NCBI RefSeq assembly: GCF_048403405.1 | Contig: NZ_CP183129.1 | Direction: 5' to 3' (one strand) | DNA: 64,000 nucleotides | Origin: Escherichia coli | GTDB taxonomy: Bacteria; Pseudomonadota; Gammaproteobacteria; Enterobacterales; Enterobacteriaceae | In this document: piece after piece, positions 1 through 64,000 of the stretch | Position numbering within the stretch: the stretch's first letter is position 1 | How the letters are laid out: each line of letters opens with the position of its first letter | Program-made: the position numbers and the translations under genes | The notes under the pieces: generated by a model | What the model saw: the letters and a program-made list of their open reading frames with translations, nothing else | Database searches by the model: none | Told to the model about the DNA's origin: nothing

Positions 1-264
1 GAAGCTATTTATGGCAATTATCAAAATAATGTTTTAGCCAATATTATTTTCGTCGACTTCCAGCAACAAGGTGCAAGAGGACTGACGAACGCGCCTGATG
101 AAGATCCGGACGATTTAAGCACGGGATATTACGGTTCAGCGTACCGGTCACCGGAAAACTGGACGACGGCACTGCGAAGCAGTCATTTCAGCGCGGCAGC
201 CCGTCGGGGGATTATTTCTGACAGGTTTGTAGAAGCAATTTTGCAGTTTTGGCGCGAAAGGTGA
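1..264 (+). CDS. 3' end of an unidentified protein (C-terminal 87 codons; gene starts upstream of window)
   Basis: Open frame 1 runs from window edge to TGA at 262-264; convergent with the HNH gene. No family recognised. Confidence 0.3.
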   Translation, partial: EAIYGNYQNNVLANIIFVDFQQQGARGLTNAPDEDPDDLSTGYYGSAYRSPENWTTALRSSHFSAAARRGIISDRFVEAILQFWRER

Positions 265-271
265 GCGTTCA

Positions 272-922
272 TTAATTTGATTTATTTGCATCCATCAACG
301 CTTTTAACTGCTCCGGCGAAAACGGTGGTTTGCGTCGGTGCAGCATCGCATGGCAATTAGGGCACACAGGAAGCAAATCATTAACTGGATCCAGCTGGTA
401 ATCCTCTTTAATGGCTGAAAGCGGCACCAGGTGATGCATATGGATAAAGCCTTCTGCGATATCACCATAGATCTTCACCAGATCAACGCCGCATACGTTG
501 CACTGGCATCCATGATGTTCGACCGCTTTATCTCGGGCCTTTTTATCGCGTTCATAGCGGTTTACTGTCACCTTTATCGCCGCACCTTCAACGTATGTCT
601 CCTGCGACGGCAACTCATCCGGGAACAGAACGTCGGCTATGGTAGCTGCAGCGGCTTTATCCTGATGAATATGAAATCCCTGCTCTATGAGTAGCTTGAC
701 ACATTTAGATTTTATTCCGCCGGTGAAATCCGCAGGGGTAAATTGCGTCCCCGTCATCAATGTCGCTGCGATGCCAGCAATCGCCTTCGAGGGGTAACGT
801 CGGCCATGATATTCAATCTCATACAACCGTGCAGGCTGGAACTGATGAGTTTCTCCCGCATCCCATAAATGGATAGCTTCGATGATATACCGCCGCGGAA
901 GATGGTCGGGAAGTTTATTCAT
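272..922 (-). CDS. HNH endonuclease family protein with unassigned N-terminal domain
   Basis: 216-aa ORF; C-terminal HNH-type motif (HMHHLVPLS ... CPNCHAMLH) with Cys/His pairs; N-terminal ~120 aa unassigned. Confidence 0.55.
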   Translation of the reverse strand: MNKLPDHLPRRYIIEAIHLWDAGETHQFQPARLYEIEYHGRRYPSKAIAGIAATLMTGTQFTPADFTGGIKSKCVKLLIEQGFHIHQDKAAAATIADVLFPDELPSQETYVEGAAIKVTVNRYERDKKARDKAVEHHGCQCNVCGVDLVKIYGDIAEGFIHMHHLVPLSAIKEDYQLDPVNDLLPVCPNCHAMLHRRKPPFSPEQLKALMDANKSN

Positions 923-1523
923 GGGGAATACCCTTATACGTTCTCAGAACAGGCAGCAAAAAAACAAATGAGATCAAGGTAATATATCTTCACTTGCAGG
1001 CTTGAACAGCAGAAAATTTGCGAGCATGATCGCAATTATTTCACTGCCAGGGATATCAATGGCTTCCAGTAAATCGCTACAGCAGGCAATTGCCAATATA
1101 AAAATCTGGCATAAGGGTGAACAGCGCGCACCGCATAAGCCATTGTTATTGCTATACGTATTAGCGGGATACCTGAATGGACATCCACGCCTTTTCGATT
1201 ATTGTAGTGGAACAGTCTACGAGGATGCAGTTCGAAGTGAGTAAGTAAAGGTTGCTGGAAACGATCAATGCCGCCATACAATGATATTTGAGGATCAACA
1301 ATGAGTAATAAAAACTACGAAAGTCACCGCAAAGCGATTGTTAGTAAAGGTATACCACCCGCTCTATTAAATAGGCTCACCAATTCGGATGTTCAGGTGA
1401 TCAATACCTTCTTAACACGAGTGAGCAAACTGGAACTATCTCAACAAGAGAAAGACTGGATCATAAAAATCATCTCTATGGTTTAGAGAATTTCAGAATT
1501 TCAAGTAAAGACAATGCTGCATA

Positions 1524-2471
1524 TCAAGCATTCAGGATGGCTAGCGCTAAGCTCCTAAACCTGGAGTAAACCTCATCCCATGTGATCTTTCGCTCTCCAT
1601 ACACCATTGGCGAAACAAACTGCTGATAGCGCATCTGGTAGAGAGGATTGTTCGCCAACTCATCCAGTCCCATTTTTAGCTCATCAACTGGAGACGCGCA
1701 AAACTGCGGGTACTGGTTGCCGTAACGCTGAATGTCCTGCTCAATAGTTTGTTGAACAAAATCAACGAGCAGACTCATATCAACATGACTCGTCTCAACA
1801 ATACAGTTTGTATCGTAGATATGACGTACCAGCGATGCATCATCAAATCGCTCAACATCTCGCACAACTGCCGCAGTACGACGTAACATCGCCACCAGCT
1901 TTTCAGCCTGTGTGCTAATGATAGTTGCGCATGGAAACGCTGAAACAATAGCCGCTTTTCCCGTGATCCCTGTTACCAGTGAATGAATATCCCGTAATTC
2001 AGAAGGCTCCAGTAACTTCGCTTCCATCAATTCCAGCCGGATAAAAGGACGCAAACAAGGTGCCTGCACCACTCGCTGTGGATAACGAACAGGTATGTCA
2101 TTATAACGATATTCATCCCGCGTCACTTTTGGGTAATCATCATCAAAATTGAACACACCCGATGAAGCTATTGCACTGGAAACTGCCTGAACAATTTCTT
2201 TACGGGTATTTTTTCGCTGAGTGCGGGAAAGTGCCTGAAATGCATCCTTAGGCACCAGTTTGATATCCACATCTTCCGACATGCGATTAAGTGCGACACC
2301 TGATTTTGCCAGAGCGGTTCCTCCGGCAAACACCAATTGATGAGTATCGAACACCAGAGGTTTAAGCAATTGCAAAAGCTCAACGATATAGTGATCTTTT
2401 TCCACAATTGCGACAGACTCAATACCAAGCGCGTCAGCCACTTCAGAAAAAAGAGTGGTTAAATCATCCAT
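1524..2471 (-). CDS. AbiEii/DUF1814-like nucleotidyltransferase (putative type IV toxin)
   Basis: 315-aa ORF; N-terminal nucleotidyltransferase-like motifs (FAGGTAL ... SEDVDI); 8-nt overlap with upstream small gene. Confidence 0.6.
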   Translation of the reverse strand: MDDLTTLFSEVADALGIESVAIVEKDHYIVELLQLLKPLVFDTHQLVFAGGTALAKSGVALNRMSEDVDIKLVPKDAFQALSRTQRKNTRKEIVQAVSSAIASSGVFNFDDDYPKVTRDEYRYNDIPVRYPQRVVQAPCLRPFIRLELMEAKLLEPSELRDIHSLVTGITGKAAIVSAFPCATIISTQAEKLVAMLRRTAAVVRDVERFDDASLVRHIYDTNCIVETSHVDMSLLVDFVQQTIEQDIQRYGNQYPQFCASPVDELKMGLDELANNPLYQMRYQQFVSPMVYGERKITWDEVYSRFRSLALAILNA

Positions 2472-2859
2472 TTAATCTGCTGTTCCCTACAGATAATACG
2501 CGTTTAAAACGCCGGGGGGTTTTTATCTCGGGTGAAGCTGGGATCTGCGTAGAAGTACCGCTATTGTATGCCTGCGTTGCGCCAGCAAAACGATAGCGTA
2601 CTTTCAGGCGTTCCAGCGTTTCGACAATCACCGCTGAAGAGCCTCCGGGAGCCGCTGGCATTACCTTGCCTGTAATACCGTTCCGCCGTGCTTTGGTATA
2701 CACGCCATAACCAACCTTCAACAGTTGCCCTTCCCTGACAAGCTCGCGCAATACCCGACCAACCTGATCGTAGCCTGCAATATCTTTAAAGTCGTCACGA
2801 GTGAATACGTAACGTTTAGAACGTTTCAGTCGTGACTGAATGCGTGCTTTTATCGTCAT
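2464..2859 (-). CDS. AbiEi-like antitoxin / small DNA-binding partner of the nucleotidyltransferase
   Basis: Basic small protein overlapping the downstream nucleotidyltransferase gene; start chosen at ATG 2859, preceded by AGGAGG; ORF track allows start up to 2928. Confidence 0.45.
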   Translation of the reverse strand: MTIKARIQSRLKRSKRYVFTRDDFKDIAGYDQVGRVLRELVREGQLLKVGYGVYTKARRNGITGKVMPAAPGGSSAVIVETLERLKVRYRFAGATQAYNSGTSTQIPASPEIKTPRRFKRVLSVGNSRLNG

Positions 2860-2928
2860 ATTCGCCTCCTGAGTCATTGCATAAAGAGTAGCAAAAATAC
2901 GACATTTTAGATAGCAAACATACGACAT

Positions 2929-3783
2929 TCATTTTGCTGATAACGCTGACGGAAAGTGCTTCGCCACGATATCATTCATCTTCTCCACCAGATCCAAACG
3001 TTTGAAAGTGATATGCCCACTGCCCTTCTGAAAGTAGCGAATAGTGAACAACTCATCTTCGAAAATCTGCTGATGCGGATTATCGCGCACAAAATCCATA
3101 AACCGGATGGAGATATCATGCCGATTATCGGGGATAGGTTTGCCATCCAGCAAATAGAGCATACGCTCCAGATCGGCAAGCTGATCTCGCCGCCAGCCCC
3201 AGTTCAGGCTGTAGCCCCATCTGTCATGATTCACCAGATTGTTAACGATAATCTTCTTACCGAAATAACAGGGATTATTGGTTTTGTAGTCCCAGCTCAA
3301 TCCCTTAAATACATTGATAACCCCACGTTCGAAAACGTCCTGCTTATTGTGGTGGAGTTGTTCAAAGGTACTCAGGATGTTGGCTTCGCTAATCGCCGGG
3401 AGATCGCCCTCCTCCAGGTTCTTTGCCCACTGACTGCGAGCTTCGGCATCCATCAGAGTCAACATACCGGACTTCAGCATGAGCTCGCGCCAGATGCTGC
3501 GGTCGATATTGCGGGTGATCACCGGCATCGCTTTGTCGGTTGGCTGCATCAGCCAGCAGTCAAAGGCATATCCATTCCGCATTGCCCAGGTTCCAGCCAC
3601 ATCACCGCCAATACTGGATGTCAGGCTGGAGATATCATGAAGTTTTTGGATTAACGTCGCTATCTGGTTCAGTGCACTATCACGACCCGTCACGATACGC
3701 TCAATGCTGGTCGAGCAAATTAGCTCGTTATGATCGGTTAAGACTTCAGCTTCTGTTTGCATAATCTTTTGTCCGTATAGCAA
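2929..3783 (-). CDS. hypothetical island protein (family not recognised)
   Basis: 284-aa ORF co-oriented with neighbouring island genes; the overlapping plus-strand ORF 2956..3654 looks like antisense noise. Confidence 0.4.
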   Translation of the reverse strand: MLYGQKIMQTEAEVLTDHNELICSTSIERIVTGRDSALNQIATLIQKLHDISSLTSSIGGDVAGTWAMRNGYAFDCWLMQPTDKAMPVITRNIDRSIWRELMLKSGMLTLMDAEARSQWAKNLEEGDLPAISEANILSTFEQLHHNKQDVFERGVINVFKGLSWDYKTNNPCYFGKKIIVNNLVNHDRWGYSLNWGWRRDQLADLERMLYLLDGKPIPDNRHDISIRFMDFVRDNPHQQIFEDELFTIRYFQKGSGHITFKRLDLVEKMNDIVAKHFPSALSAK

Positions 3784-3873
3784 ATGCGCCAGCCATGAAC
3801 AGCAGGCGCATTATGCAGGGAGTTATGAGAGAAGTAATTTTGGCGATGTAAATCGGGAAGGAGACTCGCAGAT

Positions 3874-4215
3874 TCACCGTGCCGTGGTGTTATGGCAGCG
3901 GCGCAGCAGACCTGTAGCCTGTCGCGCCCGTAAAATATCGACCGCACGAAGATAAGGCGTCTGTTCCTTCCAGCTAAATCCTTTCCTGTCGATACGGATC
4001 AATTCGTACTTCTCCACCAGAAAATTGACGGCATCGACCAGAGTGATCCCGGCGTCTATGTGTTCCTGAATCACCTTTTCATTGTTGAATGGTGTGTCAT
4101 TAAGATTCAGCCCGTAGTGCTGCTCCAGTAGGCGGGTCAGTAATGTTTGCCAGACCACGACGGGCGACAGGTATGACGTCGTCGCCCGCAGCGTCGTTGC
4201 AGGTATAATTTTCAT
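3874..4215 (-). CDS. CbtA/YkfI/YpjF-family toxin
   Basis: 113-aa ORF strongly resembling CbtA (…[22 protein letters not shown]…[25 protein letters not shown]…[11 protein letters not shown]). Confidence 0.8.
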
Positions 4216-4245
4216 AACGATGTTCCGTATTAAGGAGGTTAAAAC

Positions 4246-4581
4246 TCAGCGTTGAGCGGGATAAATAGCGATATAGACGTAACCACTGGAACCCAGCGTA
4301 TCGGCTTCGCAGGTTAGTTCTTTGGCGTATAGCGTGACGGTACGTTGTTGGCAGGGGGAGAGTTCACCGTCAGCCAGTTTCAGCTCCAGTTGTTTCATCA
4401 GCACCGGAAAAGCCTGGTCGATATGCAGCAGATCCGGGGAGCTGAATTTCCCGGTGATTGCGGCCCGATCAGCCAGGTAATGCAGGTTATGTCTTTCCTG
4501 TACCAGTCGAGCAGTGAAGCGTGGTGTTACGGTACAGGGAAGCCCCCATTCTTGTTGCATGACCTTGTCCTTTTGCAGCAT
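4246..4581 (-). CDS. CbeA/YfjZ/YafW-family antitoxin
   Basis: 111-aa ORF resembling CbeA (WGLPCTVTPRFTARLVQE…LHYLADRA…DQAFPVLMKQLELKL…TVTLYAKELTC); immediately upstream of the toxin. Exact start uncertain. Confidence 0.8.
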   Translation of the reverse strand: MLQKDKVMQQEWGLPCTVTPRFTARLVQERHNLHYLADRAAITGKFSSPDLLHIDQAFPVLMKQLELKLADGELSPCQQRTVTLYAKELTCEADTLGSSGYVYIAIYPAQR

Positions 4582-5054
4582 TACAACCAGCCCCGTTCGG
4601 CAAAAGAGAGGACATCCCCCGCCCCAATAATGAAATGATCCAGCACCCTCACTTTCACCAAATCCAGTGTCTTAACAATATTCGTTGTAATAAGTCTGTC
4701 GGCCCGACTGGGTTCCGTCACGCCGGAGGGATGGTTATGCGCAAGGATCACTGCTGCGGCATTGTGCCGTAGCGCAGATTTCACAATCTCACGGGGATGT
4801 ACTTCTGTGCTGTTAATCGTGCCGAGAAATAGCGTTTCGTGTTCCAGCAGTCGGTTCTGGTTATCGAGGTAGAGCACAACAAACATTTCCCGCTCCTGTC
4901 GTGCCAGATGCAGTTGCAGCCAGGTTTTTGTGGAGTCAGAGGAAAGAAAAGATTCGCCAGGATTGCGTTGATATTTCTCCAGCAGACGCATCGCACGGCG
5001 GATAACGCGTTGTTCACTCACCGAAAATACCGGTGTTAGCATCAGTTCAGACAT
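4581..5054 (-). CDS. RadC-like JAB/MPN-domain protein (YeeS/YkfG/YfjY family)
   Basis: 157-aa ORF with JAMM-like motif (HNHPSG) and RadC-like context upstream of the CbeA/CbtA pair. Confidence 0.75.
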   Translation of the reverse strand: MSELMLTPVFSVSEQRVIRRAMRLLEKYQRNPGESFLSSDSTKTWLQLHLARQEREMFVVLYLDNQNRLLEHETLFLGTINSTEVHPREIVKSALRHNAAAVILAHNHPSGVTEPSRADRLITTNIVKTLDLVKVRVLDHFIIGAGDVLSFAERGWL

Positions 5055-5083
5055 CGTATTTCCTTTACTATTAATAGCGTTGT

Positions 5084-5902
5084 TTATGAGGCCAGTTGCA
5101 ACATGTTTTCAGCCATCACCCACAGGGCGCGGTTGAGCCTGACATCGCCGTCGATGCCTTTAATGGCGCGGGTGTGCGTGCGACCACCTTTTGCCGTCCG
5201 CCCGTTTAAACCACCTTTGATCAGGTTCTCCTGAATACGCTGGTAGGTCGTCCACAGATCGCCGGATTCATCCTGCCAGCGGCGGGGAGCCAGCAACTGG
5301 GATTCCGTCACCGGCTGGTGCTCTTCGCCAAAGCGGTACGTCAGCGCCGCCTTTGCCAGCGCCTGTTGCGCAGGGGGAGGCAGCATCAGCGACTGCATGG
5401 CATCGCGTTTCTCTTCTACCTGGTCAAAAACACTGAGGACTTCATAAGCGCCTTCAATCACTTTCTCCACCACATTGCCTTTATGCGGTACCCGTACTTC
5501 ACCAAACGACTCGCCGCAGACCAGTCCGTTACAACAAACAGATCGAAACAGCCCTGGCAGCATCTGATAAGAACTGGAACCGTCATGGCTGTTGAGCAGA
5601 ATAATTTCCGGCACCTGGTTGCGATTGATCTTGTCTTCCCGGCGCAGACGCAGCATGTGTTTTGTATGCTCACGTTTACCCACATCACGAACACGGGTCT
5701 GGCAGGCAAAAAAAGGATGAAATCCTTCACGCTGGAGGTTATCGAGCAGGGTAATGGTGGGAATATAGGTATAGCGTTCGCTGCGTGATTCGTGCTTATT
5801 TTCCCCGAATACGCTGGGGACATACTGCATCAATTCGTCATGCGTTAATGGGCGATCGCGACGGATTTGATTTACGCGGCCAAAGCGGCTGGCTAAATTC
5901 AT
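5084..5902 (-). CDS. DUF932-like island protein (YfjQ-like)
   Basis: 272-aa ORF; size and context match the DUF932 genes of CP4-type islands; assignment from memory, not searched. Confidence 0.5.
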   Translation of the reverse strand: MNLASRFGRVNQIRRDRPLTHDELMQYVPSVFGENKHESRSERYTYIPTITLLDNLQREGFHPFFACQTRVRDVGKREHTKHMLRLRREDKINRNQVPEIILLNSHDGSSSYQMLPGLFRSVCCNGLVCGESFGEVRVPHKGNVVEKVIEGAYEVLSVFDQVEEKRDAMQSLMLPPPAQQALAKAALTYRFGEEHQPVTESQLLAPRRWQDESGDLWTTYQRIQENLIKGGLNGRTAKGGRTHTRAIKGIDGDVRLNRALWVMAENMLQLAS

Positions 5903-6089
5903 GGTAAATTCCTTAATAAAGAATATAAAAAACAGGGCCGCAGCTTCTGAAAAATTGCGGCTAATTTAATGCGTGATTAAAACGGACGGTAGTATAGGTG
6001 GGATAAAATAACAGGTACGTGCAGATATTAAATTACATTCCGGCAGTGCATATATGAAAGTGATATAGTGCTGAAATAATACATATCTG

Positions 6090-6121
6090 AATTCTCCCGG
6101 TGATAGTCACCGGGAGAATTT
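6090..6121 (-). terminator. perfect hairpin downstream of the 317-aa gene
   Basis: Inverted repeat tctcccggtga-ta-gtcaccgggaga just past the stop at 6139, followed by a moderately T-rich stretch on the minus strand. Confidence 0.4.
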
Positions 6122-6138
6122 AAGTTTGAAATGACACC

Positions 6139-7092
6139 TCAACCACGGGATAATCTTGTTTCTATTCCCTGAACTCTTTCGTCTATTAACCTTTCAATAA
6201 CAGATATTTTATCTGACTTGTAAAATTCAACCAGAAAATCCAGACGCTCTTTATGCGTATCACTGATAGACTCCCGTTCCCGTTTTTCAGAAAGTTTACG
6301 TCTGAAGTTTTTTTGGTAAAACGCTTTATTTATTTTCTTTACCGCTTTCTGCTGGAGATCATCATCCGCTGACCATAAATCCAGCATGGAATAAACGGCG
6401 TGATAGGTTTCTACACTATTAAGTGGTTCCGGGATCTGAACGGGGTCCAACTGGTTTCCTATATTACTACCGTGCTCTTTCTGGAATTTATTAATGTAAT
6501 TATAAGCCCATATACAGACTTCGTCATTATCCTCATTAAGCCAGCGTAATTTTATTCTCTTATGTTCATTTGCCCTCCAGAATACAAGCCTCTCATATAG
6601 CCACTGTCTCATCAACGGTGCCTGATTAGTCTCAATATTAATATAGTCCAGTAATGCAACGATGATTGAGTATCTTTCGCTATGGCTTGCAGGAGAATCT
6701 GTTATTCCGGCTTTCTGATACCAGTTAATGTTTAAATTTGTGCCCAGCTTTTCGTTAATTGACTCCATACAGCGGTAATCAAGACACATCACGCCCCATA
6801 GCCAGAACGTCGCTCTTTCATTTTCTTTTAACCAACTAAAATATTTCTCCGGCAGAAGCATCGTATTAATCGACAGCTCCAGTGAGCGAATAAAATTACT
6901 TCGCTGAATGGGATCGGGATACCCGGCCTCGAGGGCTGTATTAATAATTCTCTCCGAAAGAGATGTATCTGGATTGTTCCCGTCAAACGCAAATTGATTT
7001 GCTCCCTGAATGTTTTTCCTGATGTACCAGAAAAGAAACCTGCTGGTTCGGATGTCCTTCACTGCTATTGATGAGCGCACATTAACGGCCAT
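6139..7092 (-). CDS. hypothetical protein, AT-rich orphan
   Basis: 317-aa ORF in strongly AT-rich DNA; no family recognised. Confidence 0.4.
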   Translation of the reverse strand: MAVNVRSSIAVKDIRTSRFLFWYIRKNIQGANQFAFDGNNPDTSLSERIINTALEAGYPDPIQRSNFIRSLELSINTMLLPEKYFSWLKENERATFWLWGVMCLDYRCMESINEKLGTNLNINWYQKAGITDSPASHSERYSIIVALLDYINIETNQAPLMRQWLYERLVFWRANEHKRIKLRWLNEDNDEVCIWAYNYINKFQKEHGSNIGNQLDPVQIPEPLNSVETYHAVYSMLDLWSADDDLQQKAVKKINKAFYQKNFRRKLSEKRERESISDTHKERLDFLVEFYKSDKISVIERLIDERVQGIETRLSRG

Positions 7093-7683
7093 TGTTCTAC
7101 CTCGTCATCCTTGTTAAATCAGTCGAAATCAATAGCGTAATTATGACGTGTTTTCGAAGTAAAACCGTAGCAATAAATCAATAAAAGTGGAAAACACGTA
7201 GTAATATCGTATTATTCCATAGTAATAGAGTACCATTAACGTAGTTTTTTATTTATCACCATACTCACAGCTTCCGCCCGTAGAAAACGGCTGGATAGTC
7301 TTCAATTTTTCCACGTATAGCCCTGGTGGCTTTACGGGTGAAACCTCCCAGGATAACGAGTTGACATCTGGAAGATGTCATTCATGACCGCACTCATAGA
7401 TTAAATCAATGTATTAATTATAACTTAAGTGTAAAACTCTTTGTCTTCAAGAACAGATAATTAACTACGAACACCAGTAAATACCGGGCTTCTACTCTTT
7501 TTATCACCCTTTCTTTATGAATCAACATTGCCGGTATTAATATTATGTTTATCACTCATTCATTAGATTCAGCATATAGAGGGATGACACCAGAGACAGG
7601 GAAAAGTAATCCAGATCGGCATAGTTCAGTGAAAAGTTACTACAGCACTTATGGATATGTAACCAACCACAAGGAACTGAAGC

Positions 7684-8298
7684 ATGAAACTGAATGAACG
7701 ATATGGCAAGCCTAATGCACACTATATGAAACGTCTGGAAGAGATTACCCGTTATGCGATGGATGATTACGCCAGAATACTGGCTTTCAGAGTGGATTTA
7801 TTACTGCCAGTGGATAATAGCCATAAAGGGTATGACTCAGCGGTTATTACCCGTTTTATAGCCTCACTGAAAGCGCAGATAGCCGCATATTTACAACGGC
7901 GCAGGAGAGACGGTAAACGTGTTTATCCCTGTAAGCTGCGATATGCATGGGTAAGAGAATTTGGTGAACTGAATGGCAACAAGCATTATCACATGCTGTT
8001 GCTGGTTAATCGGGAAGTATTCAGAAACACCATGCTGAATACGGAGAATTCAGCGCAACCTCGCGGATTGCTGGTGGGAATGGTGGCGCGGGCATGGGCT
8101 GTGGCGCTTAGGCGTACCGGAGATATGGCAAATAAAGTCCCCTTTCATTTACCGGGCGTCTCTTATGAACTTGATCGCAGAAATGGCACAAATACGGACT
8201 TTTTCCGCAGCTACATATATCACATCAGTTATCTGGCGAAGGAGTACACCAAAAACCACGATGACGGTGAACGTAACTTTGGTTGTAGTCAGGGATAA
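7684..8298 (+). CDS. YagK/YfjJ-family (inovirus Gp2-like) protein
   Basis: 204-aa ORF resembling YfjJ/YagK island proteins; sits beside an AlpA-like gene as in CP4-type islands. Confidence 0.55.
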   Translation: MKLNERYGKPNAHYMKRLEEITRYAMDDYARILAFRVDLLLPVDNSHKGYDSAVITRFIASLKAQIAAYLQRRRRDGKRVYPCKLRYAWVREFGELNGNKHYHMLLLVNREVFRNTMLNTENSAQPRGLLVGMVARAWAVALRRTGDMANKVPFHLPGVSYELDRRNGTNTDFFRSYIYHISYLAKEYTKNHDDGERNFGCSQG

Positions 8299-8415
8299 GT
8301 AATTTATTACCGGAGAAGTGATTGTAATGGCGGAGTATGCAACATCATCTTAAATCAACGGGTTAGTGTTGCTGCTCCTGTCTTTTATCAACGTAAAGAC
8401 AGAAGGACAATCGTC

Positions 8416-8634
8416 ATGAGCAATCAACTGAATACCGATACTGACCTGATGAATGACAAACTGGTGACGATGGCATTTATTACCACGTTTACTGGCCTGA
8501 CTGACAAATGGTTTTATAAACTGATTAGTGAAGGCAAGTTTCCAAAGCCTATCAAACTGGGGCGTAGTTCCCGCTGGCGGGAAAGTGAAGTTAAACGCTG
8601 GCTGACGGAACGTATTGAAGAATCCCGCTATTAA
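8416..8634 (+). CDS. AlpA-family phage/island transcriptional regulator
   Basis: Small HTH protein (…FITTFTGLTDKWFYKLISEGKFPKPIKLGRSSRWRESEVKRWL…); true start may be the internal Met at ~8449. Confidence 0.65.
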   Translation: MSNQLNTDTDLMNDKLVTMAFITTFTGLTDKWFYKLISEGKFPKPIKLGRSSRWRESEVKRWLTERIEESRY

Positions 8635-8835
8635 TCCCCTGACACTATCTCTACACGCTTTACCCGTAACGCTATATCAGTGAGCGCCTGACAGGACCGT
8701 TGCGGTGCATCTATCGACGCGTAACTTCATTATACCCGGATGAAATACATTTCGTTTAACGTTGTCGAAAAATAATTAACCGGGGAATAGCCTCCTTATT
8801 TAGCAGGAATTCCCCGGATGCTGCTACAGGTAAAA

Positions 8836-9621
8836 TTAGGAATTAAATGTCCAGCTCCCCGTATCGGTCACAATATCAGCTTCAATGATACGGTCACACT
8901 TCATATATTTGAACGTAGCCACATCACCGAATTTATATTTGGCTGGCAGGGTTCTGTTACCGACGCTCTCCATTTTACAGTTCCCTCTGTTTACCCGAAT
9001 GGATTTCAGCACCACGTTGTCATCAGTGATAGTGAGCTGAATAACACCATATTTGGTATTCCAGCCTTCATTGCTGACGGAGCTGCCGAACTGAACTTTA
9101 AACGGTGGTGTCGTAGATTGCTGTGCCTGCTGTTGCTGAGAGGGATCAGGTTTATTAGCCTGCTGGCTACCAACGCCATTAATGCCATTCTGAAGGAGGC
9201 TTCTGGAAACCTTAATGGTACCCGGCTTGCATGATACTGTGCTGGTTTCCTGCCCCATTGCATTCATGACAGTGTAATAAGCATCACCTGTACCATCATA
9301 TTCTGAGTAATTGACTGCAACCGCGCCTTCGATATCTTCATTTTCTCCACGTAATGTGAAAGAAGCGGTTCCTGCTCCCGGATTAGCCGCCAGAATCTGT
9401 TTCGCTTCGCCGGAAGGAATATCCAGTTTAATAACAGAGCCGCTCTCTTCGGAGTCACCGCCAGGATTTTCAAAACTGATATAAACGGTATTGCTGACGT
9501 GGCTGAGTGTCATTTGCTCGCCGTTATCAAGCATACATTGCAGGTCATAGGCCCCGACTGCATAAGCAGGGTGGAATGCAAATAAAGATACAAACAATGC
9601 AGGTATAATGATTAGTTTCAT
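8836..9621 (-). CDS. secreted protein of unknown function
   Basis: 261-aa ORF with an N-terminal signal-peptide-like segment (MKLIIIPALFVSLFAFHPAYA) and a Gln-rich linker. Confidence 0.5.
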   Translation of the reverse strand: MKLIIIPALFVSLFAFHPAYAVGAYDLQCMLDNGEQMTLSHVSNTVYISFENPGGDSEESGSVIKLDIPSGEAKQILAANPGAGTASFTLRGENEDIEGAVAVNYSEYDGTGDAYYTVMNAMGQETSTVSCKPGTIKVSRSLLQNGINGVGSQQANKPDPSQQQQAQQSTTPPFKVQFGSSVSNEGWNTKYGVIQLTITDDNVVLKSIRVNRGNCKMESVGNRTLPAKYKFGDVATFKYMKCDRIIEADIVTDTGSWTFNS

Positions 9622-9632
9622 TAAGCACTTCC

Positions 9633-10645
9633 CTATCCAAAAAAATGGTCCCAGGCATTACCAGCCCACTCGATAAGTTTGTCTTTACCCTTACGGGTAA
9701 GCTCTTTGACAGGCTTTGGTAACGGAAAAGAATCAATAACGTCGTCGAGTATCCCGGAGATTACGCTGCCGAAGCCGTTTTTTGCTTCCGTCTTGACCTC
9801 TTCGGTTTTGAACTCATCCTTAAACTGCGAAGCCGTGCTACTTTTAGCCCGATCAGGCAAAGCCCGAATAATAGTCTCTACCAGACGAAGAATGTTGTAG
9901 CCCTCATCGGCGGAGACAGGTGTCACCGGATAGTGCGTAAAACCAAATCGTTCAGTAATGTAGGCTTCTTTCTTTTCGATGTTGATGCGCTGTGCAGGAG
10001 ATGGCTGATGCAGATGAGTATCCCACTCGCGGAATGGCTCAATTTTATCAACCTGGTTAAGGACGAATAAAACGCGCTCACCCCCACCAGCAGGGAGCAG
10101 AACATTGTTGTAGAAATGCTCATCCGCAGAAAAGGCCCGATCGTCACCTTTTATTACCCACAGGATGAGATCCAGGGAGGGAAGCAAATTGCGGTATAAA
10201 TCTTCATACTCCTATCCCGCCGGGCATTCTCACCGACACCAGGTATATCAATTATCTTCAGCGAATGTTTTCCGAAGCGTATATGCAATTCCTGAACTTC
10301 ACGAGTACATGCCTCAACGTCGCTAACTGCACAAACCTCCCCTTTAAACAGCGCATTACATACGCTGCTTTTCCCCGCGCCAGTTTTTCCCATGGCACCA
10401 ATCACGGGTTCATAGTCGATGGCTTCACTGATTTTGTTCAACAGCTTTTCCCGCAGTGGCTGAGGGAAAATATCAAGAATATCCCTGATGTCGGGTATGT
10501 GCGGTGTGCTATCACCTTTTTGCTCGTTGCTACCATTACGTTCTGGAAATATATTGCTCCACATTCCCAAAATCCCGCCTTCCCTTCTGGTGACGCCACT
10601 GGCATCAGTAATCATCCGGCCTTCGCCCTTTACCGGGTCATCCAT
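9633..10645 (-). pseudogene. YeeP/YfjP/YkfA-family GTPase, frameshifted
   Basis: G1 P-loop (GAMGKTGAGKSS) and G3 (DIPGVGE) in ORF 10154..10645; G4 (NQVDK) in overlapping ORF 9633..10187 in another frame. Confidence 0.6.
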
Positions 10646-10684
10646 ACGAGGTCTCCTTTTTTAATTTGAAATAAACGTTGTCTG

Positions 10685-11368
10685 TTACTCTCTGAAGGTC
10701 TGAATTACGTCACTTATGAAACGAAAGTGAGGGAGGGCTGAAATAAACTCTTCACTGGCAGTCAGAGCATCAAGTTCAGGCTTTCTGCGGAAAGAGGTAT
10801 CCAGAACGGTTACGGCGTTAACGTCTTCCATCCGAAACACCTGTAAATTTCTGGTGCGGGTAGCAACAAGAAACCAGTTTTTGGACTGAAATATCAGACG
10901 GCGGGGAGCTACTGCTTCGTAGCTTTTACCGTTAACCAATAATGTAACGGCGCGGTAGTCGCGGATAGCTTCCGCCAGTTTCAGAAAACAGGCAGTCTGC
11001 GTGACGGGAGAAGATAATGCCCCATGCCCAATAAGACACGGCGATACGCCGGAATTGCTGGCAATCAACCGGATCAACTTGCGGTTCTGAGCCGGAATGA
11101 TTCCTGAAATTCCTGAATTACGTATAAACGCAAATGTATTGGGTAAGTGCTCCCGGCCTGTTTGGCGGATAAGTCGGTAACTTCCGCTGCGATGCTCAAG
11201 ATCCAGATGGATCAGGCGTTGCTGAAAATCCCGCTGTAGGGTGCGTTCTGAGACACCAAATTCATCAGCTAATACTTTAAGCTCCAGAGATTCACCAGCC
11301 AGTAAGCGGCTGATAATGACTGATAGCCTGACAGACAGGCGGTCATGATGATCATGCTGTGTTTTCAT
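10685..11368 (-). CDS. HTH-WYL domain transcriptional regulator (YfjR-like)
   Basis: N-terminal HTH (LKVLADEFGVSERTLQRDF) followed by a WYL-like region; start set at internal Met 11368. Confidence 0.55.
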   Translation of the reverse strand: MKTQHDHHDRLSVRLSVIISRLLAGESLELKVLADEFGVSERTLQRDFQQRLIHLDLEHRSGSYRLIRQTGREHLPNTFAFIRNSGISGIIPAQNRKLIRLIASNSGVSPCLIGHGALSSPVTQTACFLKLAEAIRDYRAVTLLVNGKSYEAVAPRRLIFQSKNWFLVATRTRNLQVFRMEDVNAVTVLDTSFRRKPELDALTASEEFISALPHFRFISDVIQTFRE

Positions 11369-12036
11369 AGTGGGGACAGTCCTGTTCTCCCAAAATATCA
11401 TGGTGTTGATACGGGAGATTATGCCGTACAGGTACGACACGTTATGTCGTACTAAAGGGGAGTTGATTGAAAAAATAGTGGGGTAACTGCAGTTATCTAA
11501 TACTCTGAAATATAAGTTAATTGATTAACTCTAAGGCAAGGTCATCATCACAGAAACGACACAACCTGTCGCGTTGCGCATTGTAAGAAAGAGGGTATCT
11601 GATGCGTACGAAAATGATTTAGTTCTGAAAATAGTTGCAAATGAATCAATACATTCTTATTTTTACAAAAAGTTGGAATGCATAAGCCAATTGACCATTA
11701 GCAATGACAAATCCTTCTAGCGCACTTCGTTGATTAAATATAGATTTAGGTATCCAATCTATTCACACATAACGATTTGCTCCGCTGAACTAACCGAGCA
11801 ACACTGCAAAAAAATATACCACGCCGACAATCAAGAAAAGTACTCACCAGTATAAAGTATCAAGTAAATCAATGCGATGTAGAATAAACACCGGCCCTTA
11901 ATGTGATAGGAATCACATTCCTTCAGCCCTGCATTCCGGCATAATCATATCGGAAGGTTAAACTGCTCACGCCATATCCCTTTTTAGGGGGATATCTATG
12001 AATACCGTTTCAATCCACTAATACATAAGGTAATAA

Positions 12037-12579
12037 ATGGACGCAGAGAAAATTCAGTCAGATATAGATGCTCTTTTGACATACATGAACGATGACATGG
12101 AGAATCTTGGTGAAACAATAAAAACCGTTACATTTGGATTCGAAACAGGCCAGAACGACCGCATTGCTATAGACGAGTTGCTTCACTGGCGGGAAGAGTA
12201 TTTGTTCAAAATCATCAATATTTGCCATTCCCGCTCTCTATTACGTAAGGACTTTGGAGATTTTGAGCATGTATCCTTGACAGAAGAGGGTCAGAGTCGT
12301 GCTATATCAATCAAACACGGAAAAAATCGCTCTTACGAGTTAGGGGCCAGCATGCAAATCGCAACGTTAAATGTTCATGGGCCTGCACAGGTTGGTAACG
12401 GTAATACGCAAAACATCCACAATGTATTTAATCAATTACTTCAGCAGATCGAGAAATCTTCCGCTTCTGATGAAGAAAAACAGGAAGCCAAAAAACGCCT
12501 GGCGAAATTTTTGGAACATCCTTTGGTTGGTTCTATTGTCGGCGGTCTTGCTGGTTCCCTTCCTGGTCTAATGGGATGA
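12037..12579 (+). CDS. hypothetical protein, 180 aa, Gly-rich C-terminus
   Basis: First gene of a compact plus-strand cassette; 4-nt overlap with the next gene; C-terminal glycine-zipper-like tail (GSIVGGLAGSLPGLMG). Confidence 0.45.
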   Translation: MDAEKIQSDIDALLTYMNDDMENLGETIKTVTFGFETGQNDRIAIDELLHWREEYLFKIINICHSRSLLRKDFGDFEHVSLTEEGQSRAISIKHGKNRSYELGASMQIATLNVHGPAQVGNGNTQNIHNVFNQLLQQIEKSSASDEEKQEAKKRLAKFLEHPLVGSIVGGLAGSLPGLMG

Positions 12580-12848
12580 TGGAAGATCTTAAAAAAACGA
12601 TCCGACTGCGCTGTGCATTCTGCCGTTCGGAACAGTTCGCCTTACCTTACGAGGGTTACTCCCCCCCAAGTCATAGCTTTGTCGTTTGTGCCAACTGCGG
12701 GAGGGAAAACGACGTCACATCTCTGCTCATCGTTGCTAAATCGAAAGGGATGGAAATAGCTGAAGAGTATGCTGATGAACTAGTTGAACAGATGACGAAA
12801 GATCTGTTTAAAACTTTTAAAAACCGTAAATTCATAAAGATAAAGTAA
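12576..12848 (+). CDS. small zinc-ribbon protein
   Basis: 90-aa ORF with two CxxC pairs (CAFCRSEQF … CANCGREN); translationally coupled to the upstream gene. Confidence 0.45.
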   Translation: MMEDLKKTIRLRCAFCRSEQFALPYEGYSPPSHSFVVCANCGRENDVTSLLIVAKSKGMEIAEEYADELVEQMTKDLFKTFKNRKFIKIK

Positions 12849-12875
12849 CTGTTACAAAAGTTACATGGAGGACAT

Positions 12876-13850
12876 ATGTCAAGGACTAAAGTACTTTTTG
12901 CTTATTGCCATGAGTTAGATCGGTGTTTATCGATTGATGAAGCAAGAACAGAATTCTTTTCAAAAAAACCGCAAGACAGACAACGATTCACTTTCTCCTG
13001 CAGCGATCGCAACTGCAATGTCACCATTAGTGGTGTTAATTACCATGTCAAAGCGGAAGATGGTGAAAAATTCAAAGTTGCACATTTTCGTTCTCCACAT
13101 CCCCATAATCTGGGATGTGAATGGATGCAGTTTTCTGAGGAAGCTAACCAGCCCCGTCAGGCTAGTGAAACAGAGGCTGACTACACAGAAAGAAAGGCAA
13201 GGCAGAAGCTAAATGATTTTATCAATTGCTTCGATCCTTGTACTGATGAGACAGATTCTGGGCAAAAAAAAACTGGACAACTTACATCACTTTCGCAGGT
13301 AAACCATCTCGCCAAAGACAATGATTTGTCTAACGATAAATCCCACAAGTGGAGCCGTTATACACGAACTAACCAGCTACAGCGCCTAGTAGACACCTGG
13401 CAGGAAGCCAAGAAAACTCTTACATACGACGAGTTCAGAACATTAAAACTAAGAGTCACAAACTACGGAAAGGTTTATTTCCATGAATACATAACGCATA
13501 TTCAGAAAGGGCTAAAAAACCAATATGAAGGCGTCATTTTCGGCGGTGGTTCTTTGGTTAAACGTTATGGTCGTGGCTTTCTCATTCACTTTTTCGATAA
13601 ACATAACGATAAACCAATTCGTCTGTATATCGATAAGAACCTTATGGAGAAAGGGCGATTCAGTCATTATATTGATGAAATATTATCAACAGAGAATGTG
13701 AGATATTTTCGTGTCTTTTTGTTAAACCCAGAAGTTTCCGAAAAAAAAGACCGAACTGGCAAGCCAGTTATCAACCTTGAGATATCAAGCCTGCGACAAT
13801 TGGCGATTTACTACGAACTCAACTCTTCTGAAGATAATGATTTTGTTTGA
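12876..13850 (+). CDS. hypothetical protein, 324 aa, Cys/His-rich N-terminus
   Basis: Long ORF in an AT-rich cassette; contains A9 and A8 homopolymer tracts; no family recognised. Confidence 0.5.
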   Translation: MSRTKVLFAYCHELDRCLSIDEARTEFFSKKPQDRQRFTFSCSDRNCNVTISGVNYHVKAEDGEKFKVAHFRSPHPHNLGCEWMQFSEEANQPRQASETEADYTERKARQKLNDFINCFDPCTDETDSGQKKTGQLTSLSQVNHLAKDNDLSNDKSHKWSRYTRTNQLQRLVDTWQEAKKTLTYDEFRTLKLRVTNYGKVYFHEYITHIQKGLKNQYEGVIFGGGSLVKRYGRGFLIHFFDKHNDKPIRLYIDKNLMEKGRFSHYIDEILSTENVRYFRVFLLNPEVSEKKDRTGKPVINLEISSLRQLAIYYELNSSEDNDFV

Positions 13851-13887
13851 CAGTAGCATGCTAAATTTATAAAAAGGAGAAGTATTT

Positions 13888-14181
13888 ATGGTCCCTGGAT
13901 ATGTATACATATTAATCAACACAAGCATGCCTGGTTTAATTAAAATAGGTCGAACGCTACGCGACTCACGCATGCGTGCGCGTGAACTCTTCTCCACCGG
14001 AGTGCCAACACCGTTTCAAGTTGCTTTTGAGCTGTTCGCTGAACAACATGAAGCTCTCGAGGCTACGGTACATAATGAATTGAATGATTTTCGAGCTAAT
14101 GTGGCACGCGAGTTTTTCCGCTACCCACTCGACAAGGCCGTTGCATTACTAATTCAGCTGCCCCCTCCAAAACGCCACTGA
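13888..14181 (+). CDS. T5orf172/GIY-YIG-like domain protein
   Basis: N-terminus YVYILINTSMPGLIKIGRT … RARELFSTGVPTPF resembles the T5orf172 (GIY-YIG-like) domain; 97 aa. Confidence 0.45.
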   Translation: MVPGYVYILINTSMPGLIKIGRTLRDSRMRARELFSTGVPTPFQVAFELFAEQHEALEATVHNELNDFRANVAREFFRYPLDKAVALLIQLPPPKRH

Positions 14182-14188
14182 ACAGTAT

Positions 14189-14539
14189 GTGGCCGAAGAT
14201 ATAACACAACGGCTTAGAGAAAAATATCCTTTATATATACCTCCAGAAATTGTAGCGGTGAGGATTGTTCAAATGCCCGGAGGTGTCTGGCTAGAGATAA
14301 CGACTGAGAAAAAAATCGCTAGATACCTCGTAGATCAGATAATCCAACGAACAGATCTAGCATTCATTGTTGACACAGACGAGGCATTCTTTCGGTCAGA
14401 AGATGATGTCCGTTTAAATGCGAATAAACTGGTAAATGATTACGATATTTACTCTATCGTCATGACTACGGACCTCTTTCATGATTACGCCTGCCAACAA
14501 ATAACACGCGCGCATCATGCCCAGAGAAATTTCGTCTGA
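14189..14539 (+). CDS. hypothetical protein, 116 aa
   Basis: ORF 8 nt after the previous gene in a different frame; could be a separate gene or a frameshifted continuation. Confidence 0.3.
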   Translation: MAEDITQRLREKYPLYIPPEIVAVRIVQMPGGVWLEITTEKKIARYLVDQIIQRTDLAFIVDTDEAFFRSEDDVRLNANKLVNDYDIYSIVMTTDLFHDYACQQITRAHHAQRNFV

Positions 14540-14649
14540 TGCAACAGGCGTAACGATACCCCAAATTCGTTACTCACAGTAATCCATGTCCAGTTTGGGT
14601 GTAAATATCACGCATAATCGTGCCATTCATATTTAGAGATCATCCGGCA

Positions 14650-15770
14650 TAATCAATCTGCCAACGAAGGAGATCGCTACGCGTAAAGCCCGTTTTACTG
14701 AGCATCAGATCATCGCTGTGATTAAGTCAGTTGAAGCCGGACGAACCGTTAAAAATGTCTGCCGGGAGGCCGGTATCTCTGAAGCCACCTACTACAACAG
14801 GAAGTCCAGATACGGCGGCATGGAAACTTCTGATATTAAAATCTTGAGGACGAAAACCGCCGTCTCAAACAGATGTTTGCTGACCTGAGTCTGGAGAGCC
14901 GAGCGCTGAAAGACGTTATCGAAAAAAAGCTTTAAAACCAGCCTTTAAGCGTGAGCTGGTCACTCATCTGATAACGACATTCGGACTCAGTATCAGTCAG
15001 GCCTGCCGGAGTCTGAACCTGAGCATAACGTTTACCGTTACCGCCCGGATACCACGCGTGATGAACCCGTTATTGCCGCCCTGTAGGCTGCGGCTGAGCG
15101 ATACCCACGATACGGCTTTCCGAAGCTTTTCCAGATTCTGCGACGGCAAGGATACTCGTGGAATCACAAAAGGCTCCACCGTATTTACTGTCTGCTGAAG
15201 CTGAATTTTCGCCGTAAGGGCCAGCAACGGCTGCCGGTACGCATCCCTCACCACTGGCTACGCCAGAAGCGCTGAACCAGTGATGGTCTGTCGATTTCAT
15301 GCATGATGCGCTGGCCTGTGGCCGTCATTTTCGCACGTTCAATGTTATTGATGACTTTAATCGTGAGGCGTTATCGATTGAAATCGATCTGAATCTGCCA
15401 TCTCTGCGGGTGGTCCGTGTACTTGACAGGATCGCGGCAAACCGCGCTTATCCGGTCATGCTGCGCATGGATAATGGTCCGGAATTTATCTCTCTGGCGC
15501 TGGCTGAATGGGCAGAGATACACGCAGTAAAACTGGAGTTCATCCAGCCGGGTAAGCCGACGCAGAACGCTTTCATTGAGCGTTTTAACAGGATATACCG
15601 TACAGAAATACTCGATTTTTATCTGTTCAGAACGCTGAATGAAGTACGGGAAATTACGGAGAAATGGTAATCAGAATATAACTGTGAACGCCCGCATGAA
15701 TCACTGAACAATATGACACCGGAGGAATACCGACTTCACAATTATTTGGCCGGGATCTCAAAAAATGCAT
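14650..15770 (+). mobile_element. degraded IS3-family insertion sequence (IS407-group-like), OrfA/OrfB remnants
   Basis: OrfA-like HTH/leucine-zipper frame (…EATYYNRKSRYGG…LEDENRRLKQMFADLSLE) and OrfB-like DDE-core frame (DNGPEFIS…FIQPGKPTQNAFIERFNR…ERPHESL) interrupted by several frameshifts; no intact N-terminus. Confidence 0.7.
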
Positions 15771-16091
15771 GGAACTAAAACGGGTCTATTTACAGGGCCA
15801 TCAGTTAGAAAATGTGGCGTACAACGATAAACAGTTTGGTTGCATAAAAAAACGTAAGAGTTGGTTATCATTCTTTCAACGTAAGGGAATTACAGTAGCG
15901 GTAGGAAAAACTGATAGGTTATTTTACATTGAATTCAAAAAACTGTTTATTTAAGCCGTTAGCGATAAGTTTCATTGTAATTTAGCCGGAAAATGTTCCA
16001 TTGGGAAAACTGAATTGAGACTAATATTATATTAGATGAGAATATTTCTGATGTAAATATACCGAGGAATGGAGGCATCCCTCGGTATATG

Positions 16092-18167
16092 TTAATTCAC
16101 ACCCAGCGCCTTATAAACCGCATCAACCGGGTCTGAGTAAAAACTCACCTGAAACTTGGTAAATAACTCTGCCGGAACCGTTGGAATATCCATAGCCGAG
16201 GACATCGGCAACAGAACCCGTTTTGCGCCGCTGTCGAAGGCGAGCTGTAAACTGGCGGCAAGATCCTGCACCGGGTTAATTACTCCACCAAGGGTCATAC
16301 TGCCCAACACCACCATCTGTTCCTGCACCGGCTTTGCCAGCAATATCGAACATAAAGCGATAAGCGCAGCAAGACTGGTTGCGGTGCTAGGGCCAGTATT
16401 ATGCAGTTCAACGACATGAAGGTGATATTCATGATCAGAGAATTTCGCTGCCGCGCTTACCCGATTCAAATTGCCTTTGAAGTAATCGAAACCGACGCGG
16501 ATAGCTTCTTTCGCGGAGGTATTTGAACCCAGGCCCGATACACTATGCTTACCATTACCGGCAGTCATCTGCGTTTCAAAACGATACAGCCCGGTCATAC
16601 CGCTTTCTGCCTGAGTGACCAAATGCACAACGCCCGGCTTTGGCATTCCGGCAGGAATTAGTTCGCTGCCGCCCTGTTCCGGTACGCTTACAAAAAACTC
16701 TTCCAGCGTTTCGTTATCGATGTAGCTAAAGTTCACATCGAAGAACTCCAGGCCGCCCAGTTTTTTAAGTTGCTCTTTCACTCGACGACGAACTTCCATC
16801 GCATAGGTCAGGCAGACTCGTACATCTTCTTTGCTGTACGCGCCATCGGGATGCATGAGTTTTAACAACCCCGACACTGTACGTCGAACAGCAATCACGT
16901 CACGCTGATTGAGGTTATTTCCCAGCTTGAAGAATTTATCAATTGCATCGGAGAAGCTACGTTTACGCATCTCGCGCATGTATTCAGCGAGATAATCCGT
17001 AATCAAACCATAGCGATTGGTGAAAAATTCCGGGCGCATCTTAGGAATTTCCCAACCAGGAATATAGGCATGGAAGCGGTCAAAAAATGCAGTATCAATC
17101 ATCGCATCCGGGAACGGTGCTAGCAGATGGCTGGTTTTGACCAGTGTATCTACGCTCTGATTGATGTTGCCAACAAACACCATGGAGGCTTTGCCTTCAA
17201 TGGAGTCCCGACCACGAGAGAATGAGCCTGATGCCATGTAATCCTTCATGATCTGCACGCCATCTTTGTCTTTGAAGGTGATCCCTGCCACTTCATCAAA
17301 CGCGACGACGTCCCACATTCCCACAAGACCAATCTGCCGGCTGGCCATGTTGTAAAACAAGTTCGCCACCGTGGTTTGCCCGCCAGATACCAGCAGGGAG
17401 TTAGGAGAGCACTCTTTATAAACATGACTCTTACCTGTACCACGTGGACCAAGCTCGCAGACGTTATAGTTGTTTTCCACAAAGGGAATCATGCGAGTAA
17501 TCAGATGCCACTTGGTACGCTGCTCAATATTTGCAGGTTCCATCCCGACCGAACGTAACAGCACATCAATCCACTGGTCGCGATCAAACTGCTTGCGGGC
17601 TTCAAATACCTCGTCCATATCCATATTTGGCATCTGGATCGGCTTCAGTGTGAACAGCGAGAAAGGAGACGTTTTTTGCCCCTCTTCATAAAAGTAGTTC
17701 ACGGTGATCATGCACCAGATGCCACCAGTCAGCAGTTTCTCGTTGTCTTTCACCATCTGCGACGGCACCAGGGCATCTTTAATGCCAAGGTTAGAGAGCT
17801 GGGCTTCGTAAACGTCTTTCTTCTGATTTAGCTTTACCGTGACCTTATCGATAATCTTGTAAGAACCACGCTCGCGAATTAGTGATTTCACTTTTTCTGC
17901 TTCATCCGGGCGGACGTAGTTATCAGAAAGAATACGCTTAACCGACTGTAGCCCCTGCTCGACAACCTCATCGTCATCGGAGGCACAGTACATACCGAGT
18001 AGATATTCCAGTACGTAAACCGGAACATTCGCCCCTTCTTTAAGTTGCTTAGTCAGATCCTTACGCACCACGCGACCGCGAAAGTGCTGATTCAACAATG
18101 AATCCAGGTCCTGAGCCAACACAGAGGCCGTTTCCATGTTACTGGCTGAGTTATCCTGCTGTTGCAT
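16092..18167 (-). CDS. brxL: BREX BrxL (Lon-like protease-domain ATPase)
   Basis: 691-aa ORF with Walker A (LGPRGTGKSH) and C-terminal Lon-protease-like domain; last gene of the BREX operon. Confidence 0.85.
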   Translation of the reverse strand: MQQQDNSASNMETASVLAQDLDSLLNQHFRGRVVRKDLTKQLKEGANVPVYVLEYLLGMYCASDDDEVVEQGLQSVKRILSDNYVRPDEAEKVKSLIRERGSYKIIDKVTVKLNQKKDVYEAQLSNLGIKDALVPSQMVKDNEKLLTGGIWCMITVNYFYEEGQKTSPFSLFTLKPIQMPNMDMDEVFEARKQFDRDQWIDVLLRSVGMEPANIEQRTKWHLITRMIPFVENNYNVCELGPRGTGKSHVYKECSPNSLLVSGGQTTVANLFYNMASRQIGLVGMWDVVAFDEVAGITFKDKDGVQIMKDYMASGSFSRGRDSIEGKASMVFVGNINQSVDTLVKTSHLLAPFPDAMIDTAFFDRFHAYIPGWEIPKMRPEFFTNRYGLITDYLAEYMREMRKRSFSDAIDKFFKLGNNLNQRDVIAVRRTVSGLLKLMHPDGAYSKEDVRVCLTYAMEVRRRVKEQLKKLGGLEFFDVNFSYIDNETLEEFFVSVPEQGGSELIPAGMPKPGVVHLVTQAESGMTGLYRFETQMTAGNGKHSVSGLGSNTSAKEAIRVGFDYFKGNLNRVSAAAKFSDHEYHLHVVELHNTGPSTATSLAALIALCSILLAKPVQEQMVVLGSMTLGGVINPVQDLAASLQLAFDSGAKRVLLPMSSAMDIPTVPAELFTKFQVSFYSDPVDAVYKALGVN

Positions 18168-18177
18168 AACGCCTCAC

Positions 18178-20775
18178 TTAAAAGAAGTCATCCTGAAATG
18201 CCAGGTCGATCGTGATCGGGTAGCGACCATACTCTGTTGCGCTGTCCGCATTCTCCAGGATAAGAACATACTTGTTTTTACGATTGAATGCCGTCCCCAT
18301 GAGTTTCATGGTTACATCGCGGGTGCGTTTACCCATATCTTCGTTATCACTGTCGAAGCATACTGTTTCCGTGCCGGAGACGACCTGGTTGTTTTCATCG
18401 ACGATAAAGATATTCAGCGTGCGCGGCTCATTTAAATCATTCACTGCCGAAGTCTGAATAAAACCAATTTTATCAATGCTGTTAACCAGTTTGATCACCT
18501 GATCCCGCGCAACGACGGGCACGGGCTGCCGCTGGGGTTGCTTCTCAGCCGCTTTCTTTTCAAGCGCGCGAATCTTCAACACAGGAACACACACTTCCTG
18601 CAGCATGGCTCCGCCATGAACGAAACGAGCACCCCCTACGAAGTGGAAACGCTGTACTCCTTTGGGTAACAGGAATTCACTTTCATCGCTTGCGCCTGCA
18701 GTATCAGCCAGTTTGCCGTGCCAGCAAAATTCACTTTCAGGCAGTTGATGGCCTACAATAAAACGCTTATTCGCTTCAATCGTGTCTTTGGCTTTACTTT
18801 CCAGCTTCGTTTTATCCTGCTCCACCAGCGCTTGTTGTTGGAACAGGAAGCCGTGATCGGCGGTAACAAAAATTCGGCTGGCATTAAATCGGCTACGCAG
18901 GCGTGAAACCAGATCTTTTAGCTCAGTGATTGCACTTCGGCAGGCCTCAAACGTTTTATCTTCCGTTGCAGCCTTATCACCCATGGCATCTATAGTGTCG
19001 TGCCAGATATAAACTACGGAAGCGTTGCGGATTTGCTCGTTCACTTCCTGGTTATTGGCGTTCTGCAAGTCCTTTGCTTTCAGCGCTACACCATTCACCT
19101 TCGCAAGAATAGCGGCTCTTTTTTCAAACCCGGAAGTGGACATCCCATCGGCGTATACTACACCAGAATTATCAGGAAGATAGCTCAACGACTCATGAGG
19201 CAACAGTGCGGCCATGCCCAGTTGGGTATAGCTTGGGAGCACTCCGGTCTGGGAGCGCAGCTCTGCACTGAAGTGCTTCTCATAGTTGATATGCCTGCCC
19301 AGCTCTTCCGCCACTTCGTAGCGCAATGCATCCGAGATCACGACAAAAACACGTTTGACCTGCGAGGTGTCAAACTGACGTTTAACATTCTCTTTATAGA
19401 AATTGCGCTGCAGGGGTATGCCGCTAAACTGCCAGGCCTGCATACGGTTTTCCGCTTCCAGCAGTTTGTTCCAGCCGCGACTTAGTTCAGTCAGATACCA
19501 ATTGCTGTATAACTCTTCGATGAATTTATCCAGTTCATGCAGGATCATCGCCCCTTTGCTGTGCACTGGTGCAGCATATTCATTGAACAAACGATAGGTC
19601 TGATCGAAGCGATAAATTTCGTCACAATAGGCCTTCCAGAACGCACCTGTATCGGGGAAATTAAACCCGTCGGTGTAACGGTTACGCAAATTCAGCAAGC
19701 GTTCTGCCTGACGAATAGCATTCCAGATAGAAAGATACTCTGGGCGGGTTTGGCTCCAGTATTTCGCACTGCGCTCTGAAACCAACGCTTTAAACGCATC
19801 TCTGTCCAGAGTGGTGCTCTCTTCCTGCAACTGTGTCACCAGACCACGGATAATAAGTTGCTCAATAGCCTCGAAGGTTTCACATTTTGCCAGTGTATAT
19901 GGTGAGCTGTAGTTGTAGTGTTCTTTTGGCTGGAGCGTCTGCTGCAAATCCTCTGCACAGTAATCGTATTCTACTTTATAGCGACGATCGTTGCGCCACG
20001 CCCCCATAAAGGCCAGTGACGAGGCCCGACCAGCCGCGGTAGCCAGCACATTTTTACTCAACCAGTCACGATGTGCTTCATCACCCTGCGCCCAGAGATC
20101 GGTACAGAACAGTTTCAGAAGCAGATTTTCCATTGAAGGAGATTCAGACTGGTATCCCAACTCAAGGCGAAGAATTTCCCAAAGTACCTCATCCAGGCCA
20201 AGCTTCGTCAGTACGGCGAAAGTGTTCTCGAGTGCGCTATCATCTTGCTGCCGTGCTGCGACAAACTGCTGAACCAAAGCAAATAGTATTTCTTTGGTTT
20301 CGAAGGTACTGGCCCCGACCACCACCGCCAGCATTTTCTTATCGAGAGAGTTTTCCGTTTCGCGCTCGGTGACCCATCCCTTCAGGATCTGAGTTCGCTT
20401 AACGGTAAAGAAGGCTTTGCGAAGCTGAATATGTTCGCGTAAACCGAGTTGCGGGATACCCAGAGAATTCAGGGTGATCGCCGCATAATCAGCGTGGAAT
20501 TCGGTACTATAGAGGCGGATATCCAGCAACCAGTCCTGCTCGCGAGCAGGAACCTCACAGGTGAAATAGAGTAAAAATTTCTGCTCAGGCTCGTCGATTT
20601 CGAGTCGTTTTTTTGTTGCGAGCACAGAAACGCCACGCATATCCAGCAGCGTGACATTGTCGAGATCCAGCTCATTAATTGAATCAGTGAAGCGTTGTTC
20701 CGGGTCGTGCCAGAAGACGATACGGTTGTCGGTAAACTTCTGACGAAGCCCTGATTCCAGTTCTTTAAATTGCAT
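18178..20775 (-). CDS. pglZ: BREX PglZ (alkaline-phosphatase-superfamily protein)
   Basis: 865-aa ORF with PglZ-type motifs (…VTADHGF…); positioned between the methyltransferase and brxL. Confidence 0.85.
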   Translation of the reverse strand: MQFKELESGLRQKFTDNRIVFWHDPEQRFTDSINELDLDNVTLLDMRGVSVLATKKRLEIDEPEQKFLLYFTCEVPAREQDWLLDIRLYSTEFHADYAAITLNSLGIPQLGLREHIQLRKAFFTVKRTQILKGWVTERETENSLDKKMLAVVVGASTFETKEILFALVQQFVAARQQDDSALENTFAVLTKLGLDEVLWEILRLELGYQSESPSMENLLLKLFCTDLWAQGDEAHRDWLSKNVLATAAGRASSLAFMGAWRNDRRYKVEYDYCAEDLQQTLQPKEHYNYSSPYTLAKCETFEAIEQLIIRGLVTQLQEESTTLDRDAFKALVSERSAKYWSQTRPEYLSIWNAIRQAERLLNLRNRYTDGFNFPDTGAFWKAYCDEIYRFDQTYRLFNEYAAPVHSKGAMILHELDKFIEELYSNWYLTELSRGWNKLLEAENRMQAWQFSGIPLQRNFYKENVKRQFDTSQVKRVFVVISDALRYEVAEELGRHINYEKHFSAELRSQTGVLPSYTQLGMAALLPHESLSYLPDNSGVVYADGMSTSGFEKRAAILAKVNGVALKAKDLQNANNQEVNEQIRNASVVYIWHDTIDAMGDKAATEDKTFEACRSAITELKDLVSRLRSRFNASRIFVTADHGFLFQQQALVEQDKTKLESKAKDTIEANKRFIVGHQLPESEFCWHGKLADTAGASDESEFLLPKGVQRFHFVGGARFVHGGAMLQEVCVPVLKIRALEKKAAEKQPQRQPVPVVARDQVIKLVNSIDKIGFIQTSAVNDLNEPRTLNIFIVDENNQVVSGTETVCFDSDNEDMGKRTRDVTMKLMGTAFNRKNKYVLILENADSATEYGRYPITIDLAFQDDFF

Positions 20776-21344
20776 TATTGATTCTCAAACCATTCGACCA
20801 GTTCATGAGCGCTAGGGCAAGCAGGGTGTCTGGCAGAACTCTGAATATCAAAACCGTGATGCGTTACCATTCTCCTGGCAAATGCGGTTTTAGAACTTCC
20901 CGGTCCCTGTTTTCCTAGCTCGCGTGAAATTACTTTTAAACGATCCCATGGCATTTCAGTTGTAGCTTCAGGTAACTCTTCATTAAATGTGTCTACTTTA
21001 AGCCATTTTTTCATTGCCTCTGAATCGGCAAGAAACCAAGCCTCAACTGCTTTGACTGCGATAAACGAGATGTCGACATCTTGATGGGCAATTCGGGCCC
21101 GTACATCAGCAACAGATGCCGCATCTTCCAGGTCGGTCAGAATACAGATCCGTTCAGCACCTACATTTCTGAGCCTAGCAACGAAATTATCAACATACTT
21201 CGGTAACAGGTTACCACCACCTTTGGCATCAATAACGGGAGTTACCAATTCAAAATTATTCGTGCGCAGAAATGCAATGAACGCTGGTGAATTCACGATG
21301 ATTGACTCAGTATCACCTTCAACGATAAAACCTATTTTTACCAT
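20775..21344 (-). CDS. small TOPRIM-like protein (DUF4276-like) embedded in the BREX operon
   Basis: 189 aa; N-terminal IGFIVEGDTE and downstream ICILTDLED resemble TOPRIM Glu and DxD motifs; start overlaps the ATPase stop by 7 nt and its stop overlaps the pglZ start (TAATG). Confidence 0.6.
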   Translation of the reverse strand: MVKIGFIVEGDTESIIVNSPAFIAFLRTNNFELVTPVIDAKGGGNLLPKYVDNFVARLRNVGAERICILTDLEDAASVADVRARIAHQDVDISFIAVKAVEAWFLADSEAMKKWLKVDTFNEELPEATTEMPWDRLKVISRELGKQGPGSSKTAFARRMVTHHGFDIQSSARHPACPSAHELVEWFENQ

Positions 21345-22459
21345 GGCAAACCGCCATCAAACATATTCATCAGCCACGCGGTATCCAGTGGGATTTCCTT
21401 TTTATCAACCCCCGCATCTGAAGCATGCATCAGCTGAGTTTTCCCCTCTTTTTTACTAACAAACCACAGTTCGTCTGGTTCCAGATTGCGAACAATAGAT
21501 TCACTATGGGTAGTAATAACAATTGGATGATTCAAAGAGGCATTTTCACGCATCAATTGCACAAGTTCCCCAATGGCTTTTGGGTGAATACCGCGTTCAG
21601 GCTCTTCAATAATGGTCATCCCCGTTTGCTGTGCTCGACTCAAGATGGCCGTCATAATACAAAGCGTGAAGATGGTGCCGTCAGAGATAAGATGGGCAGG
21701 AAAGCGGGCACGAGTTCCCTGTTCTTTAAAGGTCAATACCGTTGAGCCATCCAATTTTTGTTTCTCGGTCGATACATTTTCCATCCCCGGAACGATGAGT
21801 TCCATCCACTCCAGTATTTGCTCTTTAAATTCGCTATTCGATTCGAGAGCAGCAAGCACAGAAGCAATGTTTCGACCATGACTGTCCAGAAATGTCGAGT
21901 CAGTTTTGGCGCTATCGGGCTCTTTAGCACGTAACGGATCGATGCGAAAAACAACAATATTGGTCAAAAAAGCGTACAGTTCACTTTTCCCCAGTAGCAT
22001 TAGTGCCGTCATATCTGACGAGTAGTTAGGGATTAAAGTCGCAGGGATTTCATCACTATCGCTCAGGCGAATCATAAGAGTATCAGGGTGCTTACGATCA
22101 ATATAAATATCTCCATCAATGACCAACTTTTCAGTGATTGTTGGTTTTTTATCCATGTTTTTGATCGTCAAGTCATAGGTAAACTGTTTTCCTCCCAGCT
22201 CAATTTGAAGGTGCAGTGAAGCCGTAGTCCGATTTTCCTTACGCAGCTTGTAGCAATGAATCTGCTGAAAACCGCCAAAATCACGGATTGCTTGTGTCGC
22301 CCCGGTTTTCACTACGGCACCAAAAAAAGCCAATGCATCGGTAATGTTACTTTTGCCCGCACCATTGGCTCCAGCAAAGGTGATAAATGGTGGGCTTTCC
22401 ACAAGGGAAAGCTCCGCGATGCTCTTGTAGCCTTTAATAATCAGGGGATGTTGATCCAT
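21338..22459 (-). CDS. ABC-type ATPase (AAA_15/AAA_21-like) embedded in the BREX operon
   Basis: 373 aa; Walker A (GANGAGKSN) near the N-terminus and C-terminal ABC-like H-loop region (IVITTHSESIV); start overlaps the pglX stop (TAATG). Confidence 0.7.
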   Translation of the reverse strand: MDQHPLIIKGYKSIAELSLVESPPFITFAGANGAGKSNITDALAFFGAVVKTGATQAIRDFGGFQQIHCYKLRKENRTTASLHLQIELGGKQFTYDLTIKNMDKKPTITEKLVIDGDIYIDRKHPDTLMIRLSDSDEIPATLIPNYSSDMTALMLLGKSELYAFLTNIVVFRIDPLRAKEPDSAKTDSTFLDSHGRNIASVLAALESNSEFKEQILEWMELIVPGMENVSTEKQKLDGSTVLTFKEQGTRARFPAHLISDGTIFTLCIMTAILSRAQQTGMTIIEEPERGIHPKAIGELVQLMRENASLNHPIVITTHSESIVRNLEPDELWFVSKKEGKTQLMHASDAGVDKKEIPLDTAWLMNMFDGGLPW

Positions 22460-25400
22460 TATGCCTCCTGTGGCGCACTGCCGGTGATCGCCTTGACATC
22501 CGCCAGCAGATCGCCAAATTTGCCGTAGTTAACCTTAACGCCGTCATCCAGATCAATAGTGATACGTCTATCAGCATAGTGACGCAAGCGATCGTCAAAA
22601 TTGCGCAGCTCGTTGAATTTTTTAGTCAACCCATCCAGCTCTTTTTTCAGGCGTGTGGTGGCAGCGCCCGATTCTGCATTTTTAAGCTGATCGTTAACAA
22701 GATCGATATTTCCCTGGTAGCGTGCCAGCAGCGGAACTACATATTCGGTACGCATACGTGACAATGTGCCTTCATTATAACGGTGCAGATACACCAGGCA
22801 CTCAAACGCCTTCTCTTTACCTGAGCTGAATAGCCAGTAAATTGGGCGCTTCTTGTACATCTTCATATGATCTTTCCAGAACTGGGTGGAAAGATAGCGA
22901 CGGATGGTATCCAGCGAAGACTCGCCTTTTTTCGGCTTGATTGCGTACAAGCAGAGGCTTTCGGCGATGAAATCGAGGTTTTCTTGTAAATGTTCTTCGC
23001 CCCAGACTGTGCGAACGAACTCTTTAACGCGGGAGGTAACATCGTCATCGAACCAGTCAGAATCCATTAATGGCAGGATACCATCTTCATCGGCAGGGAA
23101 GGTTTGGTAGGCGCCTTCATCTACTAATTCAGAAAAGCCTTTGTTACCTTCGTGGGCGTAGACCAAGCCTTCGCGATCAAGGGAATAGCGGCCCATCATG
23201 CAGCCAATAGCCAGGCTAAGTGAGTTTATAACCTGAATCGCCTTAAATTGGTTATATTCATCTTTTGAAATTGAGCTTAATGACTGGAAAACATTATTTT
23301 CCAATGTTATTTCTGCCAAGGCAAGATTGTTTTCGTTTAAAATATTGCATTTTTCATAAAATATTTTGTTATTATCACATTCTAGCTCATGTGTTTTGAT
23401 TAACTTTTGATAAAAAACTTCAGTCTGGTTTTTTAATATGTTTACTAGGCTGCCGTTTTGAAACGCATCCTGATTGAAGGAAAACTGATAACTATTTTCC
23501 TGCTGACTCCAATTTTCTTTAGCCAGAGAAATTAGTTCAGCAGTGTTCAAGGATAGGCTCTCAATCATTTTCTCATCAAAAAATGCTGGTAATTTACTTA
23601 TATCCCCCGGTTGATAATTTAATGTTGGAGAGATAGCCTTTATTAAAGAGATAATAATATCACTATTAATAAATGCTAACACAGGCAGGTAAAGGTCTTC
23701 ATTATTAACAAATAACGAAGACCCTGCATTGTCAAATAATGAGGACTCTGAGACTCTTGCAGATGTCTTGCTTGAGGAAAGAGCGTTCCATGTAATCCCT
23801 TTTTTAAATATAAAATCTAAATTATAGTTATGCGAACGTACCTTTCCTGATTTTTCATCGGTAAAATTTTGAATTTCCCGACCATCGTCGAACCAATTTA
23901 CGACATAATCAAGATTACCGTACCACTTTCTATATTCACCACCTTTCTGATAAGGGAACCATTTCAGACCGGATTTTTTAGCTTGAATACGATCAGTAAA
24001 ATCAAAACCGATATTCGCGAAATTAACTTCATGCCAAAAACGTAAAAAACGCTCATTATCCGCTGTTGCCATTCCAAGGCGTGTTGAGGCAATTTGAGAT
24101 ATTTTTTTATTATCAAATAAATTAACCTCACTTTCGCTGAGCCAATACGCAATCGGTGCACCGGGGATTTTTTGGAAGTCATCGGCAGCGGCAGTCTTTA
24201 AACGATCGTTTTTAACCGGAAATTCTTTTGGATATCCTTCATCATTGATATCGTCATTCTCAGTATAAGAGAATGCCCCTTGATAAGAAGGAATGTGAAC
24301 ATTTCTAAACACTGTTGCATTGGTACCAAAGGCAATTTTCATAACGCCATTGCCCATATGTACCATCGTCTCAATAGTGTATTTATCCAATATATTCGCA
24401 CGCATATTTTCATAGCTAGACAAAAACATCCATGATTGCATAGTCACCATTGAGTTGTACGCAGCATCTTTGAGCCAGGAAAAACCCCGCTCAATAAACA
24501 TCGCAAACAAATCTGACTTACTGTCCGGGAATTGTTTCTTAGCGAACTCTTTCAGTTCACCGTTCATCCCTTTCCCACCCATATACGGCGGGTTCGCCAC
24601 AACCGCATCGTAACGCTGCGCCAAAATCCACGCCTGCTGAATATACGGAATCAGCTCTGCTGCCGCTTCTTTCTGCGGGATATCACCCTCGACAGCCAGA
24701 CGATATAGTCCACCCAGGAATGTCTTCAGCGCCGTTTCATCTTCCTGCGGCACCTGAATCAGTGATCCCAGCGTTTTTGCACTAGTGAACAAAGCCAGAG
24801 TACGCATCAGTAGCTTATATTCCGCGCTGTCGGTATTGGCCAGTGACGTCCCTTGGGTAAACATATCTCCCATGCTGCCGCGTTGCGCCTGCTGATGAAA
24901 GTTCAGCTTGGTCCACAGTTCAGCGATATCCAGTTTACTTTCCTGCAGCGAAACGATATTCAGGCGAACGCCACGGCCCAGAATACGACGATCGTCCTGA
25001 CGGGCAAGCATCAGCATCGCAAAACCGGAAAGCTGCGCCGCACGGTCATCAATATCTAGGCCGAAAATATTGTTTTCCAGAATCAGCTGCGGAATGTCAC
25101 GGGTACGGTAGCCACGCTCTTCGTAAATGGCCTTCAGCACGTTATAGGCTTCGGTCAGGATATGCCCGGAGCCGCAGGCCGGGTCCAGCACCTTAATACT
25201 TTCTGGTTCAATGCTTGATGGGGTAATAGCCGCCAGCTGTGCCTGCACTTCCGGCGTTTGTTCCGCTGGCTCAATGTAGTACGGCATTTTGCCTTTCAGG
25301 CTGGAGTCCGGATAGGTTTGCAGCCACTGGCGGCCCACCGAGTTCTGCACCAGATACTGCACAATCCAGTTCGGAGTAAACAGCTGGGTAGCGGCAGGAA

Positions 25401-26112
25401 TATCTTCGCTCTTCACCACCTTGCCGATCACATCATCTTTTTTCTCGGAAATATAAAACTGATACAACCAGCCGATCACTTCGACCTGTTTCCAGTCTTC
25501 TTCAGGAATCGTGTCCACCAGCCCGCGCAGAATAGAGTCGGTGCGAGTCAGGTTATCCGGCAATACCAGTTCGATATCATCATTGACTGCTTCGAACAGG
25601 AAAGGCATAGCGCCGTGCAGCGCATGGCACTGTGCAAGCAATAGTTCACGGTACAGCTCTTCGTCACGATCGCCCGCCAGCTTCATCTCCACCAGGCGTG
25701 ATTTGTCCAGCCCAAGTGCATCAGCCACTTCCGGCACATGATCCAGAACCTCAAAACTCCCTTCCAGGGTCGGGTGAGACAGCATACGGAAACCGTGATC
25801 AAGATAGCCATGCAGCTCCATATAGCGAATAGCGCAAAAGCGGTTAAACCAGGTGTAAGCGATGTGCTCCACCAGCACGTCATAGCCCTGCTTTTCTGCA
25901 CGCTTGACCAGACGTTCACGGCGTGAAGCCAGTGATTTATCCAGCGAGAACTGACCATATCGCACACTGTCGCCAAGATCGGTTGCTTGCGCTATTTGCA
26001 GGTTGCCTTTTTTATCGGCGTCAATACCCAGCGTGGTCAGTTTTTGCATGACCGCATCGCGGAACTGTTTACGTGCCACCGGGGCGTATTTTTTGATATT
26101 TGACGTATTCAT
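22459..26112 (-). CDS. pglX: BREX PglX (N6-adenine DNA methyltransferase / specificity protein)
   Basis: 1217-aa ORF with methyltransferase motif I (LDPACGSGHIL) and motif IV (VVANPPYMGG); AT-rich central to C-terminal block. Confidence 0.85.
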   Translation of the reverse strand: MNTSNIKKYAPVARKQFRDAVMQKLTTLGIDADKKGNLQIAQATDLGDSVRYGQFSLDKSLASRRERLVKRAEKQGYDVLVEHIAYTWFNRFCAIRYMELHGYLDHGFRMLSHPTLEGSFEVLDHVPEVADALGLDKSRLVEMKLAGDRDEELYRELLLAQCHALHGAMPFLFEAVNDDIELVLPDNLTRTDSILRGLVDTIPEEDWKQVEVIGWLYQFYISEKKDDVIGKVVKSEDIPAATQLFTPNWIVQYLVQNSVGRQWLQTYPDSSLKGKMPYYIEPAEQTPEVQAQLAAITPSSIEPESIKVLDPACGSGHILTEAYNVLKAIYEERGYRTRDIPQLILENNIFGLDIDDRAAQLSGFAMLMLARQDDRRILGRGVRLNIVSLQESKLDIAELWTKLNFHQQAQRGSMGDMFTQGTSLANTDSAEYKLLMRTLALFTSAKTLGSLIQVPQEDETALKTFLGGLYRLAVEGDIPQKEAAAELIPYIQQAWILAQRYDAVVANPPYMGGKGMNGELKEFAKKQFPDSKSDLFAMFIERGFSWLKDAAYNSMVTMQSWMFLSSYENMRANILDKYTIETMVHMGNGVMKIAFGTNATVFRNVHIPSYQGAFSYTENDDINDEGYPKEFPVKNDRLKTAAADDFQKIPGAPIAYWLSESEVNLFDNKKISQIASTRLGMATADNERFLRFWHEVNFANIGFDFTDRIQAKKSGLKWFPYQKGGEYRKWYGNLDYVVNWFDDGREIQNFTDEKSGKVRSHNYNLDFIFKKGITWNALSSSKTSARVSESSLFDNAGSSLFVNNEDLYLPVLAFINSDIIISLIKAISPTLNYQPGDISKLPAFFDEKMIESLSLNTAELISLAKENWSQQENSYQFSFNQDAFQNGSLVNILKNQTEVFYQKLIKTHELECDNNKIFYEKCNILNENNLALAEITLENNVFQSLSSISKDEYNQFKAIQVINSLSLAIGCMMGRYSLDREGLVYAHEGNKGFSELVDEGAYQTFPADEDGILPLMDSDWFDDDVTSRVKEFVRTVWGEEHLQENLDFIAESLCLYAIKPKKGESSLDTIRRYLSTQFWKDHMKMYKKRPIYWLFSSGKEKAFECLVYLHRYNEGTLSRMRTEYVVPLLARYQGNIDLVNDQLKNAESGAATTRLKKELDGLTKKFNELRNFDDRLRHYADRRITIDLDDGVKVNYGKFGDLLADVKAITGSAPQEA

Positions 26113-26160
26113 ATGAAGTCCTGAAAAGGGCAGACAATGTCTGCCCTGAAAATGGGGAAA

Positions 26161-29100
26161 TTACTGAAGCTGTACGCGTTCACCTGCGTTAATGGCATCC
26201 ATTAGCGTTTTACGGAGTTGTTCCAGCGCTTTGTCTACCTGTTCGGCGTTATCCAGCGTTGTCACACCCGCCGCTCGTTCCATCGTTTTACGCGTGTTTA
26301 CGTAGATGGTTTTTTTCAGCTTGGGTTCAGGCTTAACTACGGGGTCGATAATCCCAGGCTGAGGAGCAGGTTTTGGATCAGACACTTTCTTACGCTGATC
26401 CTCAACCCAGCCGTTCAGCCGTTCATTCGCTTTAAATTGTAGCGCTCGAACCTCAGCCTGTTCTTCCATAATCTGTGGGATCAGGCCGTTCTGCTCCACT
26501 TTCTTACGCGATTGTTGCATCGGGTGTAAAAGCGAGTGTTGCAAGTCAGCAGGGACGTGCATCTCCTGCATGCTTTGCTTAAGTTCATTGATATGACCAT
26601 CGATCTGTAGCAGCGCATGGCTTCGATATTCTTCGACCAGACGCTGGTTGATGGTTTCAACGGTTTCAATCAGCGGGATAATCCGATGCAGTTCTCCATA
26701 AGGTCGTGCCTTGCTGTAGATCCCTTCCAGTTCCTGTAACGCCTTTTGGGCCGTTTCGTCTTTATCCAGCGCGTTACGGTTAGCTTTAAAACTGCCATTC
26801 AACGCCATACTCAAGCGCTGCCAGGTAGCGTATTGGTTTTTGTAGAAGCTAACCAAATCGTCCCAGTCTTCCGAGAAATCTTTAAGATCGTCAGCCGCTG
26901 CGGTGATTTTTTCAATGACCGCGTATTCCTCTTTCTCGTTAAGGATCCCGTTCAGCAATACCAGACCTTCTTCTATCTCTTTACGGCCAGGGTTTTGTCC
27001 ACTCTCTGCACGAGTTTTAAAAACAGTCAACTCGCTATTCCAGCGGCCAAAGAGTTCGCGAATATGAGAGACCAACGACTGTTCTTCACGCTCGTTAAAC
27101 GGCTCTCCAGCAATCTCTGCCATCAGCTGCGCAGCTTTAGTCAACTGTGCTTCATCATGGCGACGAACTTTATGCAGACGCAAATCGCTGTAACGACGTG
27201 AATTATTAAACGCGTCCCACGCCTGCTTCAGTGCGATTTCACTGCCTTGCAGAGTGAAGCTGTATTTACCGCTGCGTGCCAGCCGAGCAACCAGCAATTT
27301 GACTTCATCTTCCGGCCAGCCAAACGGGCGACGGCCAAAAGTGGTGAGAATATCCCGCAGGTAAACTGGCTTATGAGTCTCAATACTCATGCTGATCCAG
27401 TTATCCACTTCACGCATCGCCTCTGGGTTGGATTCTTCCATACCCCCGAGATCGAGCTGGGTATCATTTTCTACTGTCAACAGCGCGTGAGTTTCACGAT
27501 TTACGTCTCCGGTACTAAGACGCAGCAATTTTAGTTTAGAGAAACTGTTCTCGATAACGTAACCGCAGGCTGCATCCACGATAGCTAACGGCGAAGAGGA
27601 TTTCTTATCCAGCCGTTCGCCCAGCGCCCAGACATCAGCTTGAGCCAGCAAGCCTTCAATCTGCGCCTTAAGCGTTTTTTCACGCATACTATTTTCACGG
27701 CCTTTTTCCGCCAACAGCGTTGCCTGTTCCGGGCGCTGGCCGCTTTGCTTGCTGAGGAAAGCTTTGGTCTGAGCGTACATGGTCAGGTCTTGCCAGGTAC
27801 GAGCCTCATCAGGCAGGCAAATTAAGATGCAGTCTTTACTGTCCGTCATCAGCAGACTATTAGAATGCGCACCCTTATAGCTCTCGTAGTTCGAGTCCAG
27901 TGGCGTGAGCACTTTAACCACCAGATCGTTAAGATTCGCACCATCCAGCGGATGTCCGTTACAAAAACGACTGATATCAAAATCCTGCTTATTGGCCGGA
28001 TAGCGATATCTTTTGTTTTTCAGGATCTCTTCGAAAATGATGGTTGAGAGTTGCTTATTGATGGTGGTGAATTCCACGTCAATATTGCGGATTTCGTTTT
28101 CAATCTCTTTTTCTTCGTTAGTGAGAAAAACAAATTTGTCATCAATACGCGAGATCAGCATCTCAGCCTGCAGACGATTAAGGCTGGCTTCAATCTGTCG
28201 ACGGAGTTCCACTTTATCAGTATCAATACGCTCAATAGAGAGCGTGACGAGATTGTCGAGAGTACTTTTCAGCACATCGACGTAGCGGATCAGGAACAGT
28301 GTCTTTAGTAGTTTGCCGTCAAATTCAGTCAGTGACGGAGACTGGCAGGCCTGAATAATAGTGCGGCTAACTGCAGGTTCCAGGAAGCTTTCAATCGCTG
28401 AATAGAAGCGCCAGAACGGGACCAGACTATCCAGACCATCTGCGGAGATTTGCACAGCAGCCGACTGGAAGGCATCTAGCAAAGAGCGCTCCCCCATTGC
28501 CAGCTGCTTACCTGCGGCCCCTTTAGTACGGATTGATTCAAAGACTTTTTGCAGGATCTGGTAATGCCACGGTACAAACGGATAGTTATCCACGAACTCG
28601 CGGCTGTTTGTATAGGCTCGCAGAGTAGCGGTCGTTGTCGTGTCAAACGCCAACTGGTTACGCAGAATATCGCCTTTTTCCTGCCAGATAGCTTCCAGCG
28701 CCGGTATTGCCGCATCGGTTTTTACCAGCAGACGTTTCTGGATAACTTCTGAAGTATTCGAGCTGGAGAGTTGTAAGCGCGTTGAGAAACGTCCCTGAAT
28801 CTTGGAGAAGTCCTGACCATCACGACTGCTCATACCGCCAATAGCAGCATTAATGTCAGCCTGGGAGGTAACTATCACCCATGCCCGCCCACCACAAATA
28901 ACGCCCAAGTTTTCGGTGATAGTTTGCAGCTTGAGCATCATCTGAGCATCTTTACCAATGAACTGACCAACTTCATCGACCATAAACAGGATATTGCGAT
29001 TACCATGGCTGTCGAGCCACTCTTTCACCCACGTACAGAAATTTTTGATATCCAATGGGAAGTTCTTATCAAGTTGCTCGATCCATTGACGAGAAGACTC

Positions 29101-29775
29101 TTCACTCTGGCCTGTAGCAATACTCAGTGCCTGAGCCATCTGATCGTTTATCATCAGATAAACATCACGTTCGTCTTCCCAGCGAGACCCTGTAATGTCC
29201 GCGAAGGCTGCCCTAAAGGTATCAAATTGTCCACGCTTATCGAGCTCACGTTCCAGATGTGCAATATGTGGGAAGTCGCCACAATAACCAGCTAGTTCGT
29301 TAAAGACTTTCAGAAAGACTTTGAGTATGGCATCAACGCCATCTTCAACATTCGCACGTGAGTCAATATTGAATAATATGACATCGGTCGGATGTTGTAC
29401 CGATTTCCGAATATCAGCCAATAGCAGTGCATCATCAATTTTCTCTTCAAAGAAGGAAAGTGCATTACGAGTGACACCATTATGGCTTACTTCGCGGTTC
29501 GCCAGTAGATAGGATAAGATCTTAATGAAGTGTGATTTACCCGAACCAAAGAAGCCTGAAACCCAGACGCCTATTTTGTCAGCAAGCTGTAATCTGCCAG
29601 GGCCAGTAGCAGGGGCATATACTTCAAAGAACTGACGCAGGTGACCATCCAGCTCTCTGGTAATGACATACTCATCCAGTTCTATCCAGGCGCTTTCGTC
29701 GTCGGTCTGCTCGGCTTTAACCACGCCGTTAATATTACGTTTTAGCTGTTTCTCAAAAATTTGTTCAATATTCAT
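26161..29775 (-). CDS. brxC: BREX BrxC/PglY (large P-loop ATPase)
   Basis: 1204-aa ORF with N-terminal Walker A (GFFGSGKSHFIKIL); position between brxB and pglX. Confidence 0.85.
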   Translation of the reverse strand: MNIEQIFEKQLKRNINGVVKAEQTDDESAWIELDEYVITRELDGHLRQFFEVYAPATGPGRLQLADKIGVWVSGFFGSGKSHFIKILSYLLANREVSHNGVTRNALSFFEEKIDDALLLADIRKSVQHPTDVILFNIDSRANVEDGVDAILKVFLKVFNELAGYCGDFPHIAHLERELDKRGQFDTFRAAFADITGSRWEDERDVYLMINDQMAQALSIATGQSEESSRQWIEQLDKNFPLDIKNFCTWVKEWLDSHGNRNILFMVDEVGQFIGKDAQMMLKLQTITENLGVICGGRAWVIVTSQADINAAIGGMSSRDGQDFSKIQGRFSTRLQLSSSNTSEVIQKRLLVKTDAAIPALEAIWQEKGDILRNQLAFDTTTTATLRAYTNSREFVDNYPFVPWHYQILQKVFESIRTKGAAGKQLAMGERSLLDAFQSAAVQISADGLDSLVPFWRFYSAIESFLEPAVSRTIIQACQSPSLTEFDGKLLKTLFLIRYVDVLKSTLDNLVTLSIERIDTDKVELRRQIEASLNRLQAEMLISRIDDKFVFLTNEEKEIENEIRNIDVEFTTINKQLSTIIFEEILKNKRYRYPANKQDFDISRFCNGHPLDGANLNDLVVKVLTPLDSNYESYKGAHSNSLLMTDSKDCILICLPDEARTWQDLTMYAQTKAFLSKQSGQRPEQATLLAEKGRENSMREKTLKAQIEGLLAQADVWALGERLDKKSSSPLAIVDAACGYVIENSFSKLKLLRLSTGDVNRETHALLTVENDTQLDLGGMEESNPEAMREVDNWISMSIETHKPVYLRDILTTFGRRPFGWPEDEVKLLVARLARSGKYSFTLQGSEIALKQAWDAFNNSRRYSDLRLHKVRRHDEAQLTKAAQLMAEIAGEPFNEREEQSLVSHIRELFGRWNSELTVFKTRAESGQNPGRKEIEEGLVLLNGILNEKEEYAVIEKITAAADDLKDFSEDWDDLVSFYKNQYATWQRLSMALNGSFKANRNALDKDETAQKALQELEGIYSKARPYGELHRIIPLIETVETINQRLVEEYRSHALLQIDGHINELKQSMQEMHVPADLQHSLLHPMQQSRKKVEQNGLIPQIMEEQAEVRALQFKANERLNGWVEDQRKKVSDPKPAPQPGIIDPVVKPEPKLKKTIYVNTRKTMERAAGVTTLDNAEQVDKALEQLRKTLMDAINAGERVQLQ

Positions 29776-29787
29776 TGCTGTCGTCTT

Positions 29788-30390
29788 TTAACGAGGAGTC
29801 AAAGTCGCCGCCGGTCTGGTTTCTGGTACCAGTCTGAAGGCGCGGTAATAGTTACGAGAATTAATGCCAGCGAGTGGAGAAAGATCGTATCCGCTATAGG
29901 TGCCTGGATAGAACATCAGCAATGGTGTAAATCCCATCACGTCCTGAAGTGCGCTCATTAGCTCATGACCACGAACCAACGGCCAGGCGTTACCAAGTCC
30001 CGTCAGAATGACAAATTGCTGCGCAGGAAGATCGACCGTGCGTGCAATATATTCCGCGATTTTTTTCTGGCTTAGCGGGGCAGCCAGATGCTTTTTCAGT
30101 GTCTCAAGGCCAAGCTCAGGCTCTCGTTGGCAGATACGTTCAAAGAGCTTACGTTCTTCCAACATATCGATGATAATCTGGAAGATATTTAGCGTTTTAT
30201 AGGTGTACTTTTTATCCAGTTTTTTGAATAAAAAGTGCAAGTACTCGCGGACCTGAAGCTCTTGTTTTGCCGGATAATCAAAGATCCAGAAGCCAATCTC
30301 ATTGCCGGAACCTTGGTTTTTCAAAAAACGGTCGTCGCCGATACGTTCTTCTAACTGTTTTAATCGGTATTCAAGGATCGGGTCATTCAT
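29788..30390 (-). CDS. brxB: BREX BrxB (DUF1788-like)
   Basis: 200-aa ORF between brxA and brxC; 4-nt overlap with brxA. Confidence 0.7.
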   Translation of the reverse strand: MNDPILEYRLKQLEERIGDDRFLKNQGSGNEIGFWIFDYPAKQELQVREYLHFLFKKLDKKYTYKTLNIFQIIIDMLEERKLFERICQREPELGLETLKKHLAAPLSQKKIAEYIARTVDLPAQQFVILTGLGNAWPLVRGHELMSALQDVMGFTPLLMFYPGTYSGYDLSPLAGINSRNYYRAFRLVPETRPAATLTPR

Positions 30391-31007
30391 GCGTTACCCT
30401 CCAGAATAGGGAGCAGTTCGGCTTTGTTTAAACGATGCAAGGCCGCTGCAACAACTGGTAGCAGGAAAACGTTTTGTAAATTGCGGCGGCGTGGGCTATC
30501 CAGGTAACCAGCTTCTGCGAGAGCCTTAATAAGATTGTTACCCATCTTTTGGATCGATGAATCAGAAAAAGCTGCCAGTTCCGGGTGTAAACGGAGATTC
30601 TCATCCACAAACTCACTCCAACAATTTATACCAAGCTTTTCTTTAAACTGCTGACGAGCTGGATTTACAACTTCAGCAATAAACGTCGCAACAACTGGAG
30701 ACTGGATCATCAACGCAACCAACAACATTTGCAGACGCTCGCTTTCACTGCCATCAGCAATCAGTTGCCAGCACTCCCGATCCAGGGTCATCAATCGCAG
30801 CCTTAAGGTTCGGGCATAACGATTTGCCGTACTCGTGGAGGACGCCTGAAGAATATTTTCATTGATTATTTGCTGCTGCCAGGTTGTTTCATCTGGTTCA
30901 GAGAGCAACAGCTCAGCAATGGTTCGGCTCTCACGAACCATCAACGAACCACCCAGCAGATCGCCAATCCAGCGTTTGTCATTTTTTGTCATGGTATTTA
31001 TCATCAA
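30387..31007 (-). CDS. brxA: BREX BrxA (DUF1819-like)
   Basis: 206-aa first gene of the operon, preceded by ~570 bp of non-coding DNA. Confidence 0.7.
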   Translation of the reverse strand: MMINTMTKNDKRWIGDLLGGSLMVRESRTIAELLLSEPDETTWQQQIINENILQASSTSTANRYARTLRLRLMTLDRECWQLIADGSESERLQMLLVALMIQSPVVATFIAEVVNPARQQFKEKLGINCWSEFVDENLRLHPELAAFSDSSIQKMGNNLIKALAEAGYLDSPRRRNLQNVFLLPVVAAALHRLNKAELLPILEGNA

Positions 31008-31574
31008 AAATCCGGAATGCTGCTCGCAAAAATCAAGTAATGATTGTAATCGGCATGCAAGATAGATGCTATGACTATGGTCAGCTCAATATACGTTCAT
31101 AGTACGAGTACAGTTATAAAAATGGGAGGGTTAACCAGTTCCGGTATCTTTTCCTACACAAACATATACTTGAGATCGTGCCCGCATCGTGGACAATGTT
31201 TAACCATGATGATTTTATATCAACGAAATCAATAGTTTTATTTGAGTTACGGGACGGGGAATGGACAGCAATACTCAAGAATTTACTTCATGCTGGCGAA
31301 TACCTTAGCTGATGCCGAGTCTGGAAAATGTAATGATGTGATGGACGACCTTTCCTGAAGCAGACAGTGCCATACTTTTACTGTCTGCGTTTGCTAAGGG
31401 AGTAAATCACATCACTACAAATAGTCCTTCTGTGTCAGCTTTTACGCCGAATGCTAAGCTCCTCTTTAGGGGGCGATCTTATGATTCCGGTGGCATTAGC
31501 TGGAATAAAAAAGAATTTATTGAGCCGGTTGCTCTTCCCCCCAGGGGAAGAGCATGTGTGTGAATAGCGTTCTG

Positions 31575-32920
31575 TCACCTTCTCAGCGGATTGTTAACCT
31601 TTGCATATTCAAACGGACTGATACCCTTCTCTCTGTTCGCATCCAGAAAATCCGCCCACCACTGTAACATCAGCTTGCGCTCATCCAGATGTTCCGCTTT
31701 ATGGATATACGCCGCCCTCACCGAATTGCGTTCCATATGGCTCATCTGCCTTTCCACCGCATCCTTCGACCATAGCCCTGACTCAATTAACGAACTACAG
31801 ACCATTGTGCGGAAGCCGTGGCCGCAAACTTCAACCTTAGTGTCATAACCCATCACCCGTAGTGCACTGTTTACCGTGTTCTCGCTCATGGGCTTACGCG
31901 GATCATGATCGCCAATAAAAATCAGCTCATGTTCGCCACAGAACTGTTTTATCTGCTTCAGGGTCGCTAGCGCCTGCTTTGAAAGCGGCACTAGATGAGG
32001 TGTACGCATCTTTGATCCTCGCTGAGAATGTTTCACGCCGGGAATAGGCTCTCGCTCAGGCGGGATGGTCCACATCGACGTGTCGAAATCTATCTCCGAC
32101 CAGCGAGCAAAACGCAGCTCACTGGATCGAATAAAGATAAGCAGAGTAAGTTCAGTTGCCCAGCGGGTTAGTGGCCTGCCGGTGTATTCATCGATTTTCT
32201 GGAGTAATTCCGGGATACGCTTTAACTCCAGCGCCGGACGATGCTGTCGATTACTGGAAGCAACCGCCCCCGCCATCTCTTGCGCCGGATTGTAATCAAT
32301 TAACCCGCTTTGCACTGCATAACGCATGATGGCCGTAGTGCGCTGTTGAAGGCGGGAAGCCACTTCAAGACGTCCGGACTTCTCCACGGCTTTAATAGGA
32401 ATTAACAGATCGCGGGTGCCTAGTTCAGCAATGTTGCGAGTACCAATTGCCGGGAAGATATTCTCCTCCAAGCTCTTTTTAGACGATTAGCATGATATTC
32501 CGACCATTTTTGGTTGGTCACGAGCCACTATTTGGCAACCTTCTCGAAAGTAATAATCTCTTTCGCCTGCTCTTCTTTCACAGCACGTTTATGCTCACGA
32601 GGATCGATACCAGCAGCTACCAGCTTTCTGGCCTCTTCCCTTTTCTTCCGCGCATCCGCCAGCGAAACATCCGGGTAAACGCCGAACGCCATCAAATGTT
32701 GTTTACCACCAGAACGGAAACGAAATCACCAATACTTTGAACCGCCAGGTTTTACAAGTAAAGACATGCCGTCGCCGTCAACAAGTGAATACTCTTTCTC
32801 CTCTGACTTCACAGAACGAACTTTAGTATCCGTTAGGGCAATAATGGTCTTCCTTCCATTGGTATCTCGTGAGTATACAAGCAATATCGAATCGGCAAAT
32901 ATGCTTATTAGTATACTCAC
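31575..32920 (-). pseudogene. P4-type tyrosine integrase (intB-like), disrupted
   Basis: N-terminal arm-binding fragment (ORF 32726..32920, …LTDTKVRSVK…GGSKYW) ends at an in-frame TGA; catalytic remainder (ORF 31575..32471) is in a different frame. Confidence 0.7.
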
Positions 32921-33007
32921 AAGCCTGTTGATGTGGGTTGAGTCAGGTTGACTTCAGTTGAGGAGAAAAGCTGGAAAAGCCTTGCGTGGTGCGGATTTCA
33001 GGCATAA

Positions 33008-33030
33008 AAAAAGACCTCAGTTGAGGTCTA
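33008..33030 (-). terminator. rho-independent terminator of leuX
   Basis: Hairpin agacctca-ac-tgaggtct followed by a T-run on the minus strand, just past the tRNA 3' end. Confidence 0.5.
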
Positions 33031-33042
33031 TTTACATACTTT

Positions 33043-33127
33043 TGGTGCCGAAGGCCGGACTCGAACCGGCACGTATTTCTACGGTTGATTTTGAATCAAC
33101 TGCGTCTACCGATTTCGCCACTTCGGC
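33043..33127 (-). tRNA. leuX: tRNA-Leu (anticodon CAA)
   Basis: Reverse complement reads GCCGAAGTGGCGAAATCGGTAGACGCAGTTGATTCAAAATCAACCG…GGTTCGAGTCCGGCCTTCGGCACCA, with CAA in the anticodon loop and a 3' CCA. Confidence 0.9.
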
Positions 33128-33322
33128 ACTGAAGAGGTATGCGGAAAACGTTGTGGATTATACCTGTCGCACGCCACCATGCAAGCGCCAGCTTGCTCGC
33201 ACCTCGCTAAGTGCTGAAATTTTCAGCATTGCATACAGCGATGTGTAACCTTTGTCACACTCCAGGCACCCCGCCCTGCCATGCTCTACACTTCCCAGAC
33301 AACACCAGAGAAGGACCAAAAA

Positions 33323-34342
33323 ATGTCGATGATAAAAAGCTACGCCGCAAAAGAGGCTGGCGGCGAACTGGAACTTTATGAGTACGATCCCGGTGAACTG
33401 AAGCCACAAGATGTTGAAGTGCAGGTGGATTACTGCGGGATCTGCCATTCCGATCTGTCGATGATCGACAACGAATGGGGATTTTCACAGTATCCGCTGG
33501 TTGCCGGGCATGAGGTGATTGGGCGCGTGGTGGCACTCGGGAGCGCCGCGCAGGATAAAGGTTTGCAGGTCGGTCAGCGTGTCGGGATTGGCTGGACGGC
33601 GCGTAGCTGTGGTCACTGCGATGCCTGTATTAGCGGTAATCAGATCAACTGCGAGCAAGGCGCGGTGCCAACAATTATGAATCGCGGCGGCTTTGCCAAG
33701 AAGTTGCGTGCGGACTGGCAATGGGTGATCCCACTGCCAGAAAATATTGATATCGAGTCCGCCGGGCCGCTGTTGTGCGGCGGTATCACGGTCTTTAAAC
33801 CACTGTTGATGCACCATATCACTGCTACCAGCCGCGTTGGGGTAATTGGTATTGGCGGGCTGGGGCATATCGCTATAAAACTTCTGCACGCAATGGGATG
33901 CGAGGTGACAGCCTTTAGTTCAAATCCGGCGAAAGAGCAGGAAGTACTGGCGATGGGTGCCGATAAAGTGGTGAATAGCCGCGATCCACAGGCACTGAAA
34001 ACTCTGGCGGGGCAGTTTGATCTCATTATCAATACTGTGAACGTCAGCCTCGACTGGCAGCCTTATTTTGAGGCGCTGACGTATGGCGGTAATTTCCACA
34101 CCGTCGGTGCGGTTCTCACGCCGTTGCCGGTTCCGGCCTTTACGCTGATTGCGGGCGATCGCAGTGTCTCTGGCTCTGCTACCGGTACACCTTATGAGTT
34201 GCGTAAGCTGATGCGCTTTGCCGCCCGCAGCAAGGTTGCGCCGACTACCGAACTGTTCCCGATGTCGAAAATTAACGACGCCATCCAGCATGTGCGCGAC
34301 GGTAAGGCGCGTTACCGCGTGGTGTTGAAAGCCGATTTTTGA
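33323..34342 (+). CDS. ahr: NADPH-dependent aldehyde reductase (zinc alcohol dehydrogenase family)
   Basis: Zinc-ADH motifs (GHEVIG, GICHSDL) and core synteny next to leuX/idnK; start at internal Met (MSMIKSY…). Confidence 0.85.
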
Positions 34343-34345
34343 AAA

Positions 34346-34909
34346 TCATTCGCAGCGCTGATCTGAGGCGCTGCCCTCTTTCGCACATATTCTGTTTTGT
34401 CGTATCGCCAGCACAGCCTGCCGACATTGTTCGGTGACATTGGCAATATCATGGTTGATATCAATGCGCACAATATCCTGCTCATCTTCTTGTGGACGCT
34501 CCAGTGCCTCAAACTGACTTTTTAGTAACGCTACCGGCATAAAATGCCCAGCCCGACGCTGCATTCGCGCGAGAATAGTTTCATAGTCGCCATCTAACCA
34601 GAGGAAATGAACATGGGGGCTACCCTTGCGTAAAATATCACGATACTGTTTTTTTAATGATGAACAGACAATAAATCCTGTTTCATTCTTTTTATAAAGA
34701 CTGTATGAAGCATCATTTAAGCGTTCCAGCCAGGGAAGTCGATCTTCATCAGATAATGGAATACCCTGCGACATTTTATCTATATTTTTGGCTGGATGAA
34801 GATCGTCACCATCAATAAATTTAGCAGATAATAACGCGGCAACCTTGCTACCAATTAATGTTTTACCACTCCCTGAAACGCCCATCAAAATAAAGCTTTC
34901 ACCCGCCAT
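34346..34909 (-). CDS. idnK: gluconokinase (thermosensitive)
   Basis: 187-aa ORF with P-loop (GVSGSGKT); divergent from idnDOTR. Confidence 0.85.
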   Translation of the reverse strand: MAGESFILMGVSGSGKTLIGSKVAALLSAKFIDGDDLHPAKNIDKMSQGIPLSDEDRLPWLERLNDASYSLYKKNETGFIVCSSLKKQYRDILRKGSPHVHFLWLDGDYETILARMQRRAGHFMPVALLKSQFEALERPQEDEQDIVRIDINHDIANVTEQCRQAVLAIRQNRICAKEGSASDQRCE

Positions 34910-35125
34910 TTAAAATCTCCTGAATCATCTTACCTGCTGTGATACTACGCCTGGTGGCATAATAATTTCACGTTTTTTTATTTCTGCTGATAAGAATTAC
35001 AAGGCACATCACGTTATGCGTAACATAGTAATGTAACAATTTTCTAACGTGATCTTCATCACAAATAATGACAATTAAAACCGCTTAAATGCTTCCGAGG
35101 TGTCTACCTGACCAGTGAGAAATTT

Positions 35126-36157
35126 ATGCAAGTGAAAACACAGTCCTGCGTTGTTGCAGGCAAGAAAACTGTTGCCGTTACCGAGCAGACGATAGATTGG
35201 AATAATAATGGAACATTAGTACAAATAACCCGAGGTGGAATTTGCGGTTCCGATTTACATTATTATCAGGAAGGAAAAGTAGGTAATTTCATGATAAAGG
35301 CACCGATGGTGTTAGGTCATGAAGTTATCGGTAAAGTTATTCATAGCGACTCATCAGAATTACATGAAGGGCAAACGGTAGCCATTAATCCGTCTAAACC
35401 GTGCGGTCACTGCAAATACTGCATTGAACATAACGAGAATCAGTGTACAGATATGCGTTTTTTTGGCAGTGCCATGTATTTCCCTCATGTTGATGGTGGT
35501 TTTACCCGTTATAAAATGGTCGAAACGTCGCAATGTGTCCCTTATCCGGCCAAAGCTGACGAAAAGGTTATGGCTTTTGCCGAACCTTTAGCCGTCGCGA
35601 TTCATGCCGCACATCAGGCCGGCGAGTTACAGGGCAAGCGAGTATTTATTTCTGGTGTTGGGCCCATTGGCTGCCTGATTGTCAGTGCTGTGAAAACACT
35701 GGGGGCCGCGGAAATTGTCTGTGCCGATGTGAGTCCCCGTTCCCTTTCGCTGGGCAAAGAGATGGGGGCGGAGGTGCTCGTAAACCCACAAAACGACGAC
35801 ATGGATCACTGGAAAGCGGAAAAAGGCTATTTCGATGTCAGCTTTGAAGTGTCCGGTCATCCTTCATCAGTGAATACCTGTCTGGAGGTCACTCGTGCAC
35901 GCGGCGTAATGGTGCAGGTAGGTATGGGAGGCGCGATGGCAGAATTCCCAATGATGACATTGATTGGTAAGGAGATTTCACTCAAAGGCTCTTTCCGTTT
36001 TACCAGCGAATTTAATACCGCAGTGTCATGGCTGGCGAATGGCGTTATCAATCCACTGCCTTTACTGAGTGCTGAATATCCCTTCACTGACCTGGAAGAG
36101 GCGCTACGTTTCGCCGGTGATAAAACCCAGGCAGCAAAAGTCCAGCTTGTTTTCTAA
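35126..36157 (+). CDS. idnD: L-idonate 5-dehydrogenase
   Basis: 343-aa zinc-ADH-family ORF (GGICGSDLHY, GHEVIG); first gene of the idn operon. Confidence 0.85.
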   Translation: MQVKTQSCVVAGKKTVAVTEQTIDWNNNGTLVQITRGGICGSDLHYYQEGKVGNFMIKAPMVLGHEVIGKVIHSDSSELHEGQTVAINPSKPCGHCKYCIEHNENQCTDMRFFGSAMYFPHVDGGFTRYKMVETSQCVPYPAKADEKVMAFAEPLAVAIHAAHQAGELQGKRVFISGVGPIGCLIVSAVKTLGAAEIVCADVSPRSLSLGKEMGAEVLVNPQNDDMDHWKAEKGYFDVSFEVSGHPSSVNTCLEVTRARGVMVQVGMGGAMAEFPMMTLIGKEISLKGSFRFTSEFNTAVSWLANGVINPLPLLSAEYPFTDLEEALRFAGDKTQAAKVQLVF

Positions 36158-36180
36158 GAGATAAATAAAGGAATAATACA

Positions 36181-36945
36181 ATGAACGATCTATTTTCACT
36201 GGCAGGAAAAAATATCTTGATTACCGGTTCAGCACAGGGCATTGGCTTTTTACTGGCAACCGGCCTGGGTAAATATGGCGCACAAATAATTATTAATGAT
36301 ATTACTGCCGAACGCGCAGAACTTGCTGTAGAAAAACTCCACCAGGAGGGTATTCAGGCCGTTGCCGCACCTTTTAATGTTACTCATAAACATGAAATTG
36401 ATGCCGCCGTTGAACATATCGAAAAGAACATCGGCCCCATTGATGTGCTGGTGAATAACGCCGGTATCCAGCGCCGTCATCCTTTTACTGAGTTCCCTGA
36501 ACAAGAGTGGAATGATGTGATCGCAGTAAACCAGACCGCCGTGTTCCTGGTATCGCAAGCGGTAACTCGTCACATGGTTGAACGCAAGGCAGGTAAAGTT
36601 ATTAATATTTGCTCGATGCAAAGCGAACTGGGACGTGACACCATCACCCCTTATGCCGCATCGAAAGGGGCGGTAAAAATGCTCACCCGCGGCATGTGCG
36701 TCGAGCTGGCGCGCCACAATATTCAGGTCAACGGTATTGCGCCGGGCTATTTCAAAACAGAAATGACTAAAGCACTGGTTGAGGACGAAGCCTTCACCGC
36801 CTGGTTGTGCAAACGGACCCCCGCCGCACGCTGGGGAGATCCGCAGGAACTGATTGGTGCTGCGGTGTTCCTTTCTTCAAAAGCCTCTGATTTCGTAAAC
36901 GGCCACCTGTTGTTTGTTGATGGCGGCATGTTAGTGGCTGTTTAA
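36181..36945 (+). CDS. idnO: 5-keto-D-gluconate 5-reductase (SDR family)
   Basis: 254-aa SDR with TGSAQGIG cofactor motif; operon position. Confidence 0.85.
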   Translation: MNDLFSLAGKNILITGSAQGIGFLLATGLGKYGAQIIINDITAERAELAVEKLHQEGIQAVAAPFNVTHKHEIDAAVEHIEKNIGPIDVLVNNAGIQRRHPFTEFPEQEWNDVIAVNQTAVFLVSQAVTRHMVERKAGKVINICSMQSELGRDTITPYAASKGAVKMLTRGMCVELARHNIQVNGIAPGYFKTEMTKALVEDEAFTAWLCKRTPAARWGDPQELIGAAVFLSSKASDFVNGHLLFVDGGMLVAV

Positions 36946-37009
36946 CAGCCACCACCCTACGTGCAGCGCGAAAGCGCTGCTTTTCTGGCACTAATAAGAG
37001 ATAAAGACT

Positions 37010-38329
37010 ATGCCATTAATCATTATTGCGGCAGGCGTCGCGCTGCTTCTTATCCTGATGATCGGCTTTAAAGTTAACGGCTTTATTGCCCTCGTTCTGG
37101 TAGCTGCCGTCGTCGGATTTGCCGAAGGGATGGATGCACAGGCCGTCCTGCACTCTATACAAAATGGTATCGGCAGCACGCTCGGCGGGCTGGCAATGAT
37201 CCTCGGTTTCGGGGCCATGTTAGGCAAGCTGATTTCTGATACGGGCGCGGCACAACGTATCGCCACTACGCTGATTGCTACTTTTGGTAAAAAACGCGTG
37301 CAATGGGCGCTAGTGATCACCGGTCTGGTTGTGGGCCTCGCCATGTTTTTTGAAGTGGGTTTTGTCCTGCTGTTGCCGTTGGTATTTACCATCGTGGCAT
37401 CATCTGGATTACCCCTGTTGTATGTTGGCGTACCGATGGTAGCAGCGCTCTCTGTAACCCACTGTTTTCTGCCGCCACATCCAGGGCCTACTGCCATCGC
37501 GACTATCTTTGAGGCTAATCTCGGAACGACTTTACTGTATGGATTTATCATTACCATTCCGACAGTTATTGTCGCAGGACCGCTGTTTTCTAAACTGCTA
37601 ACTCGCTTTGAGAAAGCACCACCGGAAGGCTTATTTAATCCTCATCTGTTTAGCGAAGAGGAGATGCCCTCCTTCTGGAACAGTATTTTCGCTGCCGTGA
37701 TCCCGGTCATCCTGATGGCTATCGCCGCCGTTTGTGAAATTACGTTACCGAAAACTAACGCCGTGCGCCTCTTCTTTGAATTTGTCGGTAACCCTGCCGT
37801 TGCGCTGTTTATTGCCATTGTTATTGCGATTTTCACACTGGGCCGACGTAATGGACGCACCATCGAGCAAATCATGGATATCATTGGGGATTCTATAGGC
37901 GCTATCGCGATGATTGTGTTTATTATCGCTGGCGGCGGCGCGTTTAAGCAGGTATTAGTAGATAGCGGTGTCGGGCAGTATATTTCACACTTAATGACCG
38001 GAACTACACTTTCGCCGTTATTGATGTGCTGGACTGTTGCGGCGCTGTTGCGTATCGCTCTGGGCTCTGCCACCGTCGCGGCCATTACCACCGCGGGTGT
38101 GGTGTTGCCGATTATCAACGTTACCCATACCGATCCCGCTTTAATGGTACTGGCAACCGGTGCGGGCAGCGTGATCGCATCACACGTAAACGACCCTGGC
38201 TTCTGGCTATTTAAAGGGTATTTTAATCTGACGGTTGGTGAAACGTTGCGTACCTGGACGGTGATGGAAACCCTTATTTCTATTATGGGTTTGCTGGGCG
38301 TGTTAGCCATTAACGCCGTATTGCACTGA
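37010..38329 (+). CDS. idnT: gluconate/idonate transporter (GntP family)
   Basis: 439-aa polytopic membrane protein; operon position. Confidence 0.85.
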   Translation: MPLIIIAAGVALLLILMIGFKVNGFIALVLVAAVVGFAEGMDAQAVLHSIQNGIGSTLGGLAMILGFGAMLGKLISDTGAAQRIATTLIATFGKKRVQWALVITGLVVGLAMFFEVGFVLLLPLVFTIVASSGLPLLYVGVPMVAALSVTHCFLPPHPGPTAIATIFEANLGTTLLYGFIITIPTVIVAGPLFSKLLTRFEKAPPEGLFNPHLFSEEEMPSFWNSIFAAVIPVILMAIAAVCEITLPKTNAVRLFFEFVGNPAVALFIAIVIAIFTLGRRNGRTIEQIMDIIGDSIGAIAMIVFIIAGGGAFKQVLVDSGVGQYISHLMTGTTLSPLLMCWTVAALLRIALGSATVAAITTAGVVLPIINVTHTDPALMVLATGAGSVIASHVNDPGFWLFKGYFNLTVGETLRTWTVMETLISIMGLLGVLAINAVLH

Positions 38330-38394
38330 AAGAATAAAATATTGTGATGTAGTTTCGGGGGAAGATTGAAGATTCCCCGACGTTGGGAGAAGTT

Positions 38395-39393
38395 ATGCGC
38401 AATCACAGAATTTCTTTACAGGATATCGCTACGCTGGCTGGCGTAACAAAAATGACCGTGAGTCGTTATATCCGCTCGCCGAAAAAGGTGGCAAAGGAAA
38501 CAGGCGAGCGCATCGCCAAAATTATGGAAGAGATCAATTATATCCCTAATCGCGCTCCCGGCATGTTGTTGAATGCACAAAGTTATACCCTCGGTATCTT
38601 GATTCCGTCATTTCAAAATCAACTCTTCGCTGACATTCTCGCGGGAATAGAATCCGTCACCTCTGAGCATAATTATCAGACCCTTATTGCTAATTACAAT
38701 TACGATCGCGATTCCGAAGAAGAGTCGGTGATTAACCTGCTCTCTTATAACATTGACGGGATTATACTTTCGGAAAAATATCACACCATCAGGACGGTGA
38801 AATTTCTGCGTTCAGCCACCATTCCGGTCGTGGAATTGATGGATGTACAGGGAGAACGGCTGGATATGGAGGTCGGTTTTGATAATCGGCAGGCCGCTTT
38901 TGACATGGTGTGTACCATGCTGGAGAAGCGAGTCAGGCACAAAATTCTGTATCTCGGTTCCAAAGATGACACCCGCGATGAACAGCGTTATCAGGGGTAT
39001 TGCGATGCGATGATGCTGCATAATCTTTCCCCATTACGCATGAATCCACGCGCCATCTCATCCATTCATTTAGGAATGCAGTTAATGCGTGATGCCCTTA
39101 GCGCAAACCCGGATTTAGACGGTGTATTTTGCACCAATGACGATATTGCGATGGGTGCGCTTCTGCTGTGCCGCGAGCGAAACCTCGCCGTGCCAGAACA
39201 AATTTCCATTGCGGGTTTTCATGGGCTGGAGATTGGCAGGCAAATGATCCCAAGCCTCGCCAGCGTAATTACTCCCCGTTTTGATATTGGTCGGATGGCC
39301 GCCCAAATGTTGCTGAGCAAAATTAAGAATAACGATCACAACCACAACACTGTTGACCTCGGGTATCAGATTTATCACGGTAACACGCTTTAG
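38395..39393 (+). CDS. idnR: LacI-family regulator of the idn operon
   Basis: N-terminal HTH ([21 protein letters not shown]) with periplasmic-binding-like sensor domain; start at internal Met. Confidence 0.8.
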
Positions 39394-39470
39394 GTTATTT
39401 TCTCTGCATTACACATATTCTCTTTGCCGGACGTTGCCTATACTCCAGGCAGGAAACTGGAGGAAATCTC

Positions 39471-40973
39471 ATGAGCGAACCCCTGTTAATTGCCCGCACG
39501 TCGGATACAGAACTGTTTTTATTGCCGAGAATGGCGAATCGTCACGGGCTGATTACTGGCGCAACGGGGACGGGTAAAACCGTTACGCTGCAAAAACTGG
39601 CAGAGTCATTGTCGGAAATCGGTGTTCCGGTGTTTATGGCCGATGTGAAAGGCGATCTGACCGGCATCGCGCAGGCAGGAACGGCGTCGGAAAAACTGCT
39701 CGCAAGGCTTAAAAATATCGGCGTAAATGACTGGCAACCTCATGTTAATCCGGTGGTGGTGTGGGATATCTTTGGCGAGAAAGGCCACCCGGTGCGGGCG
39801 ACGGTTTCGGATCTGGGGCCGCTGTTGCTGGCACGACTGTTGAATCTCAACGATGTGCAATCTGGCGTGCTGAATATCATCTTCCGCATTGCTGATGATC
39901 AGGGGCTGTTACTGCTCGACTTTAAAGATTTGCGGGCGATTACCCAGTACATCGGCGATAACGCCAAATCCTTCCAGAATCAGTATGGTAATATCAGTAG
40001 CGCATCGGTTGGTGCCATCCAGCGCGGGCTGTTATCGCTGGAACAGCAAGGCGCGGCGCACTTTTTTGGTGAGCCGATGCTGGATATCAAAGACTGGATG
40101 CGTACCGATGCCAACGGTAAAGGCGTTATCAATATCCTCAGCGCCGAGAAGCTTTATCAGATGCCGAAACTGTACGCCGCCAGCCTGCTGTGGATGCTTT
40201 CAGAATTGTATGAACAATTGCCTGAAGCGGGCGATCTGGAGAAACCAAAACTGGTGTTTTTCTTCGACGAAGCACATCTGCTGTTTAACGATGCACCGCA
40301 GGTACTGCTGGATAAGATTGAGCAGGTGATAAGGCTTATCCGCTCGAAAGGCGTGGGCGTCTGGTTCGTTTCGCAAAACCCGTCAGATATTCCGGATAAC
40401 GTGCTCGGGCAGCTCGGTAATCGCGTTCAACACGCTTTGCGTGCTTTTACGCCTAAAGATCAGAAAGCAGTGAAGGCAGCGGCGCAAACCATGCGCCCCA
40501 ACCCTGCATTTGATACGGAAAAGGCGATTCAGGAACTGGGCACCGGCGAGGCGTTGATCTCTTTTCTGGATGCGAAAGGAAGCCCTTCTGTGGTGGAACA
40601 GGCGATGGTGATTGCGCCTTGTTCGCGGATGGGACCGGTGACGGAAGATGAGCGTAATGGCTTGATTAATCACTCTCCGGTGTATGGCAAGTACGAGGAT
40701 GACGTGGACCGGGAATCCGCCTATGAGATGTTGCAAAAAGGCTTTCAGGCCAGTACCGAGCAGCAAAATAATCCTCCCGCGAAAGGGAAAGAGGTGGCGG
40801 TGGATGACGGTATTCTCGGTGGATTGAAGGATATTTTGTTTGGCACTACCGGACCACGCGGCGGGAAGAAAGATGGTGTGGTGCAAACAATGGCGAAAAG
40901 CGCCGCCCGCCAGGTGACGAATCAGATTGTGCGTGGTGTGCTGGGGAGTTTGCTGGGGGGGAGAAAAAGATAA
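39471..40973 (+). CDS. yjgR: DUF853-family P-loop ATPase
   Basis: 500-aa ORF with Walker A (GATGTGKT) and core synteny. Confidence 0.8.
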
Positions 40974-40984
40974 GTCAGACGTGA

Positions 40985-41045
40985 TCTGTGCCCCTCACCC
41001 TAACCCTCTCCCCAAAGGGGCGAGGGGACCGTTCGAACTCGTATT
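40985..41045. repeat. GC-rich palindromic intergenic repeat (copy 1)
   Basis: ccctcaccctaaccctctccccaaaggggcgagggg palindrome between convergent yjgR and lptG; near-identical copy at 45062-45105. Confidence 0.5.
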
Positions 41046-41091
41046 TGACTTTGTCAACAATAATAAAGGGAGCTTTCGCTCCCTTGTTAGA

Positions 41092-42177
41092 TTACGATTT
41101 TCTCATTAACAGCCACAGGCTGATTAAGAAGAAGCTGGCGCTTGGCAACAGTGCGCCGATAATCGGCGGGATGCCGTAAACCAACGTCAGCGGGCCGAAG
41201 ATCTGGTCCAGTACGTAGAAGACAAAACCGAAGCTGATACCGGTGACCACACGCACGCCCATCGGTACGCTACGCAGTGGGCCAAAGATAAACGACAGCG
41301 CCATCAGCATCATCACCGCCACGGATAGCGGCTGGAAGATTTTGCTCCACATGTTGAGCTGATAACGTCCAGCGTCCTGACCACTCGACTTCAGATACTT
41401 CACATAGTTGTGCAAACCACTGATGGAGAGTGCATCCGGGTCCAGCGCCACCACGCCCAGTTTGTCTGGCGTGAGGTTGGTTTTCCAGGTGCCGCTCACC
41501 GTCTGCGAACCGGTAATCTGTTTCGGATTGGTCAAATCAGATTCATCAACCTGCGACAGACGCCAGACTTTATGTTCAGGGTCAAACTTCGCGGTAGCGG
41601 CATAGCGTACGGATTGCAGACGACGATTCTCGTTAAAGGCATAAATACTGATGCCACCTAACTCTTCGTCACCTTTAACCCGCTCAATGTAGACGAAGTT
41701 GTTGCCATCTTTCGCCCATAAACCTTGCTGGGTAGAGAGCAACGAGCCGCCGTACATCGCCTGCGCACGGTAGTTACGCGCCATCTGCTCGCCCTGCGGC
41801 GCGACCCATTCACCAATCGCCATCGTCAGCAAGACCAGCGGAATGGCGGTTTTCATCACCGACAGCGCCACCTGCATACGGGTAAAACCAGAAGCCTGCA
41901 TGACTACCAGTTCGCTGCGCTGCGCCAGCATCCCAAGACCAAGCAACGCCCCAAGCAGAGCCGCCATCGGGAAGAAGATTTGCACATCTTTCGGCACGCT
42001 CAGCAAGGTATACATTCCTGCGCCTAACGCGTCGTAACTCCCCTGCCCGGCTTTTTTCAGCTGATCGACAAACTTGATAATGCCCGACAGCGACACCAGC
42101 ATGAACAGCGTCATCATGATGGTGGTGAAAATAGTTTTACCGATATAGCGGTCAAGTACGCCAAAAGGTTGCATCAC
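41092..42177 (-). CDS. lptG: LPS export ABC permease LptG
   Basis: 361-aa membrane protein; 4-nt overlap with lptF; core synteny. Confidence 0.9.
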   Translation of the reverse strand: MMQPFGVLDRYIGKTIFTTIMMTLFMLVSLSGIIKFVDQLKKAGQGSYDALGAGMYTLLSVPKDVQIFFPMAALLGALLGLGMLAQRSELVVMQASGFTRMQVALSVMKTAIPLVLLTMAIGEWVAPQGEQMARNYRAQAMYGGSLLSTQQGLWAKDGNNFVYIERVKGDEELGGISIYAFNENRRLQSVRYAATAKFDPEHKVWRLSQVDESDLTNPKQITGSQTVSGTWKTNLTPDKLGVVALDPDALSISGLHNYVKYLKSSGQDAGRYQLNMWSKIFQPLSVAVMMLMALSFIFGPLRSVPMGVRVVTGISFGFVFYVLDQIFGPLTLVYGIPPIIGALLPSASFFLISLWLLMRKS

Positions 42178-43274
42178 ACCGCTCCTTTACGCGAAAAACT
42201 GGCGCGCAGGCGGCGGACCGGCACGGTGTCCCAAAGGTTGAGAACAATCGCCAAAGCCAGATAAATCAGGTTAACGGTCCACATCCACAGCGTCGGGTCC
42301 AGCTTACCTTTACCACCGTTCGATTTCAGGGAGGTCTGGATCAGGAAGAAAAGTAGATACAGCAGCATGGCTGGCAGCATCGACAGTACGCGTCCCTGAC
42401 GTGGGTTAACCACGCTCAACGGTACAACCATAAGTGCCATCATAAACACGGTGAATACCAACGTGATACGCCAGTTCAGTTCTGCGCGGGCACGATCGGT
42501 GTCAGTGTTCCACAATGTGCGCATGTCCATCTGGTCGGTATCGTTCGGGTCGAGCGCCACCGCCTGGTGACCAATGATCGCCTGATAATCCTGGAAGTCC
42601 GTAATGCGGAAATCACGTAACAGTGCAGTGCCTTCGAAGCGCGTTCCCTGGTTGAGAGTGACGACCTGGGAGCCGTCGCGCAGCTGGGTTAAATGTCCGG
42701 AATCGGCCACCACCACAGAAGGACGTGCATTACCTTTTGGTCGAATTTGCGCGAGGAATACATCTTTGAAATCGCTGCCGTCAACGCTTTCGATGAACAG
42801 CACCGAGCTGCCATTAGTCGCTTGCTGGAATTGCCCTTGCGCCAGCGCCGCCATGCCAGGGTTCGCTTTCGCTTCTGCTAACACTTCATCCTGATGACGC
42901 GATGACCACGGTCCCGCCCACATCACGTTAACCGCCGCGACGATTGCCGTGAATACCGCAAGGATCATTGCCGCTTTCACCAGAACCGCTTTGCTCAGGC
43001 CGCAGGCATGCATTACCGTAATTTCACTTTCGGTATACAGTTTGCCCAGCGTCATCAGCAGCCCGAGGAACAGGCTTAATGGCAGGATAAGCTGCGCCAT
43101 TTCCGGCACGCCCAACCCGAGAAGGGAGAGCACCAGATTCGCCGGAATATCGCCGTCAACCGCTGCGCCGAGGATCCTCACTAACTTTTGACAGAAGAAG
43201 ATCAAAAGCAAGATGAAGAGTATCGCCAGCTGGCTTTTGAGCGTCTCCCGCACCAGATATCTTATGATTATCAC
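42174..43274 (-). CDS. lptF: LPS export ABC permease LptF
   Basis: 366-aa membrane protein divergent from pepA. Confidence 0.9.
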   Translation of the reverse strand: MIIIRYLVRETLKSQLAILFILLLIFFCQKLVRILGAAVDGDIPANLVLSLLGLGVPEMAQLILPLSLFLGLLMTLGKLYTESEITVMHACGLSKAVLVKAAMILAVFTAIVAAVNVMWAGPWSSRHQDEVLAEAKANPGMAALAQGQFQQATNGSSVLFIESVDGSDFKDVFLAQIRPKGNARPSVVVADSGHLTQLRDGSQVVTLNQGTRFEGTALLRDFRITDFQDYQAIIGHQAVALDPNDTDQMDMRTLWNTDTDRARAELNWRITLVFTVFMMALMVVPLSVVNPRQGRVLSMLPAMLLYLLFFLIQTSLKSNGGKGKLDPTLWMWTVNLIYLALAIVLNLWDTVPVRRLRASFSRKGAV

Positions 43275-43537
43275 TTTAAATACGCCCGTAAAAACTCGTC
43301 TTTTGCAGGATTTTAGCTTGTTTCATGGCTTAAACGTCATTTATTCTCTTGAGTCGTCGAAATCGTCGCTAAGATAATTATACTCAACGGATTCACCTCT
43401 CAGATTTTGTTCTGACGTGCCAATGCCGTAATAACGTTAAGATTAACACGAAGTCATCGCAACAGCGGACATGAGTTACGAAAGCTTGCAATTCTATCTG
43501 TAGCCACCGCCGTTGTCTTTAAGATTCAGGAGCGTAG

Positions 43538-45052
<1,515 letters not shown>

Positions 45053-45061
45053 GTTTGCGTT

Positions 45062-45105
45062 TTACCCTCACCCTAACCCTCTCCCTAAGGGAGAGGGAAC
45101 CGATC
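45062..45105. repeat. GC-rich palindromic intergenic repeat (copy 2)
   Basis: ccctcaccctaaccctctccctaagggagaggg immediately downstream of pepA. Confidence 0.5.
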
Positions 45106-45185
45106 GAGCGCAATAGAAATTCATTGCTCATCTTTCAGGGTGAGGAATGCAGCAATATTTAAATCCACCACAAGAAGCCCCATAT

Positions 45186-45629
45186 ATGAAAAACGCGACG
45201 TTCTACCTTCTGGACAATGACACCACCGTCGATGGCTTAAGCGCCGTTGAGCAACTGGTGTGTGAAATTGCCGCAGAACGTTGGCGCAGCGGTAAGCGTG
45301 TGCTCATCGCCTGTGAAGATGAAAAGCAGGCTTACCGGCTGGATGAAGCCCTGTGGGCGCGTCCGGCAGAAAGCTTTGTCCCGCATAATTTAGCGGGAGA
45401 AGGACCGCGCGGCGGTGCGCCGGTGGAGATCGCCTGGCCGCAAAAGCGCAGCAGCAGCCCGCGCGATATATTGATTAGTCTGCGAACAAGCTTTGCAGAT
45501 TTTGCCACCGCTTTCACAGAAGTGGTAGACTTCGTTCCTTATGAAGATTCTCTGAAACAACTGGCGCGCGAACGCTATAAAGCCTACCGCGTGGCTGGTT
45601 TCAACCTGAATACGGCAACCTGGAAATAA
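45186..45629 (+). CDS. holC: DNA polymerase III chi subunit
   Basis: 147-aa ORF from internal Met (MKNATFYLL…); stop overlaps the valS start (TAATG). Confidence 0.85.
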
Positions 45630-48484
45630 TGGAAAAGACATACAACCCACAAGATATCGAACAGCCGCTTTACGAGCACTGGGAAAAGCAGGGCTACTTT
45701 AAGCCTAATGGCGATGAAAGCCAGGAAAGTTTCTGCATCATGATCCCGCCGCCGAACGTCACCGGCAGTTTGCATATGGGTCACGCCTTCCAGCAAACCA
45801 TCATGGATACCATGATCCGCTATCAGCGCATGCAGGGCAAAAACACCCTGTGGCAGGTCGGTACTGACCACGCCGGGATCGCTACCCAGATGGTCGTTGA
45901 GCGCAAGATTGCCGCAGAAGAAGGTAAAACCCGTCACGACTACGGCCGCGAAGCTTTCATCGACAAAATCTGGGAATGGAAAGCGGAATCCGGCGGCACC
46001 ATTACCCGTCAGATGCGCCGTCTCGGCAACTCCGTGGACTGGGAGCGTGAACGCTTCACCATGGACGAAGGCCTGTCCAATGCGGTGAAAGAAGTTTTCG
46101 TTCGTCTGTATAAAGAAGACCTGATTTACCGTGGCAAACGCCTGGTAAACTGGGATCCGAAACTGCGCACCGCTATCTCTGACCTGGAAGTCGAAAACCG
46201 CGAATCGAAAGGTTCGATGTGGCACATCCGCTATCCGCTGGCTGACGGCGCGAAAACCGCAGACGGTAAAGATTACCTGGTGGTTGCGACTACCCGTCCG
46301 GAAACCCTGCTGGGCGATACCGGTGTAGCCGTTAACCCGGAAGATCCGCGTTACAAAGATCTGATTGGCAAATATGTCATTCTGCCGCTGGTTAACCGTC
46401 GTATTCCGATCGTTGGCGACGAACACGCCGACATGGAAAAAGGCACCGGCTGCGTGAAGATCACCCCGGCGCACGACTTTAACGACTATGAAGTCGGTAA
46501 ACGTCACGCCCTGCCGATGATCAACATCCTGACCTTTGACGGCGATATCCGTGAAAGCGCCCAGGTGTTCGATACCAAAGGTAACGAATCTGACGTTTAT
46601 TCCAGCGAGATCCCGGCAGAATTCCAGAAACTGGAGCGTTTTGCTGCACGTAAAGCGGTCGTTGCTGCGGTTGACGCACTCGGCCTGCTGGAAGAAATTA
46701 AACCGCACGACCTGACCGTTCCTTACGGCGACCGTGGCGGCGTAGTTATCGAACCGATGCTGACCGACCAGTGGTACGTGCGTGCCGATGTCCTGGCGAA
46801 ACCGGCGGTTGAAGCGGTTGAGAACGGCGACATTCAGTTCGTACCGAAGCAGTACGAAAACATGTACTTCTCCTGGATGCGCGATATTCAGGACTGGTGT
46901 ATCTCTCGTCAGCTGTGGTGGGGTCACCGTATCCCGGCATGGTATGACGAAGCGGGTAACGTTTATGTTGGCCGCAACGAAGACGAAGTGCGTAAAGAAA
47001 ATAACCTCGGTGCTGATGTTGTCCTGCGTCAGGACGAAGACGTTCTCGACACCTGGTTCTCTTCTGCGCTGTGGACCTTCTCTACCCTTGGCTGGCCGGA
47101 AAATACCGACGCCCTGCGTCAGTTCCACCCAACCAGCGTGATGGTATCTGGTTTCGACATCATCTTCTTCTGGATTGCCCGCATGATCATGATGACCATG
47201 CACTTCATCAAAGATGAAAATGGCAAACCGCAGGTGCCGTTCCACACTGTTTACATGACCGGTCTGATTCGTGACGACGAAGGCCAGAAGATGTCCAAAT
47301 CCAAGGGTAACGTTATCGACCCGCTGGATATGGTTGACGGTATTTCGCTGCCGGAACTGCTGGAGAAACGTACCGGCAATATGATGCAGCCGCAGCTGGC
47401 GGACAAAATCCGTAAGCGCACCGAGAAGCAGTTCCCGAACGGCATTGAGCCGCACGGTACTGACGCGCTGCGCTTCACCCTGGCGGCGCTGGCTTCTACC
47501 GGTCGTGACATCAACTGGGATATGAAGCGTCTGGAAGGCTACCGTAACTTCTGTAACAAGCTGTGGAACGCCAGCCGCTTTGTGCTGATGAACACAGAAG
47601 GTCAGGATTGCGGCTTCAACGGCGGCGAAATGACGCTATCGCTGGCGGACCGCTGGATTCTGGCGGAGTTCAACCAGACCATCAAAGCGTACCGCGAAGC
47701 GCTGGACAGCTTCCGCTTCGATATCGCTGCAGGCATTCTGTATGAATTCACCTGGAACCAGTTCTGTGACTGGTATCTCGAGCTGACCAAGCCGGTAATG
47801 AACGGTGGAACAGAAGCCGAACTGCGCGGTACTCGCCATACGCTGGTGACTGTACTGGAAGGTCTGCTGCGCCTCGCGCATCCGATCATTCCGTTCATCA
47901 CCGAAACCATCTGGCAGCGTGTGAAAGTACTTTGCGGTATCACTGCCGACACCATCATGCTGCAGCCGTTCCCGCAGTACGATGCGTCTCAGGTTGATGA
48001 AGCCGCACTGGCCGACACCGAGTGGCTGAAACAGGCGATCGTTGCTGTACGTAACATCCGTGCAGAAATGAACATCGCGCCGGGCAAACCGCTGGAACTG
48101 CTGCTGCGTGGTTGCAGCGCGGATGCAGAACGTCGCGTAAATGAAAACCGTGGCTTCCTGCAAACCCTGGCGCGTCTGGAAAGCATCACCGTGCTGCCTG
48201 CCGATGACAAAGGTCCGGTTTCCGTTACGAAGATCATCGACGGCGTAGAGCTGCTGATCCCGATGGCTGGCCTCATCAACAAAGAAGATGAGCTGGCGCG
48301 TCTGGCGAAAGAAGTGGCGAAGATCGAAGGCGAAATCAGCCGTATCGAGAACAAGCTGGCGAATGAAGGCTTTGTCGCCCGCGCACCGGAAGCGGTCATC
48401 GCGAAAGAGCGTGAGAAGCTGGAAGGCTATGCGGAAGCGAAAGCGAAGCTGATTGAACAGCAGGCTGTTATCGCCGCGCTGTAA
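45629..48484 (+). CDS. valS: valyl-tRNA synthetase
   Basis: 951-aa class I aaRS with HMGH-type motif (SLHMGHAF) and KMSKS motif; C-terminal coiled coil. Confidence 0.95.
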
Positions 48485-48505
48485 TCAAAACACAGTGATG
48501 AAAAC

Positions 48506-48534
48506 GAAGGCCGGAGCATGCTCCGGCCTTTTTT
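48506..48534. terminator. bidirectional hairpin terminator between valS and yjgN
   Basis: aaggccggagcatgctccggcctttttt between convergent genes. Confidence 0.6.
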
Positions 48535-48539
48535 ATCTC

Positions 48540-49736
48540 TTACAGAAATGGTAAAGAAGGCATAACTCCCCGAGAAATACCGGCTAAGAAGCCTTTATCT
48601 GGTTGTTCTTCTTTATTGATTAAAGGAAGGTCATCCAAATCGCCCAGCAAATACGTATTTTTTGCCTGCCAGTCAATCATCCATATTTTCAACAGTGGAT
48701 AAGCCAGACCGCCCGTAATCCCGGATATCACCACCAACGCACACATGCGATAAAGCATACCGTGGTACGTTAAAGTTGAGCGAAAACGAATACGCCCATC
48801 ATTCAGTGACAGGTTGCTCATAAAATGATTTCGCAACGACACCGTTAAATAACTGGTGCTAACAGCAATCCCAAAATAATAAATTAACTGCGCGATTATC
48901 ATTTTACGTTGCATTTCCATAAATTGCTGTAAATTCTCAATATCATCATTTGCATACCCAGAACTATCATACTCATTTAATATTTGTTCGAAGATAATAT
49001 AACCAGCAACAGCGAGAAAAGGTAATAAAGCTAAAAATGCGAGGATGGCATATTTTATACAATACGCAGTATCTAATTTCACCTTGAAACGATGTATACC
49101 GAAACTGGTATTGCTCCAGAGAAAACTCATTACCAGACTATATAAAGTACCATTAAAAATACCAATGGAAACAATACCAACTATTGTCATCAGAACCACA
49201 GATATAATAACGCTACTTGAACTATTGGCATGTAGCATCTTTGTCGAGATAAAGAAAACAGTCCCCATCCCAACGGCCATTAAAATCGGCAAGAAAAAGG
49301 TCACCCACCAGAACCCTTTCATAGAGCAATTAAAACTAAATCTTACGCCGTTGAGACTGGTCATCAAGGCCTGATAACGCAGTCCTTTTGCTGCCATAAA
49401 TATAAGCAAAACCAACAGTGACAAAGTCAAAACACAGCCAACAAGCGGCATATCTGCTGACACTGTCATTAAGATTGCGAAATAGAAAAAAACAAAAACA
49501 AGACAACTAAAAAAAACATTCCCACCGGTAATTCCATAAGAAAATCGTTGTCCGTTAACTTCCATATTAGCATAGAGATAACGCTTACATTTCATTAATG
49601 CCCATGGTAAATAGATACCTAGCGTTATAATCGTTAACAACACATTCACCACACAAATAAGAAAATATCTCTCACCTGTACCATGAAAAACAAACGAATG
49701 GGACGGAACATCCATTTCATTAATAACTTGAGCCAT
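48540..49736 (-). CDS. yjgN: DUF898-family inner membrane protein
   Basis: Polytopic membrane ORF; start at internal Met (MAQVINEM…); core synteny. Confidence 0.7.
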   Translation of the reverse strand: MAQVINEMDVPSHSFVFHGTGERYFLICVVNVLLTIITLGIYLPWALMKCKRYLYANMEVNGQRFSYGITGGNVFFSCLVFVFFYFAILMTVSADMPLVGCVLTLSLLVLLIFMAAKGLRYQALMTSLNGVRFSFNCSMKGFWWVTFFLPILMAVGMGTVFFISTKMLHANSSSSVIISVVLMTIVGIVSIGIFNGTLYSLVMSFLWSNTSFGIHRFKVKLDTAYCIKYAILAFLALLPFLAVAGYIIFEQILNEYDSSGYANDDIENLQQFMEMQRKMIIAQLIYYFGIAVSTSYLTVSLRNHFMSNLSLNDGRIRFRSTLTYHGMLYRMCALVVISGITGGLAYPLLKIWMIDWQAKNTYLLGDLDDLPLINKEEQPDKGFLAGISRGVMPSLPFL

Positions 49737-49928
49737 AAAAATTCCCTGAATTAAAAAATCCATTGATATAATTTATAGATACAGACAGTAAAATGTTCTG
49801 CCACGTTACAATACTCTTATCAGTAATAGGCTGGCAAAAACTTTATTGCTTTATAAGATGCTTGCGCACGTAAGAAGAGAGTGGTATTAAACAAATGTAT
49901 AATTACTTTATTTTTATTGGGTTAAACT

Positions 49929-50432
49929 ATGAATAACATTGCGCCGCAATCACCTGTAATGCGTCGCCTGACGCTGCAGGATAATCCTGCTATTGCCCGC
50001 GTCATTCGTCAGGTATCCGCCGAATACGGTCTTACCGCTGATAAAGGCTACACCGTCGCCGATCCGAATCTTGACGAGCTGTATCAAGTGTATAGTCAGC
50101 CTGGCCATGCATATTGGGTGGTTGAGTACGAGGGTGAAGTGGTCGGCGGCGGTGGGATTGCGCCATTAACCGGGAGTGAGTCGGACATTTGCGAACTGCA
50201 AAAGATGTATTTTCTTCCGGCTATTCGCGGTAAAGGGCTAGCGAAAAAACTGGCCGTAATGGCGATGGAGCAGGCACGAGAGATGGGCTTCAAACGCTGC
50301 TATCTGGAAACGACCGCTTTTTTAAAGGAAGCCATTGCGCTTTATGAGCATTTGGGCTTTGAGCATATCGACTATGCGCTTGGCTGCACGGGCCATGTCG
50401 ATTGTGAAGTGCGGATGCTACGCGAACTCTAA
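49929..50432 (+). CDS. yjgM: GNAT-family N-acetyltransferase
   Basis: 167-aa ORF with GNAT-like acetyl-CoA-binding region (RGKGLAKKL); synteny. Confidence 0.7.
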
Positions 50433-50477
50433 AAAAATGCCCGCTAGTATGTGCTATCGGGCATTTTAATCAATTAA

Positions 50478-50894
50478 TTAGTGGCGAACCCCGTCATCGT
50501 CTTCATCGACAAAATCTTCATCGTCGCCATCTTCGCCGTTAGGATCTTCAAAGTAAGTGCCCCAACCGTCGTACTCAACGTCAAATTTCTCCGCCAGCGT
50601 CATCAGTTGTTCAACCTGGGCATCGATCAGATCGGCATTCAACGCGCACTCGCTGAGGATGTCGCAGCAAATCACGATATCACCATCTTCAACTTCCAGC
50701 TCTTCTGGATCGGTCACTTCGTAACCGAGTTTAAACGCTTCAACTGCCGCTTTTTCCAGAGTTTCCAGATCGTCTGCGGAAAGATGGTGTTCGATGGTGT
50801 ACAGCGCGTCCGGATCGCTGCCATCTTCCAGTAATTCTTCAATAATCAAACGTGTTTCTTCACGCTGTTCTTCCAGTTGTTCCGGGTTTGCCAT
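50478..50894 (-). CDS. rraB: RNase E inhibitor RraB
   Basis: 138-aa highly acidic protein ([25 protein letters not shown]…); synteny. Confidence 0.85.
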
Positions 50895-50984
50895 GGCTCA
50901 TTCCTCTTAATGTCCTGCCGATACTCTTATTGTCACACACCACTGACATTGCCTCCACCTTTGTGATAAAGATTTATGCTTTAG

Positions 50985-51040
50985 ACTTGCAAATGAATAA
51001 TCATCCATATAAATTGAATTTTAATTCATTGAGGCGTTAG
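50985..51040 (+). promoter_or_regulatory. argI promoter region with ARG-box-like operator
   Basis: Palindromic TGAAT…ATTCA elements (aatgaataatcat…aattgaattttaattcatt) immediately upstream of argI. Confidence 0.5.
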
Positions 51041-51055
51041 CCACAGGAGGGATCT

Positions 51056-52060
51056 ATGTCCGGGTTTTATCATAAGCATTTCCTGAAATTACTCGATTTC
51101 ACGCCAGCTGAACTCAACAGCCTGCTGCAGTTAGCCGCGAAGCTGAAAGCCGATAAGAAAAGCGGTAAAGAAGAAGCCAAACTCACTGGTAAAAACATCG
51201 CGCTCATCTTCGAAAAAGACTCGACCCGTACCCGATGCTCTTTCGAAGTTGCCGCATATGACCAGGGTGCTCGCGTTACTTATCTCGGCCCAAGCGGCAG
51301 CCAAATTGGTCATAAAGAGTCGATTAAAGACACTGCCCGCGTGCTTGGTCGCATGTATGACGGTATTCAGTATCGCGGCTATGGTCAGGAGATTGTCGAA
51401 ACACTGGCGGAATACGCTGGCGTGCCGGTATGGAACGGCCTGACCAATGAGTTCCACCCCACTCAGCTGCTGGCGGATCTTCTCACCATGCAGGAGCATT
51501 TGCCCGGCAAAGCGTTCAACGAAATGACGCTGGTCTATGCAGGTGACGCACGTAACAACATGGGCAATTCGATGCTCGAAGCTGCAGCGCTTACCGGTCT
51601 GGATTTGCGTCTGGTCGCGCCACAGGCATGCTGGCCAGAAGCTGCGCTGGTTACGGAATGCCGCGCCCTGGCACAGCAAAATGGCGGGAATATTACGCTA
51701 ACGGAAGATGTAGCCAAGGGAGTAGAAGGTGCTGACTTTATCTATACCGATGTATGGGTGTCGATGGGGGAAGCAAAAGAGAAATGGGCAGAACGGATTG
51801 CATTACTGCGTGATTATCAGGTGAACAGCAAGATGATGCAGTTGACCGGTAACCCGGAGGTCAAATTCCTCCACTGCCTGCCCGCGTTTCATGACGACCA
51901 GACGACGCTTGGTAAGAAAATGGCGGAAGAGTTTGGCCTACATGGCGGAATGGAAGTGACTGATGAGGTCTTCGAATCTGCTGCCAGCATTGTTTTTGAT
52001 CAGGCGGAAAACCGCATGCATACCATCAAAGCGGTGATGGTCGCGACGCTCAGTAAATAA
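51056..52060 (+). CDS. argI: ornithine carbamoyltransferase
   Basis: 334-aa ORF with carbamoyltransferase motifs (STRTR, HCLP). Confidence 0.9.
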
Positions 52061-52117
52061 TTGACATCGCTATAAAGATGCCGGGAAATACAAAAAATAT
52101 CCCGGCATCATATTATT

Positions 52118-64000: not shown

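Follow-up and report, generated by a model that had tools for sequence, protein, structure and literature searches.

In the 64,000-nucleotide stretch of the Escherichia coli contig NZ_CP183129.1 analysed here (hereafter, the window), the remains of an IS3-family transposase lie between a cassette of unknown function and a BREX type 1 locus. This position raises the question of whether the insertion sequence (IS) arrived late in an island that was already complete, or whether it marks a joint at which the island was put together. A first-pass annotation, made from the sequence letters alone, described a truncated element with several frameshifts and no intact N-terminus, located exactly between two cargo modules, and proposed that it was a former recombination junction in a modularly assembled island.

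Identity, termini and decay of the insertion sequence

The presence of an IS3-family transposase pseudogene at 14650-15770 was confirmed. A conceptual OrfAB, built by three indel repairs and a canonical -1 slip, matched the NCBIfam model NF033516 ("IS3 family transposase") with 270.7 bits (cut-off 160) over profile positions 2-369 of 369, and also matched Pfam HTH_Tnp_1, HTH_21, rve, and rve_3, all above their cut-offs. In RefSeq, PGAP labels the identical sequence as "IS3 family transposase; frameshifted; internal stop" (window 14673-15778). Characters expected of the family were recovered, namely a full-length OrfAB profile match, an N-terminal HTH, a C-terminal DDE (rve) core, an orfB in the -1 frame joined at a slippery heptamer, TG...CA termini, and a length in the range used here for the IS3 family (about 1.2-1.55 kb).

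The element extends beyond the transposase remnants, from 14600 to 15794 on the plus strand (1195 bp). These limits were obtained by alignment to independent copies, namely L002, a plasmid copy with 95% identity whose transposase is annotated as intact, and further relatives, and both ends of the window copy fall on the same points as those of every independent copy. The left terminal inverted repeat core, TGTAAATA (14600-14607, plus strand), begins with 5'-TG at the start point common to all relatives, and the right core, TATTTACA (15787-15794, plus strand), ends with CA-3' at the endpoint seen in independent copies. The terminal inverted repeats that the first-pass annotation had suggested looking for were thus both found, as perfect 8-bp cores of the TG...CA type. 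The copy opens with TGTAAATATCACGC... at 14600 and closes with ...ACGGGTCTATTTACA at 15794, and its length of 1195 bp compares with 1206-1207 bp in intact relatives. The alignments indicate a full-length, mutationally dead IS3-family (IS1400-like) insertion sequence, i.e., a complete copy with both termini rather than a truncated remnant, and the truncation proposed earlier was not borne out.

IS1400, a member of the IS3 family, was first described in the high-pathogenicity island of Yersinia enterocolitica. The name reaches the window element indirectly, through an internally deleted copy that lies beside clbA where the pks island ends. This copy shares 90.8% identity with the window element in the parts that align and was named IS1400 from ISfinder searches (PMC11707995, PMC10434048); on this published naming, the window element may be described as IS1400-like. 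The closest copies annotated as intact are the 95%-identical copies on E. coli plasmids.

Both reading frames of the element are degenerate. The orfA (HTH_Tnp_1; 14679-14935, plus strand) starts with ACG in place of ATG (C at 14680), and its frame is shifted by a 10-bp deletion after 14840. It leads to a slippery heptamer, A AAA AAG (14923-14929, plus strand), which lies in the 0 frame of the repaired orfA and is the canonical IS3-type -1 site. The A-run at this site occupies 14922-14928 and the A7G motif 14922-14929; a relative that also has A7 (L008) is annotated with a programmed frameshift. The orfB (HTH_21, rve, rve_3; 14929-15778, plus strand) has 1-bp deletions after 15029 and 15242 and three nonsense codons, at 15084 (CAG>TAG), 15281-15283 (AGC>TGA), and 15668-15670 (TTA>TAA, at 15669). 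Relative to the 95%-identical L002, the lesions total seven (the start loss, three frameshifting deletions, and three nonsense codons), beyond which there are about 40 other substitutions. When repaired and slipped, OrfAB is colinear over 370 codons and broken only by the three stops. The copy has neither the intact start nor the open orfA and orfB of an autonomous IS. The several frameshifts noted at first pass were therefore real, whereas the claim that no intact N-terminus remains holds only for the start codon, which is ACG instead of ATG; all of the N-terminal codons are present.

In the 95%-identical plasmid sub-lineage, the slip site has A6 in place of A7, and orfB is then in the +1 frame. 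PGAP nevertheless calls a "programmed frameshift" in this sub-lineage. The A6 variant is 1206 bp long and the A7 variant 1207 bp.

Errors of sequencing or assembly, concealing an intact and active IS, are a general possibility for any frameshifted gene, and in this element the slip site, a lesion-free feature, does retain its canonical A7. However, all full-length copies that NCBI, ENA, and Logan assemblies contain at this site aligned to the window without gaps. As the indels are the same in all of the assemblies aligned, the lesions are not sequencing errors, and the intact frame that would have spoken against a degraded element at first pass does not emerge from error correction. RefSeq likewise calls the copy frameshifted with internal stops, three nonsense substitutions and an ATG>ACG change are unlike homopolymer errors, and each genome contains a single copy of the IS. 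We regard an intact element masked by errors as practically inconceivable.

The host island and its left breakpoint

The region 14560-15800 is 100% identical in several complete E. coli chromosomes (e.g., TUM14771 and MS 69-1), and the annotation of TUM14771 describes a genomic island integrated at tRNA-Leu. In the window, ARAGORN places a tRNA-Leu with the anticodon CAA at 33043-33127. Leftward from this tRNA, the island contains a P4-type integrase pseudogene, BREX type 1, the IS3 pseudogene, and a GIY-YIG nuclease gene, followed by three hypothetical genes and then WYL, GTPase, and CP4-like backbone genes. The T5orf172/GIY-YIG-like gene (13888-14539, plus strand) is the final gene of the unknown cassette. 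Loss of 2 bp from a C-run near 14160 has broken it into ORFs of 97 and 116 aa, and its counterpart in a sister island is intact (217 aa). The ORF at 14189-14539 corresponds to the C-terminal half of a T5orf172/GIY-YIG-like protein of 199-217 aa.

On the other side of the IS, brxL (16092-18167, minus strand) is the first gene of the BREX-1 module, which reaches brxA at about 30992. The gene set of BREX type 1 (brxA, brxB, brxC, pglX, pglZ, and brxL) is present: PGAP annotation of a 100%-identical RefSeq genome gives DUF1819, DUF1788, brxC, pglX, pglZ, and brxL, with two inserted genes between pglX and pglZ, and the Pfam families on brxL and pglZ agree with this type. A scan of the genome collection with a 324-aa protein of the cassette found just two relatives, in Rahnella victoriana and Enterobacteriaceae bacterium LSJC7. 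Neither had a match to the T5orf172 gene, the 116-aa ORF, the IS, or brxL/pglZ, and both are therefore uninformative on the junction.

The genome of E. coli FHI_NMBU_03 has the same leuX island backbone as the window. Its positions 2580-14256 match window 2951-14599 with 98.0% identity over 11.7 kb and its positions 23213-28733 match window 31599-37118 with 97.0% identity, with no match to the window between the two blocks. The left break, at 14599, is the last base ahead of the IS, and the right break, at 31599, lies in the integrase gene, about 23 nt in from its 3' end. At this right-hand breakpoint, the sister-island comparison revealed no trace of an IS, and the divergence profile across the integrase showed no visible crossover point. 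The segment of 17.0 kb formed by the IS, a scar, and BREX-1 (14600-31598) thus fills the slot that holds, in the sister island, a 9.0-kb cargo of mrr (frameshifted), a ygjP fragment, the type I R-M genes hsdR, S, M, and S, and DUF4917.

Directly before the IS, the last 9 codons and the stop of mrr are preserved as a remnant (14570-14599, minus strand; PKLDMDYCE*) that is cut exactly at the left IS end, as determined by comparisons with L158, FHI_NMBU_03, and PSJ-16. The metagenome contig L158, which has the cassette with mrr and an intact T5orf172-type gene, is 91% identical over window 12391-14599; the homology stops exactly at 14599 and is followed by a convergent mrr-type restriction endonuclease gene (Mrr_cat E=8.8e-40). 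The mrr arrangement was found in four complete E. coli genomes. PSJ-16 has the same mrr-hsd module next to another neighbour, IS1, and there homology to L158 starts 3 nt past the mrr stop. Since the last mrr codons are kept in both the L158 and PSJ-16 comparisons, the remnant is native mrr sequence. The window sequence beyond the right IS end, GGGCCATCAG..., differs from the mrr continuation, GGGCACTTTAAC..., and the flanks of the IS were therefore never contiguous, the window deriving from an mrr-bearing ancestor. The comparisons place the IS, to the base, at a breakpoint of cargo replacement.

The right flank is a patchwork. Its first bases (15795-15830), beginning with GGGCCATCAG, have no convincing match save copies of the same junction and are not a continuation of mrr. 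They are followed at about 15831-15940 (plus strand) by a gene-interior fragment, about 85% identical, from a 2-kb gene. In leuX islands of the UM146/UTI89 type, this gene adjoins a short truncated ORF, possibly a remnant of brxL, beside brxL-downstream homology. The last part of the flank (15937-16091, minus strand) is a brxL-downstream region common to other BREX-1 loci (83-89%) and includes about 40 nt that elsewhere start a PLD-like accessory gene. Homology between the BREX side and other BREX loci stops about 140 bp beyond the right end of the IS instead of at the IS itself, and more than one event must therefore have shaped this flank. The sequence at the right junction is ...ACGGGTCTATTTACAGGGCCATCAGTTAGAAAATG, and that of the left flank is ...CCAGTTTGGG.

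With homology to the sister island ending at 14599 and resuming at 31599, the proposal that the IS is a former recombination junction in a modular assembly gains support. Its placement exactly between two cargo modules is accurate to the base on the left, but on the right about 300 bp of gene fragments intervene before brxL.

Origin of the junction

The immediate flanks, TTTGGG|IS|GGGCC, include a 3-bp direct repeat, GGG/GGG. In the relatives, two plasmid insertions have the 4-bp duplications GTAT and ATAC, and 24 other distinct insertion sites on metagenome contigs comprise 7 with an exact 4-bp duplication, 0 with one of 3 bp, and 17 with none, giving a duplication length of 4 bp in 9 out of 9 relatives with a target-site duplication (TSD). 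At the 4-bp length of the lineage, the window has TGGG|IS|GGGC, with GGG alone in common, and hence no duplication. This bears on the history of the window copy, not on its family membership, and the absence of a TSD is by itself weak evidence, since 17 of the 24 other copies also lack one. The GGG/GGG repeat was first favoured as a true duplication but was demoted, as the census held 4-bp duplications only and the flanks are non-contiguous in the comparators.

No empty site was found across 5,426 complete E. coli genomes, in which a joined-flank query of 800 bp had no place covering both halves, and an exact 23-mer across the predicted joint was absent from metagenome contigs. In the searches of E. 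coli genomes and metagenome contigs, the sole instances of the left flank without the IS were the four mrr-type genomes.

By these comparisons, the dead IS is probably a molecular relic of a cargo replacement in the leuX island and marks the left breakpoint of that event. The ancestor resembled FHI_NMBU_03, with mrr, type I R-M, and DUF4917 between the backbone and the P4-type integrase beside tRNA-Leu(CAA). In the window lineage, the stretch from 10 codons short of the mrr end through the 3' end of the integrase has been swapped for the IS, about 300 bp of fragments, and BREX type 1. The IS would have supplied the left joint, with a second crossover falling in the integrase gene, by either of two routes. 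A circular BREX-bearing island with the IS may have formed an IS-mediated cointegrate in mrr, after which int-int recombination would have deleted the resident cargo together with the second IS copy. Alternatively, homologous recombination may have joined a resident IS copy in mrr with a donor IS copy beside BREX. The predicted intermediate would have the IS in mrr, reading ...TATTTACA then TGGGCACTTTAAC, with a TGGG duplication. Neither a donor of the IS-BREX segment nor this intermediate, in which mrr would resume beyond the right IS end, was found, and we therefore infer the mechanism of recombination.

The flanks GGG|IS|GGG could speak against such a replacement, if they represent an atypical 3-bp duplication from a simple insertion (chance about 1/64). 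The IS would then have entered the spacer between the cassette and BREX at a late stage with no role in assembly, and IS-free sequences ...CCAGTTTGGGCCATCAGTTAG... / CCAGTTTGGGCCATCAG would be expected. Both IS ends are intact and adjoin GGG, and the site is a convergent, gene-free spacer tolerant of insertion, all of which suits this account. Yet two independent mrr-bearing comparators lose homology at the very base adjoining the left IS end and, as the right flank does not continue mrr, an older breakpoint and a later insertion would have to coincide exactly. The account would also need a duplication length with no precedent among the 9 duplications of this lineage, which are all 4 bp long, with TGGG and GGGC out of register, and an empty site that neither the E. 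coli genomes nor the metagenome contigs contained. A late insertion is accordingly quite improbable.

An exact joint between the left IS end and a truncated gene, without a matching duplication, would also follow from a deletion adjacent to the IS. In this account, an ancestor had mrr-hsd-DUF4917 and BREX in tandem with the IS near brxL, and intramolecular transposition would have joined the left IS end to the mrr 3' end, removing the DNA in between. The mosaic of gene pieces that separates the IS from brxL is a sign of repeated local rearrangement. However, the two cargoes were not seen in tandem in any genome, and the sister island has its own integrase junction, with homology returning only inside the 3' end of int, which is a better fit to replacement of the whole slot. 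IS3-family elements move by a copy-out-paste-in process through a circle, and adjacent deletions are less typical of them. Because no tandem island was seen and the homology on the right resumes only inside int, we consider an adjacent deletion unlikely, and replacement of the cargo with the IS at the left joint is the reading that we prefer.

The isrN segment, spread of the junction and known systems

The element contains a full-length match to the Rfam family isrN (RF01396, an Hfq-binding sRNA) at 14934-15075 on the minus strand, antisense to the end of orfA and the start of orfB. The match covers model positions 1-143 of 143 and scores 136.9 bits (E=1.7e-31), well above the gathering score of 44. 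Its terminator hairpin is the complement of the hairpin just 3' of the slip site, and the match was present at the same relative position in 5 out of 5 relatives tested. In the copies examined, isrN appears to be built into IS1400-like elements as an antisense module and not to be a separate gene of the island.

This match raises the possibility that the element was kept for a function, either through the antisense isrN sRNA or through an outward promoter or terminator serving the neighbours. In Salmonella, IsrN is reported to be expressed and to have been recovered with Hfq (PMC2330248; PMC2515195), and it overlaps the 3' end of the transposase gene STM2765, the mRNA of which is raised by over-expression of IsrN (PMC2330248). 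Against retention, the isrN match is generic to every copy of the lineage tested, and in the window its segment has 4 window-specific changes in 142 nt, including a 1-bp deletion, a rate like that of the rest of the dead element. A promoter and terminator scan gave no convincing signal above shuffled expectation, no minus-strand sequence upstream of 15075 resembled a promoter, and the near-identity of the copies reflects a recent spread of the island rather than selection. Retention for a function is very unlikely.

The junction is present in the E. coli collection on about 21 chromosomes and 9 plasmids, and in PLSDB on 13 plasmids. The plasmid pLR-06-1 shares window 14202-33085, a segment with IS903B at its left boundary. 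This segment starts within the T5orf172 gene, takes in the mrr remnant, the IS, BREX, and an intact integrase, and reaches into part of the tRNA-Leu. As this block includes the mrr remnant and part of the tRNA-Leu along with the IS, BREX, and integrase, the junction was formed in a chromosomal island before the move to the plasmid.

The metagenome contig L080 represents the same island and differs from the window by 1% or less, except in the centre of the IS (10.4%) and the pglX region. Its IS has the ACG start, the 10-bp deletion, and the TAA stop in common with the window, and the other four lesions are absent. The private changes of L080 (32 synonymous, 6 non-synonymous, and 0 stops) bear the signature of gene conversion, and we interpret the IS centre as a patch from an active paralogue. 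The window-specific codon changes comprise 8 synonymous changes, 11 non-synonymous changes, and 2 stops; the decay of the IS after the swap seems to have been neutral, and the element is presumably now an inert passenger of BREX. The 3.4% overall divergence of L080 was considered as evidence of an ancient insertion and rejected, as the divergence is confined to the IS centre and the pglX region. The contig L019, considered as a less-decayed copy, matches the window perfectly over about 600 bp before diverging, and is probably an assembly chimera.

There is also a slight chance that the dead IS is not wholly inert, acting as a portable recombination handle for BREX that is patched by active paralogues, with isrN operating in trans. 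The 1.2 kb of homology to active IS1400-like copies could allow BREX to move between islands and plasmids, and an isrN transcript could modulate the expression of IS1400-family transposases in trans.

The feature is already annotated in RefSeq and is an ordinary kind of genomic scar, involving no new mechanism and no new kind of element. Its value lies in a base-precise example of cargo exchange in a defence island, in which one leuX backbone has either Mrr and type I R-M or BREX-1, the joints of the swap being an IS end on one side and the integrase gene on the other, and the IS-BREX-int block was later taken up by large plasmids. For annotation, a complete dead IS may be drawn at 14600-15794 and an mrr remnant at 14570-14599. 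Moreover, recognition of isrN as an antisense module of IS1400-like elements may help in reading isrN hits in genome annotation.

The window element shares its architecture with intact IS1400-like relatives of about 1.2 kb, namely an HTH orfA, the A AAA AAG -1 slip, a DDE (rve) orfB, and TG...CA ends. Unlike IS1400, it has seven inactivating lesions, which preclude autonomous transposition. The layout of its isrN match is that of IsrN and STM2765 in Salmonella Typhimurium, on the strand opposite the transposase gene and immediately beyond the orfA end, although here the putative sRNA lies in a dead E. coli IS and has a 1-bp deletion. Within this group of islands, IS elements recur at similar positions, with IS1 beside mrr, an IS3 fragment beside the PLD-BREX locus of O111, and an IS1400-like copy directly after druE. 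The locus thus resembles other boundaries of defence and genomic-island cargo at which IS elements are found, with an IS at the breakpoint of alternative defence cargo in one tRNA-integrated island. It differs from these in that a single, fully decayed IS copy is left and that its causal role is reconstructed from comparison.

The isrN match and the slip site of IS1400-like elements

A full-length match to the Rfam family isrN, an Hfq-binding sRNA, lies on the minus strand within the inactivated IS1400-like element beside BREX-1 (window 14934-15075), oriented antisense to the end of orfA and the start of orfB. The match occupies the same relative position in all IS1400-like copies tested, namely the window copy, the plasmid copy annotated as intact (L002), and the relatives L008, L011, L012, and L013, and the isrN terminator hairpin is complementary to the hairpin directly 3' of the frameshift site. 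In the copies tested, the Rfam isrN family looks like an antisense component of the IS1400-like lineage.

The slip site itself varies among copies. A sub-lineage of the copies annotated as intact (L002, L004-L007, L011, and L012) has A6 rather than the A7 found at window 14922-14928 and in L008, giving an element of 1206 bp compared with 1207 bp for A7 copies and shifting orfB into the +1/-2 frame. The 1111-nt CDS of the A6 copies nevertheless bears the PGAP label “programmed frameshift”, and these copies are flanked by clean 4-bp duplications at differing sites. Transcriptional slippage is one possible route to OrfAB in the A6 copies.

Later changes to the inactivated element

The metagenome contig L080 (ERZ773149 NODE-2693) carries the same island at the same insertion site as the window, with the center of the inactivated element overwritten (equivalent to window 14900-15600). 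This copy lacks four of the seven lesions, and its private changes comprise 32 synonymous and 6 non-synonymous substitutions with no stops. The pattern indicates gene conversion of the inactivated copy by an active paralogue. In one genome (L029, CP117609), an ISL3-family element encoding a 539-aa transposase is inserted in the left part of the inactivated element, at the equivalent of approximately window 14733-14746.

Decay and apparent portability of the neighboring genes

The 97-aa “GIY-YIG” ORF and an unannotated 116-aa ORF are the two halves of a split 217-aa T5orf172-domain gene (window 13888-14539), which is frameshifted in the window by a 2-bp deletion in a C-run near position 14160; E. 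coli FHI_NMBU_03 and metagenome relatives have the gene intact. A three-gene unit encoding proteins of 180, 90, and 324 aa without Pfam families is located at window 12025-13834. A unit 87% identical to it occurs in Rahnella victoriana (L033, 6150-7959) within a different defense neighborhood, adjoining a 415-aa T5orf172 protein, a helicase, and an MmeI-type restriction-modification enzyme; the Rahnella sequence has no match to the T5orf172 gene, IS, or brxL/pglZ of the window. The unit looks like a portable cassette.

Two genes are annotated as frameshifted pseudogenes in the identical RefSeq genome: the P4-type integrase adjoining leuX (minus strand, window 31576-32843) and, within the island backbone, a gene of the GTPase family (minus strand, window 9633-10645). 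On plasmid pLR-06-1, which carries the IS-BREX-integrase block, the integrase gene is intact. The chromosomal island is probably immobile.

BREX variability and cargo borders in related islands

Part of pglX, together with the genes lying between it and pglZ (approximately window 21000-24400), is hypervariable among otherwise near-identical islands. L080 is 10-25% divergent over window 21000-23200, and pLR-06-1 has no alignment at all to window 23196-24409. This suggests exchange of the pglX specificity region together with embedded accessory genes.

The UM146/UTI89-type leuX islands (UM146, L035, 5902-8514; L031) contain a frameshifted 2-kb gene. Adjoining it, beside a homologue of the brxL-downstream sequence, is a short truncated ORF that may be what is left of brxL after the loss of a BREX system.

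Several related islands also have an IS element where a cargo module ends. In E. coli 23CRST001 (L012), druE of Druantia is directly followed by an IS1400-like copy that carries an intact annotation, and in PSJ-16 (L161) IS1 directly follows mrr of the mrr-hsd module. At leuX of O111 RM9322 (L032), an IS3-family fragment adjoins the PLD-BREX locus, and in PMV-1 (L013) a deleted IS1400 copy adjoins clbA of the pks island.

What the first reader, a model, noticed from the sequence alone, without database searches (positions are those of the whole stretch)
16092..31007. Complete type 1 BREX system in a leuX-associated genomic island
Six canonical genes in canonical order on the minus strand: brxA (206 aa), brxB (200 aa), brxC (1204 aa, Walker A), pglX (1217 aa, NPPY methyltransferase), pglZ (865 aa), brxL (691 aa, Lon-like). 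They are tightly packed with short gaps or overlaps and lie directly beside a disrupted P4-type integrase and tRNA-Leu. This is accessory, horizontally acquired phage defence, absent from the K-12 layout of this locus.
Basis: partly seen in the sequence, partly recalled or inferred. Interest (0 to 1): 0.6.

Follow-up and report, generated by a model that had tools for sequence, protein, structure and literature searches.

The report
BREX-1 defence operon with nested cassette

Summary
They are full length, have no internal stops, and score far above curated family cut-offs. The Walker A and NPPY motifs, tRNA-Leu(CAA), the broken P4-type integrase and the absence of BREX at K-12 leuX all check out.

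The operon has eight genes, not six. The 1.68 kb between pglX and pglZ holds an ABC ATPase (373 aa) and a DUF4276/TOPRIM protein (189 aa). They are translationally coupled on both sides and replace the 176-bp spacer seen in cassette-free E. coli BREX loci.

This pair matches the published but unvalidated candidate system HEC-01. It is not canonical PARIS, because it has no DUF4435. It is also not the cassette that Salmonella LT2/D23580 carries at the same junction. Relatives of the pair are free-standing in most species, so it is an autonomous module nested in BREX.

The PglX target-recognition domain (33% GC) has been swapped relative to otherwise 97-99% identical loci, so the methylation motif cannot be predicted.

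The locus is 100% identical to RefSeq genomes already annotated as BREX-1. Verdict: real, correctly interpreted, incomplete description, already known, low interest.

The parts
30387..31007 (-). brxA (DUF1819), 206 aa from TTG 31007. RefSeq uses ATG 30992 (201 aa).
   Evidence: PADLOC BrxA 1.8e-94, profile positions 2-199 of 200. RefSeq annotates it as a DUF1819 family protein.
29788..30390 (-). brxB (DUF1788), 200 aa. Overlaps brxA by 4 nt.
   Evidence: PADLOC BrxB 4.8e-67. Matches solved BrxB 9nv3_A at 7e-99. Junction.
26161..29775 (-). brxC, P-loop ATPase, 1204 aa, Walker A GFFGSGKS from residue 74.
   Evidence: NCBIfam NF033441 1196 bits against a cut-off of 400. PADLOC full length. Motif.
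22459..26112 (-). pglX, N6-adenine DNA methyltransferase and specificity subunit, 1217 aa, NPPY at 507.
   Evidence: NCBIfam BREX_1_MTaseX 1462 bits against a cut-off of 500. Full-length match to solved BrxX/PglX 9ewz, 8zek and 8c45. Motif.
23206..24141 (-). Swapped, low-GC (33.3%) segment inside pglX, within PglX residues ~650-1000 (the target-recognition domain).
   Evidence: The only stretch that fails to align with strain ws5-3, whose locus is otherwise 97-98.6% identical. Protein identity is 19-58% there. GC. It also diverges from the E. coli HS enzyme.
21338..22459 (-). Nested gene 1: OLD-type ABC ATPase (HEC-01A), 373 aa. Its start overlaps the pglX stop (TAATG).
   Evidence: PADLOC HEC-01A 1.2e-181, full length. 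Pfam AAA_21 4e-24. Walker A, signature SDGT, Walker B IEEPE and the H-loop are conserved in 71 relatives.
20775..21344 (-). Nested gene 2: DUF4276 / TOPRIM-fold predicted nuclease (HEC-01B), 189 aa. Overlaps the ATPase gene by 7 nt, and its stop overlaps the pglZ start (TAATG).
18178..20775 (-). pglZ type A (alkaline-phosphatase-fold protein; reported as a metal-dependent nuclease), 865 aa.
   Evidence: TIGR02687 1031 bits against a cut-off of 270. Solved PglZ 9nv3_C 1303 bits, full length. Nuclease activity from PMC12205998.
16092..18167 (-). brxL, Lon-related ATPase, 691 aa, Walker A from residue 240.
   Evidence: TIGR02653 1338 bits against a cut-off of 628. Solved BrxL 8emc 1140 bits.
31008..31575 (-). 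568-bp non-coding leader upstream of brxA, presumed to be the promoter region. No BrxR/WYL regulator gene lies here.
   Evidence: No ORF of 80 aa or more. Sequence read. The consensus promoter scan was uninformative. A brxA-proximal promoter is mapped in Salmonella (PMC11341690).
31576..32843 (-). P4-family tyrosine integrase pseudogene.
   Evidence: RefSeq marks it 'frameshifted; internal stop'. tblastn with the intact 422-aa ws5-3 integrase splits into two frames at residues 122-124. In-frame TGA and TAG are visible.
33043..33127 (-). tRNA-Leu(CAA), leuX. The 3'-terminal 24 nt (33043-33066) behave as the island's attachment core.
   Evidence: ARAGORN. In strains where a second island lies between leuX and this module, identity ends at window 33066.
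14673..15778 (+). IS3-family transposase remnant just beyond brxL. It travels with the int-BREX module on both chromosomes and plasmids.
   Evidence: RefSeq pseudogene annotation at the same relative position in MS 69-1, ws5-3, pLR-06-1 and strain 4621.

Best explanation
The region is a complete, apparently functional type 1 BREX operon (brxA-brxB-brxC-pglX-[ATPase-TOPRIM]-pglZ-brxL). It sits at the proximal end of a P4-integrase genomic island inserted at the 3' end of leuX in E. coli.

From established knowledge of BREX-1, not shown here: PglX, with BrxB, BrxC and PglZ, methylates one adenine in a 6-bp non-palindromic motif on host DNA. The full complex blocks replication of incoming DNA that carries unmethylated motifs.

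Shown here: this allele's target-recognition domain has been exchanged. Inferred: its motif therefore differs from the characterised GGTAAG (E. coli HS) and GATCAG (Salmonella) enzymes.

Shown here: a separate two-gene module, an OLD-type ABC ATPase plus a small TOPRIM-fold protein (PADLOC HEC-01), has replaced the pglX-pglZ intergenic spacer and is translationally coupled to both neighbours.

Inferred only: the ATPase is a sensor that licenses the TOPRIM nuclease to cut nucleic acid, as in PARIS, Gabija and OLD. This would act as a second-line or abortive layer expressed together with BREX, possibly responding to phage anti-BREX factors.

Shown here: the integrase is dead, so the island is now fixed in place in this strain.
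For: - Family membership of all six core proteins is far above curated cut-offs and covers the full length.
- There are no internal stops and the catalytic motifs are intact.
- PglX, BrxB, PglZ and BrxL closely match solved BREX proteins.
- RefSeq annotates the 100%-identical locus as BREX-1.
- Cassette autonomy: the pair is free-standing or prophage-borne in Andreprevotia, Vibrio, Moraxella and most of 80 species loci, always with the same 7-nt overlap.
- Insertion architecture: the empty junction has a 176-bp spacer; here both outer joints read TAATG.
- Recognition-domain swap.
- Island and mobility.
Against: - No functional data exist for this allele. Methylation, the motif and phage exclusion are untested.
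- No promoter could be identified by consensus scanning.
- HEC-01 gave no protection against any phage in the one published test (bioRxiv 10.1101/2024.01.29.577857).
- The analogous but different cassette in Salmonella D23580 was also inactive in every assay, and deleting it slightly increased BREX defence (PMC11341690).
- The proposed sensor-nuclease role therefore rests on homology and fold only.
Confidence: 0.9

Rival explanations
1. The two nested genes are a PARIS system (AriA/AriB), the same as the 'ariA/ariB' described inside Salmonella D23580 BREX. Under this reading they abort infection when the anti-restriction protein Ocr is sensed.
For: - Same position between pglX and pglZ as in Salmonella LT2/D23580 (PMC11341690 and PMC9009780).
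- The ATPase hits a PADLOC AriA model at 6e-26.
Against: - The AriA hit spans the same residues and model positions (28-323 to 4-303 of 304) as the generic Pfam AAA_21 hit, and it is about 150 orders of magnitude weaker than HEC-01A.
- The small protein matches DUF4276, not DUF4435, and matches no AriB model.
- Neither protein has a sequence match to solved AriA or AriB.
- D23580 primers lying in ariA/ariB, and all the deletion-junction primers, fail to match the window, while primers in the flanking BREX genes do match. The D23580 interval is also about 206 bp longer.
- The species-representative scan found no Salmonella enterica locus.
Confidence: 0.07
2. The ATPase-DUF4276 pair is a dedicated BREX subunit pair, a variant 'eight-gene BREX', rather than an independent system.
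For: - It is translationally coupled on both sides.
- It is found at exactly this junction in Enterobacterales, Beta- and Gammaproteobacteria: 10 of 80 species loci plus Xenorhabdus and Salmonella.
Against: - 70 of 80 species loci show no BREX gene in the sequence held. Clear free-standing and prophage-borne copies exist.
- Embedded and free copies interleave on the tree.
- About 94% of related E. coli BREX-1 loci lack it.
- In Salmonella, the cassette at this site is dispensable for methylation and defence.
Confidence: 0.06
3. The operon is a decaying, non-functional remnant, like the integrase and IS fragment beside it.
For: The integrase is a pseudogene and an IS3 remnant abuts brxL. No functional data exist for this allele.
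Against: - All eight ORFs are intact and full length against their profiles.
- Catalytic motifs are present.
- Identical copies are kept in at least 8 genomes, and copies 96-98% identical with the same gene set in others.
Confidence: 0.05
4. pglX is a stand-alone type IIG restriction-modification enzyme rather than a BREX methyltransferase.
For: Its best PADLOC hit is the REase_MTase_IIG model PDLC03600, at 1823 bits against 1486 for the best PglX model.
Against: - The curated NCBIfam BREX-1 PglX model scores 1462 against a cut-off of 500.
- The protein aligns end to end with solved BREX BrxX/PglX.
- It sits in canonical BREX order with five other BREX genes.
- From my own knowledge: BREX PglX proteins share the MmeI-like fold but lack a nuclease domain.
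Confidence: 0.02

Closest known systems
Type 1 BREX of E. coli HS (brxA-brxB-brxC-pglX(brxX)-pglZ-brxL; motif GGTAAG; solved BrxX 9ewz/8zek)
   Same: Same six genes in the same order, with full-length homology. The PglX N-terminal and methyltransferase domains are nearly identical.
   Different: - HS-type loci have pglX directly followed by pglZ across a ~176-bp spacer and are only ~74% identical in DNA there.
- The HS island is at thrW, not leuX (PMC9009780).
- The PglX recognition domain differs.
- From my own knowledge: HS has an upstream BrxR regulator. None is present here.
Salmonella Typhimurium LT2/D23580 BREX (StySA; motif GATCAG; island at leuX; 'PARIS' ariA/ariB between pglX and pglZ)
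   Same: An eight-gene layout with a two-gene ATPase plus small-protein cassette at the same junction. It lies in a leuX island with a P4-family integrase.
   Different: - The cassette is a different one. It is annotated ATPase plus DUF4435, is about 206 bp longer, and its primers do not match the window.
- PglX is a different allele: 1225 aa, different C-terminus and recognition domain.
- Other Salmonella serovars (L009-L011) do carry the same DUF4276 cassette as this window, 93-95% identical.
HEC-01 (Hma-embedded candidate 01; ABC ATPase + TOPRIM; Payne et al., bioRxiv 10.1101/2024.01.29.577857; PADLOC-DB v2)
   Same: Both proteins match the HEC-01A and HEC-01B profiles at full length, 1.2e-181 and 5.2e-100. 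The paper also reports a TOPRIM fold with a conserved metal site resembling Burkholderia OLD 6NK8.
   Different: HEC-01 was defined from copies embedded in Hma systems; this copy is embedded in BREX-1. No anti-phage activity has been shown for HEC-01.
PARIS (AriA ABC ATPase + AriB DUF4435 TOPRIM; Ocr-triggered tRNA cleavage)
   Same: A two-gene OLD-family ABC ATPase plus a separate TOPRIM effector, with a plausibly similar sensor-to-nuclease logic.
   Different: - The effector is DUF4276 (189 aa), not DUF4435 (~305 aa).
- The ATPase is 373 aa, against AriA described as 53-55 kDa.
- No AriB profile hit and no sequence match to solved AriA/AriB.
MADS Mad3/Mad4 (ATPase + DUF4276 inside a methylation-associated defence system)
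   Same: The same domain pair nested in a methylation-based defence locus (PMC12065111). The ATPase hits MAD3 at 4.7e-24.
   Different: The MAD3 score is 85 bits against the equivalog cut-off of 420. The small protein matches no NCBIfam family and no PADLOC family other than HEC-01B.

Membership tests
BREX type 1 | BrxA (DUF1819) present | tested here: met
   PADLOC BrxA 1.8e-94, near full length. RefSeq DUF1819 annotation.
BREX type 1 | BrxB (DUF1788) present | tested here: met
   PADLOC BrxB 4.8e-67. Solved BrxB 9nv3_A at 7e-99.
BREX type 1 | BrxC/PglY P-loop ATPase with Walker A | tested here: met
   NF033441 1196 bits against a cut-off of 400. GFFGSGKS from residue 74.
BREX type 1 | PglX N6-adenine methyltransferase of the BREX-1 type with NPPY | tested here: met
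   NF033452 1462 bits against a cut-off of 500. The BREX-2, -5 and -6 models fall below their cut-offs. NPPY at 507.
BREX type 1 | PglZ type A | tested here: met
   TIGR02687 1031 bits against a cut-off of 270. The type B model scores 51 against 400. Solved PglZ 9nv3_C 1303 bits.
BREX type 1 | BrxL Lon-related protein | tested here: met
   TIGR02653 1338 bits against a cut-off of 628. Solved BrxL 8emc 1140 bits.
BREX type 1 | Canonical gene order A-B-C-X-Z-L on one strand as one cluster | tested here: met
   The order is kept and all genes are on the minus strand, but a two-gene cassette interrupts X-Z.
BREX type 1 | PglX-dependent m6A methylation of a 6-bp asymmetric motif on host DNA | not testable with these tools
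   Needs SMRT or nanopore methylome data. The motif cannot be read from the sequence, and the recognition domain differs from characterised enzymes.
BREX type 1 | Exclusion of unmethylated phage | not testable with these tools
   Needs plating assays.
HEC-01 (PADLOC candidate) | HEC-01A ABC ATPase adjacent to HEC-01B TOPRIM protein on the same strand | tested here: met
   1.2e-181 (profile 1-371 of 371) and 5.2e-100 (profile 1-188 of 188). The genes overlap by 7 nt.
HEC-01 (PADLOC candidate) | Anti-phage activity | not testable with these tools
   The published test of HEC-01 found no protection against any phage tried.
PARIS | AriA-type ABC ATPase | tested here: inconclusive
   The hit to PADLOC AriA PDLC02980 (6e-26) spans the same residues and model positions as the generic Pfam AAA_21 hit. 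No match to solved AriA at E <= 0.01.
PARIS | AriB = DUF4435 TOPRIM effector | tested here: not met
MADS (Mad3/Mad4) | Mad3 equivalog ATPase | tested here: not met
   NF047739 scores 85 bits against a cut-off of 420.
OLD-family TOPRIM nucleases (fold level) | TOPRIM fold with conserved acidic metal-binding residues | tested here: met
P4-type integrase tRNA island | Tyrosine integrase next to the 3' end of a tRNA gene | tested here: met
   The integrase pseudogene at 31576-32843 lies ~200 bp from leuX. It is intact (422 aa) in ws5-3 and pLR-06-1.
P4-type integrase tRNA island | Direct repeat of the tRNA 3' end at the distal island boundary | tested here: inconclusive
   No second copy of the 23-nt tRNA 3' end occurs in the window, even with 3 mismatches. 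The island runs off the left end of the window.

The most novel reading that the evidence does not exclude
The pglX|pglZ junction of BREX-1 is a dedicated docking site for interchangeable OLD-type ATPase plus TOPRIM cassettes: DUF4276/HEC-01 here and in many Enterobacterales, and a DUF4435 'PARIS-like' cassette in Salmonella LT2. Under this reading the HEC-01 cassette is a BREX guard. It would be silent unless BREX is disabled by a phage anti-BREX factor, which would explain why it scored negative when tested alone. The repeated, precise, translationally coupled nesting would then reflect a functional dependence on BREX co-expression, not just a permissive insertion site.
Probability: 0.25. 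Interest if true: 0.55.

Novelty: already known. Interest (0 to 1): 0.22.

Why it matters
The BREX operon adds nothing new. It is a textbook type 1 system, identical to sequences RefSeq already labels BREX-1. Three smaller points have practical value.

1. Annotation. The cassette nested in this lineage should not be called PARIS by analogy with Salmonella D23580, because it is a different, DUF4276-based module (HEC-01).

2. A testable system. HEC-01 is an orphan candidate with conserved catalytic residues and no known trigger. A natural copy co-transcribed with BREX in a tractable E. coli background is a good place to look for that trigger, for example among anti-BREX proteins.

3. Specificity. 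The cleanly swapped, 33%-GC recognition domain between near-identical loci is a natural example of BREX specificity switching. It could extend the residue-to-motif rules now being engineered for PglX.

Tried and rejected
- I first assumed the nested pair was the Salmonella 'PARIS ariA/ariB'. I rejected this after the species-representative scan returned no S. enterica locus. D23580 primers from the paper's supplement then mapped to the flanking BREX genes but not to the cassette, with a 206-bp length difference. This evidence is indirect, because I could not fetch STM4493/4494 themselves. That the S. enterica representative genome is LT2 is my own knowledge.
- L009-L011 looked at first like the LT2 locus. 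Their PglX is not the 8c45 allele, so they are other serovars.
- The consensus promoter and terminator scan of 15700-31700 gave counts at or below the shuffled expectation. Nothing usable came of it.
- A search for a distal attachment repeat in the window found only the tRNA itself.
- PDB sequence searches with the two cassette proteins found no specific relatives.
- The phage genome collection gave only two ~2.5-kb unannotated fragments, which are probably host DNA. The cassette is therefore not a common cargo of deposited phages, despite the Vibrio P2-like prophage example.
- A literature search for the PglX accession found nothing, so this allele has no published motif in the held library.
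- The first PADLOC call on island neighbours failed because the window lacks the IS2 copy present in MS 69-1, which shifts the coordinates.
Full report
**1. Observation**

The window is E. coli chromosome. Positions 16000-33200 are 100% identical to strains TUM14771, GN02461, MS 69-1 and TUM1226.

The quoted motifs are present:
- BrxC Walker A, GFFGSGKS from residue 74.
- PglX NPPY at residue 507.
- BrxL Walker A from residue 240.

tRNA-Leu(CAA) lies at 33043-33127 on the minus strand.

The integrase beside it is a pseudogene. Compared with the intact 422-aa copy in strain ws5-3, it changes frame near codon 122-124 and carries in-frame stops.

In K-12 MG1655 the same ahr-leuX junction is followed by the intB pseudogene, IS2 and yjgX, with no BREX.

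One statement is wrong. The genes are not all 'tightly packed'. pglX and pglZ are 1,683 bp apart, and that interval holds two further minus-strand genes: 21338-22459 (373 aa) and 20775-21344 (189 aa). The operon has eight genes.

**2. The six core genes are BREX-1**

| Protein | PADLOC | NCBIfam score vs curated cut-off |
|---|---|---|
| BrxA | 1.8e-94 | no hit |
| BrxB | 4.8e-67 | no hit |
| BrxC | full length | 1196 vs 400 |
| PglX | full length | BREX-1 model 1462 vs 500; BREX-2, -5, -6 models fail their cut-offs |
| PglZ | full length | type A 1031 vs 270; type B 51 vs 400 |
| BrxL | near full length | 1338 vs 628 |

PglX, BrxB, PglZ and BrxL align end to end with solved BREX proteins: 9ewz/8zek/8c45, 9nv3_A, 9nv3_C and 8emc.

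PglX's single best PADLOC hit is a type IIG model. The curated BREX-1 model, the alignment to solved BrxX and the gene context outweigh that hit.

No BrxR/WYL regulator lies in the 568-bp leader upstream of brxA. A consensus promoter scan was at chance level and shows nothing.

**3. The nested pair**

*Domains.* Pfam gives AAA_21 (4e-24) for the 373-aa protein and only DUF4276 (1.5e-5) for the 189-aa protein. PADLOC gives HEC-01A at 1.2e-181 and HEC-01B at 5.2e-100, both covering the full profile.

*ATPase motifs.* The ATPase has Walker A (30-37), a signature SDGT (259-262), Walker B IEEPE (284-288) and an H-loop histidine (318). All are essentially invariant in 71 relatives.

Acidic residues E9, E13, D71, E/D73, E101 and D107 are conserved. 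This fits the published assignment of DUF4276 to the TOPRIM superfamily (PMC12065111).

*Junctions.* The joints are TAATG (pglX/ATPase), ATGGTAA (ATPase/DUF4276) and TAATG (DUF4276/pglZ).

*Empty site.* A cassette-free E. coli BREX-1 locus (strain S1) has a 176-bp non-coding spacer with a GC-rich hairpin at that position. The cassette has replaced this spacer and is translationally coupled on both sides.

**4. The pair is not PARIS and not the Salmonella LT2/D23580 cassette**

Published work places 'PARIS ariA/ariB' (Went 2024, PMC11341690), or 'ATPase + DUF4435' (Zaworski 2022, PMC9009780), at the same junction of the Salmonella leuX BREX island. I tested whether that is the same cassette.

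- A pattern scan of one genome per species, using the DUF4276 family alignment, found Yersinia ruckeri (89% identical) and 79 more distant taxa. It found no S. enterica locus.
- D23580 primers from the paper's supplement map to the window's brxB, brxC, pglX and pglZ with 1-4 mismatches. Every primer inside the ariA/ariB interval, and all the deletion-junction primers, fail to match.
- The distance between two flanking primers is 3489 bp in D23580 and 3283 bp here.
- The small protein has no DUF4435 or AriB profile hit. Neither protein has a sequence match to solved AriA or AriB.
- The PADLOC 'AriA' hit of the ATPase spans the same residues and model positions as the generic AAA_21 hit.

I conclude that two different OLD-type cassettes occupy the same BREX junction in different lineages. 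Other Salmonella serovars (L009-L011) do carry the window's DUF4276 cassette, at 93-95% identity. The LT2 comparison is indirect, because I could not retrieve the LT2 genes themselves.

**5. The pair is an autonomous module**

Homologues at 50-60% identity occur in several contexts, always with the 7-nt overlap:
- embedded between pglX and pglZ in Xenorhabdus;
- free-standing next to polA in Andreprevotia;
- inside a P2-like prophage beside the CI repressor in Vibrio fluvialis;
- free-standing in Moraxella.

Of 80 species loci, 10 have the pair directly after pglX in a BREX locus. The other 70 show no BREX gene in the sequence held, though a few of those contigs are too short to judge.

On a neighbour-joining tree of the concatenated pair, embedded and free copies interleave. 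This suggests repeated gain or loss at this junction. The tree has no bootstrap support, so this is a suggestion only.

In E. coli, 403 of 5,426 complete genomes have a related BREX-1 pglX-pglZ interval, but only 26 carry the cassette.

This pattern has been described in general terms. HEC-01 was found by 'guilt by embedding', and no defence was seen when it was tested (bioRxiv 10.1101/2024.01.29.577857). OLD-ABC plus TOPRIM pairs in BREX loci were catalogued in 2026 (PMC12839542).

**6. Specificity**

The window and strain ws5-3 are 97-98.6% identical across the island except for window 23206-24141. That stretch falls within PglX residues ~650-1000, where protein identity drops to 19-58% and GC is 33.3%, against 45.5% for the whole gene. 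The same region diverges from E. coli HS BrxX.

PglX alleles of 1215, 1217, 1218, 1221 and 1225 aa occur on otherwise similar loci. PglX is the BREX specificity factor (PMC11341690), so this allele's motif probably differs from GGTAAG and GATCAG. It cannot be predicted here.

**7. Island and mobility**

- In strain 4621 the identical int-BREX-IS3-remnant module sits behind another CP4-like island. Identity ends at window 33066, 24 nt into the tRNA 3' end, which behaves as the attachment core in a tandem array.
- Plasmid pLR-06-1 carries the module with an intact integrase.
- In the window the integrase is dead.
- No distal attachment repeat lies within the window, so the island extends beyond its left end.

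**8. Mechanism**

*Shown here:* gene content, intactness, family membership, fold of the small protein, conservation of catalytic residues, and insertion architecture.

*Inferred:* the cassette is an ATP-driven sensor that licenses a TOPRIM nuclease as a second-line or abortive response, possibly to anti-BREX factors. The evidence against activity is real. HEC-01 tested alone was negative, and the analogous Salmonella cassette was inactive in every assay.

**9. Verdict**

The system is already known and already annotated as BREX-1 in RefSeq. Residual interest lies in the nested, unvalidated HEC-01 cassette, in its being distinct from the 'PARIS' at the same site in Salmonella, and in the swapped recognition domain.

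Noticed in passing
window 1524-2928 (-): An AbiE abortive-infection / toxin-antitoxin pair. AbiEii nucleotidyltransferase toxin (315 aa, PADLOC 1.1e-126) and AbiEi/DUF6088 antitoxin (154 aa, 2.9e-53). This is a second defence module on the same island.
   Followed up: partly
window 12037-14181 (+): Four co-oriented small genes between the WYL gene and the IS3 remnant. Two have no family hit (180 aa and 324 aa; the 324-aa protein has one marginal type II REase hit). A 90-aa protein has a weak PDC-M14A / CxxC zinc-binding hit. A 97-aa GIY-YIG protein matches only the N-terminal 91 of 212 positions of PADLOC PDC-S57, so it looks truncated. This may be a decayed or unknown defence cassette.
   Followed up: partly
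window 9633-11440 (-): A WYL-domain protein (PADLOC WYL 1.9e-16) lies next to a frameshifted GTPase-family gene. It is about 20 kb from brxA and on the far side of the operon, so it is not a BrxR-type regulator placed upstream of BREX.
   Followed up: partly
window 2929-5902 (-): A typical CP4-like island backbone: DUF4942, CbtA toxin / YeeU antitoxin, RadC and DUF932, according to the RefSeq annotation of the identical region.
   Followed up: no
window ~7000-7700, compared with L001 6604-7832: MS 69-1 has an IS2 copy here that the window lacks. Coordinates left of this point are therefore offset by about 1.3 kb between the two, and the window comes from a different strain with an otherwise identical island.
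   Followed up: partly
window 272-922 (-): A 216-aa ORF with weak hits to type IV methyl-directed restriction enzymes and to a phosphorothioated-DNA restriction endonuclease (E 1e-3 to 1e-5). It is not annotated in the stretch of MS 69-1 that I examined.
   Followed up: no
window ~52120-53787 (-): The lowest-GC stretch of the window (34%) coincides with a 555-aa 'hypothetical protein' between argF and tabA, in otherwise core chromosome.
   Followed up: no
window 22455-22462 and 20771-20778: Both outer junctions of the nested cassette read ATAATG (stop TAA overlapping the next ATG). This 6-bp identity at the two ends could be a recombination scar or just convergent translational coupling.
   Followed up: partly
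L006 / L007 (Vibrio fluvialis), 8892-10561: The same ATPase-DUF4276 cassette sits in a P2-like prophage, directly after the CI repressor gene and beside a Dcm / Vsr / MvaI-BcnI-like restriction-modification cluster and the integrase. This resembles the known P2 defence hotspot.
   Followed up: no
L009-L011 (Salmonella enterica), 16485-21122: Downstream of brxL these Salmonella islands carry a PLD-family protein, an Mrr-like type IV restriction enzyme and a large helicase-PLD protein. The BREX module is therefore one part of a larger defence island there, with different neighbours from those in E. coli.
   Followed up: no
phage records OR845467.1 and OR845405.1: Two ~2.5-kb unannotated records labelled 'Escherichia phage ECO95 1-6-1' contain fragments of this DUF4276 gene at 92-95% identity. 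They are more likely packaged or contaminating host DNA than phage genes.
   Followed up: no

Follow-up and report, generated by a model that had tools for sequence, protein, structure and literature searches.

The cassette and its host operon

The window, as we call the whole stretch of 64,000 nucleotides from Escherichia coli analyzed here, carries on its minus strand a complete type 1 BREX operon, which runs from right to left in window coordinates. The genes brxA, brxB, brxC, pglX, pglZ, and brxL follow in this order on one strand, all six are full-length PADLOC matches (Table 1), and a locus identical to that of the window is annotated as BREX-1 in RefSeq. The operon belongs to an island placed at leuX, where a degraded P4-type integrase gene and the tRNA gene mark the island boundary. 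Region 23208-24408 of pglX could not be aligned to the allele of strain MS20657 and is likely the specificity region.

Table 1. Features of the BREX island and of the gene pair in the pglX/pglZ junction (window coordinates)
Feature	Position	Strand	Basis
tRNA-Leu(CAA) leuX, island boundary	33043-33127	-	
Degraded P4-type integrase, island boundary	31578-32471	-	
brxA	30390-31007	-	PADLOC
brxB	29788-30390	-	PADLOC
brxC	26161-29775	-	PADLOC
pglX, BREX-1 methyltransferase/specificity subunit, upstream neighbor of the pair	22459-26112	-	PADLOC
Canonical AGGAGG Shine-Dalgarno ahead of ATPase start, within last pglX codons	22464-22469	-	
pglX stop/ATPase start TAATG, 1-nt overlap (CCACAGGAGGCATAATG)	22457-22461	-	Read from sequence
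HEC-01A-type ABC ATPase, 373 aa	21338-22459	-	ORF and PADLOC
Beta-rich insert of the ATPase	~aa 80-145		
Cassette coupling element	21338-21355	-	Sequence and family comparison
ATPase stop/nuclease start ATGGTAA, 7-nt overlap	21338-21344	-	Read from sequence
HEC-01B-type DUF4276 protein, 189 aa, candidate minimal TOPRIM nuclease	20775-21344	-	ORF and PADLOC
Nuclease stop/pglZ start TAATG, 1-nt overlap	20773-20777	-	Read from sequence
pglZ, downstream neighbor of the pair	18178-20775	-	PADLOC
brxL	16092-18167	-	PADLOC

Between pglX and pglZ lie two minus-strand open reading frames of 373 and 189 codons, where the original prediction had placed them, and every motif quoted there is present in the translations. 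The larger protein matches Pfam AAA_21 (4e-24) and combines the ABC head fold with a Walker A motif at G30-S37 (K36; GANGAGKSN at residues 30-38), an LSxG-like signature (S259-D-G-T262), a Walker B-like stretch (I284-E-E-P-E288), and an H-loop (T317-H318, within TTHS at 316-319), features of the Rad50/SMC/OLD clade of ABC ATPases. Its structure model shows no long coiled-coil-like helical arms, its tail (residues 357-373) is invariant and predicted to be disordered, and a phmmer search of the PDB retrieved generic ABC motifs only. The smaller protein matches Pfam DUF4276 (1.5e-5) and carries IGFIVEGDTE at residues 4-13 and ILTDLED at 68-74, with conserved acidic residues E9, E13, D71, E73, E101, and D107 and further conserved motifs at 42-48 (GGGNLLP) and at H173/C176/S178. 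The model predicts for it a TOPRIM arrangement, namely, a four-stranded parallel sheet in which strand 1 is followed by a conserved glutamate and strand 3 by an acidic DxD-type motif. Searching the PDB by sequence gave nothing meaningful for this protein, and no NCBIfam model matched it. The profile searches thus agree with the proposed identity of the pair as an ABC ATPase and a minimal TOPRIM/DUF4276 protein.

The three junctions around the two genes all overlap (TAATG, ATGGTAA, and TAATG), as had been read from the sequence before; the module is nevertheless not "translationally fused," as it had been called, since overlapping genes are coupled rather than fused. At the inner junction, the codons for the C-terminal Gly-Gly-x-Pro-Trp-stop of the ATPase double as the ribosome-binding site and start codon of the nuclease gene: the Gly-Gly codons GGCGG (plus strand, 21351-21355) would provide a Shine-Dalgarno-like site, and the Pro-Trp codons CC[A TG]G carry the start codon, with the TAA stop next. 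Of 73 loci, 72 show the arrangement GGnGG-N7-[A/G/T]TGGTRA, and the wobble base of the proline codon is C in only 1 of the 73. As this 7-nt overlap is family-wide and also present in copies outside BREX, it is no argument for integration into BREX, and the original use of the overlaps as a sign of such integration holds, at the sequence level, only for the two outer TAATG junctions. Through these, the pair is probably coupled translationally to pglX upstream and pglZ downstream. Consensus scans for promoters and terminators over 15500-33000 gave counts at or below the shuffled expectation and are uninformative on internal promoters; as no signal rises above chance, cotranscription with BREX is plausible, and we consider it probable.

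Family identity and distribution

Both proteins match one catalogued family over their full length. In PADLOC, the ATPase aligns with HEC-01A (PDLC04176; E value of 1.2e-181; residues 1-373 to profile positions 1-371 of 371) and the 189-aa protein with HEC-01B (PDLC04185; E value of 5.2e-100; residues 1-189 to positions 1-188 of 188), and the two genes are adjacent on the same strand with a 7-nt overlap. By sequence, the pair belongs to HEC-01, already catalogued as a candidate defense family. HEC-01 stands for Hma-embedded candidate 01 in PADLOC-DB v2, a defense candidate published by Payne et al. 2024 (bioRxiv 10.1101/2024.01.29.577857). As in the window, an ABC ATPase gene precedes that of a TOPRIM-like protein in HEC-01, and the two are likewise embedded in a methylation-based defense system, although HEC-01 was defined from Hma-embedded copies, whereas the copy in the window occupies the pglX/pglZ junction of type 1 BREX. 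The tested representative reportedly protected against no phage (10.1101/2024.01.29.577857), and the family therefore still ranks as a candidate. The pair accordingly does match a named system, but one that is named as a candidate only.

The Pfam matches, 488 homologues of the 189-aa protein, and dN/dS values of 0.07 to 0.09 between the pair and its Yersinia ruckeri copies argue that the two genes are not chance reading frames, and the dN/dS values indicate purifying selection at the sequence level. It is hardly credible, then, that the pair is an inactive relic riding on the BREX island: MS20657 has a nuclease gene with a +1 frameshift, which would fit such decay, but a targeted search found it in only 1 of 26 genomes, and the catalytic motifs are all intact. 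A lineage-wide loss of the nuclease, suspected in six E. coli genomes, was rejected because the +1 insertion is confined to MS20657.

Across 74 species-level loci, the ATPase and nuclease genes are almost always adjacent. Twelve of these loci are embedded in BREX, all 12 between pglX and pglZ and spread over Gamma- and Betaproteobacteria; the other 62 lack BREX and either stand alone or lie next to Wadjet, in a P2-like prophage, or within housekeeping operons, where the copies are codirectional (between split transketolase halves and after polA, trpE, and ileS). One P2-like Vibrio prophage carries the cassette. BREX-embedded and free copies are intermixed on the tree. Carriage by phages is low, with one distant IMG/VR viral contig and two tiny INPHARED fragments.

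The copies in housekeeping operons could suggest a selfish, toxin-antitoxin-like addiction cassette, with the nuclease as toxin and the ATPase as its restrainer, lodged in expressed or selected operons and having no dedicated antiviral role. Toxin/antitoxin pairs typically have a stoichiometric coupling built in, as here, Pfam labels AAA_21 as a "putative AbiEii toxin, Type IV TA system" domain, and the tested HEC-01 reportedly had no defense phenotype (10.1101/2024.01.29.577857). We nevertheless regard this explanation as rather unlikely, since the enrichment in defense loci is far above chance (BREX in 12/74, as well as Wadjet and a P2-like prophage hotspot) and the ATPase alleles are mosaic in the way typical of sensors in an arms race; moreover, addiction and abortive infection can coexist.

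The pglX/pglZ junction and related systems

OLD-type ABC/TOPRIM modules embedded in BREX have been surveyed before (PMC12839542), and the pglX/pglZ junction in particular receives varied cargo: PARIS-type pairs, PDC-M25, and PDC-S02 are found there besides HEC-01. In Salmonella, whose BREX island also lies at leuX (PMC9009780), two genes occupy this position (PMC9009780, PMC11341690), as the original prediction had said; they are not homologues of the window pair, being an ATPase and a DUF4435 protein of PARIS type. The pair in the same slot of E. coli R18 is also of the DUF4435/PARIS type. The window and Salmonella pairs, coming from different families, are thus analogous occupants of one slot, and the junction hosts interchangeable ATPase-TOPRIM cassettes. 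That canonical BREX has nothing at this position is supported by the one HS-type locus inspected of the common divergent E. coli type, which has an empty 176-nt spacer.

PARIS (AriA/AriB) is attributed to Rousset 2022. It likewise consists of an ABC ATPase and a separate TOPRIM effector, shares the slot in enterobacterial BREX-1 islands, and may, by analogy, have its presumed sensor/latent-nuclease logic in common with the window pair. Were the pair itself a bona fide PARIS, Ocr or another antirestriction protein would free AriB to cleave tRNA-Lys. We consider this very improbable. The PARIS nuclease is a DUF4435 protein of about 277 to 300 aa with no detectable sequence homology to the 189-aa DUF4276 protein, in which Pfam found no DUF4435 and PADLOC no AriB even at an E value of ≤10, and hhalign gave a probability of 1.5% between the nuclease family profile and an AriB-like DUF4435 protein. 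The ATPases share only Walker A and the signature/Walker B/H-loop stretches, the PDB search did not retrieve AriA, and PADLOC scores the window ATPase at 602 bits for HEC-01A versus 90 bits for AriA. AriA is described as a protein of 53 to 55 kDa with coiled-coil inserts on which its assembly depends (PMC11464382; Burman 2024); the window ATPase has 373 aa, and its predicted model lacks long helical arms. PARIS is also described as often virus encoded (PMC11464382), whereas the window family is rare on phages. Membership in PARIS was rejected on the absence of AriB with DUF4435 from the Pfam, PADLOC, and hhalign results, which also uphold the original comparison with split OLD and PARIS systems, in which the nuclease was likened to DUF4276 and not to AriB.

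Other systems resemble the pair in part. OLD-family nucleases and Gabija GajA join ABC ATPase and TOPRIM in a single chain, whereas the window modules are separate, translationally coupled polypeptides, and no Gabija helicase partner GajB lies beside them. The ATPase shows likeness to MADS Mad3 (mad3, 1.8e-19) and Menshen NsnB (4.8e-26) in PADLOC, and DUF4276 has been placed in the Toprim superfamily and called homologous to Mad4 (PMC12065111). MADS membership was rejected, as the NCBIfam MAD3 score was 85 bits against a cutoff of 420, and the locus holds no further MADS or Menshen genes. The AbiLi model of AbiL, likewise a two-gene Abi system of an ATPase and a small partner, matches the window ATPase (2.8e-29), and PADLOC gave no AbiLii match for the 189-aa protein. 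AbiLii is RloB/Toprim-like.

A further explanation is that the pair is an integral accessory of a BREX variant, working with PglX/PglZ, for example, by supplying a nuclease, or tuning BREX. The translational coupling on both sides and the use of the same junction in all BREX-embedded loci are in keeping with this, and deletion of the analogous Salmonella pair shifts the EOP of several phages, by about 10-fold for some and strongly in the case of BB1 (PMC11341690). That pair is, however, dispensable for methylation and defense (PMC11341690), most HEC-01 loci do without BREX, the tree mixes embedded with free copies, and the slot takes unrelated cargo. In addition, the divergent type accounts for 318 of 346 BREX loci in E. 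coli (assigned by a 60 to 80% identity band, not by individual inspection), and its single inspected locus has the slot empty. Taken together, we judge a role as BREX accessory to be unlikely.

A proposed second layer of defense

We favor the view, at a probability of roughly 0.55, that the pair is an autonomous, mobile two-gene HEC-01 cassette that acts as an abortive-infection second layer made of a sensor ATPase and a latent nuclease and is not a BREX subunit. Such a cassette, pairing a Rad50/SMC/OLD-like ABC ATPase without coiled coil with a DUF4276 TOPRIM nuclease, would have been inserted precisely into the pglX/pglZ junction of the type 1 BREX on the leuX island. Its mechanism can be modeled by analogy on PARIS, OLD, Gabija, and PrrC. 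The built-in overlap would ensure that ATPase and nuclease are made in a fixed ratio, and the ATPase would keep the nuclease latent and do the sensing, its specificity possibly residing in the variable beta-rich insert (~aa 76-232). The trigger would be a phage factor, perhaps an anti-BREX or antirestriction protein; ATP binding or hydrolysis could then release or activate the TOPRIM nuclease, which would cut nucleic acid (tRNA or DNA) and abort the infection.

PrrC in the EcoprrI type I R-M locus is likewise a latent ABC-type nuclease inside a modification-based defense operon and is the classical precedent for backup systems that an antirestriction protein sets off (discussed in 10.1101/2024.01.29.577857). 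Unlike the window pair, PrrC consists of one protein only, and its nuclease domain is of another kind; it is known to be silenced by the host R-M complex. More tentatively, and as a distinctly speculative idea, the pglX/pglZ junction could be a dedicated, recombination-exchangeable "guard slot" in which cassettes are swapped exactly at gene boundaries and linked by translational coupling to pglX and pglZ. A pair embedded there would watch over the integrity of BREX, for example, for an inhibitor on PglX, and, as in PrrC/EcoprrI, its nuclease would not fire unless BREX had been disabled; the mosaic insert of the ATPase would determine the anti-BREX factor to which the pair responds.

Embedded ATPase-nuclease pairs have been proposed as a backup for when phages neutralize BREX, but no BREX-embedded pair has a proven action so far: the PARIS-type pair of Salmonella has stayed silent in all assays applied to it, and the tested HEC-01 gave no protection. 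Since the same junction can hold either HEC-01 or PARIS, which are different families, a BREX-embedded pair should not be labeled "PARIS-like" by default. Because identical copies of the locus occur in sequenced human isolates, for example, MS 69-1 and TUM14771, the E. coli locus could serve for tests in a native host, with another cassette family occupying the slot, and the conserved coupling element and the mosaic, presumably sensing, ATPase insert provide handles for mutagenesis and trigger screens.

The ATPase-TOPRIM pair and its gene junctions

The ATPase-TOPRIM pair in BREX is a real feature of the window. ORF calling together with PADLOC places a complete type 1 BREX operon of six genes on the minus strand, and the two ORFs between pglX and pglZ lie exactly where the original prediction had put them, with every motif that it cited present in the two proteins. 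The three overlapping junctions that it described are likewise found when the minus strand is read: the pglX stop and ATPase start overlap as TAATG, four bases 3' of a canonical AGGAGG within the final pglX codons (...CCACAGGAGGCATAATG); the ATPase stop and the start of the 189-aa gene share ATGGTAA, a 7-nt overlap; and the stop of the 189-aa gene overlaps the pglZ start as TAATG. The genes are, however, coupled through overlap rather than "translationally fused", and their strand is corrected here to minus. Promoter and terminator consensus scans gave counts at or below shuffled expectation and are weak evidence; we infer that the pair is probably cotranscribed with BREX.

Features of the BREX operon and of the region 3' of brxL (coordinates within 9633-15778 were transferred from the identical TUM14771 annotation)
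Feature	Coordinates	Strand	Remark
brxA	30390-31007	minus	full-length PADLOC match
brxB	29788-30390	minus	full-length PADLOC match
brxC	26161-29775	minus	full-length PADLOC match
pglX	22459-26112	minus	full-length PADLOC match
ATPase ORF, 373 aa	21338-22459	minus	between pglX and pglZ
DUF4276 ORF, 189 aa	20775-21344	minus	between pglX and pglZ
pglZ	18178-20775	minus	full-length PADLOC match
brxL	16092-18167	minus	full-length PADLOC match
Degraded IS3 transposase	~14673-15778		3' of brxL
Small GIY-YIG nuclease	~13888-14181		3' of brxL
WYL-domain protein, possibly BrxR-like regulator	10685-11368		3' of brxL
Frameshifted GTPase-family gene	9633-10645		3' of brxL

Family identity and the coupling element

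The assignment of the larger protein as an ABC-type ATPase is borne out by Pfam matches to AAA_21 (4e-24), SMC_N, and AAA_15 and by invariance, across an alignment of 46 homologues, of Walker A (G30...K36-S37), the signature S259-D-G-T262, E285-E-P-E288, and T317-H318. It matches PADLOC HEC-01A across its full length (1.2e-181), with far weaker matches to AbiLi, NsnB, AriA (6e-26), and mad3. The suggestion of a minimal TOPRIM or DUF4276 protein as its partner is similarly upheld, as the 189-aa protein matches Pfam DUF4276 (1.5e-5) and, over its full length, PADLOC HEC-01B (5.2e-100); a search of NCBIfam gave no match and a sequence search of the PDB gave no relative. Its predicted structure (pLDDT 96.8) is a four-stranded sheet with interleaved helices, in which strand 1 ends at E9 and strand 3 at D71-L-E73. 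Conservation of the candidate catalytic residues is high among 55 homologues, with D71, E13, E101, and D107 invariant and E9 and E73 at least 90% conserved. Beyond these acidic residues, the family has an invariant GGGNLLP loop (residues 42 to 48) and an invariant H173-x-x-C176-x-S178 in the C-terminal helical part.

A rival explanation holds that the pair is a relic. Measured against the BREX-embedded copies of Yersinia ruckeri, dN/dS is 0.067 for the ATPase gene and 0.087 for the 189-aa gene, with 0.035 for pglZ as a comparison value, and these ratios indicate that both genes are under purifying selection.

It could also be argued that the pair is a true PARIS system, whose defining components are AriA and a DUF4435 AriB (PMC11464382), and OLD-type ABC/TOPRIM modules embedded in BREX have already been surveyed under the label "PARIS-like" (PMC12839542). 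The candidate nuclease has no match to DUF4435 in Pfam or to the AriB model, even at E<=10; comparison of its family profile with an AriB-like protein by hhalign gave a probability of 1.5%; and the ATPases have just the universal ABC motifs in common. Comparison of sequences and profiles therefore assigns the pair to HEC-01 and not to PARIS. HEC-01 is a named candidate, an ABC ATPase with a TOPRIM protein embedded in Hma systems (Payne et al., 10.1101/2024.01.29.577857). Whether the pair was an already named system had been raised at the outset, and the full-length match shows that the family is indeed already known, catalogued as a candidate.

A scan with one genome per species yielded 74 loci of the cassette, in about 72 of which the ATPase gene is directly 5' of the DUF4276 gene, so that the pairing is obligate as well as coupled. 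The 7-nt overlap is found in at least 61 of the 74. In a junction alignment of 73 loci, the ATPase always ends in Gly-Gly-x-Pro-Trp-stop, and the nucleotides follow the pattern GGnGG-N7-[A/G/T]TGGTRA. The Gly-Gly codons thus double as a Shine-Dalgarno-like GGAGG/GGnGG, and the start codon of the nuclease gene is made up of the proline wobble base and the TG of the tryptophan codon TGG; 72 of the 73 loci have A, G, or T at that wobble position, so that a start codon is nearly always present. Such double use of the sequence can account for a C-terminal ATPase tail that is invariant and yet predicted to be disordered; docking by the tail is another possible reason, instead of or alongside it. It also follows that the 7-nt overlap is a trait of the family and no evidence for integration into BREX.

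Occupants of the pglX-pglZ junction and spread of the cassette

The suggestion that Salmonella BREX loci carry two extra genes at this position is correct: an ATPase plus a DUF4435 protein, STM4493/4494 (Zaworski et al., PMC9009780), named as the PARIS genes ariA and ariB (Went et al., PMC11341690). Their deletion reduced neither defence nor methylation, and Ocr/Gp5 failed to trigger the pair (PMC11341690). E. coli R18 also has a PARIS-type pair in this slot (L083, 11732-13521), consisting of a 363-aa ATPase (top PADLOC match AriAB/AriA) and a 233-aa AriB-like protein, which is a C-terminally altered form of a 277-aa NCBI "DUF4435 domain-containing protein [Enterobacteriaceae]"; a 134-nt spacer precedes pglZ. 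When the R18 operon is aligned with that of the window, homology ends 6 nt short of the pglX stop and restarts 11 nt ahead of the pglZ start, and unrelated HEC-01 and PARIS-type cassettes therefore swap exactly at gene boundaries. The window island sits at the tRNA-Leu(CAA) gene leuX, next to a degraded integrase; leuX is the attachment site of the Salmonella BREX island too (PMC9009780).

A BREX-1 pglZ is present in 346 of 5426 complete E. coli genomes. In 318 it falls in a divergent, HS-like identity band, and 26 (20 chromosomes, 6 plasmids) have the window-type operon with the pair. The remaining two are R18, with its PARIS-type pair, and O15:H12 strain 2273-PO3, a BREX remnant in which pglZ survives as a pseudogene, frameshifted, truncated at the N terminus, and adjoining an IS5 element, with no pglX annotated within the stretch inspected. 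In the one HS-like locus inspected, the pglX-pglZ spacer is empty (176 nt), which agrees with the view that canonical BREX has nothing at this position.

Twelve of the 74 loci are embedded in BREX-1, in Yersinia, Xenorhabdus, Oceanospirillales, Ectothiorhodospira, Agitococcus, Thiothrix, and several Betaproteobacteria, and in every one the cassette lies between pglX and pglZ. Overlaps of 1 or 4 nt join pglX and the ATPase gene in seven of these 12, and overlaps of 1, 4, or 11 nt join the nuclease gene and pglZ in six. Some pair-bearing BREX loci from other genomes (L016, L017, L019, L031, L037, L048, L039, and L006) carry additional cargo within or close to the slot, in the brxC-pglX or pglX-pglZ interval, namely, PDC-M25 (an ABC ATPase pair), PDC-S02 (a PD-DExK protein), or GmrSD (a GmrSD/BrxU-like gene); L016 has a second PglX-like fragment immediately 5' of the ATPase gene.

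A reading of the pair as a BREX accessory subunit has to be set beside both its non-random, strong association with one BREX junction, shared with PARIS-type pairs, and its autonomy from BREX in most lineages, as BREX was not found within ~10 kb in 62 of the 74 loci. The Andreprevotia copy is directly 3' of polA, the Pseudomonas copy adjoins Wadjet JetABCD, and other stand-alone copies directly follow trpE or ileS or precede ftcD. In Runella, Spirosoma, and related Bacteroidetes, the cassette lies codirectionally inside a split transketolase (N-terminal 285 aa, C-terminal 317 aa). Housekeeping operons, an unusual place for a presumed defence cassette, are the setting in L050, L064, L065, L072, L076, L077, L047, and L056 (pair at ~10001 in full-flank loci). 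A P2-like prophage of Vibrio fluvialis (L004/L005, 7223-14547) carries the cassette directly 3' of a CI-type repressor gene, a position that recalls the old/tin defence hotspot of P2; its neighbours are an integrase and a type II restriction-modification system (DNA methylase, MvaI/BcnI endonuclease, Vsr). In Moraxella (L008, 9582-11348), a 588-aa ORF that has no match in Pfam or NCBIfam begins 3 nt 3' of the stand-alone pair and may be a third component there.

The family is of modest size (369 clusters at 50% identity, E<=1e-3) and rare on phage contigs, and in a neighbour-joining tree of the ATPase, built without support values, BREX-embedded and free copies interleave, which suggests repeated capture or loss.

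Allelic variation and a possible role

A second E. coli allele is present in MS20657 and the N-strains; there, pglZ shares 99.4% identity with that of the window and the nuclease gene ~99%, and the ATPase just 83% at the protein level. Comparison of the ATPase genes (window 21338-22459, L084 of MS20657 12162-13283) gives 99 to 100% nucleotide identity at the ends and 64 to 76% mid-gene, and the amino acid changes cluster in the insert region, residues 76 to 232. A stretch of pglX (23208-24408) is unalignable with the MS20657 operon, elsewhere 95 to 96% identical; this is presumably the target-recognition region, implying another BREX motif specificity. The mosaic pattern of both genes fits recombinational exchange of specificity modules, which for the ATPase would be a swap of the presumed sensor insert. 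In MS20657, the nuclease gene has a +1 A insertion (L084, ~12020-12162) that shifts its reading frame near codon 57; a search aimed at this insertion found it in MS20657 only, 1 of the 26 genomes, and either true inactivation or an assembly error may account for it.

The pair, probably transcribed together with BREX, would most likely act as an abortive-infection layer in which a sensor ATPase controls a latent nuclease, a role proposed from the parallel with PARIS (PMC11464382), OLD/Gabija, and PrrC. It may react to anti-BREX factors, as embedded systems in general have been proposed to answer anti-defence factors of this kind (10.1101/2024.01.29.577857; PMC12839542). Against this role stands the lack of a phenotype for any HEC-01, the representative tested in E. 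coli having protected against 0 of the phages tried (10.1101/2024.01.29.577857), and for the Salmonella analogue. A rival reading would make the pair a selfish addiction cassette.

What our analysis adds for this family is that HEC-01 and PARIS are distinct cassettes sharing one junction, exchanged exactly at gene boundaries, that a dual-coding coupling element runs across the cassette family, that the cassette is lodged in housekeeping operons too, and that its ATPase has a mosaic allele.

What the first reader, a model, noticed from the sequence alone, without database searches (positions are those of the whole stretch)
23220..24520. AT-rich block inside pglX immediately downstream of the NPPY catalytic motif
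pglX is moderately GC-rich at both ends, but a ~1.3 kb internal segment (encoding roughly residues 540-965) is strikingly AT-rich and low in complexity at the DNA level. It begins just after the NPPY motif IV (codons near position 24600). That is where a target-recognition region would sit in a gamma-class methyltransferase, so the block looks like a horizontally exchanged specificity module, implying the BREX recognition motif was swapped by recombination.
Basis: seen in the sequence. Interest (0 to 1): 0.6.

Follow-up and report, generated by a model that had tools for sequence, protein, structure and literature searches.

The report
Swappable DNA-recognition cassette inside BREX pglX
The AT-rich stretch in the middle of this E. 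coli anti-phage methyltransferase gene is the part that reads the DNA target, and comparison with other strains shows it has been exchanged by recombination; this is a clear example of a known kind of variation, not a new system.

Summary
Within pglX (22459-26112, minus strand, 1217 aa), GC falls from 0.51 to 0.35 and GC3 from 57% to 32% (Fisher p = 1e-16). The best-fit limits are aa 552-965 (nt 24459-23218). NPPY lies at 24583-24594. There are no repeats, so "low complexity" is not supported.

By alignment to solved BrxX/PglX structures, the block is wider than the target-recognition domain (TRD). It holds the post-catalytic methyltransferase lobe with the loop that reads base pair 6, the hinge, the TRD and the two spacer helices.

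Three results show exchange:
- Strain ws5-3 carries the same island at 99-100% identity but is unalignable over aa 647-969.
- A Salmonella contig is about 89% identical upstream and 98-100% identical in the TRD.
- The post-catalytic lobe groups across the two E. coli backbone lineages.

Two crossovers fall in one roughly 45-nt segment encoding DFxKIPGxPIAYW.

Every allele examined has the AT-rich middle, and so do distant homologues in mid- or high-GC hosts. AT-richness therefore marks the cassette class, not a recent event.

TRD variability in PglX is published, so this is a new member of a known kind. The recognised motif is unmeasured.

The parts
22459..26112 (-). pglX (brxX), the BREX type 1 N6-adenine methyltransferase and specificity factor; intact 1217-aa ORF
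   Evidence: ORF listing and translation. Full-length match to solved BrxX/PglX 8zek, 9ewz and 8c45 at E = 0 over residues 1-1215. 100% identical to the annotated pglX of E. coli TUM14771. PADLOC PglX model matched at E = 0.
24496..26112 (-). Conserved N-terminal backbone, aa 1-539: N-terminal domain plus the methyltransferase core, with motif I GSG (aa 314-316, nt 25165-25173) and motif IV NPPY (aa 507-510, nt 24583-24594). It ends in junction motif FPDSKSDLFAMF (aa 528-539, nt 24496-24531).
   Evidence: GC 0.52, GC3 0.58. 92-97% identical among backbone-A alleles and about 80% to backbone B. Motif positions. The junction motif is conserved even in Leuconostoc PglX.
24184..24495 (-). Cassette M1, aa 540-643: the post-catalytic lobe of the methyltransferase domain. 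It includes the loop (aa ~586-596, nt 24325-24357) that aligns with HS BrxX loop 587-601, which reads the 6th base pair.
   Evidence: GC 0.39, GC3 0.39. M1 falls into discrete types that cut across the two backbones: L001 = L002 at 100% and L012 at 80%, versus L003 with L006-L008 at 73-87%. Loop mapping. The function of the loop is from PMC11842806.
24142..24180 (-). Hinge junction motif D-F-Q-K-I-P-G-A-P-I-A-Y-W (aa 645-657), a conserved segment where two independent crossovers map
   Evidence: In the nucleotide alignment, ws5-3 switches from identical to unalignable here and the Salmonella contig switches from unalignable to identical here. The motif is conserved in most of the alleles and homologues shown. 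It corresponds to the hinge, residues 638-675 in HS and 654-659 in Salmonella.
23563..24141 (-). Cassette M2a, aa 658-850: the target-recognition domain (TRD), which reads base pairs 1-4 in HS BrxX
   Evidence: GC 0.34, GC3 0.27. It aligns to HS TRD 651-837 and Salmonella TRD 662-849. Four of the five HS base-contact residues are replaced while backbone contacts are kept. It is 98% identical in protein and 98-100% in DNA to a Salmonella allele, and 55-62% identical to TRDs of Leuconostoc, Marinobacter-type and Acinetobacter-plasmid PglX.
23218..23562 (-). Cassette M2b, aa 851-965: the two long spacer helices. This is the most divergent part and among the most AT-rich.
   Evidence: GC 0.31. Identity to every other allele is 14-24% over aa 881-960. 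Distant homologues give about 25% identity or no BLAST hit. It corresponds to Salmonella spacer helices 850-960.
22462..23217 (-). Conserved C-terminal backbone, aa 966-1217. It opens with junction motif AIGCMMGRYSLDREGLVYAHEGNKGF (aa 968-993, nt 23134-23211).
   Evidence: GC 0.49, GC3 0.55. 92-96% identical within backbone A and 80-87% to backbone B. Junction alignment. It corresponds to the Salmonella C-terminal region 961-1225.
16092..30992 (-). The rest of the BREX-1 operon: brxA 30387-30992, brxB 29788-30390, brxC 26161-29775, an embedded HEC-01A/HEC-01B pair at 21338-22459 and 20775-21344, pglZ 18178-20775, brxL 16092-18167
   Evidence: RefSeq annotation of the identical locus. ORFs. PADLOC HEC-01A E = 1e-181 and HEC-01B E = 5e-100.
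31576..33127 (-). Island anchor: tRNA-Leu(CAA) at 33043-33127 and a frameshifted tyrosine integrase pseudogene at about 31576-32843
   Evidence: ARAGORN, Rfam and RefSeq annotation. leuX is E. coli defence hotspot 37 (PMC12707154).

Best explanation
The AT-rich block is the specificity-determining part of the BREX type 1 methyltransferase PglX.

It has two adjacent cassettes:
- M1 (aa ~540-643) is the post-catalytic lobe of the methyltransferase domain. Its loop aligns with the one that reads the sixth base pair in E. coli HS BrxX.
- M2 (aa ~658-965) is the target-recognition domain, which reads base pairs 1-4, plus the two spacer helices.

The cassettes are bounded by three conserved motifs: FPDSKSDLFAMF, DFxKIPGxPIAYW and IGCMMGRYSLDREGL. 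The conserved backbone on either side provides homology for recombination. A cassette arriving on another BREX island or plasmid can therefore replace the resident one while the rest of the operon stays unchanged. Because PglX directs both self-methylation and recognition of unmethylated phage DNA, one exchange resets both sides of the system to a new 6-bp motif.

Shown here: the compositional block, its domain content by alignment to solved structures, the collapse of identity, same flanks with a different cassette, the same cassette on different flanks, and the crossover location.

Inferred: that the motif differs from GGTAAG and GATCAG, that M1 sets position 6, and that the AT-rich composition reflects cassettes circulating between hosts, including low-GC ones, faster than they ameliorate.
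For: Composition:
- GC 0.35 vs 0.51 and GC3 32% vs 57%, p = 1e-16, with breakpoints at aa 552-965.

Domain content:
- Full-length homology to solved BrxX/PglX.
- Published domain limits place HS MTD at 211-650, TRD at 651-837 and the bp-6 loop at 587-601. Salmonella TRD is at 662-849, spacer helices at 850-960 and the C-terminal region from 961.

Identity collapse:
- In a panel of 10 intact E. coli alleles, the flanks form two backbone lineages, 92-99% identical within and 80-87% between. M2 is 20-39% identical between all distinct alleles.
- 342 of 350 E. coli genomes with pglX match the gene incompletely; most listed records match in two flank pieces.
- The M2 DNA occurs in only 8 of 5426 genomes, all at 100%.

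Same flanks, different cassette:
- The ws5-3 island at the same tRNA-Leu site is 99-100% identical from brxA to beyond brxL, but 38-53% identical in 200-column bins across window ~24034-23150 (0.67 in the bin at the crossover). A 588-nt perfectly identical run ends at aa 646.

Same cassette, different flanks:
- Salmonella contig L017 is 80-96% identical in DNA over aa 272-542, 46-67% over M1 and 98-100% over the TRD.

Crossover location:
- Both switches fall in the same ~45-nt hinge-motif segment.

M1 incongruence:
- M1 types a and b each occur on both backbones and with several different TRDs.

Decoupling across phyla:
- Leuconostoc and Levilactobacillus PglX are 33-36% identical in the methyltransferase core but 55-57% in the TRD.
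- 48 full-length representatives have TRD identity of 39-54% against a median of 40% for the methyltransferase core (aa 211-530) and the C-terminal region.

Contact residues:
- HS K681, D684, R751 and Q784 align to L, A, Y and N here. N823 and the backbone contacts are kept. The bp-6 loop is 4 aa shorter.

Generality of the AT shift:
- All 12 E. coli alleles show it.
- So do four distant homologues in mid- or high-GC hosts. One has TRD GC 0.37 inside a gene of GC 0.63-0.65.
Against: - No methylome was available, so the change of motif is inferred from TRD divergence and replaced contact residues. The contact mapping rests on an alignment at about 25-35% identity.
- The Salmonella evidence is a 1.6-kb contig from a draft assembly. 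Its species label is taken from the record, and it ends inside the TRD, so the 3' junction of that allele is unseen.
- No donor of this cassette was identified, and the direction of exchange is unknown.
- Distant homologues were chosen by TRD similarity, which inflates TRD identity relative to backbone identity for that set.
- AT-richness is common to all alleles, so it cannot date or prove a swap in this strain.
- The spacer helices diverge even more than the TRD, which a pure DNA-recognition account does not explain.
Confidence: 0.85

Rival explanations
1. The block diverged in place. Strong diversifying selection or relaxed constraint, together with AT-biased mutation, eroded the region within each lineage, with no exchange of segments between pglX genes.
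For: TRDs are known to evolve fast (PMC12839542). The spacer helices show almost no similarity to any other allele. The block is enriched in N, S, F, I and K.
Against: ws5-3 is 99-100% identical across about 18 kb of island, including a perfect 588-nt run up to aa 646, and then immediately unalignable. In-place divergence cannot give saturated divergence next to zero divergence. The TRD DNA is 98-100% identical to a Salmonella allele whose methyltransferase core is about 11% diverged. M1 types are shared across backbones.
Confidence: 0.04
2. Exchange is real, but the AT-richness does not come from low-GC donors. Cassette alleles are too divergent to recombine homologously with each other, so they miss GC-biased gene conversion and drift towards the AT-biased mutational equilibrium. 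The conserved flanks recombine and stay at host GC.
For: Every cassette type in E. coli is AT-rich, although the types are only 20-39% identical to each other. In distant homologues the cassette GC3 follows host GC3 but lies below it: 0.54 vs 0.65-0.68, 0.39 vs 0.49-0.60, 0.27 vs 0.49-0.56, and small dips in low-GC hosts. GC-biased conversion and AT-biased mutation in bacteria are taken from general knowledge and were not tested here.
Against: In L014 the TRD alone has GC3 0.29, while the adjoining spacer (0.77) and flanks (0.82-0.84) are at host level. That looks like a recent import rather than slow drift. The closest TRD relatives include low-GC Firmicutes. The two causes are not mutually exclusive, and nothing here separates them.
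Confidence: 0.3
3. The low GC simply reflects the amino-acid composition required by the TRD and coiled-coil fold (N, K, I, F and S are encoded by AT-rich codons). It carries no information about origin.
For: N is 9.9% vs 3.2%, S 9.2% vs 5.3% and F 7.1% vs 3.9% in the block versus the rest of the protein, while R, G and L are depleted. GC1 and GC2 fall as well.
Against: Synonymous positions shift most. GC3 is 0.27-0.39 in the block and 0.55-0.58 in the flanks of the same gene, which shares one transcript and expression level.
Confidence: 0.08
4. The block is an inserted foreign element (intein, IS remnant, nested gene), or an AT-rich regulatory island that binds H-NS or carries internal promoters, rather than part of the enzyme.
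For: All 7 sigma-70-like matches in the pglX region fall inside the block.
Against: The reading frame is continuous and the block aligns residue by residue with the methyltransferase lobe, TRD and spacer of solved PglX structures. There are no flanking repeats. The promoter-like count equals the shuffle expectation (7 vs 6.9 +/- 2.5). No other copy exists in the window.
Confidence: 0.02

Closest known systems
BREX type 1 PglX/BrxX of E. coli HS (GGTAAG; PDB 9EWZ, 8ZEK) and Salmonella Typhimurium (GATCAG; PDB 8C45, 8Q56)
   Same: Full-length homologue with the same four-part architecture, the same motifs I and IV and the same operon. [quoted passage not shown] Point mutations in the TRD change the motif (PMC11341690, PMC11842806). 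Divergence between HS and StySA inside pglX has already been attributed to the variable TRD (PMC9009780).
   Different: This allele has a different M1 type and a different TRD plus spacer, about 25-35% identical to HS in the block. Four of the five base-contact residues are replaced, so a different motif is expected but unmeasured. The natural crossovers at the KIPG hinge, the separate assortment of M1 and M2, and the AT-rich composition were not found in the papers read.
Type I restriction-modification HsdS subunits: TRDs separated by conserved regions and reshuffled by homologous recombination
   Same: Variable DNA-recognition domains are flanked by conserved segments that serve as crossover sites. 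New specificities arise by exchange. The spacer helices of PglX mimic HsdS spacers (PMC11341690).
   Different: Here the TRD is part of the methyltransferase polypeptide, and there is one TRD for an asymmetric 6-bp site. A second, smaller specificity element sits inside the methyltransferase domain.
Type IIL/IIG MmeI-family enzymes, and TRD movement in Helicobacter pylori methyltransferases (Furuta et al., cited in PMC12839542)
   Same: A gamma-class N6-adenine methyltransferase is followed by a TRD. MmeI is the closest structural relative of PglX (PMC11341690). Specificity changes through TRD residues or whole-domain movement.
   Different: PglX has no nuclease domain. It has extra N- and C-terminal domains and works within a six-gene system without DNA cleavage.
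Recombinase-driven, shufflon-like phase-variable pglX loci with a second partial pglX copy (recalled from Goldfarb et al. [quoted passage not shown]
   Same: Both are ways of changing PglX.
   Different: The 64-kb window has no second pglX copy or silent cassette, no invertase next to pglX and no long inverted repeats. Variation here is between strains by homologous exchange, not switching within a cell.

Membership tests
BREX type 1 PglX (BrxX) methyltransferase | Full-length sequence homology to experimentally characterised PglX/BrxX | tested here: met
   phmmer E = 0 with residues 1-1215 aligned to 8zek, 9ewz and 8c45. PADLOC PglX model PDLC02521 matched at E = 0.
BREX type 1 PglX (BrxX) methyltransferase | Gamma-class N6-adenine methyltransferase motifs: motif I GxG upstream of motif IV NPPY | tested here: met
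   GSG at aa 314-316 and NPPY at aa 507-510. These match GxG 315-317 and NPPY 509-512 in Salmonella PglX.
BREX type 1 PglX (BrxX) methyltransferase | Operon context brxA-brxB-brxC-pglX-pglZ-brxL | tested here: met
   ORFs and RefSeq annotation of the 99.993%-identical locus. An extra HEC-01A/B pair lies between pglX and pglZ.
BREX type 1 PglX (BrxX) methyltransferase | Methylates the fifth adenine of an asymmetric 6-bp motif and is required for phage exclusion | not testable with these tools
   This needs methylome sequencing and phage assays.
Recombinationally exchangeable specificity cassette (as in HsdS TRDs) | A hypervariable segment bounded by conserved segments | tested here: met
   Flanks are 92-99% identical within a backbone. 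M2 is 20-39% identical between all distinct alleles. Conserved junction motifs lie at aa 528-539, 645-657 and 968-993.
Recombinationally exchangeable specificity cassette (as in HsdS TRDs) | Same flanks with a different cassette in a close relative | tested here: met
   ws5-3 is 99-100% identical over the island and 38-53% identical in 200-column bins across ~24034-23150.
Recombinationally exchangeable specificity cassette (as in HsdS TRDs) | Same cassette on different flanks | tested here: met
   In Salmonella contig L017 the TRD is 98-100% identical in DNA, the methyltransferase core about 89% and M1 46-67%. This rests on a single short contig.
Recombinationally exchangeable specificity cassette (as in HsdS TRDs) | Cassette exchange changes the recognised DNA sequence | not testable with these tools
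   Supported only indirectly. Four of the five HS base-contact positions are replaced. Published engineering shows that TRD residues set the motif.
Shufflon / phase-variable pglX | A second (partial) pglX copy, inverted repeats and an adjacent invertase or recombinase | tested here: not met
   tblastn of PglX and blastn of the block against the window find only the gene itself. Only short chance inverted repeats are present. The only integrase is the frameshifted island integrase next to tRNA-Leu.

The most novel reading that the evidence does not exclude
They would be joined at a universally conserved hinge motif (DFxKIPGxPIAYW) that acts as a recombination anchor. The cassettes would belong to a pool shared across phyla. 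That pool would keep an AT-rich signature even inside 65%-GC genes, so the GC dip could serve as a general sequence-only marker of the specificity module in BREX and related methyltransferases.
Probability: 0.4. Interest if true: 0.5.

Novelty: new member of a known kind. Interest (0 to 1): 0.35.

Why it matters
PglX decides which 6-bp motif BREX treats as self, so a cassette exchange changes which phages and plasmids a strain excludes while the rest of the machinery stays the same.

This locus and its near-isogenic partner ws5-3 form a natural matched pair for testing that. The mapped junctions at FPDSKSDLFAMF, KIPGxPIAYW and IGCMMGRYSLD suggest where chimeric PglX proteins could be joined to reprogram BREX. 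That extends the published point-mutation engineering.

The finding does not alter the current picture of BREX. TRD variability in PglX and TRD exchange in restriction-modification systems are both established.

Tried and rejected
- The word-indexed protein search listed only PglX fragments of 762 aa or less, so it could not give backbone identities for full-length proteins. The exhaustive representative search was used for that.
- I tried to predict the motif from Supplementary Fig. 15 of PMC11341690, which lists about 30 enterobacterial PglX homologues with motifs. The machine-read alignment and motif strings are too corrupted to use, so no motif is proposed.
- Tandem and dispersed repeat searches found nothing that would support low complexity, a mobile-element insertion or a shufflon.
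- The promoter and terminator scan showed no excess over shuffles, so the regulatory-island idea was dropped.
- The plasmid collection held no close copy of this TRD. The best match was 55.5%, on an Acinetobacter plasmid, so no vector or donor was identified.
- Literature searches for natural PglX cassette exchange or a GC anomaly found only general statements that the TRD is variable.
- The scans of genome contigs and metagenome contigs were not run. The Salmonella contig already gave the same-cassette, different-flank case, and the cost was not justified.
- No structure prediction was run, because solved full-length homologues exist.
- Searches were script errors and were repeated. The mismatch line was a coordinate bug. 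One search gives the correct figure of 99.993% identity to TUM14771.
Full report
**Source and context**

The window is E. coli chromosome. A 27.6-kb stretch (window 10459-38111) is 99.993% identical to strain TUM14771. The finding lies in a BREX type 1 island inserted next to tRNA-Leu(CAA) at 33043-33127, the leuX defence hotspot described in PMC12707154.

The genes on the minus strand, in order, are:

| Feature | Window coordinates |
|---|---|
| frameshifted integrase | ~31576-32843 |
| brxA | 30387-30992 |
| brxB | 29788-30390 |
| brxC | 26161-29775 |
| pglX (1217 aa) | 22459-26112 |
| PADLOC HEC-01A | 21338-22459 |
| PADLOC HEC-01B | 20775-21344 |
| pglZ | 18178-20775 |
| brxL | 16092-18167 |

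The pglX product aligns over its full length with the solved BrxX/PglX structures of E. coli HS and Salmonella at E = 0.

**The observation**

- GC is 0.29-0.43 for aa ~540-960 and 0.44-0.59 elsewhere in the gene.
- The interval 23220-24520 has GC 0.351, against 0.478 +/- 0.047 for all 1301-nt windows. That is the lowest 1.55%, and only 51741-54031 is equally AT-rich.
- GC3 is 32% in the block and 57% outside it (Fisher p = 1.1e-16).
- A two-breakpoint fit gives aa 552-965, nt 24459-23218.
- NPPY is at nt 24594-24583.
- The block is not repetitive or of notably low complexity.

**What the block encodes**

Published domain limits are as follows.
- E. coli HS BrxX: N-terminal domain 1-210, methyltransferase domain 211-650, TRD 651-837, C-terminal domain 838-1205. 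Loop 587-601 of the methyltransferase domain reads the sixth base pair, and the TRD reads base pairs 1-4 (PMC11842806).
- Salmonella PglX: methyltransferase region 227-661, hinge 654-659, TRD 662-849, two spacer helices 850-960, C-terminal region 961-1225 (PMC11341690).

Using the alignment, the block covers four parts:

| Part | Residues | Content |
|---|---|---|
| M1 | ~540-643 | last ~100 residues of the methyltransferase domain, including the bp-6 loop |
| hinge | 645-657 | conserved motif DFQKIPGAPIAYW |
| M2a | 658-850 | TRD |
| M2b | 851-965 | spacer helices |

Its sharp 3' edge at aa 965 coincides with the end of the spacer helices. The block is therefore wider than a TRD.

**Identity collapse**

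Of the 350 E. coli complete genomes that carry pglX (out of 5426), only 8 match the whole gene. The rest match incompletely; most listed records match in two pieces, the N- and C-terminal flanks. The M2 DNA occurs only in those 8 genomes, at 100% identity.

I fetched 12 E. coli loci and aligned the 10 intact alleles.
- Residues 1-530 and 966-1217 form two backbone lineages. Lineage A has the HEC-01-type slot filled and lineage B has it empty. Identity is 92-99% within a lineage and 80-87% between them.
- Residues 631-965 are only 20-39% identical between any two distinct alleles, whatever the backbone.
- Residues 531-630 group differently from the backbone. L001 and L002 are identical and 80% identical to L012, which is lineage B. 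L003, which is lineage A, is 73-87% identical to L006-L008, which are lineage B.

**Direct evidence for exchange**

1. Strain ws5-3 (L002) carries the same island at the same tRNA-Leu site, with identical BrxB, HEC-01B and BrxL proteins.
   - At the nucleotide level the islands are 99-100% identical from brxA to beyond brxL, apart from patches inside pglX and a few in brxC.
   - Window ~24034-23150 drops to 38-53% identity in 200-column bins (0.67 in the bin at the crossover).
   - A perfect 588-nt run (aa 451-646) ends at aa 647, and alignability returns at about aa 969.
2. A Salmonella enterica contig (L017, protein P0009) shows the opposite pattern. It is 80-96% identical in DNA over aa 272-542, 46-67% over M1 (it carries the other M1 type) and 98-100% over the TRD.
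3. In a multiple alignment of the junction, the ws5-3 switch and the Salmonella switch fall in the same ~45-nt segment. That segment encodes D-F-x-K-I-P-G-x-P-I-A-Y-W, window nt ~24142-24180.
4. The other cassette limits are also conserved motifs: FPDSKSDLFAMF at aa 528-539 and AIGCMMGRYSLDREGL... from aa 968.
5. M1 type a (…HMGNGVMKIAFG…) occurs with at least four different TRDs. M1 type b (…HLGARAFGQISGEVVQ…) occurs with at least five, including this window's TRD in Salmonella.

In-place divergence cannot produce saturated divergence directly next to zero divergence. Nor can it make a TRD far more similar between species than the conserved catalytic core.

**Wider relatives**

The TRD (aa 641-850) shows these identities:
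- 55-57% to PglX of Leuconostoc and Levilactobacillus, whose methyltransferase cores are only 33-36% identical;
- 59-62% to Marinobacter-type C-half proteins and a metagenomic protein;
- 55.5% to an Acinetobacter plasmid PglX.

Among 48 full-length representatives from the 1.84-billion-protein library, TRD identity is 39-54%. The median is 40% for both the methyltransferase core (aa 211-530) and the C-terminal region, and the spacer helices are about 25% identical or give no hit. That set was selected on TRD similarity, so the excess is partly by construction.

The informative contrast is with same-backbone E. coli alleles, which are 93-97% identical in the backbone and 26-37% in M2.

**Likely change of motif**

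In the phmmer alignment, HS base-contact residues K681, D684, R751 and Q784 correspond to L679, A682, Y763 and N795 here.
- N823, which contacts A4, is kept as N832.
- The phosphate contacts K719, G721, S767 and T821 are kept.
- The bp-6 loop is different and 4 residues shorter.

HS and Salmonella D23580 share the type-b loop and both have G at position 6 (GGTAAG and GATCAG). A different motif is therefore expected for this allele. It has not been measured and I could not predict it.

**The AT-richness**

All 12 E. coli alleles have the same GC dip over gene nt ~1500-2850, although their cassettes are unrelated in sequence. The table gives GC3 by region for distant homologues in mid- or high-GC hosts.

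| Locus | N-terminal | M1 | TRD | Spacer | C-terminal |
|---|---|---|---|---|---|
| window | 0.58 | 0.39 | 0.27 | 0.33 | 0.55 |
| L014 | 0.82 | 0.60 | 0.29 | 0.77 | 0.84 |
| L016 | 0.60 | 0.43 | 0.39 | 0.49 | 0.49 |
| L020 | 0.49 | 0.36 | 0.27 | 0.27 | 0.56 |
| L022 | 0.68 | 0.54 | 0.54 | 0.64 | 0.65 |

Homologues in low-GC hosts show only small dips.

The dip is strongest at synonymous positions, so amino-acid composition cannot be the whole cause, although N, S, F and I are enriched. It is a property of the cassette class, not a mark of a recent event in this strain. Two causes remain open and may both act:
- cassettes move between hosts, including low-GC ones, faster than they ameliorate;
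- cassettes drift towards AT because they cannot recombine with non-identical alleles.

**Comparison with what is known**

- Divergence between HS and StySA inside pglX has been attributed to the variable TRD (PMC9009780).
- TRD residues have been engineered to change the motif (PMC11341690, PMC11842806).
- TRD exchange is classical for HsdS and for other methyltransferases (references in PMC12839542).

In the papers I could search, I did not find the natural crossovers at the hinge motif, the separate assortment of M1 and M2, or the compositional signature. These are modest additions to an established picture.

A shufflon-type mechanism is excluded for this locus. The window has no second pglX copy, no silent cassette and no invertase next to pglX.

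**Verdict**

This is a new specificity allele of a known system that varies in a known way. Interest is moderate to low.

Noticed in passing
window 20775-22459 (minus strand); L004, L014, L016, L018, L019: The slot between pglX and pglZ holds a PADLOC HEC-01A/HEC-01B pair here: an AAA ATPase with weak AriA similarity plus a 189-aa protein. Other BREX loci carry different cargo in the same slot: other ATPase pairs, AAA_21+DUF4276, a bAvd-like gene, or RelB/YoeB. E. coli backbone lineage B has nothing there. The slot looks like a hotspot for embedded defence or toxin-antitoxin genes.
   Followed up: partly
L005 4001-7667; L011 3903-7572: Two of the 12 sampled E. coli pglX genes are frameshifted, one of them annotated as two CDS, while the neighbouring BREX genes are intact. 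This fits frequent inactivation of pglX.
   Followed up: no
P0041, P0047, P0108 (583-597 aa); PADLOC models PDLC02525 and PDLC02516: Some PglX relatives (Marinobacter-type, seen on many contigs) are C-half-only ORFs that start just before the KIPG hinge motif. PADLOC also has separate N-half (1-643) and C-half (635-1205) PglX models. The hinge is therefore also a natural gene-split point.
   Followed up: no
L014 3001-6666: In a pglX gene of GC 0.63-0.65, the TRD alone has GC 0.37 and GC3 0.29, while the adjoining spacer helices and flanks are at host GC. This is a far sharper dip than in E. coli, and it is confined to the TRD.
   Followed up: partly
window 24826-26013 and 26214-26613, 27413-27613, 28414-28613: Between TUM14771 and ws5-3, patches of 4-14% divergence lie in the N-terminal half of pglX and in brxC, within an otherwise 99-100% identical island. 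The 3' part of pglX (22567-23196) shows about 8% divergence, mostly synonymous. This suggests several recombination tracts that extend beyond the cassette.
   Followed up: partly
window 51741-54031: This is the only other place in the window as AT-rich as the pglX block. It contains a 555-aa ORF (52118-53785, minus strand) with no NCBIfam or PADLOC match, next to a YhcH/YjgK-family gene (53908-54369).
   Followed up: partly
window 14934-15075, 44099-44293, 61692-61807 (all minus strand): Rfam matches above the gathering score: isrN Hfq-binding sRNA just downstream of the BREX island, Ysr276 antisense RNA, and a Magnesium-II (Mg2+-responsive) riboswitch.
   Followed up: no
window 10685-11440 (minus strand): A WYL-domain protein (PADLOC WYL, E = 2e-16) lies about 4.6 kb beyond brxL, past an IS3 pseudogene and several hypothetical genes. 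It could be a BrxR-like regulator displaced from the operon, or it may belong to a neighbouring system.
   Followed up: no

What the first reader, a model, noticed from the sequence alone, without database searches (positions are those of the whole stretch)
31008..31574. Long non-coding leader upstream of brxA, with no brxR
About 570 bp without a convincing ORF separates the integrase remnant from brxA. Some BREX loci carry a WYL regulator (brxR) here; this one does not. The region presumably contains the BREX promoter and could hold regulatory RNA structure or operator sites.
Basis: inference. Interest (0 to 1): 0.3.

Follow-up and report, generated by a model that had tools for sequence, protein, structure and literature searches.

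The report
Patchwork spacer upstream of BREX operon
The roughly 580 bases in front of this phage-defence (BREX) operon are mostly leftovers of neighbouring mobile DNA, including the stump of a deleted Mokosh defence gene, and only the last ~90 bases next to brxA look like the operon's own control region, so the finding is ordinary.

Summary
brxA (30387-30992, minus strand) is separated from a frameshifted P4-type integrase (ends at 31575) by 567-582 bp. No gene is called there in 27 near-identical E. coli copies, and no brxR lies upstream.

The "long leader" interpretation is only partly supported. Read on the minus strand, the spacer has four parts of different origin:
- **31574-31421:** the integrase's own conserved 3' flank, with a hairpin.
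- **31419-31329:** a 91-nt long-hairpin element, also found in unrelated islands and plasmids.
- **31328-31262:** the first 66 nt, frameshifted, of a divergent Mokosh type II gene (mkoC/yjhR-like), with its conserved plus-strand promoter. The gene is intact in related loci.
- **31261-30993:** the ancestral mkoC-brxA intergenic region.

Related BREX loci in other contexts share only the last 91-98 bp before brxA, and the E. coli HS lineage shares only about 61 bp. That core holds an invariant TACAAT (31048-31043), which I take as the -10 box. It implies a 5' UTR of about 45 nt with no stable RNA fold and no Rfam match. Small ORFs show no purifying selection. Published TSS and RNA-seq data for Salmonella BREX, which also has no upstream brxR, report a promoter upstream of brxA. 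The result is ordinary.

The parts
30387..30992 (-). brxA (DUF1819), first gene of the BREX-1 operon. The annotated ATG is at 30992. An in-frame TTG at 31007 and an ATG at 31004 are possible alternative starts.
   Evidence: ORF list. RefSeq annotation of identical loci. PADLOC BrxA model, E = 1.6e-94, aligned from residue 3.
30993..31085 (-). brxA-proximal module that travels with the BREX cassette, taken as its promoter plus 5' UTR. This is the minimum upstream DNA kept in all loci of this BREX lineage.
   Evidence: Homology with Yersinia ruckeri and seven metagenome loci in other contexts stops at -91 to -98. The E. coli HS lineage shares -61 to -1.
31043..31071 (-). Candidate sigma-70 promoter of brxA: -35-like TAGCAT (31071-31066; alternatively ATAGCA with an 18-bp spacer), 17-bp spacer, -10 TACAAT (31048-31043). 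Predicted TSS at about 31038-31034, giving a 5' UTR of about 42-46 nt.
   Evidence: PWM scan score 7.8, which is no better than background. ATTACAATCA is invariant in 25 distinct upstream sequences from two lineages and was not part of the search pattern. The placement is an inference.
31014..31036 (-). Conserved block TTGATTTTTGCGAGCAGCATTCC inside the predicted 5' UTR. It is read in different frames in the two lineages, so it is non-coding.
   Evidence: The wider block 31054-31013 is 34/42 identical to E. coli HS, against 69% for coding DNA and 41% further upstream. However, 16% of coding 42-nt windows do as well.
31086..31261 (.). The rest of the ancestral 268-bp divergent intergenic region between brxA and mkoC. 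It includes the conserved plus-strand mkoC promoter.
   Evidence: Collinear at about 93% with L021 and L053, where both genes are intact.
31170..31197 (+). Promoter of the deleted mkoC gene: TTGAGA, 16-bp spacer, GACAAT. It points away from brxA.
   Evidence: Found by both scans. The TTG and the block GCAnCGTGGACAAT are kept in three diverged mkoC/yjhR upstream regions.
31262..31328 (+). 5' stub (66 nt) of a Mokosh type II gene (mkoC / yjhR-like helicase-PLD). It has a 1-nt deletion after 31298 (frameshift), and homology ends at 31328.
   Evidence: Alignment to the intact 1171-aa genes of L021 and L053. That protein matches PADLOC MkoC at E = 0, 1546 bits. 71-84% nucleotide matches to yjhR/AAA genes in other E. 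coli.
31329..31419 (.). 91-nt imperfect palindrome (long hairpin element). On the minus strand it is followed by UUUU. It may block read-through, but it is not specific to BREX.
   Evidence: Inverted repeat I1. Folding energy -37.7 and -40.6 kcal/mol on the two strands, z = -6.5 and -7.3. Relatives in 655 of 5426 E. coli genomes, in unrelated contexts. The hairpin is kept, with 4 compensatory pairs in 5 sequences.
31421..31574 (-). Conserved 3' flank of the P4-type integrase gene. It includes an 11-bp-stem hairpin (31530-31554), followed about 20 nt later by a T-run.
   Evidence: 85-88% identical downstream of integrases at other tRNA genes in more than 1600 E. coli genomes. Hairpin conserved in the alignment. 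Folding energy -20.2 kcal/mol, z = -5.0. Inverted repeat I5.
31575..32843 (-). P4-type tyrosine integrase pseudogene next to tRNA-Leu (leuX, about 33044-33128).
   Evidence: Broken ORFs. RefSeq note 'frameshifted; internal stop'. The gene is intact (422 aa) on plasmid copies. tRNA match.

Best explanation
The spacer is a patchwork left by turnover in a defence island, not a dedicated BREX leader.

**Shown by homology.** Going from the integrase towards brxA, the spacer contains:
- the integrase's own conserved 3' flank with a hairpin;
- a 91-nt long-hairpin element that also occurs in unrelated islands and plasmids;
- the frameshifted first 66 nt of a Mokosh type II gene (mkoC/yjhR-like) that once sat divergently next to brxA, with its conserved promoter;
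- the ancestral 268-bp mkoC-brxA intergenic region.

A deletion or recombination removed mkoC and fused these pieces. That roughly doubled the usual 190-290 bp gap upstream of brxA.

**Inferred.** BREX is transcribed from its own compact promoter inside the last ~93 bp. The -10 box is TACAAT at 31048-31043, with a weak -35. The start is near 31036, giving an unstructured ~45-nt 5' UTR that contains a conserved 23-nt block. With no BrxR, expression is probably constitutive. The upstream hairpins may limit read-through from the integrase. The orphan mkoC promoter may still fire away from brxA into the hairpin element.
For: **Mosaic origin**
- The integrase flank matches integrase-downstream DNA at other tRNA loci.
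- The hairpin element has relatives in other contexts, and its pairing is maintained.
- The mkoC stub and the whole 268-bp intergenic region are collinear with L021 and L053, where an intact 1171-aa MkoC (PADLOC E = 0) faces brxA.

**Compact BREX control region**
- Independent homology breakpoints fall at -91 to -98 (seven loci), -128, -156 and -336. For the HS lineage the breakpoint is at -61.
- ATTACAATCA is invariant in 25 distinct sequences.
- More distant brxA lineages also carry a clear -10 box (TATGAT or TATTAT) about 40-45 nt before the ATG.
- Gaps upstream of brxA are 186-726 bp across loci, most often 227-293 bp.

**Experimental support from relatives**
- dRNA-seq found a promoter upstream of brxA that drives the Salmonella D23580 island, which is constitutively expressed (PMC11341690).
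- Cappable-seq found a primary TSS upstream of brxA in LT2 (PMC9009780).
- In LT2, RNA-seq gives brxA about 2000 TPM against about 30 TPM for the gene upstream.

**No coding or RNA-family signal**
- Rfam finds only the tRNA.
- The predicted UTR folds no better than shuffles.
- The small ORFs show 7-9 nonsynonymous against 0-4 synonymous codon changes. brxA shows 8 against 32 at the same divergence.
Against: - No transcript data exist for this lineage.
- The TACAAT promoter scores no better than background in a consensus scan, and its -35 is poor.
- The exact TSS of the Salmonella homologue could not be placed on the sequence.
- The conserved block is only modestly more conserved than coding DNA: 34/42 identical, and 16% of coding windows match or exceed that.
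- The motif search required the block itself, so its invariance across the metagenome loci is partly by construction.
- Neither hairpin passes the intrinsic-terminator scan.
Confidence: 0.7

Rival explanations
1. The whole ~580 nt is a real long 5' leader. It would be transcribed from a promoter near the integrase flank or by read-through from the integrase. The 91-nt hairpin would act as an attenuator, processing site or stability element controlling BREX.
For: - Two very stable hairpins lie in the spacer (z = -5 to -7).
- The long hairpin is followed by UUUU on the minus strand.
- No strong consensus promoter lies close to brxA.
Against: - The hairpins and their flanks have separate origins. 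They occur next to unrelated genes.
- They are absent from related BREX loci, which share only 91-336 bp upstream of brxA.
- Rfam finds nothing.
- In Salmonella, brxA has its own TSS and a roughly 60-fold step in transcript level over the gene upstream.
Confidence: 0.08
2. The conserved block in front of brxA (31050-31014) is an operator. In the absence of BrxR it would be bound by a regulator such as BrxA itself (autoregulation) or a host factor. BREX would then be regulated rather than constitutive.
For: - The block is kept between lineages with 69% coding identity, and identity drops to 41% just upstream of it.
- It is non-coding, since the frame differs between lineages.
- BrxA binds dsDNA (PMC9240713), and a regulatory role has been suggested for it (PMC12839542).
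Against: - The block has no dyad symmetry.
- Its conservation is not exceptional.
- It may simply be the -10 box, the start site and the early transcribed or translation-initiation region.
- BrxA binding was shown only on bulk lambda DNA.
Confidence: 0.12
3. A small protein is encoded in the spacer, from one of the 38-54-aa ORFs.
For: ORFs of 54 aa on each strand (31071-31235 plus strand, 31114-31278 minus strand) stay open in L021 and L053.
Against: - Codon changes are mostly nonsynonymous: 8-9 nonsynonymous against 2-4 synonymous. brxA shows 8 against 32 at the same divergence.
- No Pfam match reaches the curated cut-off.
- PGAP never calls these ORFs in 27 genomes.
- The region is absent from other BREX loci.
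Confidence: 0.03
4. The orphan mkoC promoter still fires and makes a short plus-strand RNA: the 5' UTR, the 66-nt stub and the hairpin element. This RNA might have acquired a function, for example as an antisense to the integrase 3' end.
For: - The conserved promoter TTGAGA-16-GACAAT is intact.
- The hairpin element lies immediately downstream.
Against: - This is purely inferential.
- No U-tract follows the hairpin on the plus strand.
- The arrangement is young: all copies are 98% identical or more.
Confidence: 0.05

Closest known systems
brxA promoter region of the Salmonella Typhimurium LT2/D23580 (StySA) and E. coli HS type I BREX loci, none of which carries an upstream brxR
   Same: - Enterobacterial BREX-1 with no upstream brxR, sitting in a tRNA-linked island.
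- A two-gene insert lies between pglX and pglZ, as in Salmonella.
- About 61 bp upstream of brxA are shared, including TACAAT and the TTTTTGCGAGCwGCATTCC block.
- In Salmonella a TSS was mapped upstream of brxA and expression is constitutive.
   Different: - brxA here is only about 67-69% identical at the nucleotide level.
- DNA upstream of -61 is unrelated.
- HS sits at thrW, and in the LT2 gene table the brxL end, not the brxA end, adjoins yjgB.
- Here the neighbour is an integrase flank plus a Mokosh stub.
BrxR (HTH-WYL-WCX) regulated BREX islands: E. fergusonii pEFER and Acinetobacter
   Same: Both are type I BREX operons starting with brxA. Both have an upstream region that carries the controlling promoter.
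   Different: - No WYL gene lies upstream here.
- No 10-11-bp inverted repeat with a 5-bp spacer lies near the promoter.
- The only WYL protein in the island is 227 aa, distant from brxA, and matches only generic WYL models.
Mokosh type II (MkoC; E. coli YjhR helicase-PLD fusion)
   Same: The stub 31262-31328 and its upstream 90 bp align with the 5' ends of intact mkoC/yjhR genes. YjhR is described as a fused Mokosh (10.1101/2022.12.12.520048).
   Different: Only 22 codons remain and they are frameshifted. No functional Mokosh is present at this site.
Defence-gene hotspots next to P4-type integrases in satellites and islands (from my own recall; not tested here)
   Same: A P4-type integrase at a tRNA gene is followed, after a conserved flank, by changing defence cargo. 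Examples seen here are BREX, Mokosh, an AAA+HNH pair, and RM.
   Different: No P4 satellite core genes were found next to BREX in this window. The link is a lead, not a test.

Membership tests
Type I BREX operon | [quoted passage not shown] | tested here: met
   RefSeq annotation of the identical locus. PADLOC BrxA model, E = 1.6e-94. ORFs in the window.
BrxR-regulated BREX locus | An HTH-WYL (BrxR) gene immediately upstream of brxA and co-oriented with it | tested here: not met
   The integrase is followed by 582 bp without a gene, then brxA.
BrxR-regulated BREX locus | R-box: 10-11-bp inverted repeats separated by about 5 bp, next to the promoter (PMC9122601) | tested here: not met
   The repeat search finds no inverted repeat within 30993-31118. 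Only AATCA/TGATT (5 bp) is visible, and it is not kept in HS.
Structured cis-regulatory RNA leader (riboswitch, attenuator, known sRNA) | A match to a curated RNA family, or a fold more stable than shuffled sequence within the transcribed leader | tested here: not met
   Rfam at E up to 1 finds only the tRNA. The predicted UTR gives z = +0.5 and the 101-nt proximal region gives z = -0.1. The stable hairpins lie in modules not shared with other BREX loci.
Sigma-70 promoter | -35 and -10 hexamers at 16-18 bp spacing, scoring above background | tested here: inconclusive
   TAGCAT-17-TACAAT scores 7.8, which is background level. The simple scan finds no minus-strand site in the spacer. The support is conservation only.
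Sigma-54 promoter (considered and rejected) | GG at -24 and GC at -12 (TGGCAC-N5-TTGCW) | tested here: not met
   By eye on the alignment: the window has TAGCAT-N5-TTGCA (lacks GG) and HS has TGGCAT-N5-CCGGT (lacks GC). Only a subgroup (L037, L045, L056, L065) has both. No conserved upstream activator site exists beyond -93.
Intrinsic terminator | GC-rich stem-loop directly followed by a U-tract | tested here: not met
   The scan finds 0 sites in 30800-31800. The integrase hairpin has its T-run about 20 nt away. The long hairpin is followed by only UUUU.
Mokosh type II gene (mkoC) | A full-length helicase + PLD protein of about 1170 aa | tested here: not met
   Only 66 nt remain, with a frameshift. 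The intact homologue in L021 is 1171 aa. The feature is therefore filed as a remnant.

The most novel reading that the evidence does not exclude
In the many enterobacterial BREX-1 loci that have no upstream BrxR, the conserved non-coding block just upstream of brxA (ATTACAATCA...TTTTTGCGAGCwGCATTCC, window 31050-31014) could be an operator or mRNA element. Through it the DNA-binding protein BrxA, or a host factor, would control BREX expression. That would give BrxA a regulatory role.
Probability: 0.1. Interest if true: 0.5.

Novelty: new member of a known kind. Interest (0 to 1): 0.15.

Why it matters
The main value is for annotation and experimental design.
- Anyone cloning or engineering this BREX lineage probably needs only about 100 bp upstream of brxA, not 570 bp.
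- The long gap should not be read as evidence of a special regulatory leader.
- It is a clear small example of how defence islands turn over. A Mokosh gene that sat back-to-back with BREX was deleted, leaving its promoter and 22 codons.
- Repeated recombination breakpoints at -91 to -156 act as a natural deletion series that marks the edge of the BREX cassette.
- The conserved block in the short 5' UTR is a modest, testable lead on how BREX loci with no upstream BrxR are controlled.

Tried and rejected
- **Rfam** scan of 30700-33300 at E up to 1 found only tRNA-Leu.
- **Consensus scans.** The promoter/terminator scan and my own PWM scan found no convincing minus-strand promoter or terminator. 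The best-looking site (TTGTCA-17-TATCAT, 30976-31004) is on the plus strand over the brxA start, and its -35 is not kept in Y. ruckeri.
- **Viral-contig scan** for the conserved block gave two chance hits inside coding DNA.
- **Genome-collection scan** with BrxA gave only 4 loci. Salmonella LT2 was not among them.
- **Placing the published TSS.** The D23580 TSS (4773879) could not be put on the sequence. The supplements held contain no coordinates for brxA.
- **Leaderless promoter** (TTGCGA-18-GATGAT) was rejected because it is not kept in HS (by eye).
- **Sigma-54 reading** was rejected because neither half-site is consistently present (by eye).
- **IHF-like site** at AATCATTACTTGA was rejected because it matches poorly and is not conserved.
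- **N-terminal extension of BrxA** as the reading of the conserved block was rejected, because the two lineages read it in different frames.
- **Small ORFs** were rejected on their substitution pattern.
- **"More conserved than coding."** I first thought the block was far more conserved than coding DNA. A sliding-window control shows it is not exceptional.

Full report
**Setting.** The BREX genes lie on the minus strand: brxC 26161-29775, brxB 29788-30390 and brxA 30387-30992. The brxA start is the RefSeq ATG; an in-frame TTG lies at 31007. Upstream in the direction of transcription are a P4-type integrase broken into several ORFs (31575 to about 32843), tRNA-Leu (leuX), and then ahr, idnK and idnD. 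This is therefore an E. coli leuX island. The same 567 bp occur at 98% identity or more in 27 of 5426 complete E. coli genomes. In all, 30 records match (22 chromosomal, 8 on plasmids), and no feature is annotated under any match. On the plasmids the integrase is intact. The operon is brxA-brxB-brxC-pglX-(AAA ATPase + small protein)-pglZ-brxL, the same layout as the Salmonella StySA/D23580 BREX.

**Check of the observation.** The gap is real: 567 bp from the TTG, or 582 bp from the annotated ATG. It holds only 38-54-aa ORFs. None has a Pfam match reaching the curated cut-off. No WYL/BrxR gene lies between the integrase and brxA. G+C is 39-46%, against 47-52% in the flanks.

**What the spacer is made of.** BLAST against E. 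coli genomes and plasmids splits it into pieces with different relatives.

1. **31574-31421.** This piece is 85-88% identical to DNA just downstream of P4-type integrases at other tRNA genes, in more than 1600 genomes. It includes a conserved 11-bp-stem hairpin at 31530-31554 (-20.2 kcal/mol, z = -5.0), followed about 20 nt later by a T-run. It is the integrase gene's own 3' flank.
2. **31419-31329.** This is a 91-nt imperfect palindrome. It folds at -37.7 and -40.6 kcal/mol on the two strands (z = -6.5 and -7.3). Relatives occur once per genome in 655 E. coli genomes, in unrelated places:
   - between an AraC-family regulator and an autotransporter;
   - between an integrase fragment and an AAA+HNH gene pair;
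   - on an IncF plasmid near sopAB.

   The pairing is kept, with four compensatory pairs among five copies.
3. **31328-31262 (plus strand).** This is the first 66 nt of a gene that is intact in two related metagenome loci, L021 and L053. There a 1171-aa protein faces brxA across 268 bp. That protein matches PADLOC MkoC (Mokosh type II) at E = 0, and it has helicase and PLD domains. E. coli YjhR is the described fused Mokosh. In the window the stub has a 1-nt deletion after 31298, and homology stops at 31328.
4. **31261-30993.** This is the ancestral mkoC-brxA intergenic region, about 93% identical to L021 and L053. Its mkoC side carries a plus-strand promoter, TTGAGA-16-GACAAT (31170-31197). 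Both scans found it. Its TTG and the block GCAnCGTGGACAAT are conserved in three diverged mkoC/yjhR upstream regions.

**What belongs to BREX.** Related brxA genes in other contexts work as a natural deletion series.
- Yersinia ruckeri (BrxA 89% identical) and six metagenome loci share homology with the window only from -91 to -98.
- Other loci break at -128, -156 and -336.
- The E. coli HS lineage (brxA about 67-69% identical at the nucleotide level) shares only -61 to -1.

Within the shared core, ATTACAATCA is invariant in 25 distinct sequences and was not part of the search pattern. It is followed by TTGwTTTTTGCGAGCwGCATTCC. The two lineages read that block in different frames, so it is not coding. 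More distant brxA lineages (Aeromonas, an Enterobacteriaceae MAG) have an unrelated upstream sequence, but they also have a clear -10 box (TATGAT or TATTAT) about 40-45 nt before the ATG. Across loci the gap to the nearest upstream ORF of 100 aa or more is 186-726 bp, most often 227-293 bp. The gap here is long because a neighbouring gene decayed.

**Mechanism.** I infer that brxA is transcribed from TAGCAT-17-TACAAT (31071-31043), starting near 31036. That gives a 5' UTR of about 45 nt. This UTR does not fold better than shuffled sequence (z = +0.5) and matches no Rfam family.

The consensus score of this promoter is at background level. The support therefore comes from conservation and from experiments on relatives:
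- a dRNA-seq promoter upstream of brxA that drives the constitutively expressed Salmonella D23580 island (PMC11341690);
- a Cappable-seq primary TSS upstream of brxA in LT2 (PMC9009780);
- RNA-seq in LT2, with brxA at about 2000 TPM against about 30 TPM for the gene upstream.

E. coli HS and Salmonella BREX work on plasmids when cloned with their upstream sequences, 508 bp in the Salmonella case.

The conserved block is 34/42 identical between lineages. Coding DNA is 69% identical, and DNA just upstream of the block is 41% identical. However, 16% of coding 42-nt windows do as well, so the conservation is solid but not striking.

The two upstream hairpins may reduce read-through from the integrase. 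Neither meets the intrinsic-terminator pattern.

**Rivals.**
- A true long structured leader is unlikely, because the structured parts are shared with unrelated loci and are missing from related BREX loci.
- A small protein is unlikely. The ORFs show 7-9 nonsynonymous against 0-4 synonymous codon changes, while brxA shows 8 against 32 at the same divergence.
- An operator role for the conserved block cannot be excluded. BrxA binds dsDNA, and a regulatory role has been suggested for it. There is no dyad symmetry and no direct evidence.
- The orphan mkoC promoter might still make a short plus-strand RNA. This is untested.

**Comparison and verdict.** Enterobacterial BREX-1 with no upstream BrxR and with a promoter just upstream of brxA is already described for Salmonella and E. 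coli HS. BrxR loci differ by having the WYL gene and R-box repeats, both absent here. This window adds a less-studied brxA lineage, a defined cassette boundary, and a Mokosh stub that documents island turnover. Interest is low.

Noticed in passing
window 20775-22459 (minus strand): A two-gene insert lies between pglX and pglZ: a 373-aa AAA ATPase and a 189-aa protein. The best PADLOC matches are HEC-01A (E = 1e-181) and HEC-01B (E = 5e-100), with AriA much weaker (6e-26). The pair sits where the pair called PARIS sits in Salmonella StySA/D23580 BREX.
   Followed up: partly
window 10685-11368 (minus strand): An HTH-WYL protein (227 aa) lies about 4.7 kb beyond brxL, next to a frameshifted GTPase gene in the CP4-like part of the island. 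It gives only generic WYL hits and no NCBIfam name. It is not in the BrxR position, but cross-regulation of BREX was not tested.
   Followed up: partly
window 30976-31004 (plus strand): The best sigma-70-like site in the area (TTGTCA-17-TATCAT, 10 of 12 matches) overlaps the brxA start codon and points antisense into the spacer. Its -35 is changed in Yersinia ruckeri, so it is probably a chance match.
   Followed up: partly
window 31329-31419; L066 2501-2592; L067 2501-2563; L068 2501-2584; L004 3001-3093: The 91-nt long hairpin belongs to an unannotated family present once per genome in 655 of 5426 E. coli genomes, in islands and on IncF plasmids. The other copies share a left flank (TATCGATACCAACAA...) that the window lacks. 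Its function is unknown: terminator, recombination site or RNA.
   Followed up: partly
window about 16000-33130; L002 (plasmid C of strain S30): The integrase + spacer + BREX block occurs at leuX with a frameshifted integrase, and on 8 E. coli plasmids (11 in PLSDB) with an intact integrase. This suggests recent movement of the block as a unit.
   Followed up: partly
L034, L040, L042, L059, L043, L046 (metagenome contigs): Several HS-type brxA genes are cut short after about codon 58-67 (...TAKRY...) and continue into unrelated sequence. This may be a recurrent insertion or rearrangement site within brxA.
   Followed up: no
window 30993-31010: This brxA lineage has no obvious Shine-Dalgarno sequence before the annotated ATG (…GATGATAAATACCATG) and has an extra in-frame ATG/TTG 12-15 nt upstream. 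The HS lineage has GAGGG at the usual distance.
   Followed up: no

Follow-up and report, generated by a model that had tools for sequence, protein, structure and literature searches.

What broke the integrase that stands beside leuX in this Escherichia coli genome, and is its loss what keeps the adjoining BREX island in place? The locus lies in a 64,000-nucleotide stretch of contig NZ_CP183129.1 (assembly GCF_048403405.1), which we refer to as the window. leuX is E. coli defense hotspot #37, the most occupied of 41; BREX has been found only at hotspots #37 and #1, and Wadjet and AbiE are typical #37 occupants, "with replacement" (PMC10121019; PMC12707154). For most cases at hotspot #37, the mode of mobilization "could not be readily determined" (Hochhauser et al. 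2023, PMC10121019). leuX is already well described as a hypervariable defense hotspot, and a pseudogene call alone adds nothing. Our best overall explanation, to which we assign a probability of about 0.8, is that homologous recombination produced a dead, chimeric integrase and that the BREX island is now a fixed locus that would be unable to excise.

The integrase gene beside leuX and its lesions

We identify the tRNA-Leu(CAA) gene as E. coli leuX because ahr, idnK, and idnD lie on its high-coordinate side (Table 1). The integrase starts 200 nt from the leuX 3' end, across a spacer in which P4-type arm repeats (GGGGGCA) were not evident by eye. Searches of Pfam with the intact ortholog recovered three domains, namely PF13356 Arm-DNA-bind_3 at residues 3-87 (9e-29), PF22022 Phage_int_M at 99-193 (3.6e-28), and PF00589 Phage_integrase at 206-384 (1.2e-19; model positions 4-170 of 172), and the window encodes the same residues, lesions apart. 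NCBIfam gave just a below-cutoff match to a generic "integrase domain." Inspection of the 298-aa ORF, rather than residue-level alignment to a characterized enzyme, shows RSSELR, HGFR, SH, and AAY motifs. In a tblastn comparison with phage P4 Int (X51522 / NC_001609), the intact ortholog is 57.9% identical over residues 1-409, or 97% of its length (E = 6e-155). Since the protein is this close to P4 Int and the P4 attP core is the end of leuX, the view of the initial annotation that this is a P4-type integrase is well founded, as is its position next to its own attachment tRNA. The retained att repeat extends to about 33066 in relatives with tandem islands, where junction copies occur in loci L006, L009, and L011.

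Table 1. Coordinates of the leuX-proximal features, the integrase lesions, and the BREX island in the window
Feature	Coordinates	Strand	Evidence or remarks
Distal island edge; HNH endonuclease gene at 272-922 (-), then C-terminally truncated nanS just beyond position 1	1..922	.	No leuX repeat
Type 1 BREX operon, cargo linked to the 3' part of the integrase	16092..31007	-	ORFs; PGAP names in TUM14771
P4-family tyrosine integrase pseudogene, stop codon included	31575..32842	-	ORFs and codon alignment; same span annotated as a pseudogene in E. coli TUM14771
3' portion of the chimeric gene, roughly codons 134-422; open, with what remains of the central domain and the catalytic domain	31575..32441	-	Near-identical to the intact BREX-linked allele
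Recombination crossover interval, flanked by the nearest intact-type site (32441) and the nearest remnant-type site (32463)	32442..32462	.	Single switch
5' portion of the chimeric gene, roughly codons 1-127; allele of the old remnant resident at leuX, with all four lesions	32463..32842	-	18 of the 21 L015-type sites within the span
Lesion 4: codon 121 GTA>CTA and one A lost (A6>A5; A5 at 32476-32480), -1 frameshift	32476..32482	-	Alignment
Lesion 3: codon 105 GAG>TAG, start of the central (core-binding) domain	32528..32530	-	Common to L015/L016 only
Lesion 2: codon 39 CGA>TGA, within Arm-DNA-bind_3	32726..32728	-	Common to L009 and L015
Lesion 1: start codon ATG>ATT	32840..32842	-	Common to the XDL remnant (L009) and L015
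leuX-integrase spacer, 41% GC, resident-remnant haplotype	32843..33042	-	3/3 informative sites match L015
Terminator-like hairpin and T-run just downstream of leuX, from island-side DNA	33012..33029	-	Inverted repeat; conserved in all island alleles compared
att core, last 20 nt of leuX	33043..33062	-	20/20 identical to the annotated phage P4 attP core GAGTCCGGCCTTCGGCACCA
leuX, tRNA-Leu(CAA), attachment-site gene of the island	33043..33127	-	ARAGORN (one tRNA gene in the window), Rfam tRNA

A comparison of base content does not bear out the abrupt change from AT-rich island to core DNA that had been reported at the tRNA. GC content is 46.2% over positions 1-33042 and 49.6% over 33128-64000, the integrase gene itself stands at 49.8%, and the core genes past the tRNA run from 55% (ahr) to 43% (idnK), values by which we reject a sharp compositional boundary at this point.

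In the six-frame ORF list, the integrase falls into three pieces on the minus strand: 32726-32920, 32528-32695 in the same frame, and 31575-32471 in another. We aligned these codon by codon with the closest intact ortholog, that of E. coli 2014C-3338 (locus L003; WP_052920518.1, 422 aa; 98.5% nucleotide identity over the region). The true start is at 32842; position 32920, which the initial annotation had taken as the end of the gene, is the GTG of a mechanical ORF. Four disabling lesions, accompanied by several missense changes, separate the gene from its ortholog. The TGA splits the arm-binding domain mid-way, and the TAG and the frameshift strike the start of the core-binding domain. Between the TGA at codon 39 and the TAG at codon 105 lie 65 codons in unchanged frame, and the last 298 codons form an ORF in the other frame (31575-32471) that begins 255 nt below the TGA. 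The reading frame is not intact: the gene is a pseudogene of the P4 integrase family, and the integrase beside leuX is dead.

Much of this had been anticipated by the initial annotation, which described an in-frame TGA after the N-terminal arm-binding segment and a catalytic part in another frame some 250 nt downstream. Its summary of the damage as a nonsense codon and a frameshift was right that the gene is dead and that both lesions are real but missed the lost start and the TAG; the alignment to an intact P4-family integrase that it proposed is what placed all four. The pseudogene call itself was also already known, as RefSeq flags the identical allele as "frameshifted; internal stop." That allele is carried by TUM14771, which is 99.994% identical over window positions 1-33581 (one mismatch, one gap) and in which PGAP annotates a tyrosine recombinase pseudogene.

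A homopolymer sequencing error, with a gene that is really intact, had been named as an alternative. The frameshift does fall in a homopolymer (A6>A5), and one further homopolymer-length difference, private to the window, lies beyond the gene at 31543. However, three of the four lesions are base substitutions, and the same 91-bp lesion stretch recurs in 10 of 5,426 complete E. coli genomes, which were independently assembled, come from different countries and hosts, and contain all four lesions. An assembly or sequencing artifact is effectively refuted.

One might also ask whether the broken gene retains some function, either through the 298-codon ORF translated from an internal start or through initiation at ATT with read-through, so that the island would still have an active recombinase. 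The ORF is uninterrupted and near-identical to the intact allele, and it covers the whole Pfam catalytic domain with the HGFR and terminal Tyr motifs. It nonetheless has none of the arm-binding domain and lacks ~26 residues at the start of the central domain, it begins with TTG at no good Shine-Dalgarno spacing that we could see, and the sole promoter-like match in the region is no better than chance. To make a full-length product, translation would have to begin at a non-canonical start, read through two stops, and change frame, and either product would have no distal att to act on. Residual recombinase activity is accordingly very improbable.

Two ancestries within one gene

Where the lesions came from is best seen in a three-way comparison of the window with the intact allele of 2014C-3338 (L003) and the remnant allele of strain Res13-Lact-PER13-34 (Res13; L015), which differ from each other at 65 sites. 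The window agrees with L003 at 44/44 sites in 32059-32441 and with L015 at 21/21 sites in 32463-32990, with one switch between the two (Fisher p = 1.6e-17). On the leuX side of this switch, the window and L015 have 0 differences in 32446-33042 and 8 differing positions from 32451 to ~38378, a tract that runs through leuX, ahr, and idnKDOT; immediately to the left of the breakpoint, they differ at 44/390 positions. Compared with L003, the window shows 0/390 differences in 32056-32445 and 3/481 in 31575-32055, the three being K274Q, A348V, and one synonymous change. The integrase of the window is a chimera, with a remnant-type 5' part and a BREX-linked 3' part, and we infer that homologous recombination, crossing over within 32442-32462, brought the two together.

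Had the BREX island integrated with a working integrase that later acquired a nonsense mutation and a frameshift under relaxed selection, leaving the island stranded, one would also find a dead gene beside leuX and linked to BREX. Decayed leuX integrases are moreover common, an example being the CFT073 copy, which is "frameshifted; internal stop" with different lesions. Such decay in place is unlikely here, however. Of the 24 differences from the intact allele, the gene's first ~380 nt hold 18, the leuX-integrase spacer 3, and the gene's last ~870 nt 3, so that 21 of 24 lie at or above 32463, an uneven spread that is unexpected under uniform neutral decay. The mutated segment is the allele of strains that have a truncated integrase and other cargo, and the identity with them continues through leuX into ahr-idn. 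Finally, the leuX-integrase spacer is of the remnant type and would have been replaced by a simple site-specific integration of BREX; simple integration of a BREX element is excluded as a source of the arrangement on the same ground.

Under the recombination that we favor, the 5' ~380 nt of the gene, the spacer, leuX, and ahr-idn form one haplotype, which elsewhere is tied to a long-dead, truncated remnant beside Wadjet-type cargo, and the last ~870 nt match the intact integrase that accompanies the BREX island in other strains. The integrase would then either have been killed by that exchange or never have been alive in this lineage, with no decay in place by successive point mutations.

The source of the 5' haplotype can be followed in strains that have the remnant. 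Res13 and MEI003 (L016) are 2 of the 10 genomes with the lesion stretch, but their locus is different: next to leuX lies an integrase remnant of 777 bp, cut short by a transposase fragment, and after it come a WYL regulator and cargo consisting of three large unnamed ORFs and a gene annotated as Wadjet JetD domain-containing, with no BREX. We read this cargo as Wadjet-type. The remnants of O157:H7 (L011), XDL (L009), and Res13/MEI003 share one truncation point (window-equivalent 32056) beside a transposase remnant, and they can be ranked by damage. That of O157:H7 has the normal ATG and CGA and no point lesions; that of XDL, which shows no difference from the window across codons 1-38 (0/114), has the ATT and the TGA; and that of Res13 has the ATT, TGA, TAG, and frameshift together with an extra 5-bp deletion. 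The simplest reading would be that truncation had already killed the integrase and that lesions then accumulated in it stepwise. Beyond codon ~44, XDL is no longer like the window, so that further recombination has taken place, and the stepwise series should be taken as a simplification. Mosaicism is pervasive. Seven of the changes in the window are packed into 70 bp (32463-32532); among the 5,426 E. coli genomes, we found no donor for the 5' segment or for this cluster outside the 10-genome group, and exact 40-mer searches of 100,044 species-representative genomes yielded none for the cluster.

Two orders of events fit the data, and both would produce the observed junction. In one, BREX and the 3' part of the integrase would have been imported into a locus bearing the remnant, replacing older cargo. 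In the other, a ~6.5-kb block comprising the dead 5' integrase segment, leuX, ahr, and the idn operon would have been imported into a genome with an intact integrase and BREX. Several genomes with the intact integrase have no idn operon. Many genomes have an ahr-idn tract with at least 99.3% identity. The wider core at 39400-51400 is at least 99% identical only in the window's own small lineage, at least 1.1% diverged from every genome outside it, and 98.3-98.5% identical in Res13/MEI003. Among relatives of this core, we found no sister genome with a different leuX state that could polarize the exchange. A second crossover was not located on the distal side, where the fim-nan core of TUM14771 and Res13 is ~1% diverged for >11 kb.

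Separate movement of integrase and cargo is seen in other strains as well. The brxA/brxB region is nearly identical in L003, L004, L005, and the plasmid-borne L007, and the integrase genes of these loci differ by 3-6% from that of the window. Cargo and integrase thus have separate histories in those strains, and breakpoints between the two recur.

The BREX island and its distal edge

That the island carries BREX, as had been proposed, is borne out by the gene content: brxA (DUF1819), brxB (DUF1788), brxC, pglX, pglZ, and brxL, the set that defines type 1 BREX, occur in one cluster. Nested in the operon between pglX and pglZ is a pair encoding an AAA ATPase and a DUF4276 protein (PADLOC HEC-01A/B), which PGAP names AAA ATPase and hypothetical protein in TUM14771.

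On the far side, the same flank, with the HNH gene and the truncated nanS, is found in TUM14771, Res13, and 2014C-3338, and the distal edge of the island reads as a shared deletion scar in nanS, at or just past window position 1. An adjacent gene for a phosphorothioate-dependent restriction endonuclease is intact in Res13 and 2014C-3338 and is present as a 150-bp fragment in the window lineage.

We scanned the region between leuX and the fim genes for att repeats. Searches with 23-24-mers allowing up to 3 mismatches detected no second leuX 3' end in the window, as the initial annotation had judged by eye, nor in the 45 kb of TUM14771 to fimF or the equivalent stretches of Res13 and 2014C-3338. 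Other probes for a distal att (24-, 20-, and 17-mers with mismatches and exact 13-mers of the tRNA and its flank), run over the window and these three genomes' loci, returned nothing beyond leuX itself. The direct att repeats that would bound an excisable island at both ends are represented by one copy within the scanned region. A distal repeat is absent even from 2014C-3338, in which the integrase of the BREX island is intact, and so immobility does not rest on the integrase alone.

Judged from its sequence, the ~33-kb island probably cannot excise, and three obstacles stand in the way: the arm-binding domain and part of the core-binding domain cannot be made, a second leuX att core is missing from the far end, and that end is a nanS deletion scar. 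The initial annotation had the island probably immobilized at leuX by its dead integrase. That it very probably cannot excise stands, and on two independent grounds, since the distal att is missing too, and is so even where the integrase is intact. The integrase lesions are perhaps not the first cause of immobility, nor its sole one. BREX would then be a fixed chromosomal locus here, inherited vertically and exchanged only by homologous recombination through the conserved flanks.

The leuX att site itself is still in use. Four genomes of the window's lineage have acquired a second, CP4-like island at leuX, whose insertion pushed the pseudogene and BREX inward and left a 23-nt degenerate leuX repeat at the junction. 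Copies of the intact integrase with BREX, together with 43 nt of leuX, are also found on large plasmids.

Relation to other leuX and P4-like islands

Phage P4 Int and the P4-like integrases of tRNA islands, such as intP4 of GI-pheV, share with the window gene the three-domain architecture and the target at the end of leuX (the P4 attP core); the window gene differs from them in being dead and chimeric. At GI-pheV, intP4 alleles follow the chromosome and the cargo is mosaic (PMC11537424), a pattern that the leuX locus shares.

Closer still are the leuX integrases of CFT073, O157:H7, XDL, and Res13, which belong to the same family, occupy the same site, and are likewise non-functional, those of O157:H7, XDL, and Res13 being 5' remnants. 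The XDL and Res13 remnants share lesions with the window. CFT073, in contrast, keeps the ATG and CGA where the window has its first two lesions, and its decay is therefore independent of that in the window. The truncated remnants are without the 3' 480 nt of the gene, which the window appears to have regained from the intact allele.

The StySA BREX system of Salmonella Typhimurium offers a parallel in another species, being a BREX-1 system in a variable island at leuX with a P4-family integrase and a later-acquired, ATPase-containing pair (Zaworski et al. 2022, PMC9009780). The window has the same combination of BREX-1 at leuX, a P4-family integrase, and an extra ATPase-containing pair within the cluster. 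The nested pairs differ in their descriptions: ATPase-DUF4495 in StySA vs AAA ATPase and DUF4276 here.

With hotspot #37 as a whole, the locus has in common the same anchor integrase at one end, and BREX, AbiE, and Wadjet all occur in the window or the compared strains. The papers on this hotspot leave the mode of mobilization open, and the window supplies one concrete junction inside the anchor integrase. The chimeric origin is a modest new point, consisting of one explicit recombination junction at the leuX hotspot. The single ancestry switch, 44 sites followed by 21, is a concrete case of a defense island, or its flank, exchanged through the anchor integrase by homologous recombination. It also advises caution in inference from annotation, as the argument that an integrase has decayed and its island is therefore immobile can misstate both causality and history.

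More tentatively, the leuX integrase, dead or alive, may serve mainly as a homology arm, with BREX and Wadjet cargo swapped between lineages by crossovers inside or beside the gene, although we would put this at somewhat below even odds. If true, it would account for the lack of any detectable mobile element with most hotspot #37 occupants, and it would mean that recombination can kill or resurrect an integrase as a side effect.

Cargo and backbone of the leuX island

At the distal end of the island, the gene for a phosphorothioate-dependent restriction endonuclease is reduced to a 150-bp fragment, and it is intact both in Res13, a strain with a truncated integrase remnant, and in 2014C-3338, which carries an intact BREX-linked integrase. 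The AbiEi/AbiEii pair next to this fragment is missing from the 2014C-3338 island. Further in, a GTPase-family gene is broken into two overlapping ORFs; the corresponding gene is annotated as "frameshifted" in the near-identical genome of E. coli TUM14771, and 2014C-3338 has an intact version. It is a second case of a decayed gene in the island backbone. The island also contains a full-length Rfam match (136.9 bits) to the Hfq-binding sRNA isrN, adjoined by an IS3 transposase pseudogene.

The BREX operon is itself interrupted, between pglX and pglZ, by a two-gene insert encoding an AAA ATPase and a DUF4276 protein. The pair gives full-length matches to the PADLOC candidate system HEC-01A/B (E = 1e-181 and 5e-100); AbiL and AriA are matched less strongly. 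The insert resembles the ATPase pair found inside the StySA BREX system of Salmonella. Within pglX, the BREX methyltransferase gene, an internal stretch of ~1.2 kb has no nucleotide match in the 2014C-3338 island, which apart from this stretch is ~98% identical to the window. The overlapping 1-kb bin (23001–24000) has a GC content of only 36.7%. The stretch looks like a swapped target-recognition segment.

Features of the island, the core flank, and related replicons
Feature	Location	Strand	Remark
Restriction endonuclease fragment	within 1058–2928		
AbiEi/AbiEii toxin–antitoxin pair	1524–2928	(−)	adjoins restriction endonuclease fragment
GTPase-family gene	9633–10645	(−)	
isrN	14934–15075	(−)	
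Two-gene insert	20775–22459	(−)	
AAA ATPase	in insert	(−)	373 aa; HEC-01A/B pair
DUF4276 protein	in insert	(−)	189 aa; HEC-01A/B pair
pglX internal stretch	23208–24409	(−)	
Inverted repeat	32866–32923		
argF–tabA block	52001–54000		
555-aa ORF	52118–53785	(−)	within argF–tabA block
CP4-like island junction	L006 (strain 98205), 4640–4700		likewise in L009 (XDL) and L011 (O157:H7)
Plasmid-borne integrase/BREX copy	L007 (plasmid pX14-3-NDM), 3001–4688		five further plasmids

Surroundings of the integrase pseudogene and the core flank

Over the 1.75-kb region compared, the window differs from its closest relatives solely at position 31543, where an intergenic C/G run below the integrase stop codon is one base shorter, possibly through a homopolymer sequencing error. 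Immediately upstream of the integrase start lies a 13-nt inverted repeat (CTCGTGAGTATAC / GTATACTCACAAG) with arms that are 92% complementary and separated by 32 nt, possibly serving as an operator or an arm-type site.

Beyond leuX, the core flank has a variable locus of its own between argF and tabA, a low-GC block (31–37%) with a 555-aa ORF for which a search of NCBIfam returned no match. The Res13 counterpart at this locus is a longer, highly divergent gene.

Second islands and plasmid copies

Four genomes of the same lineage carry a second, CP4-like island integrated at leuX, which lies between the tRNA and the integrase pseudogene with BREX and so separates them. Its junction retains a degenerate 23-nt leuX repeat with one C missing. 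Islands at leuX therefore accumulate in tandem.

On large plasmids the integrase gene is present in intact form, accompanied by the BREX operon and by 43 nt from the 3′ end of leuX, and another tyrosine recombinase adjoins this fragment. A leuX-island fragment, chromosomal in origin, has moved onto plasmids.
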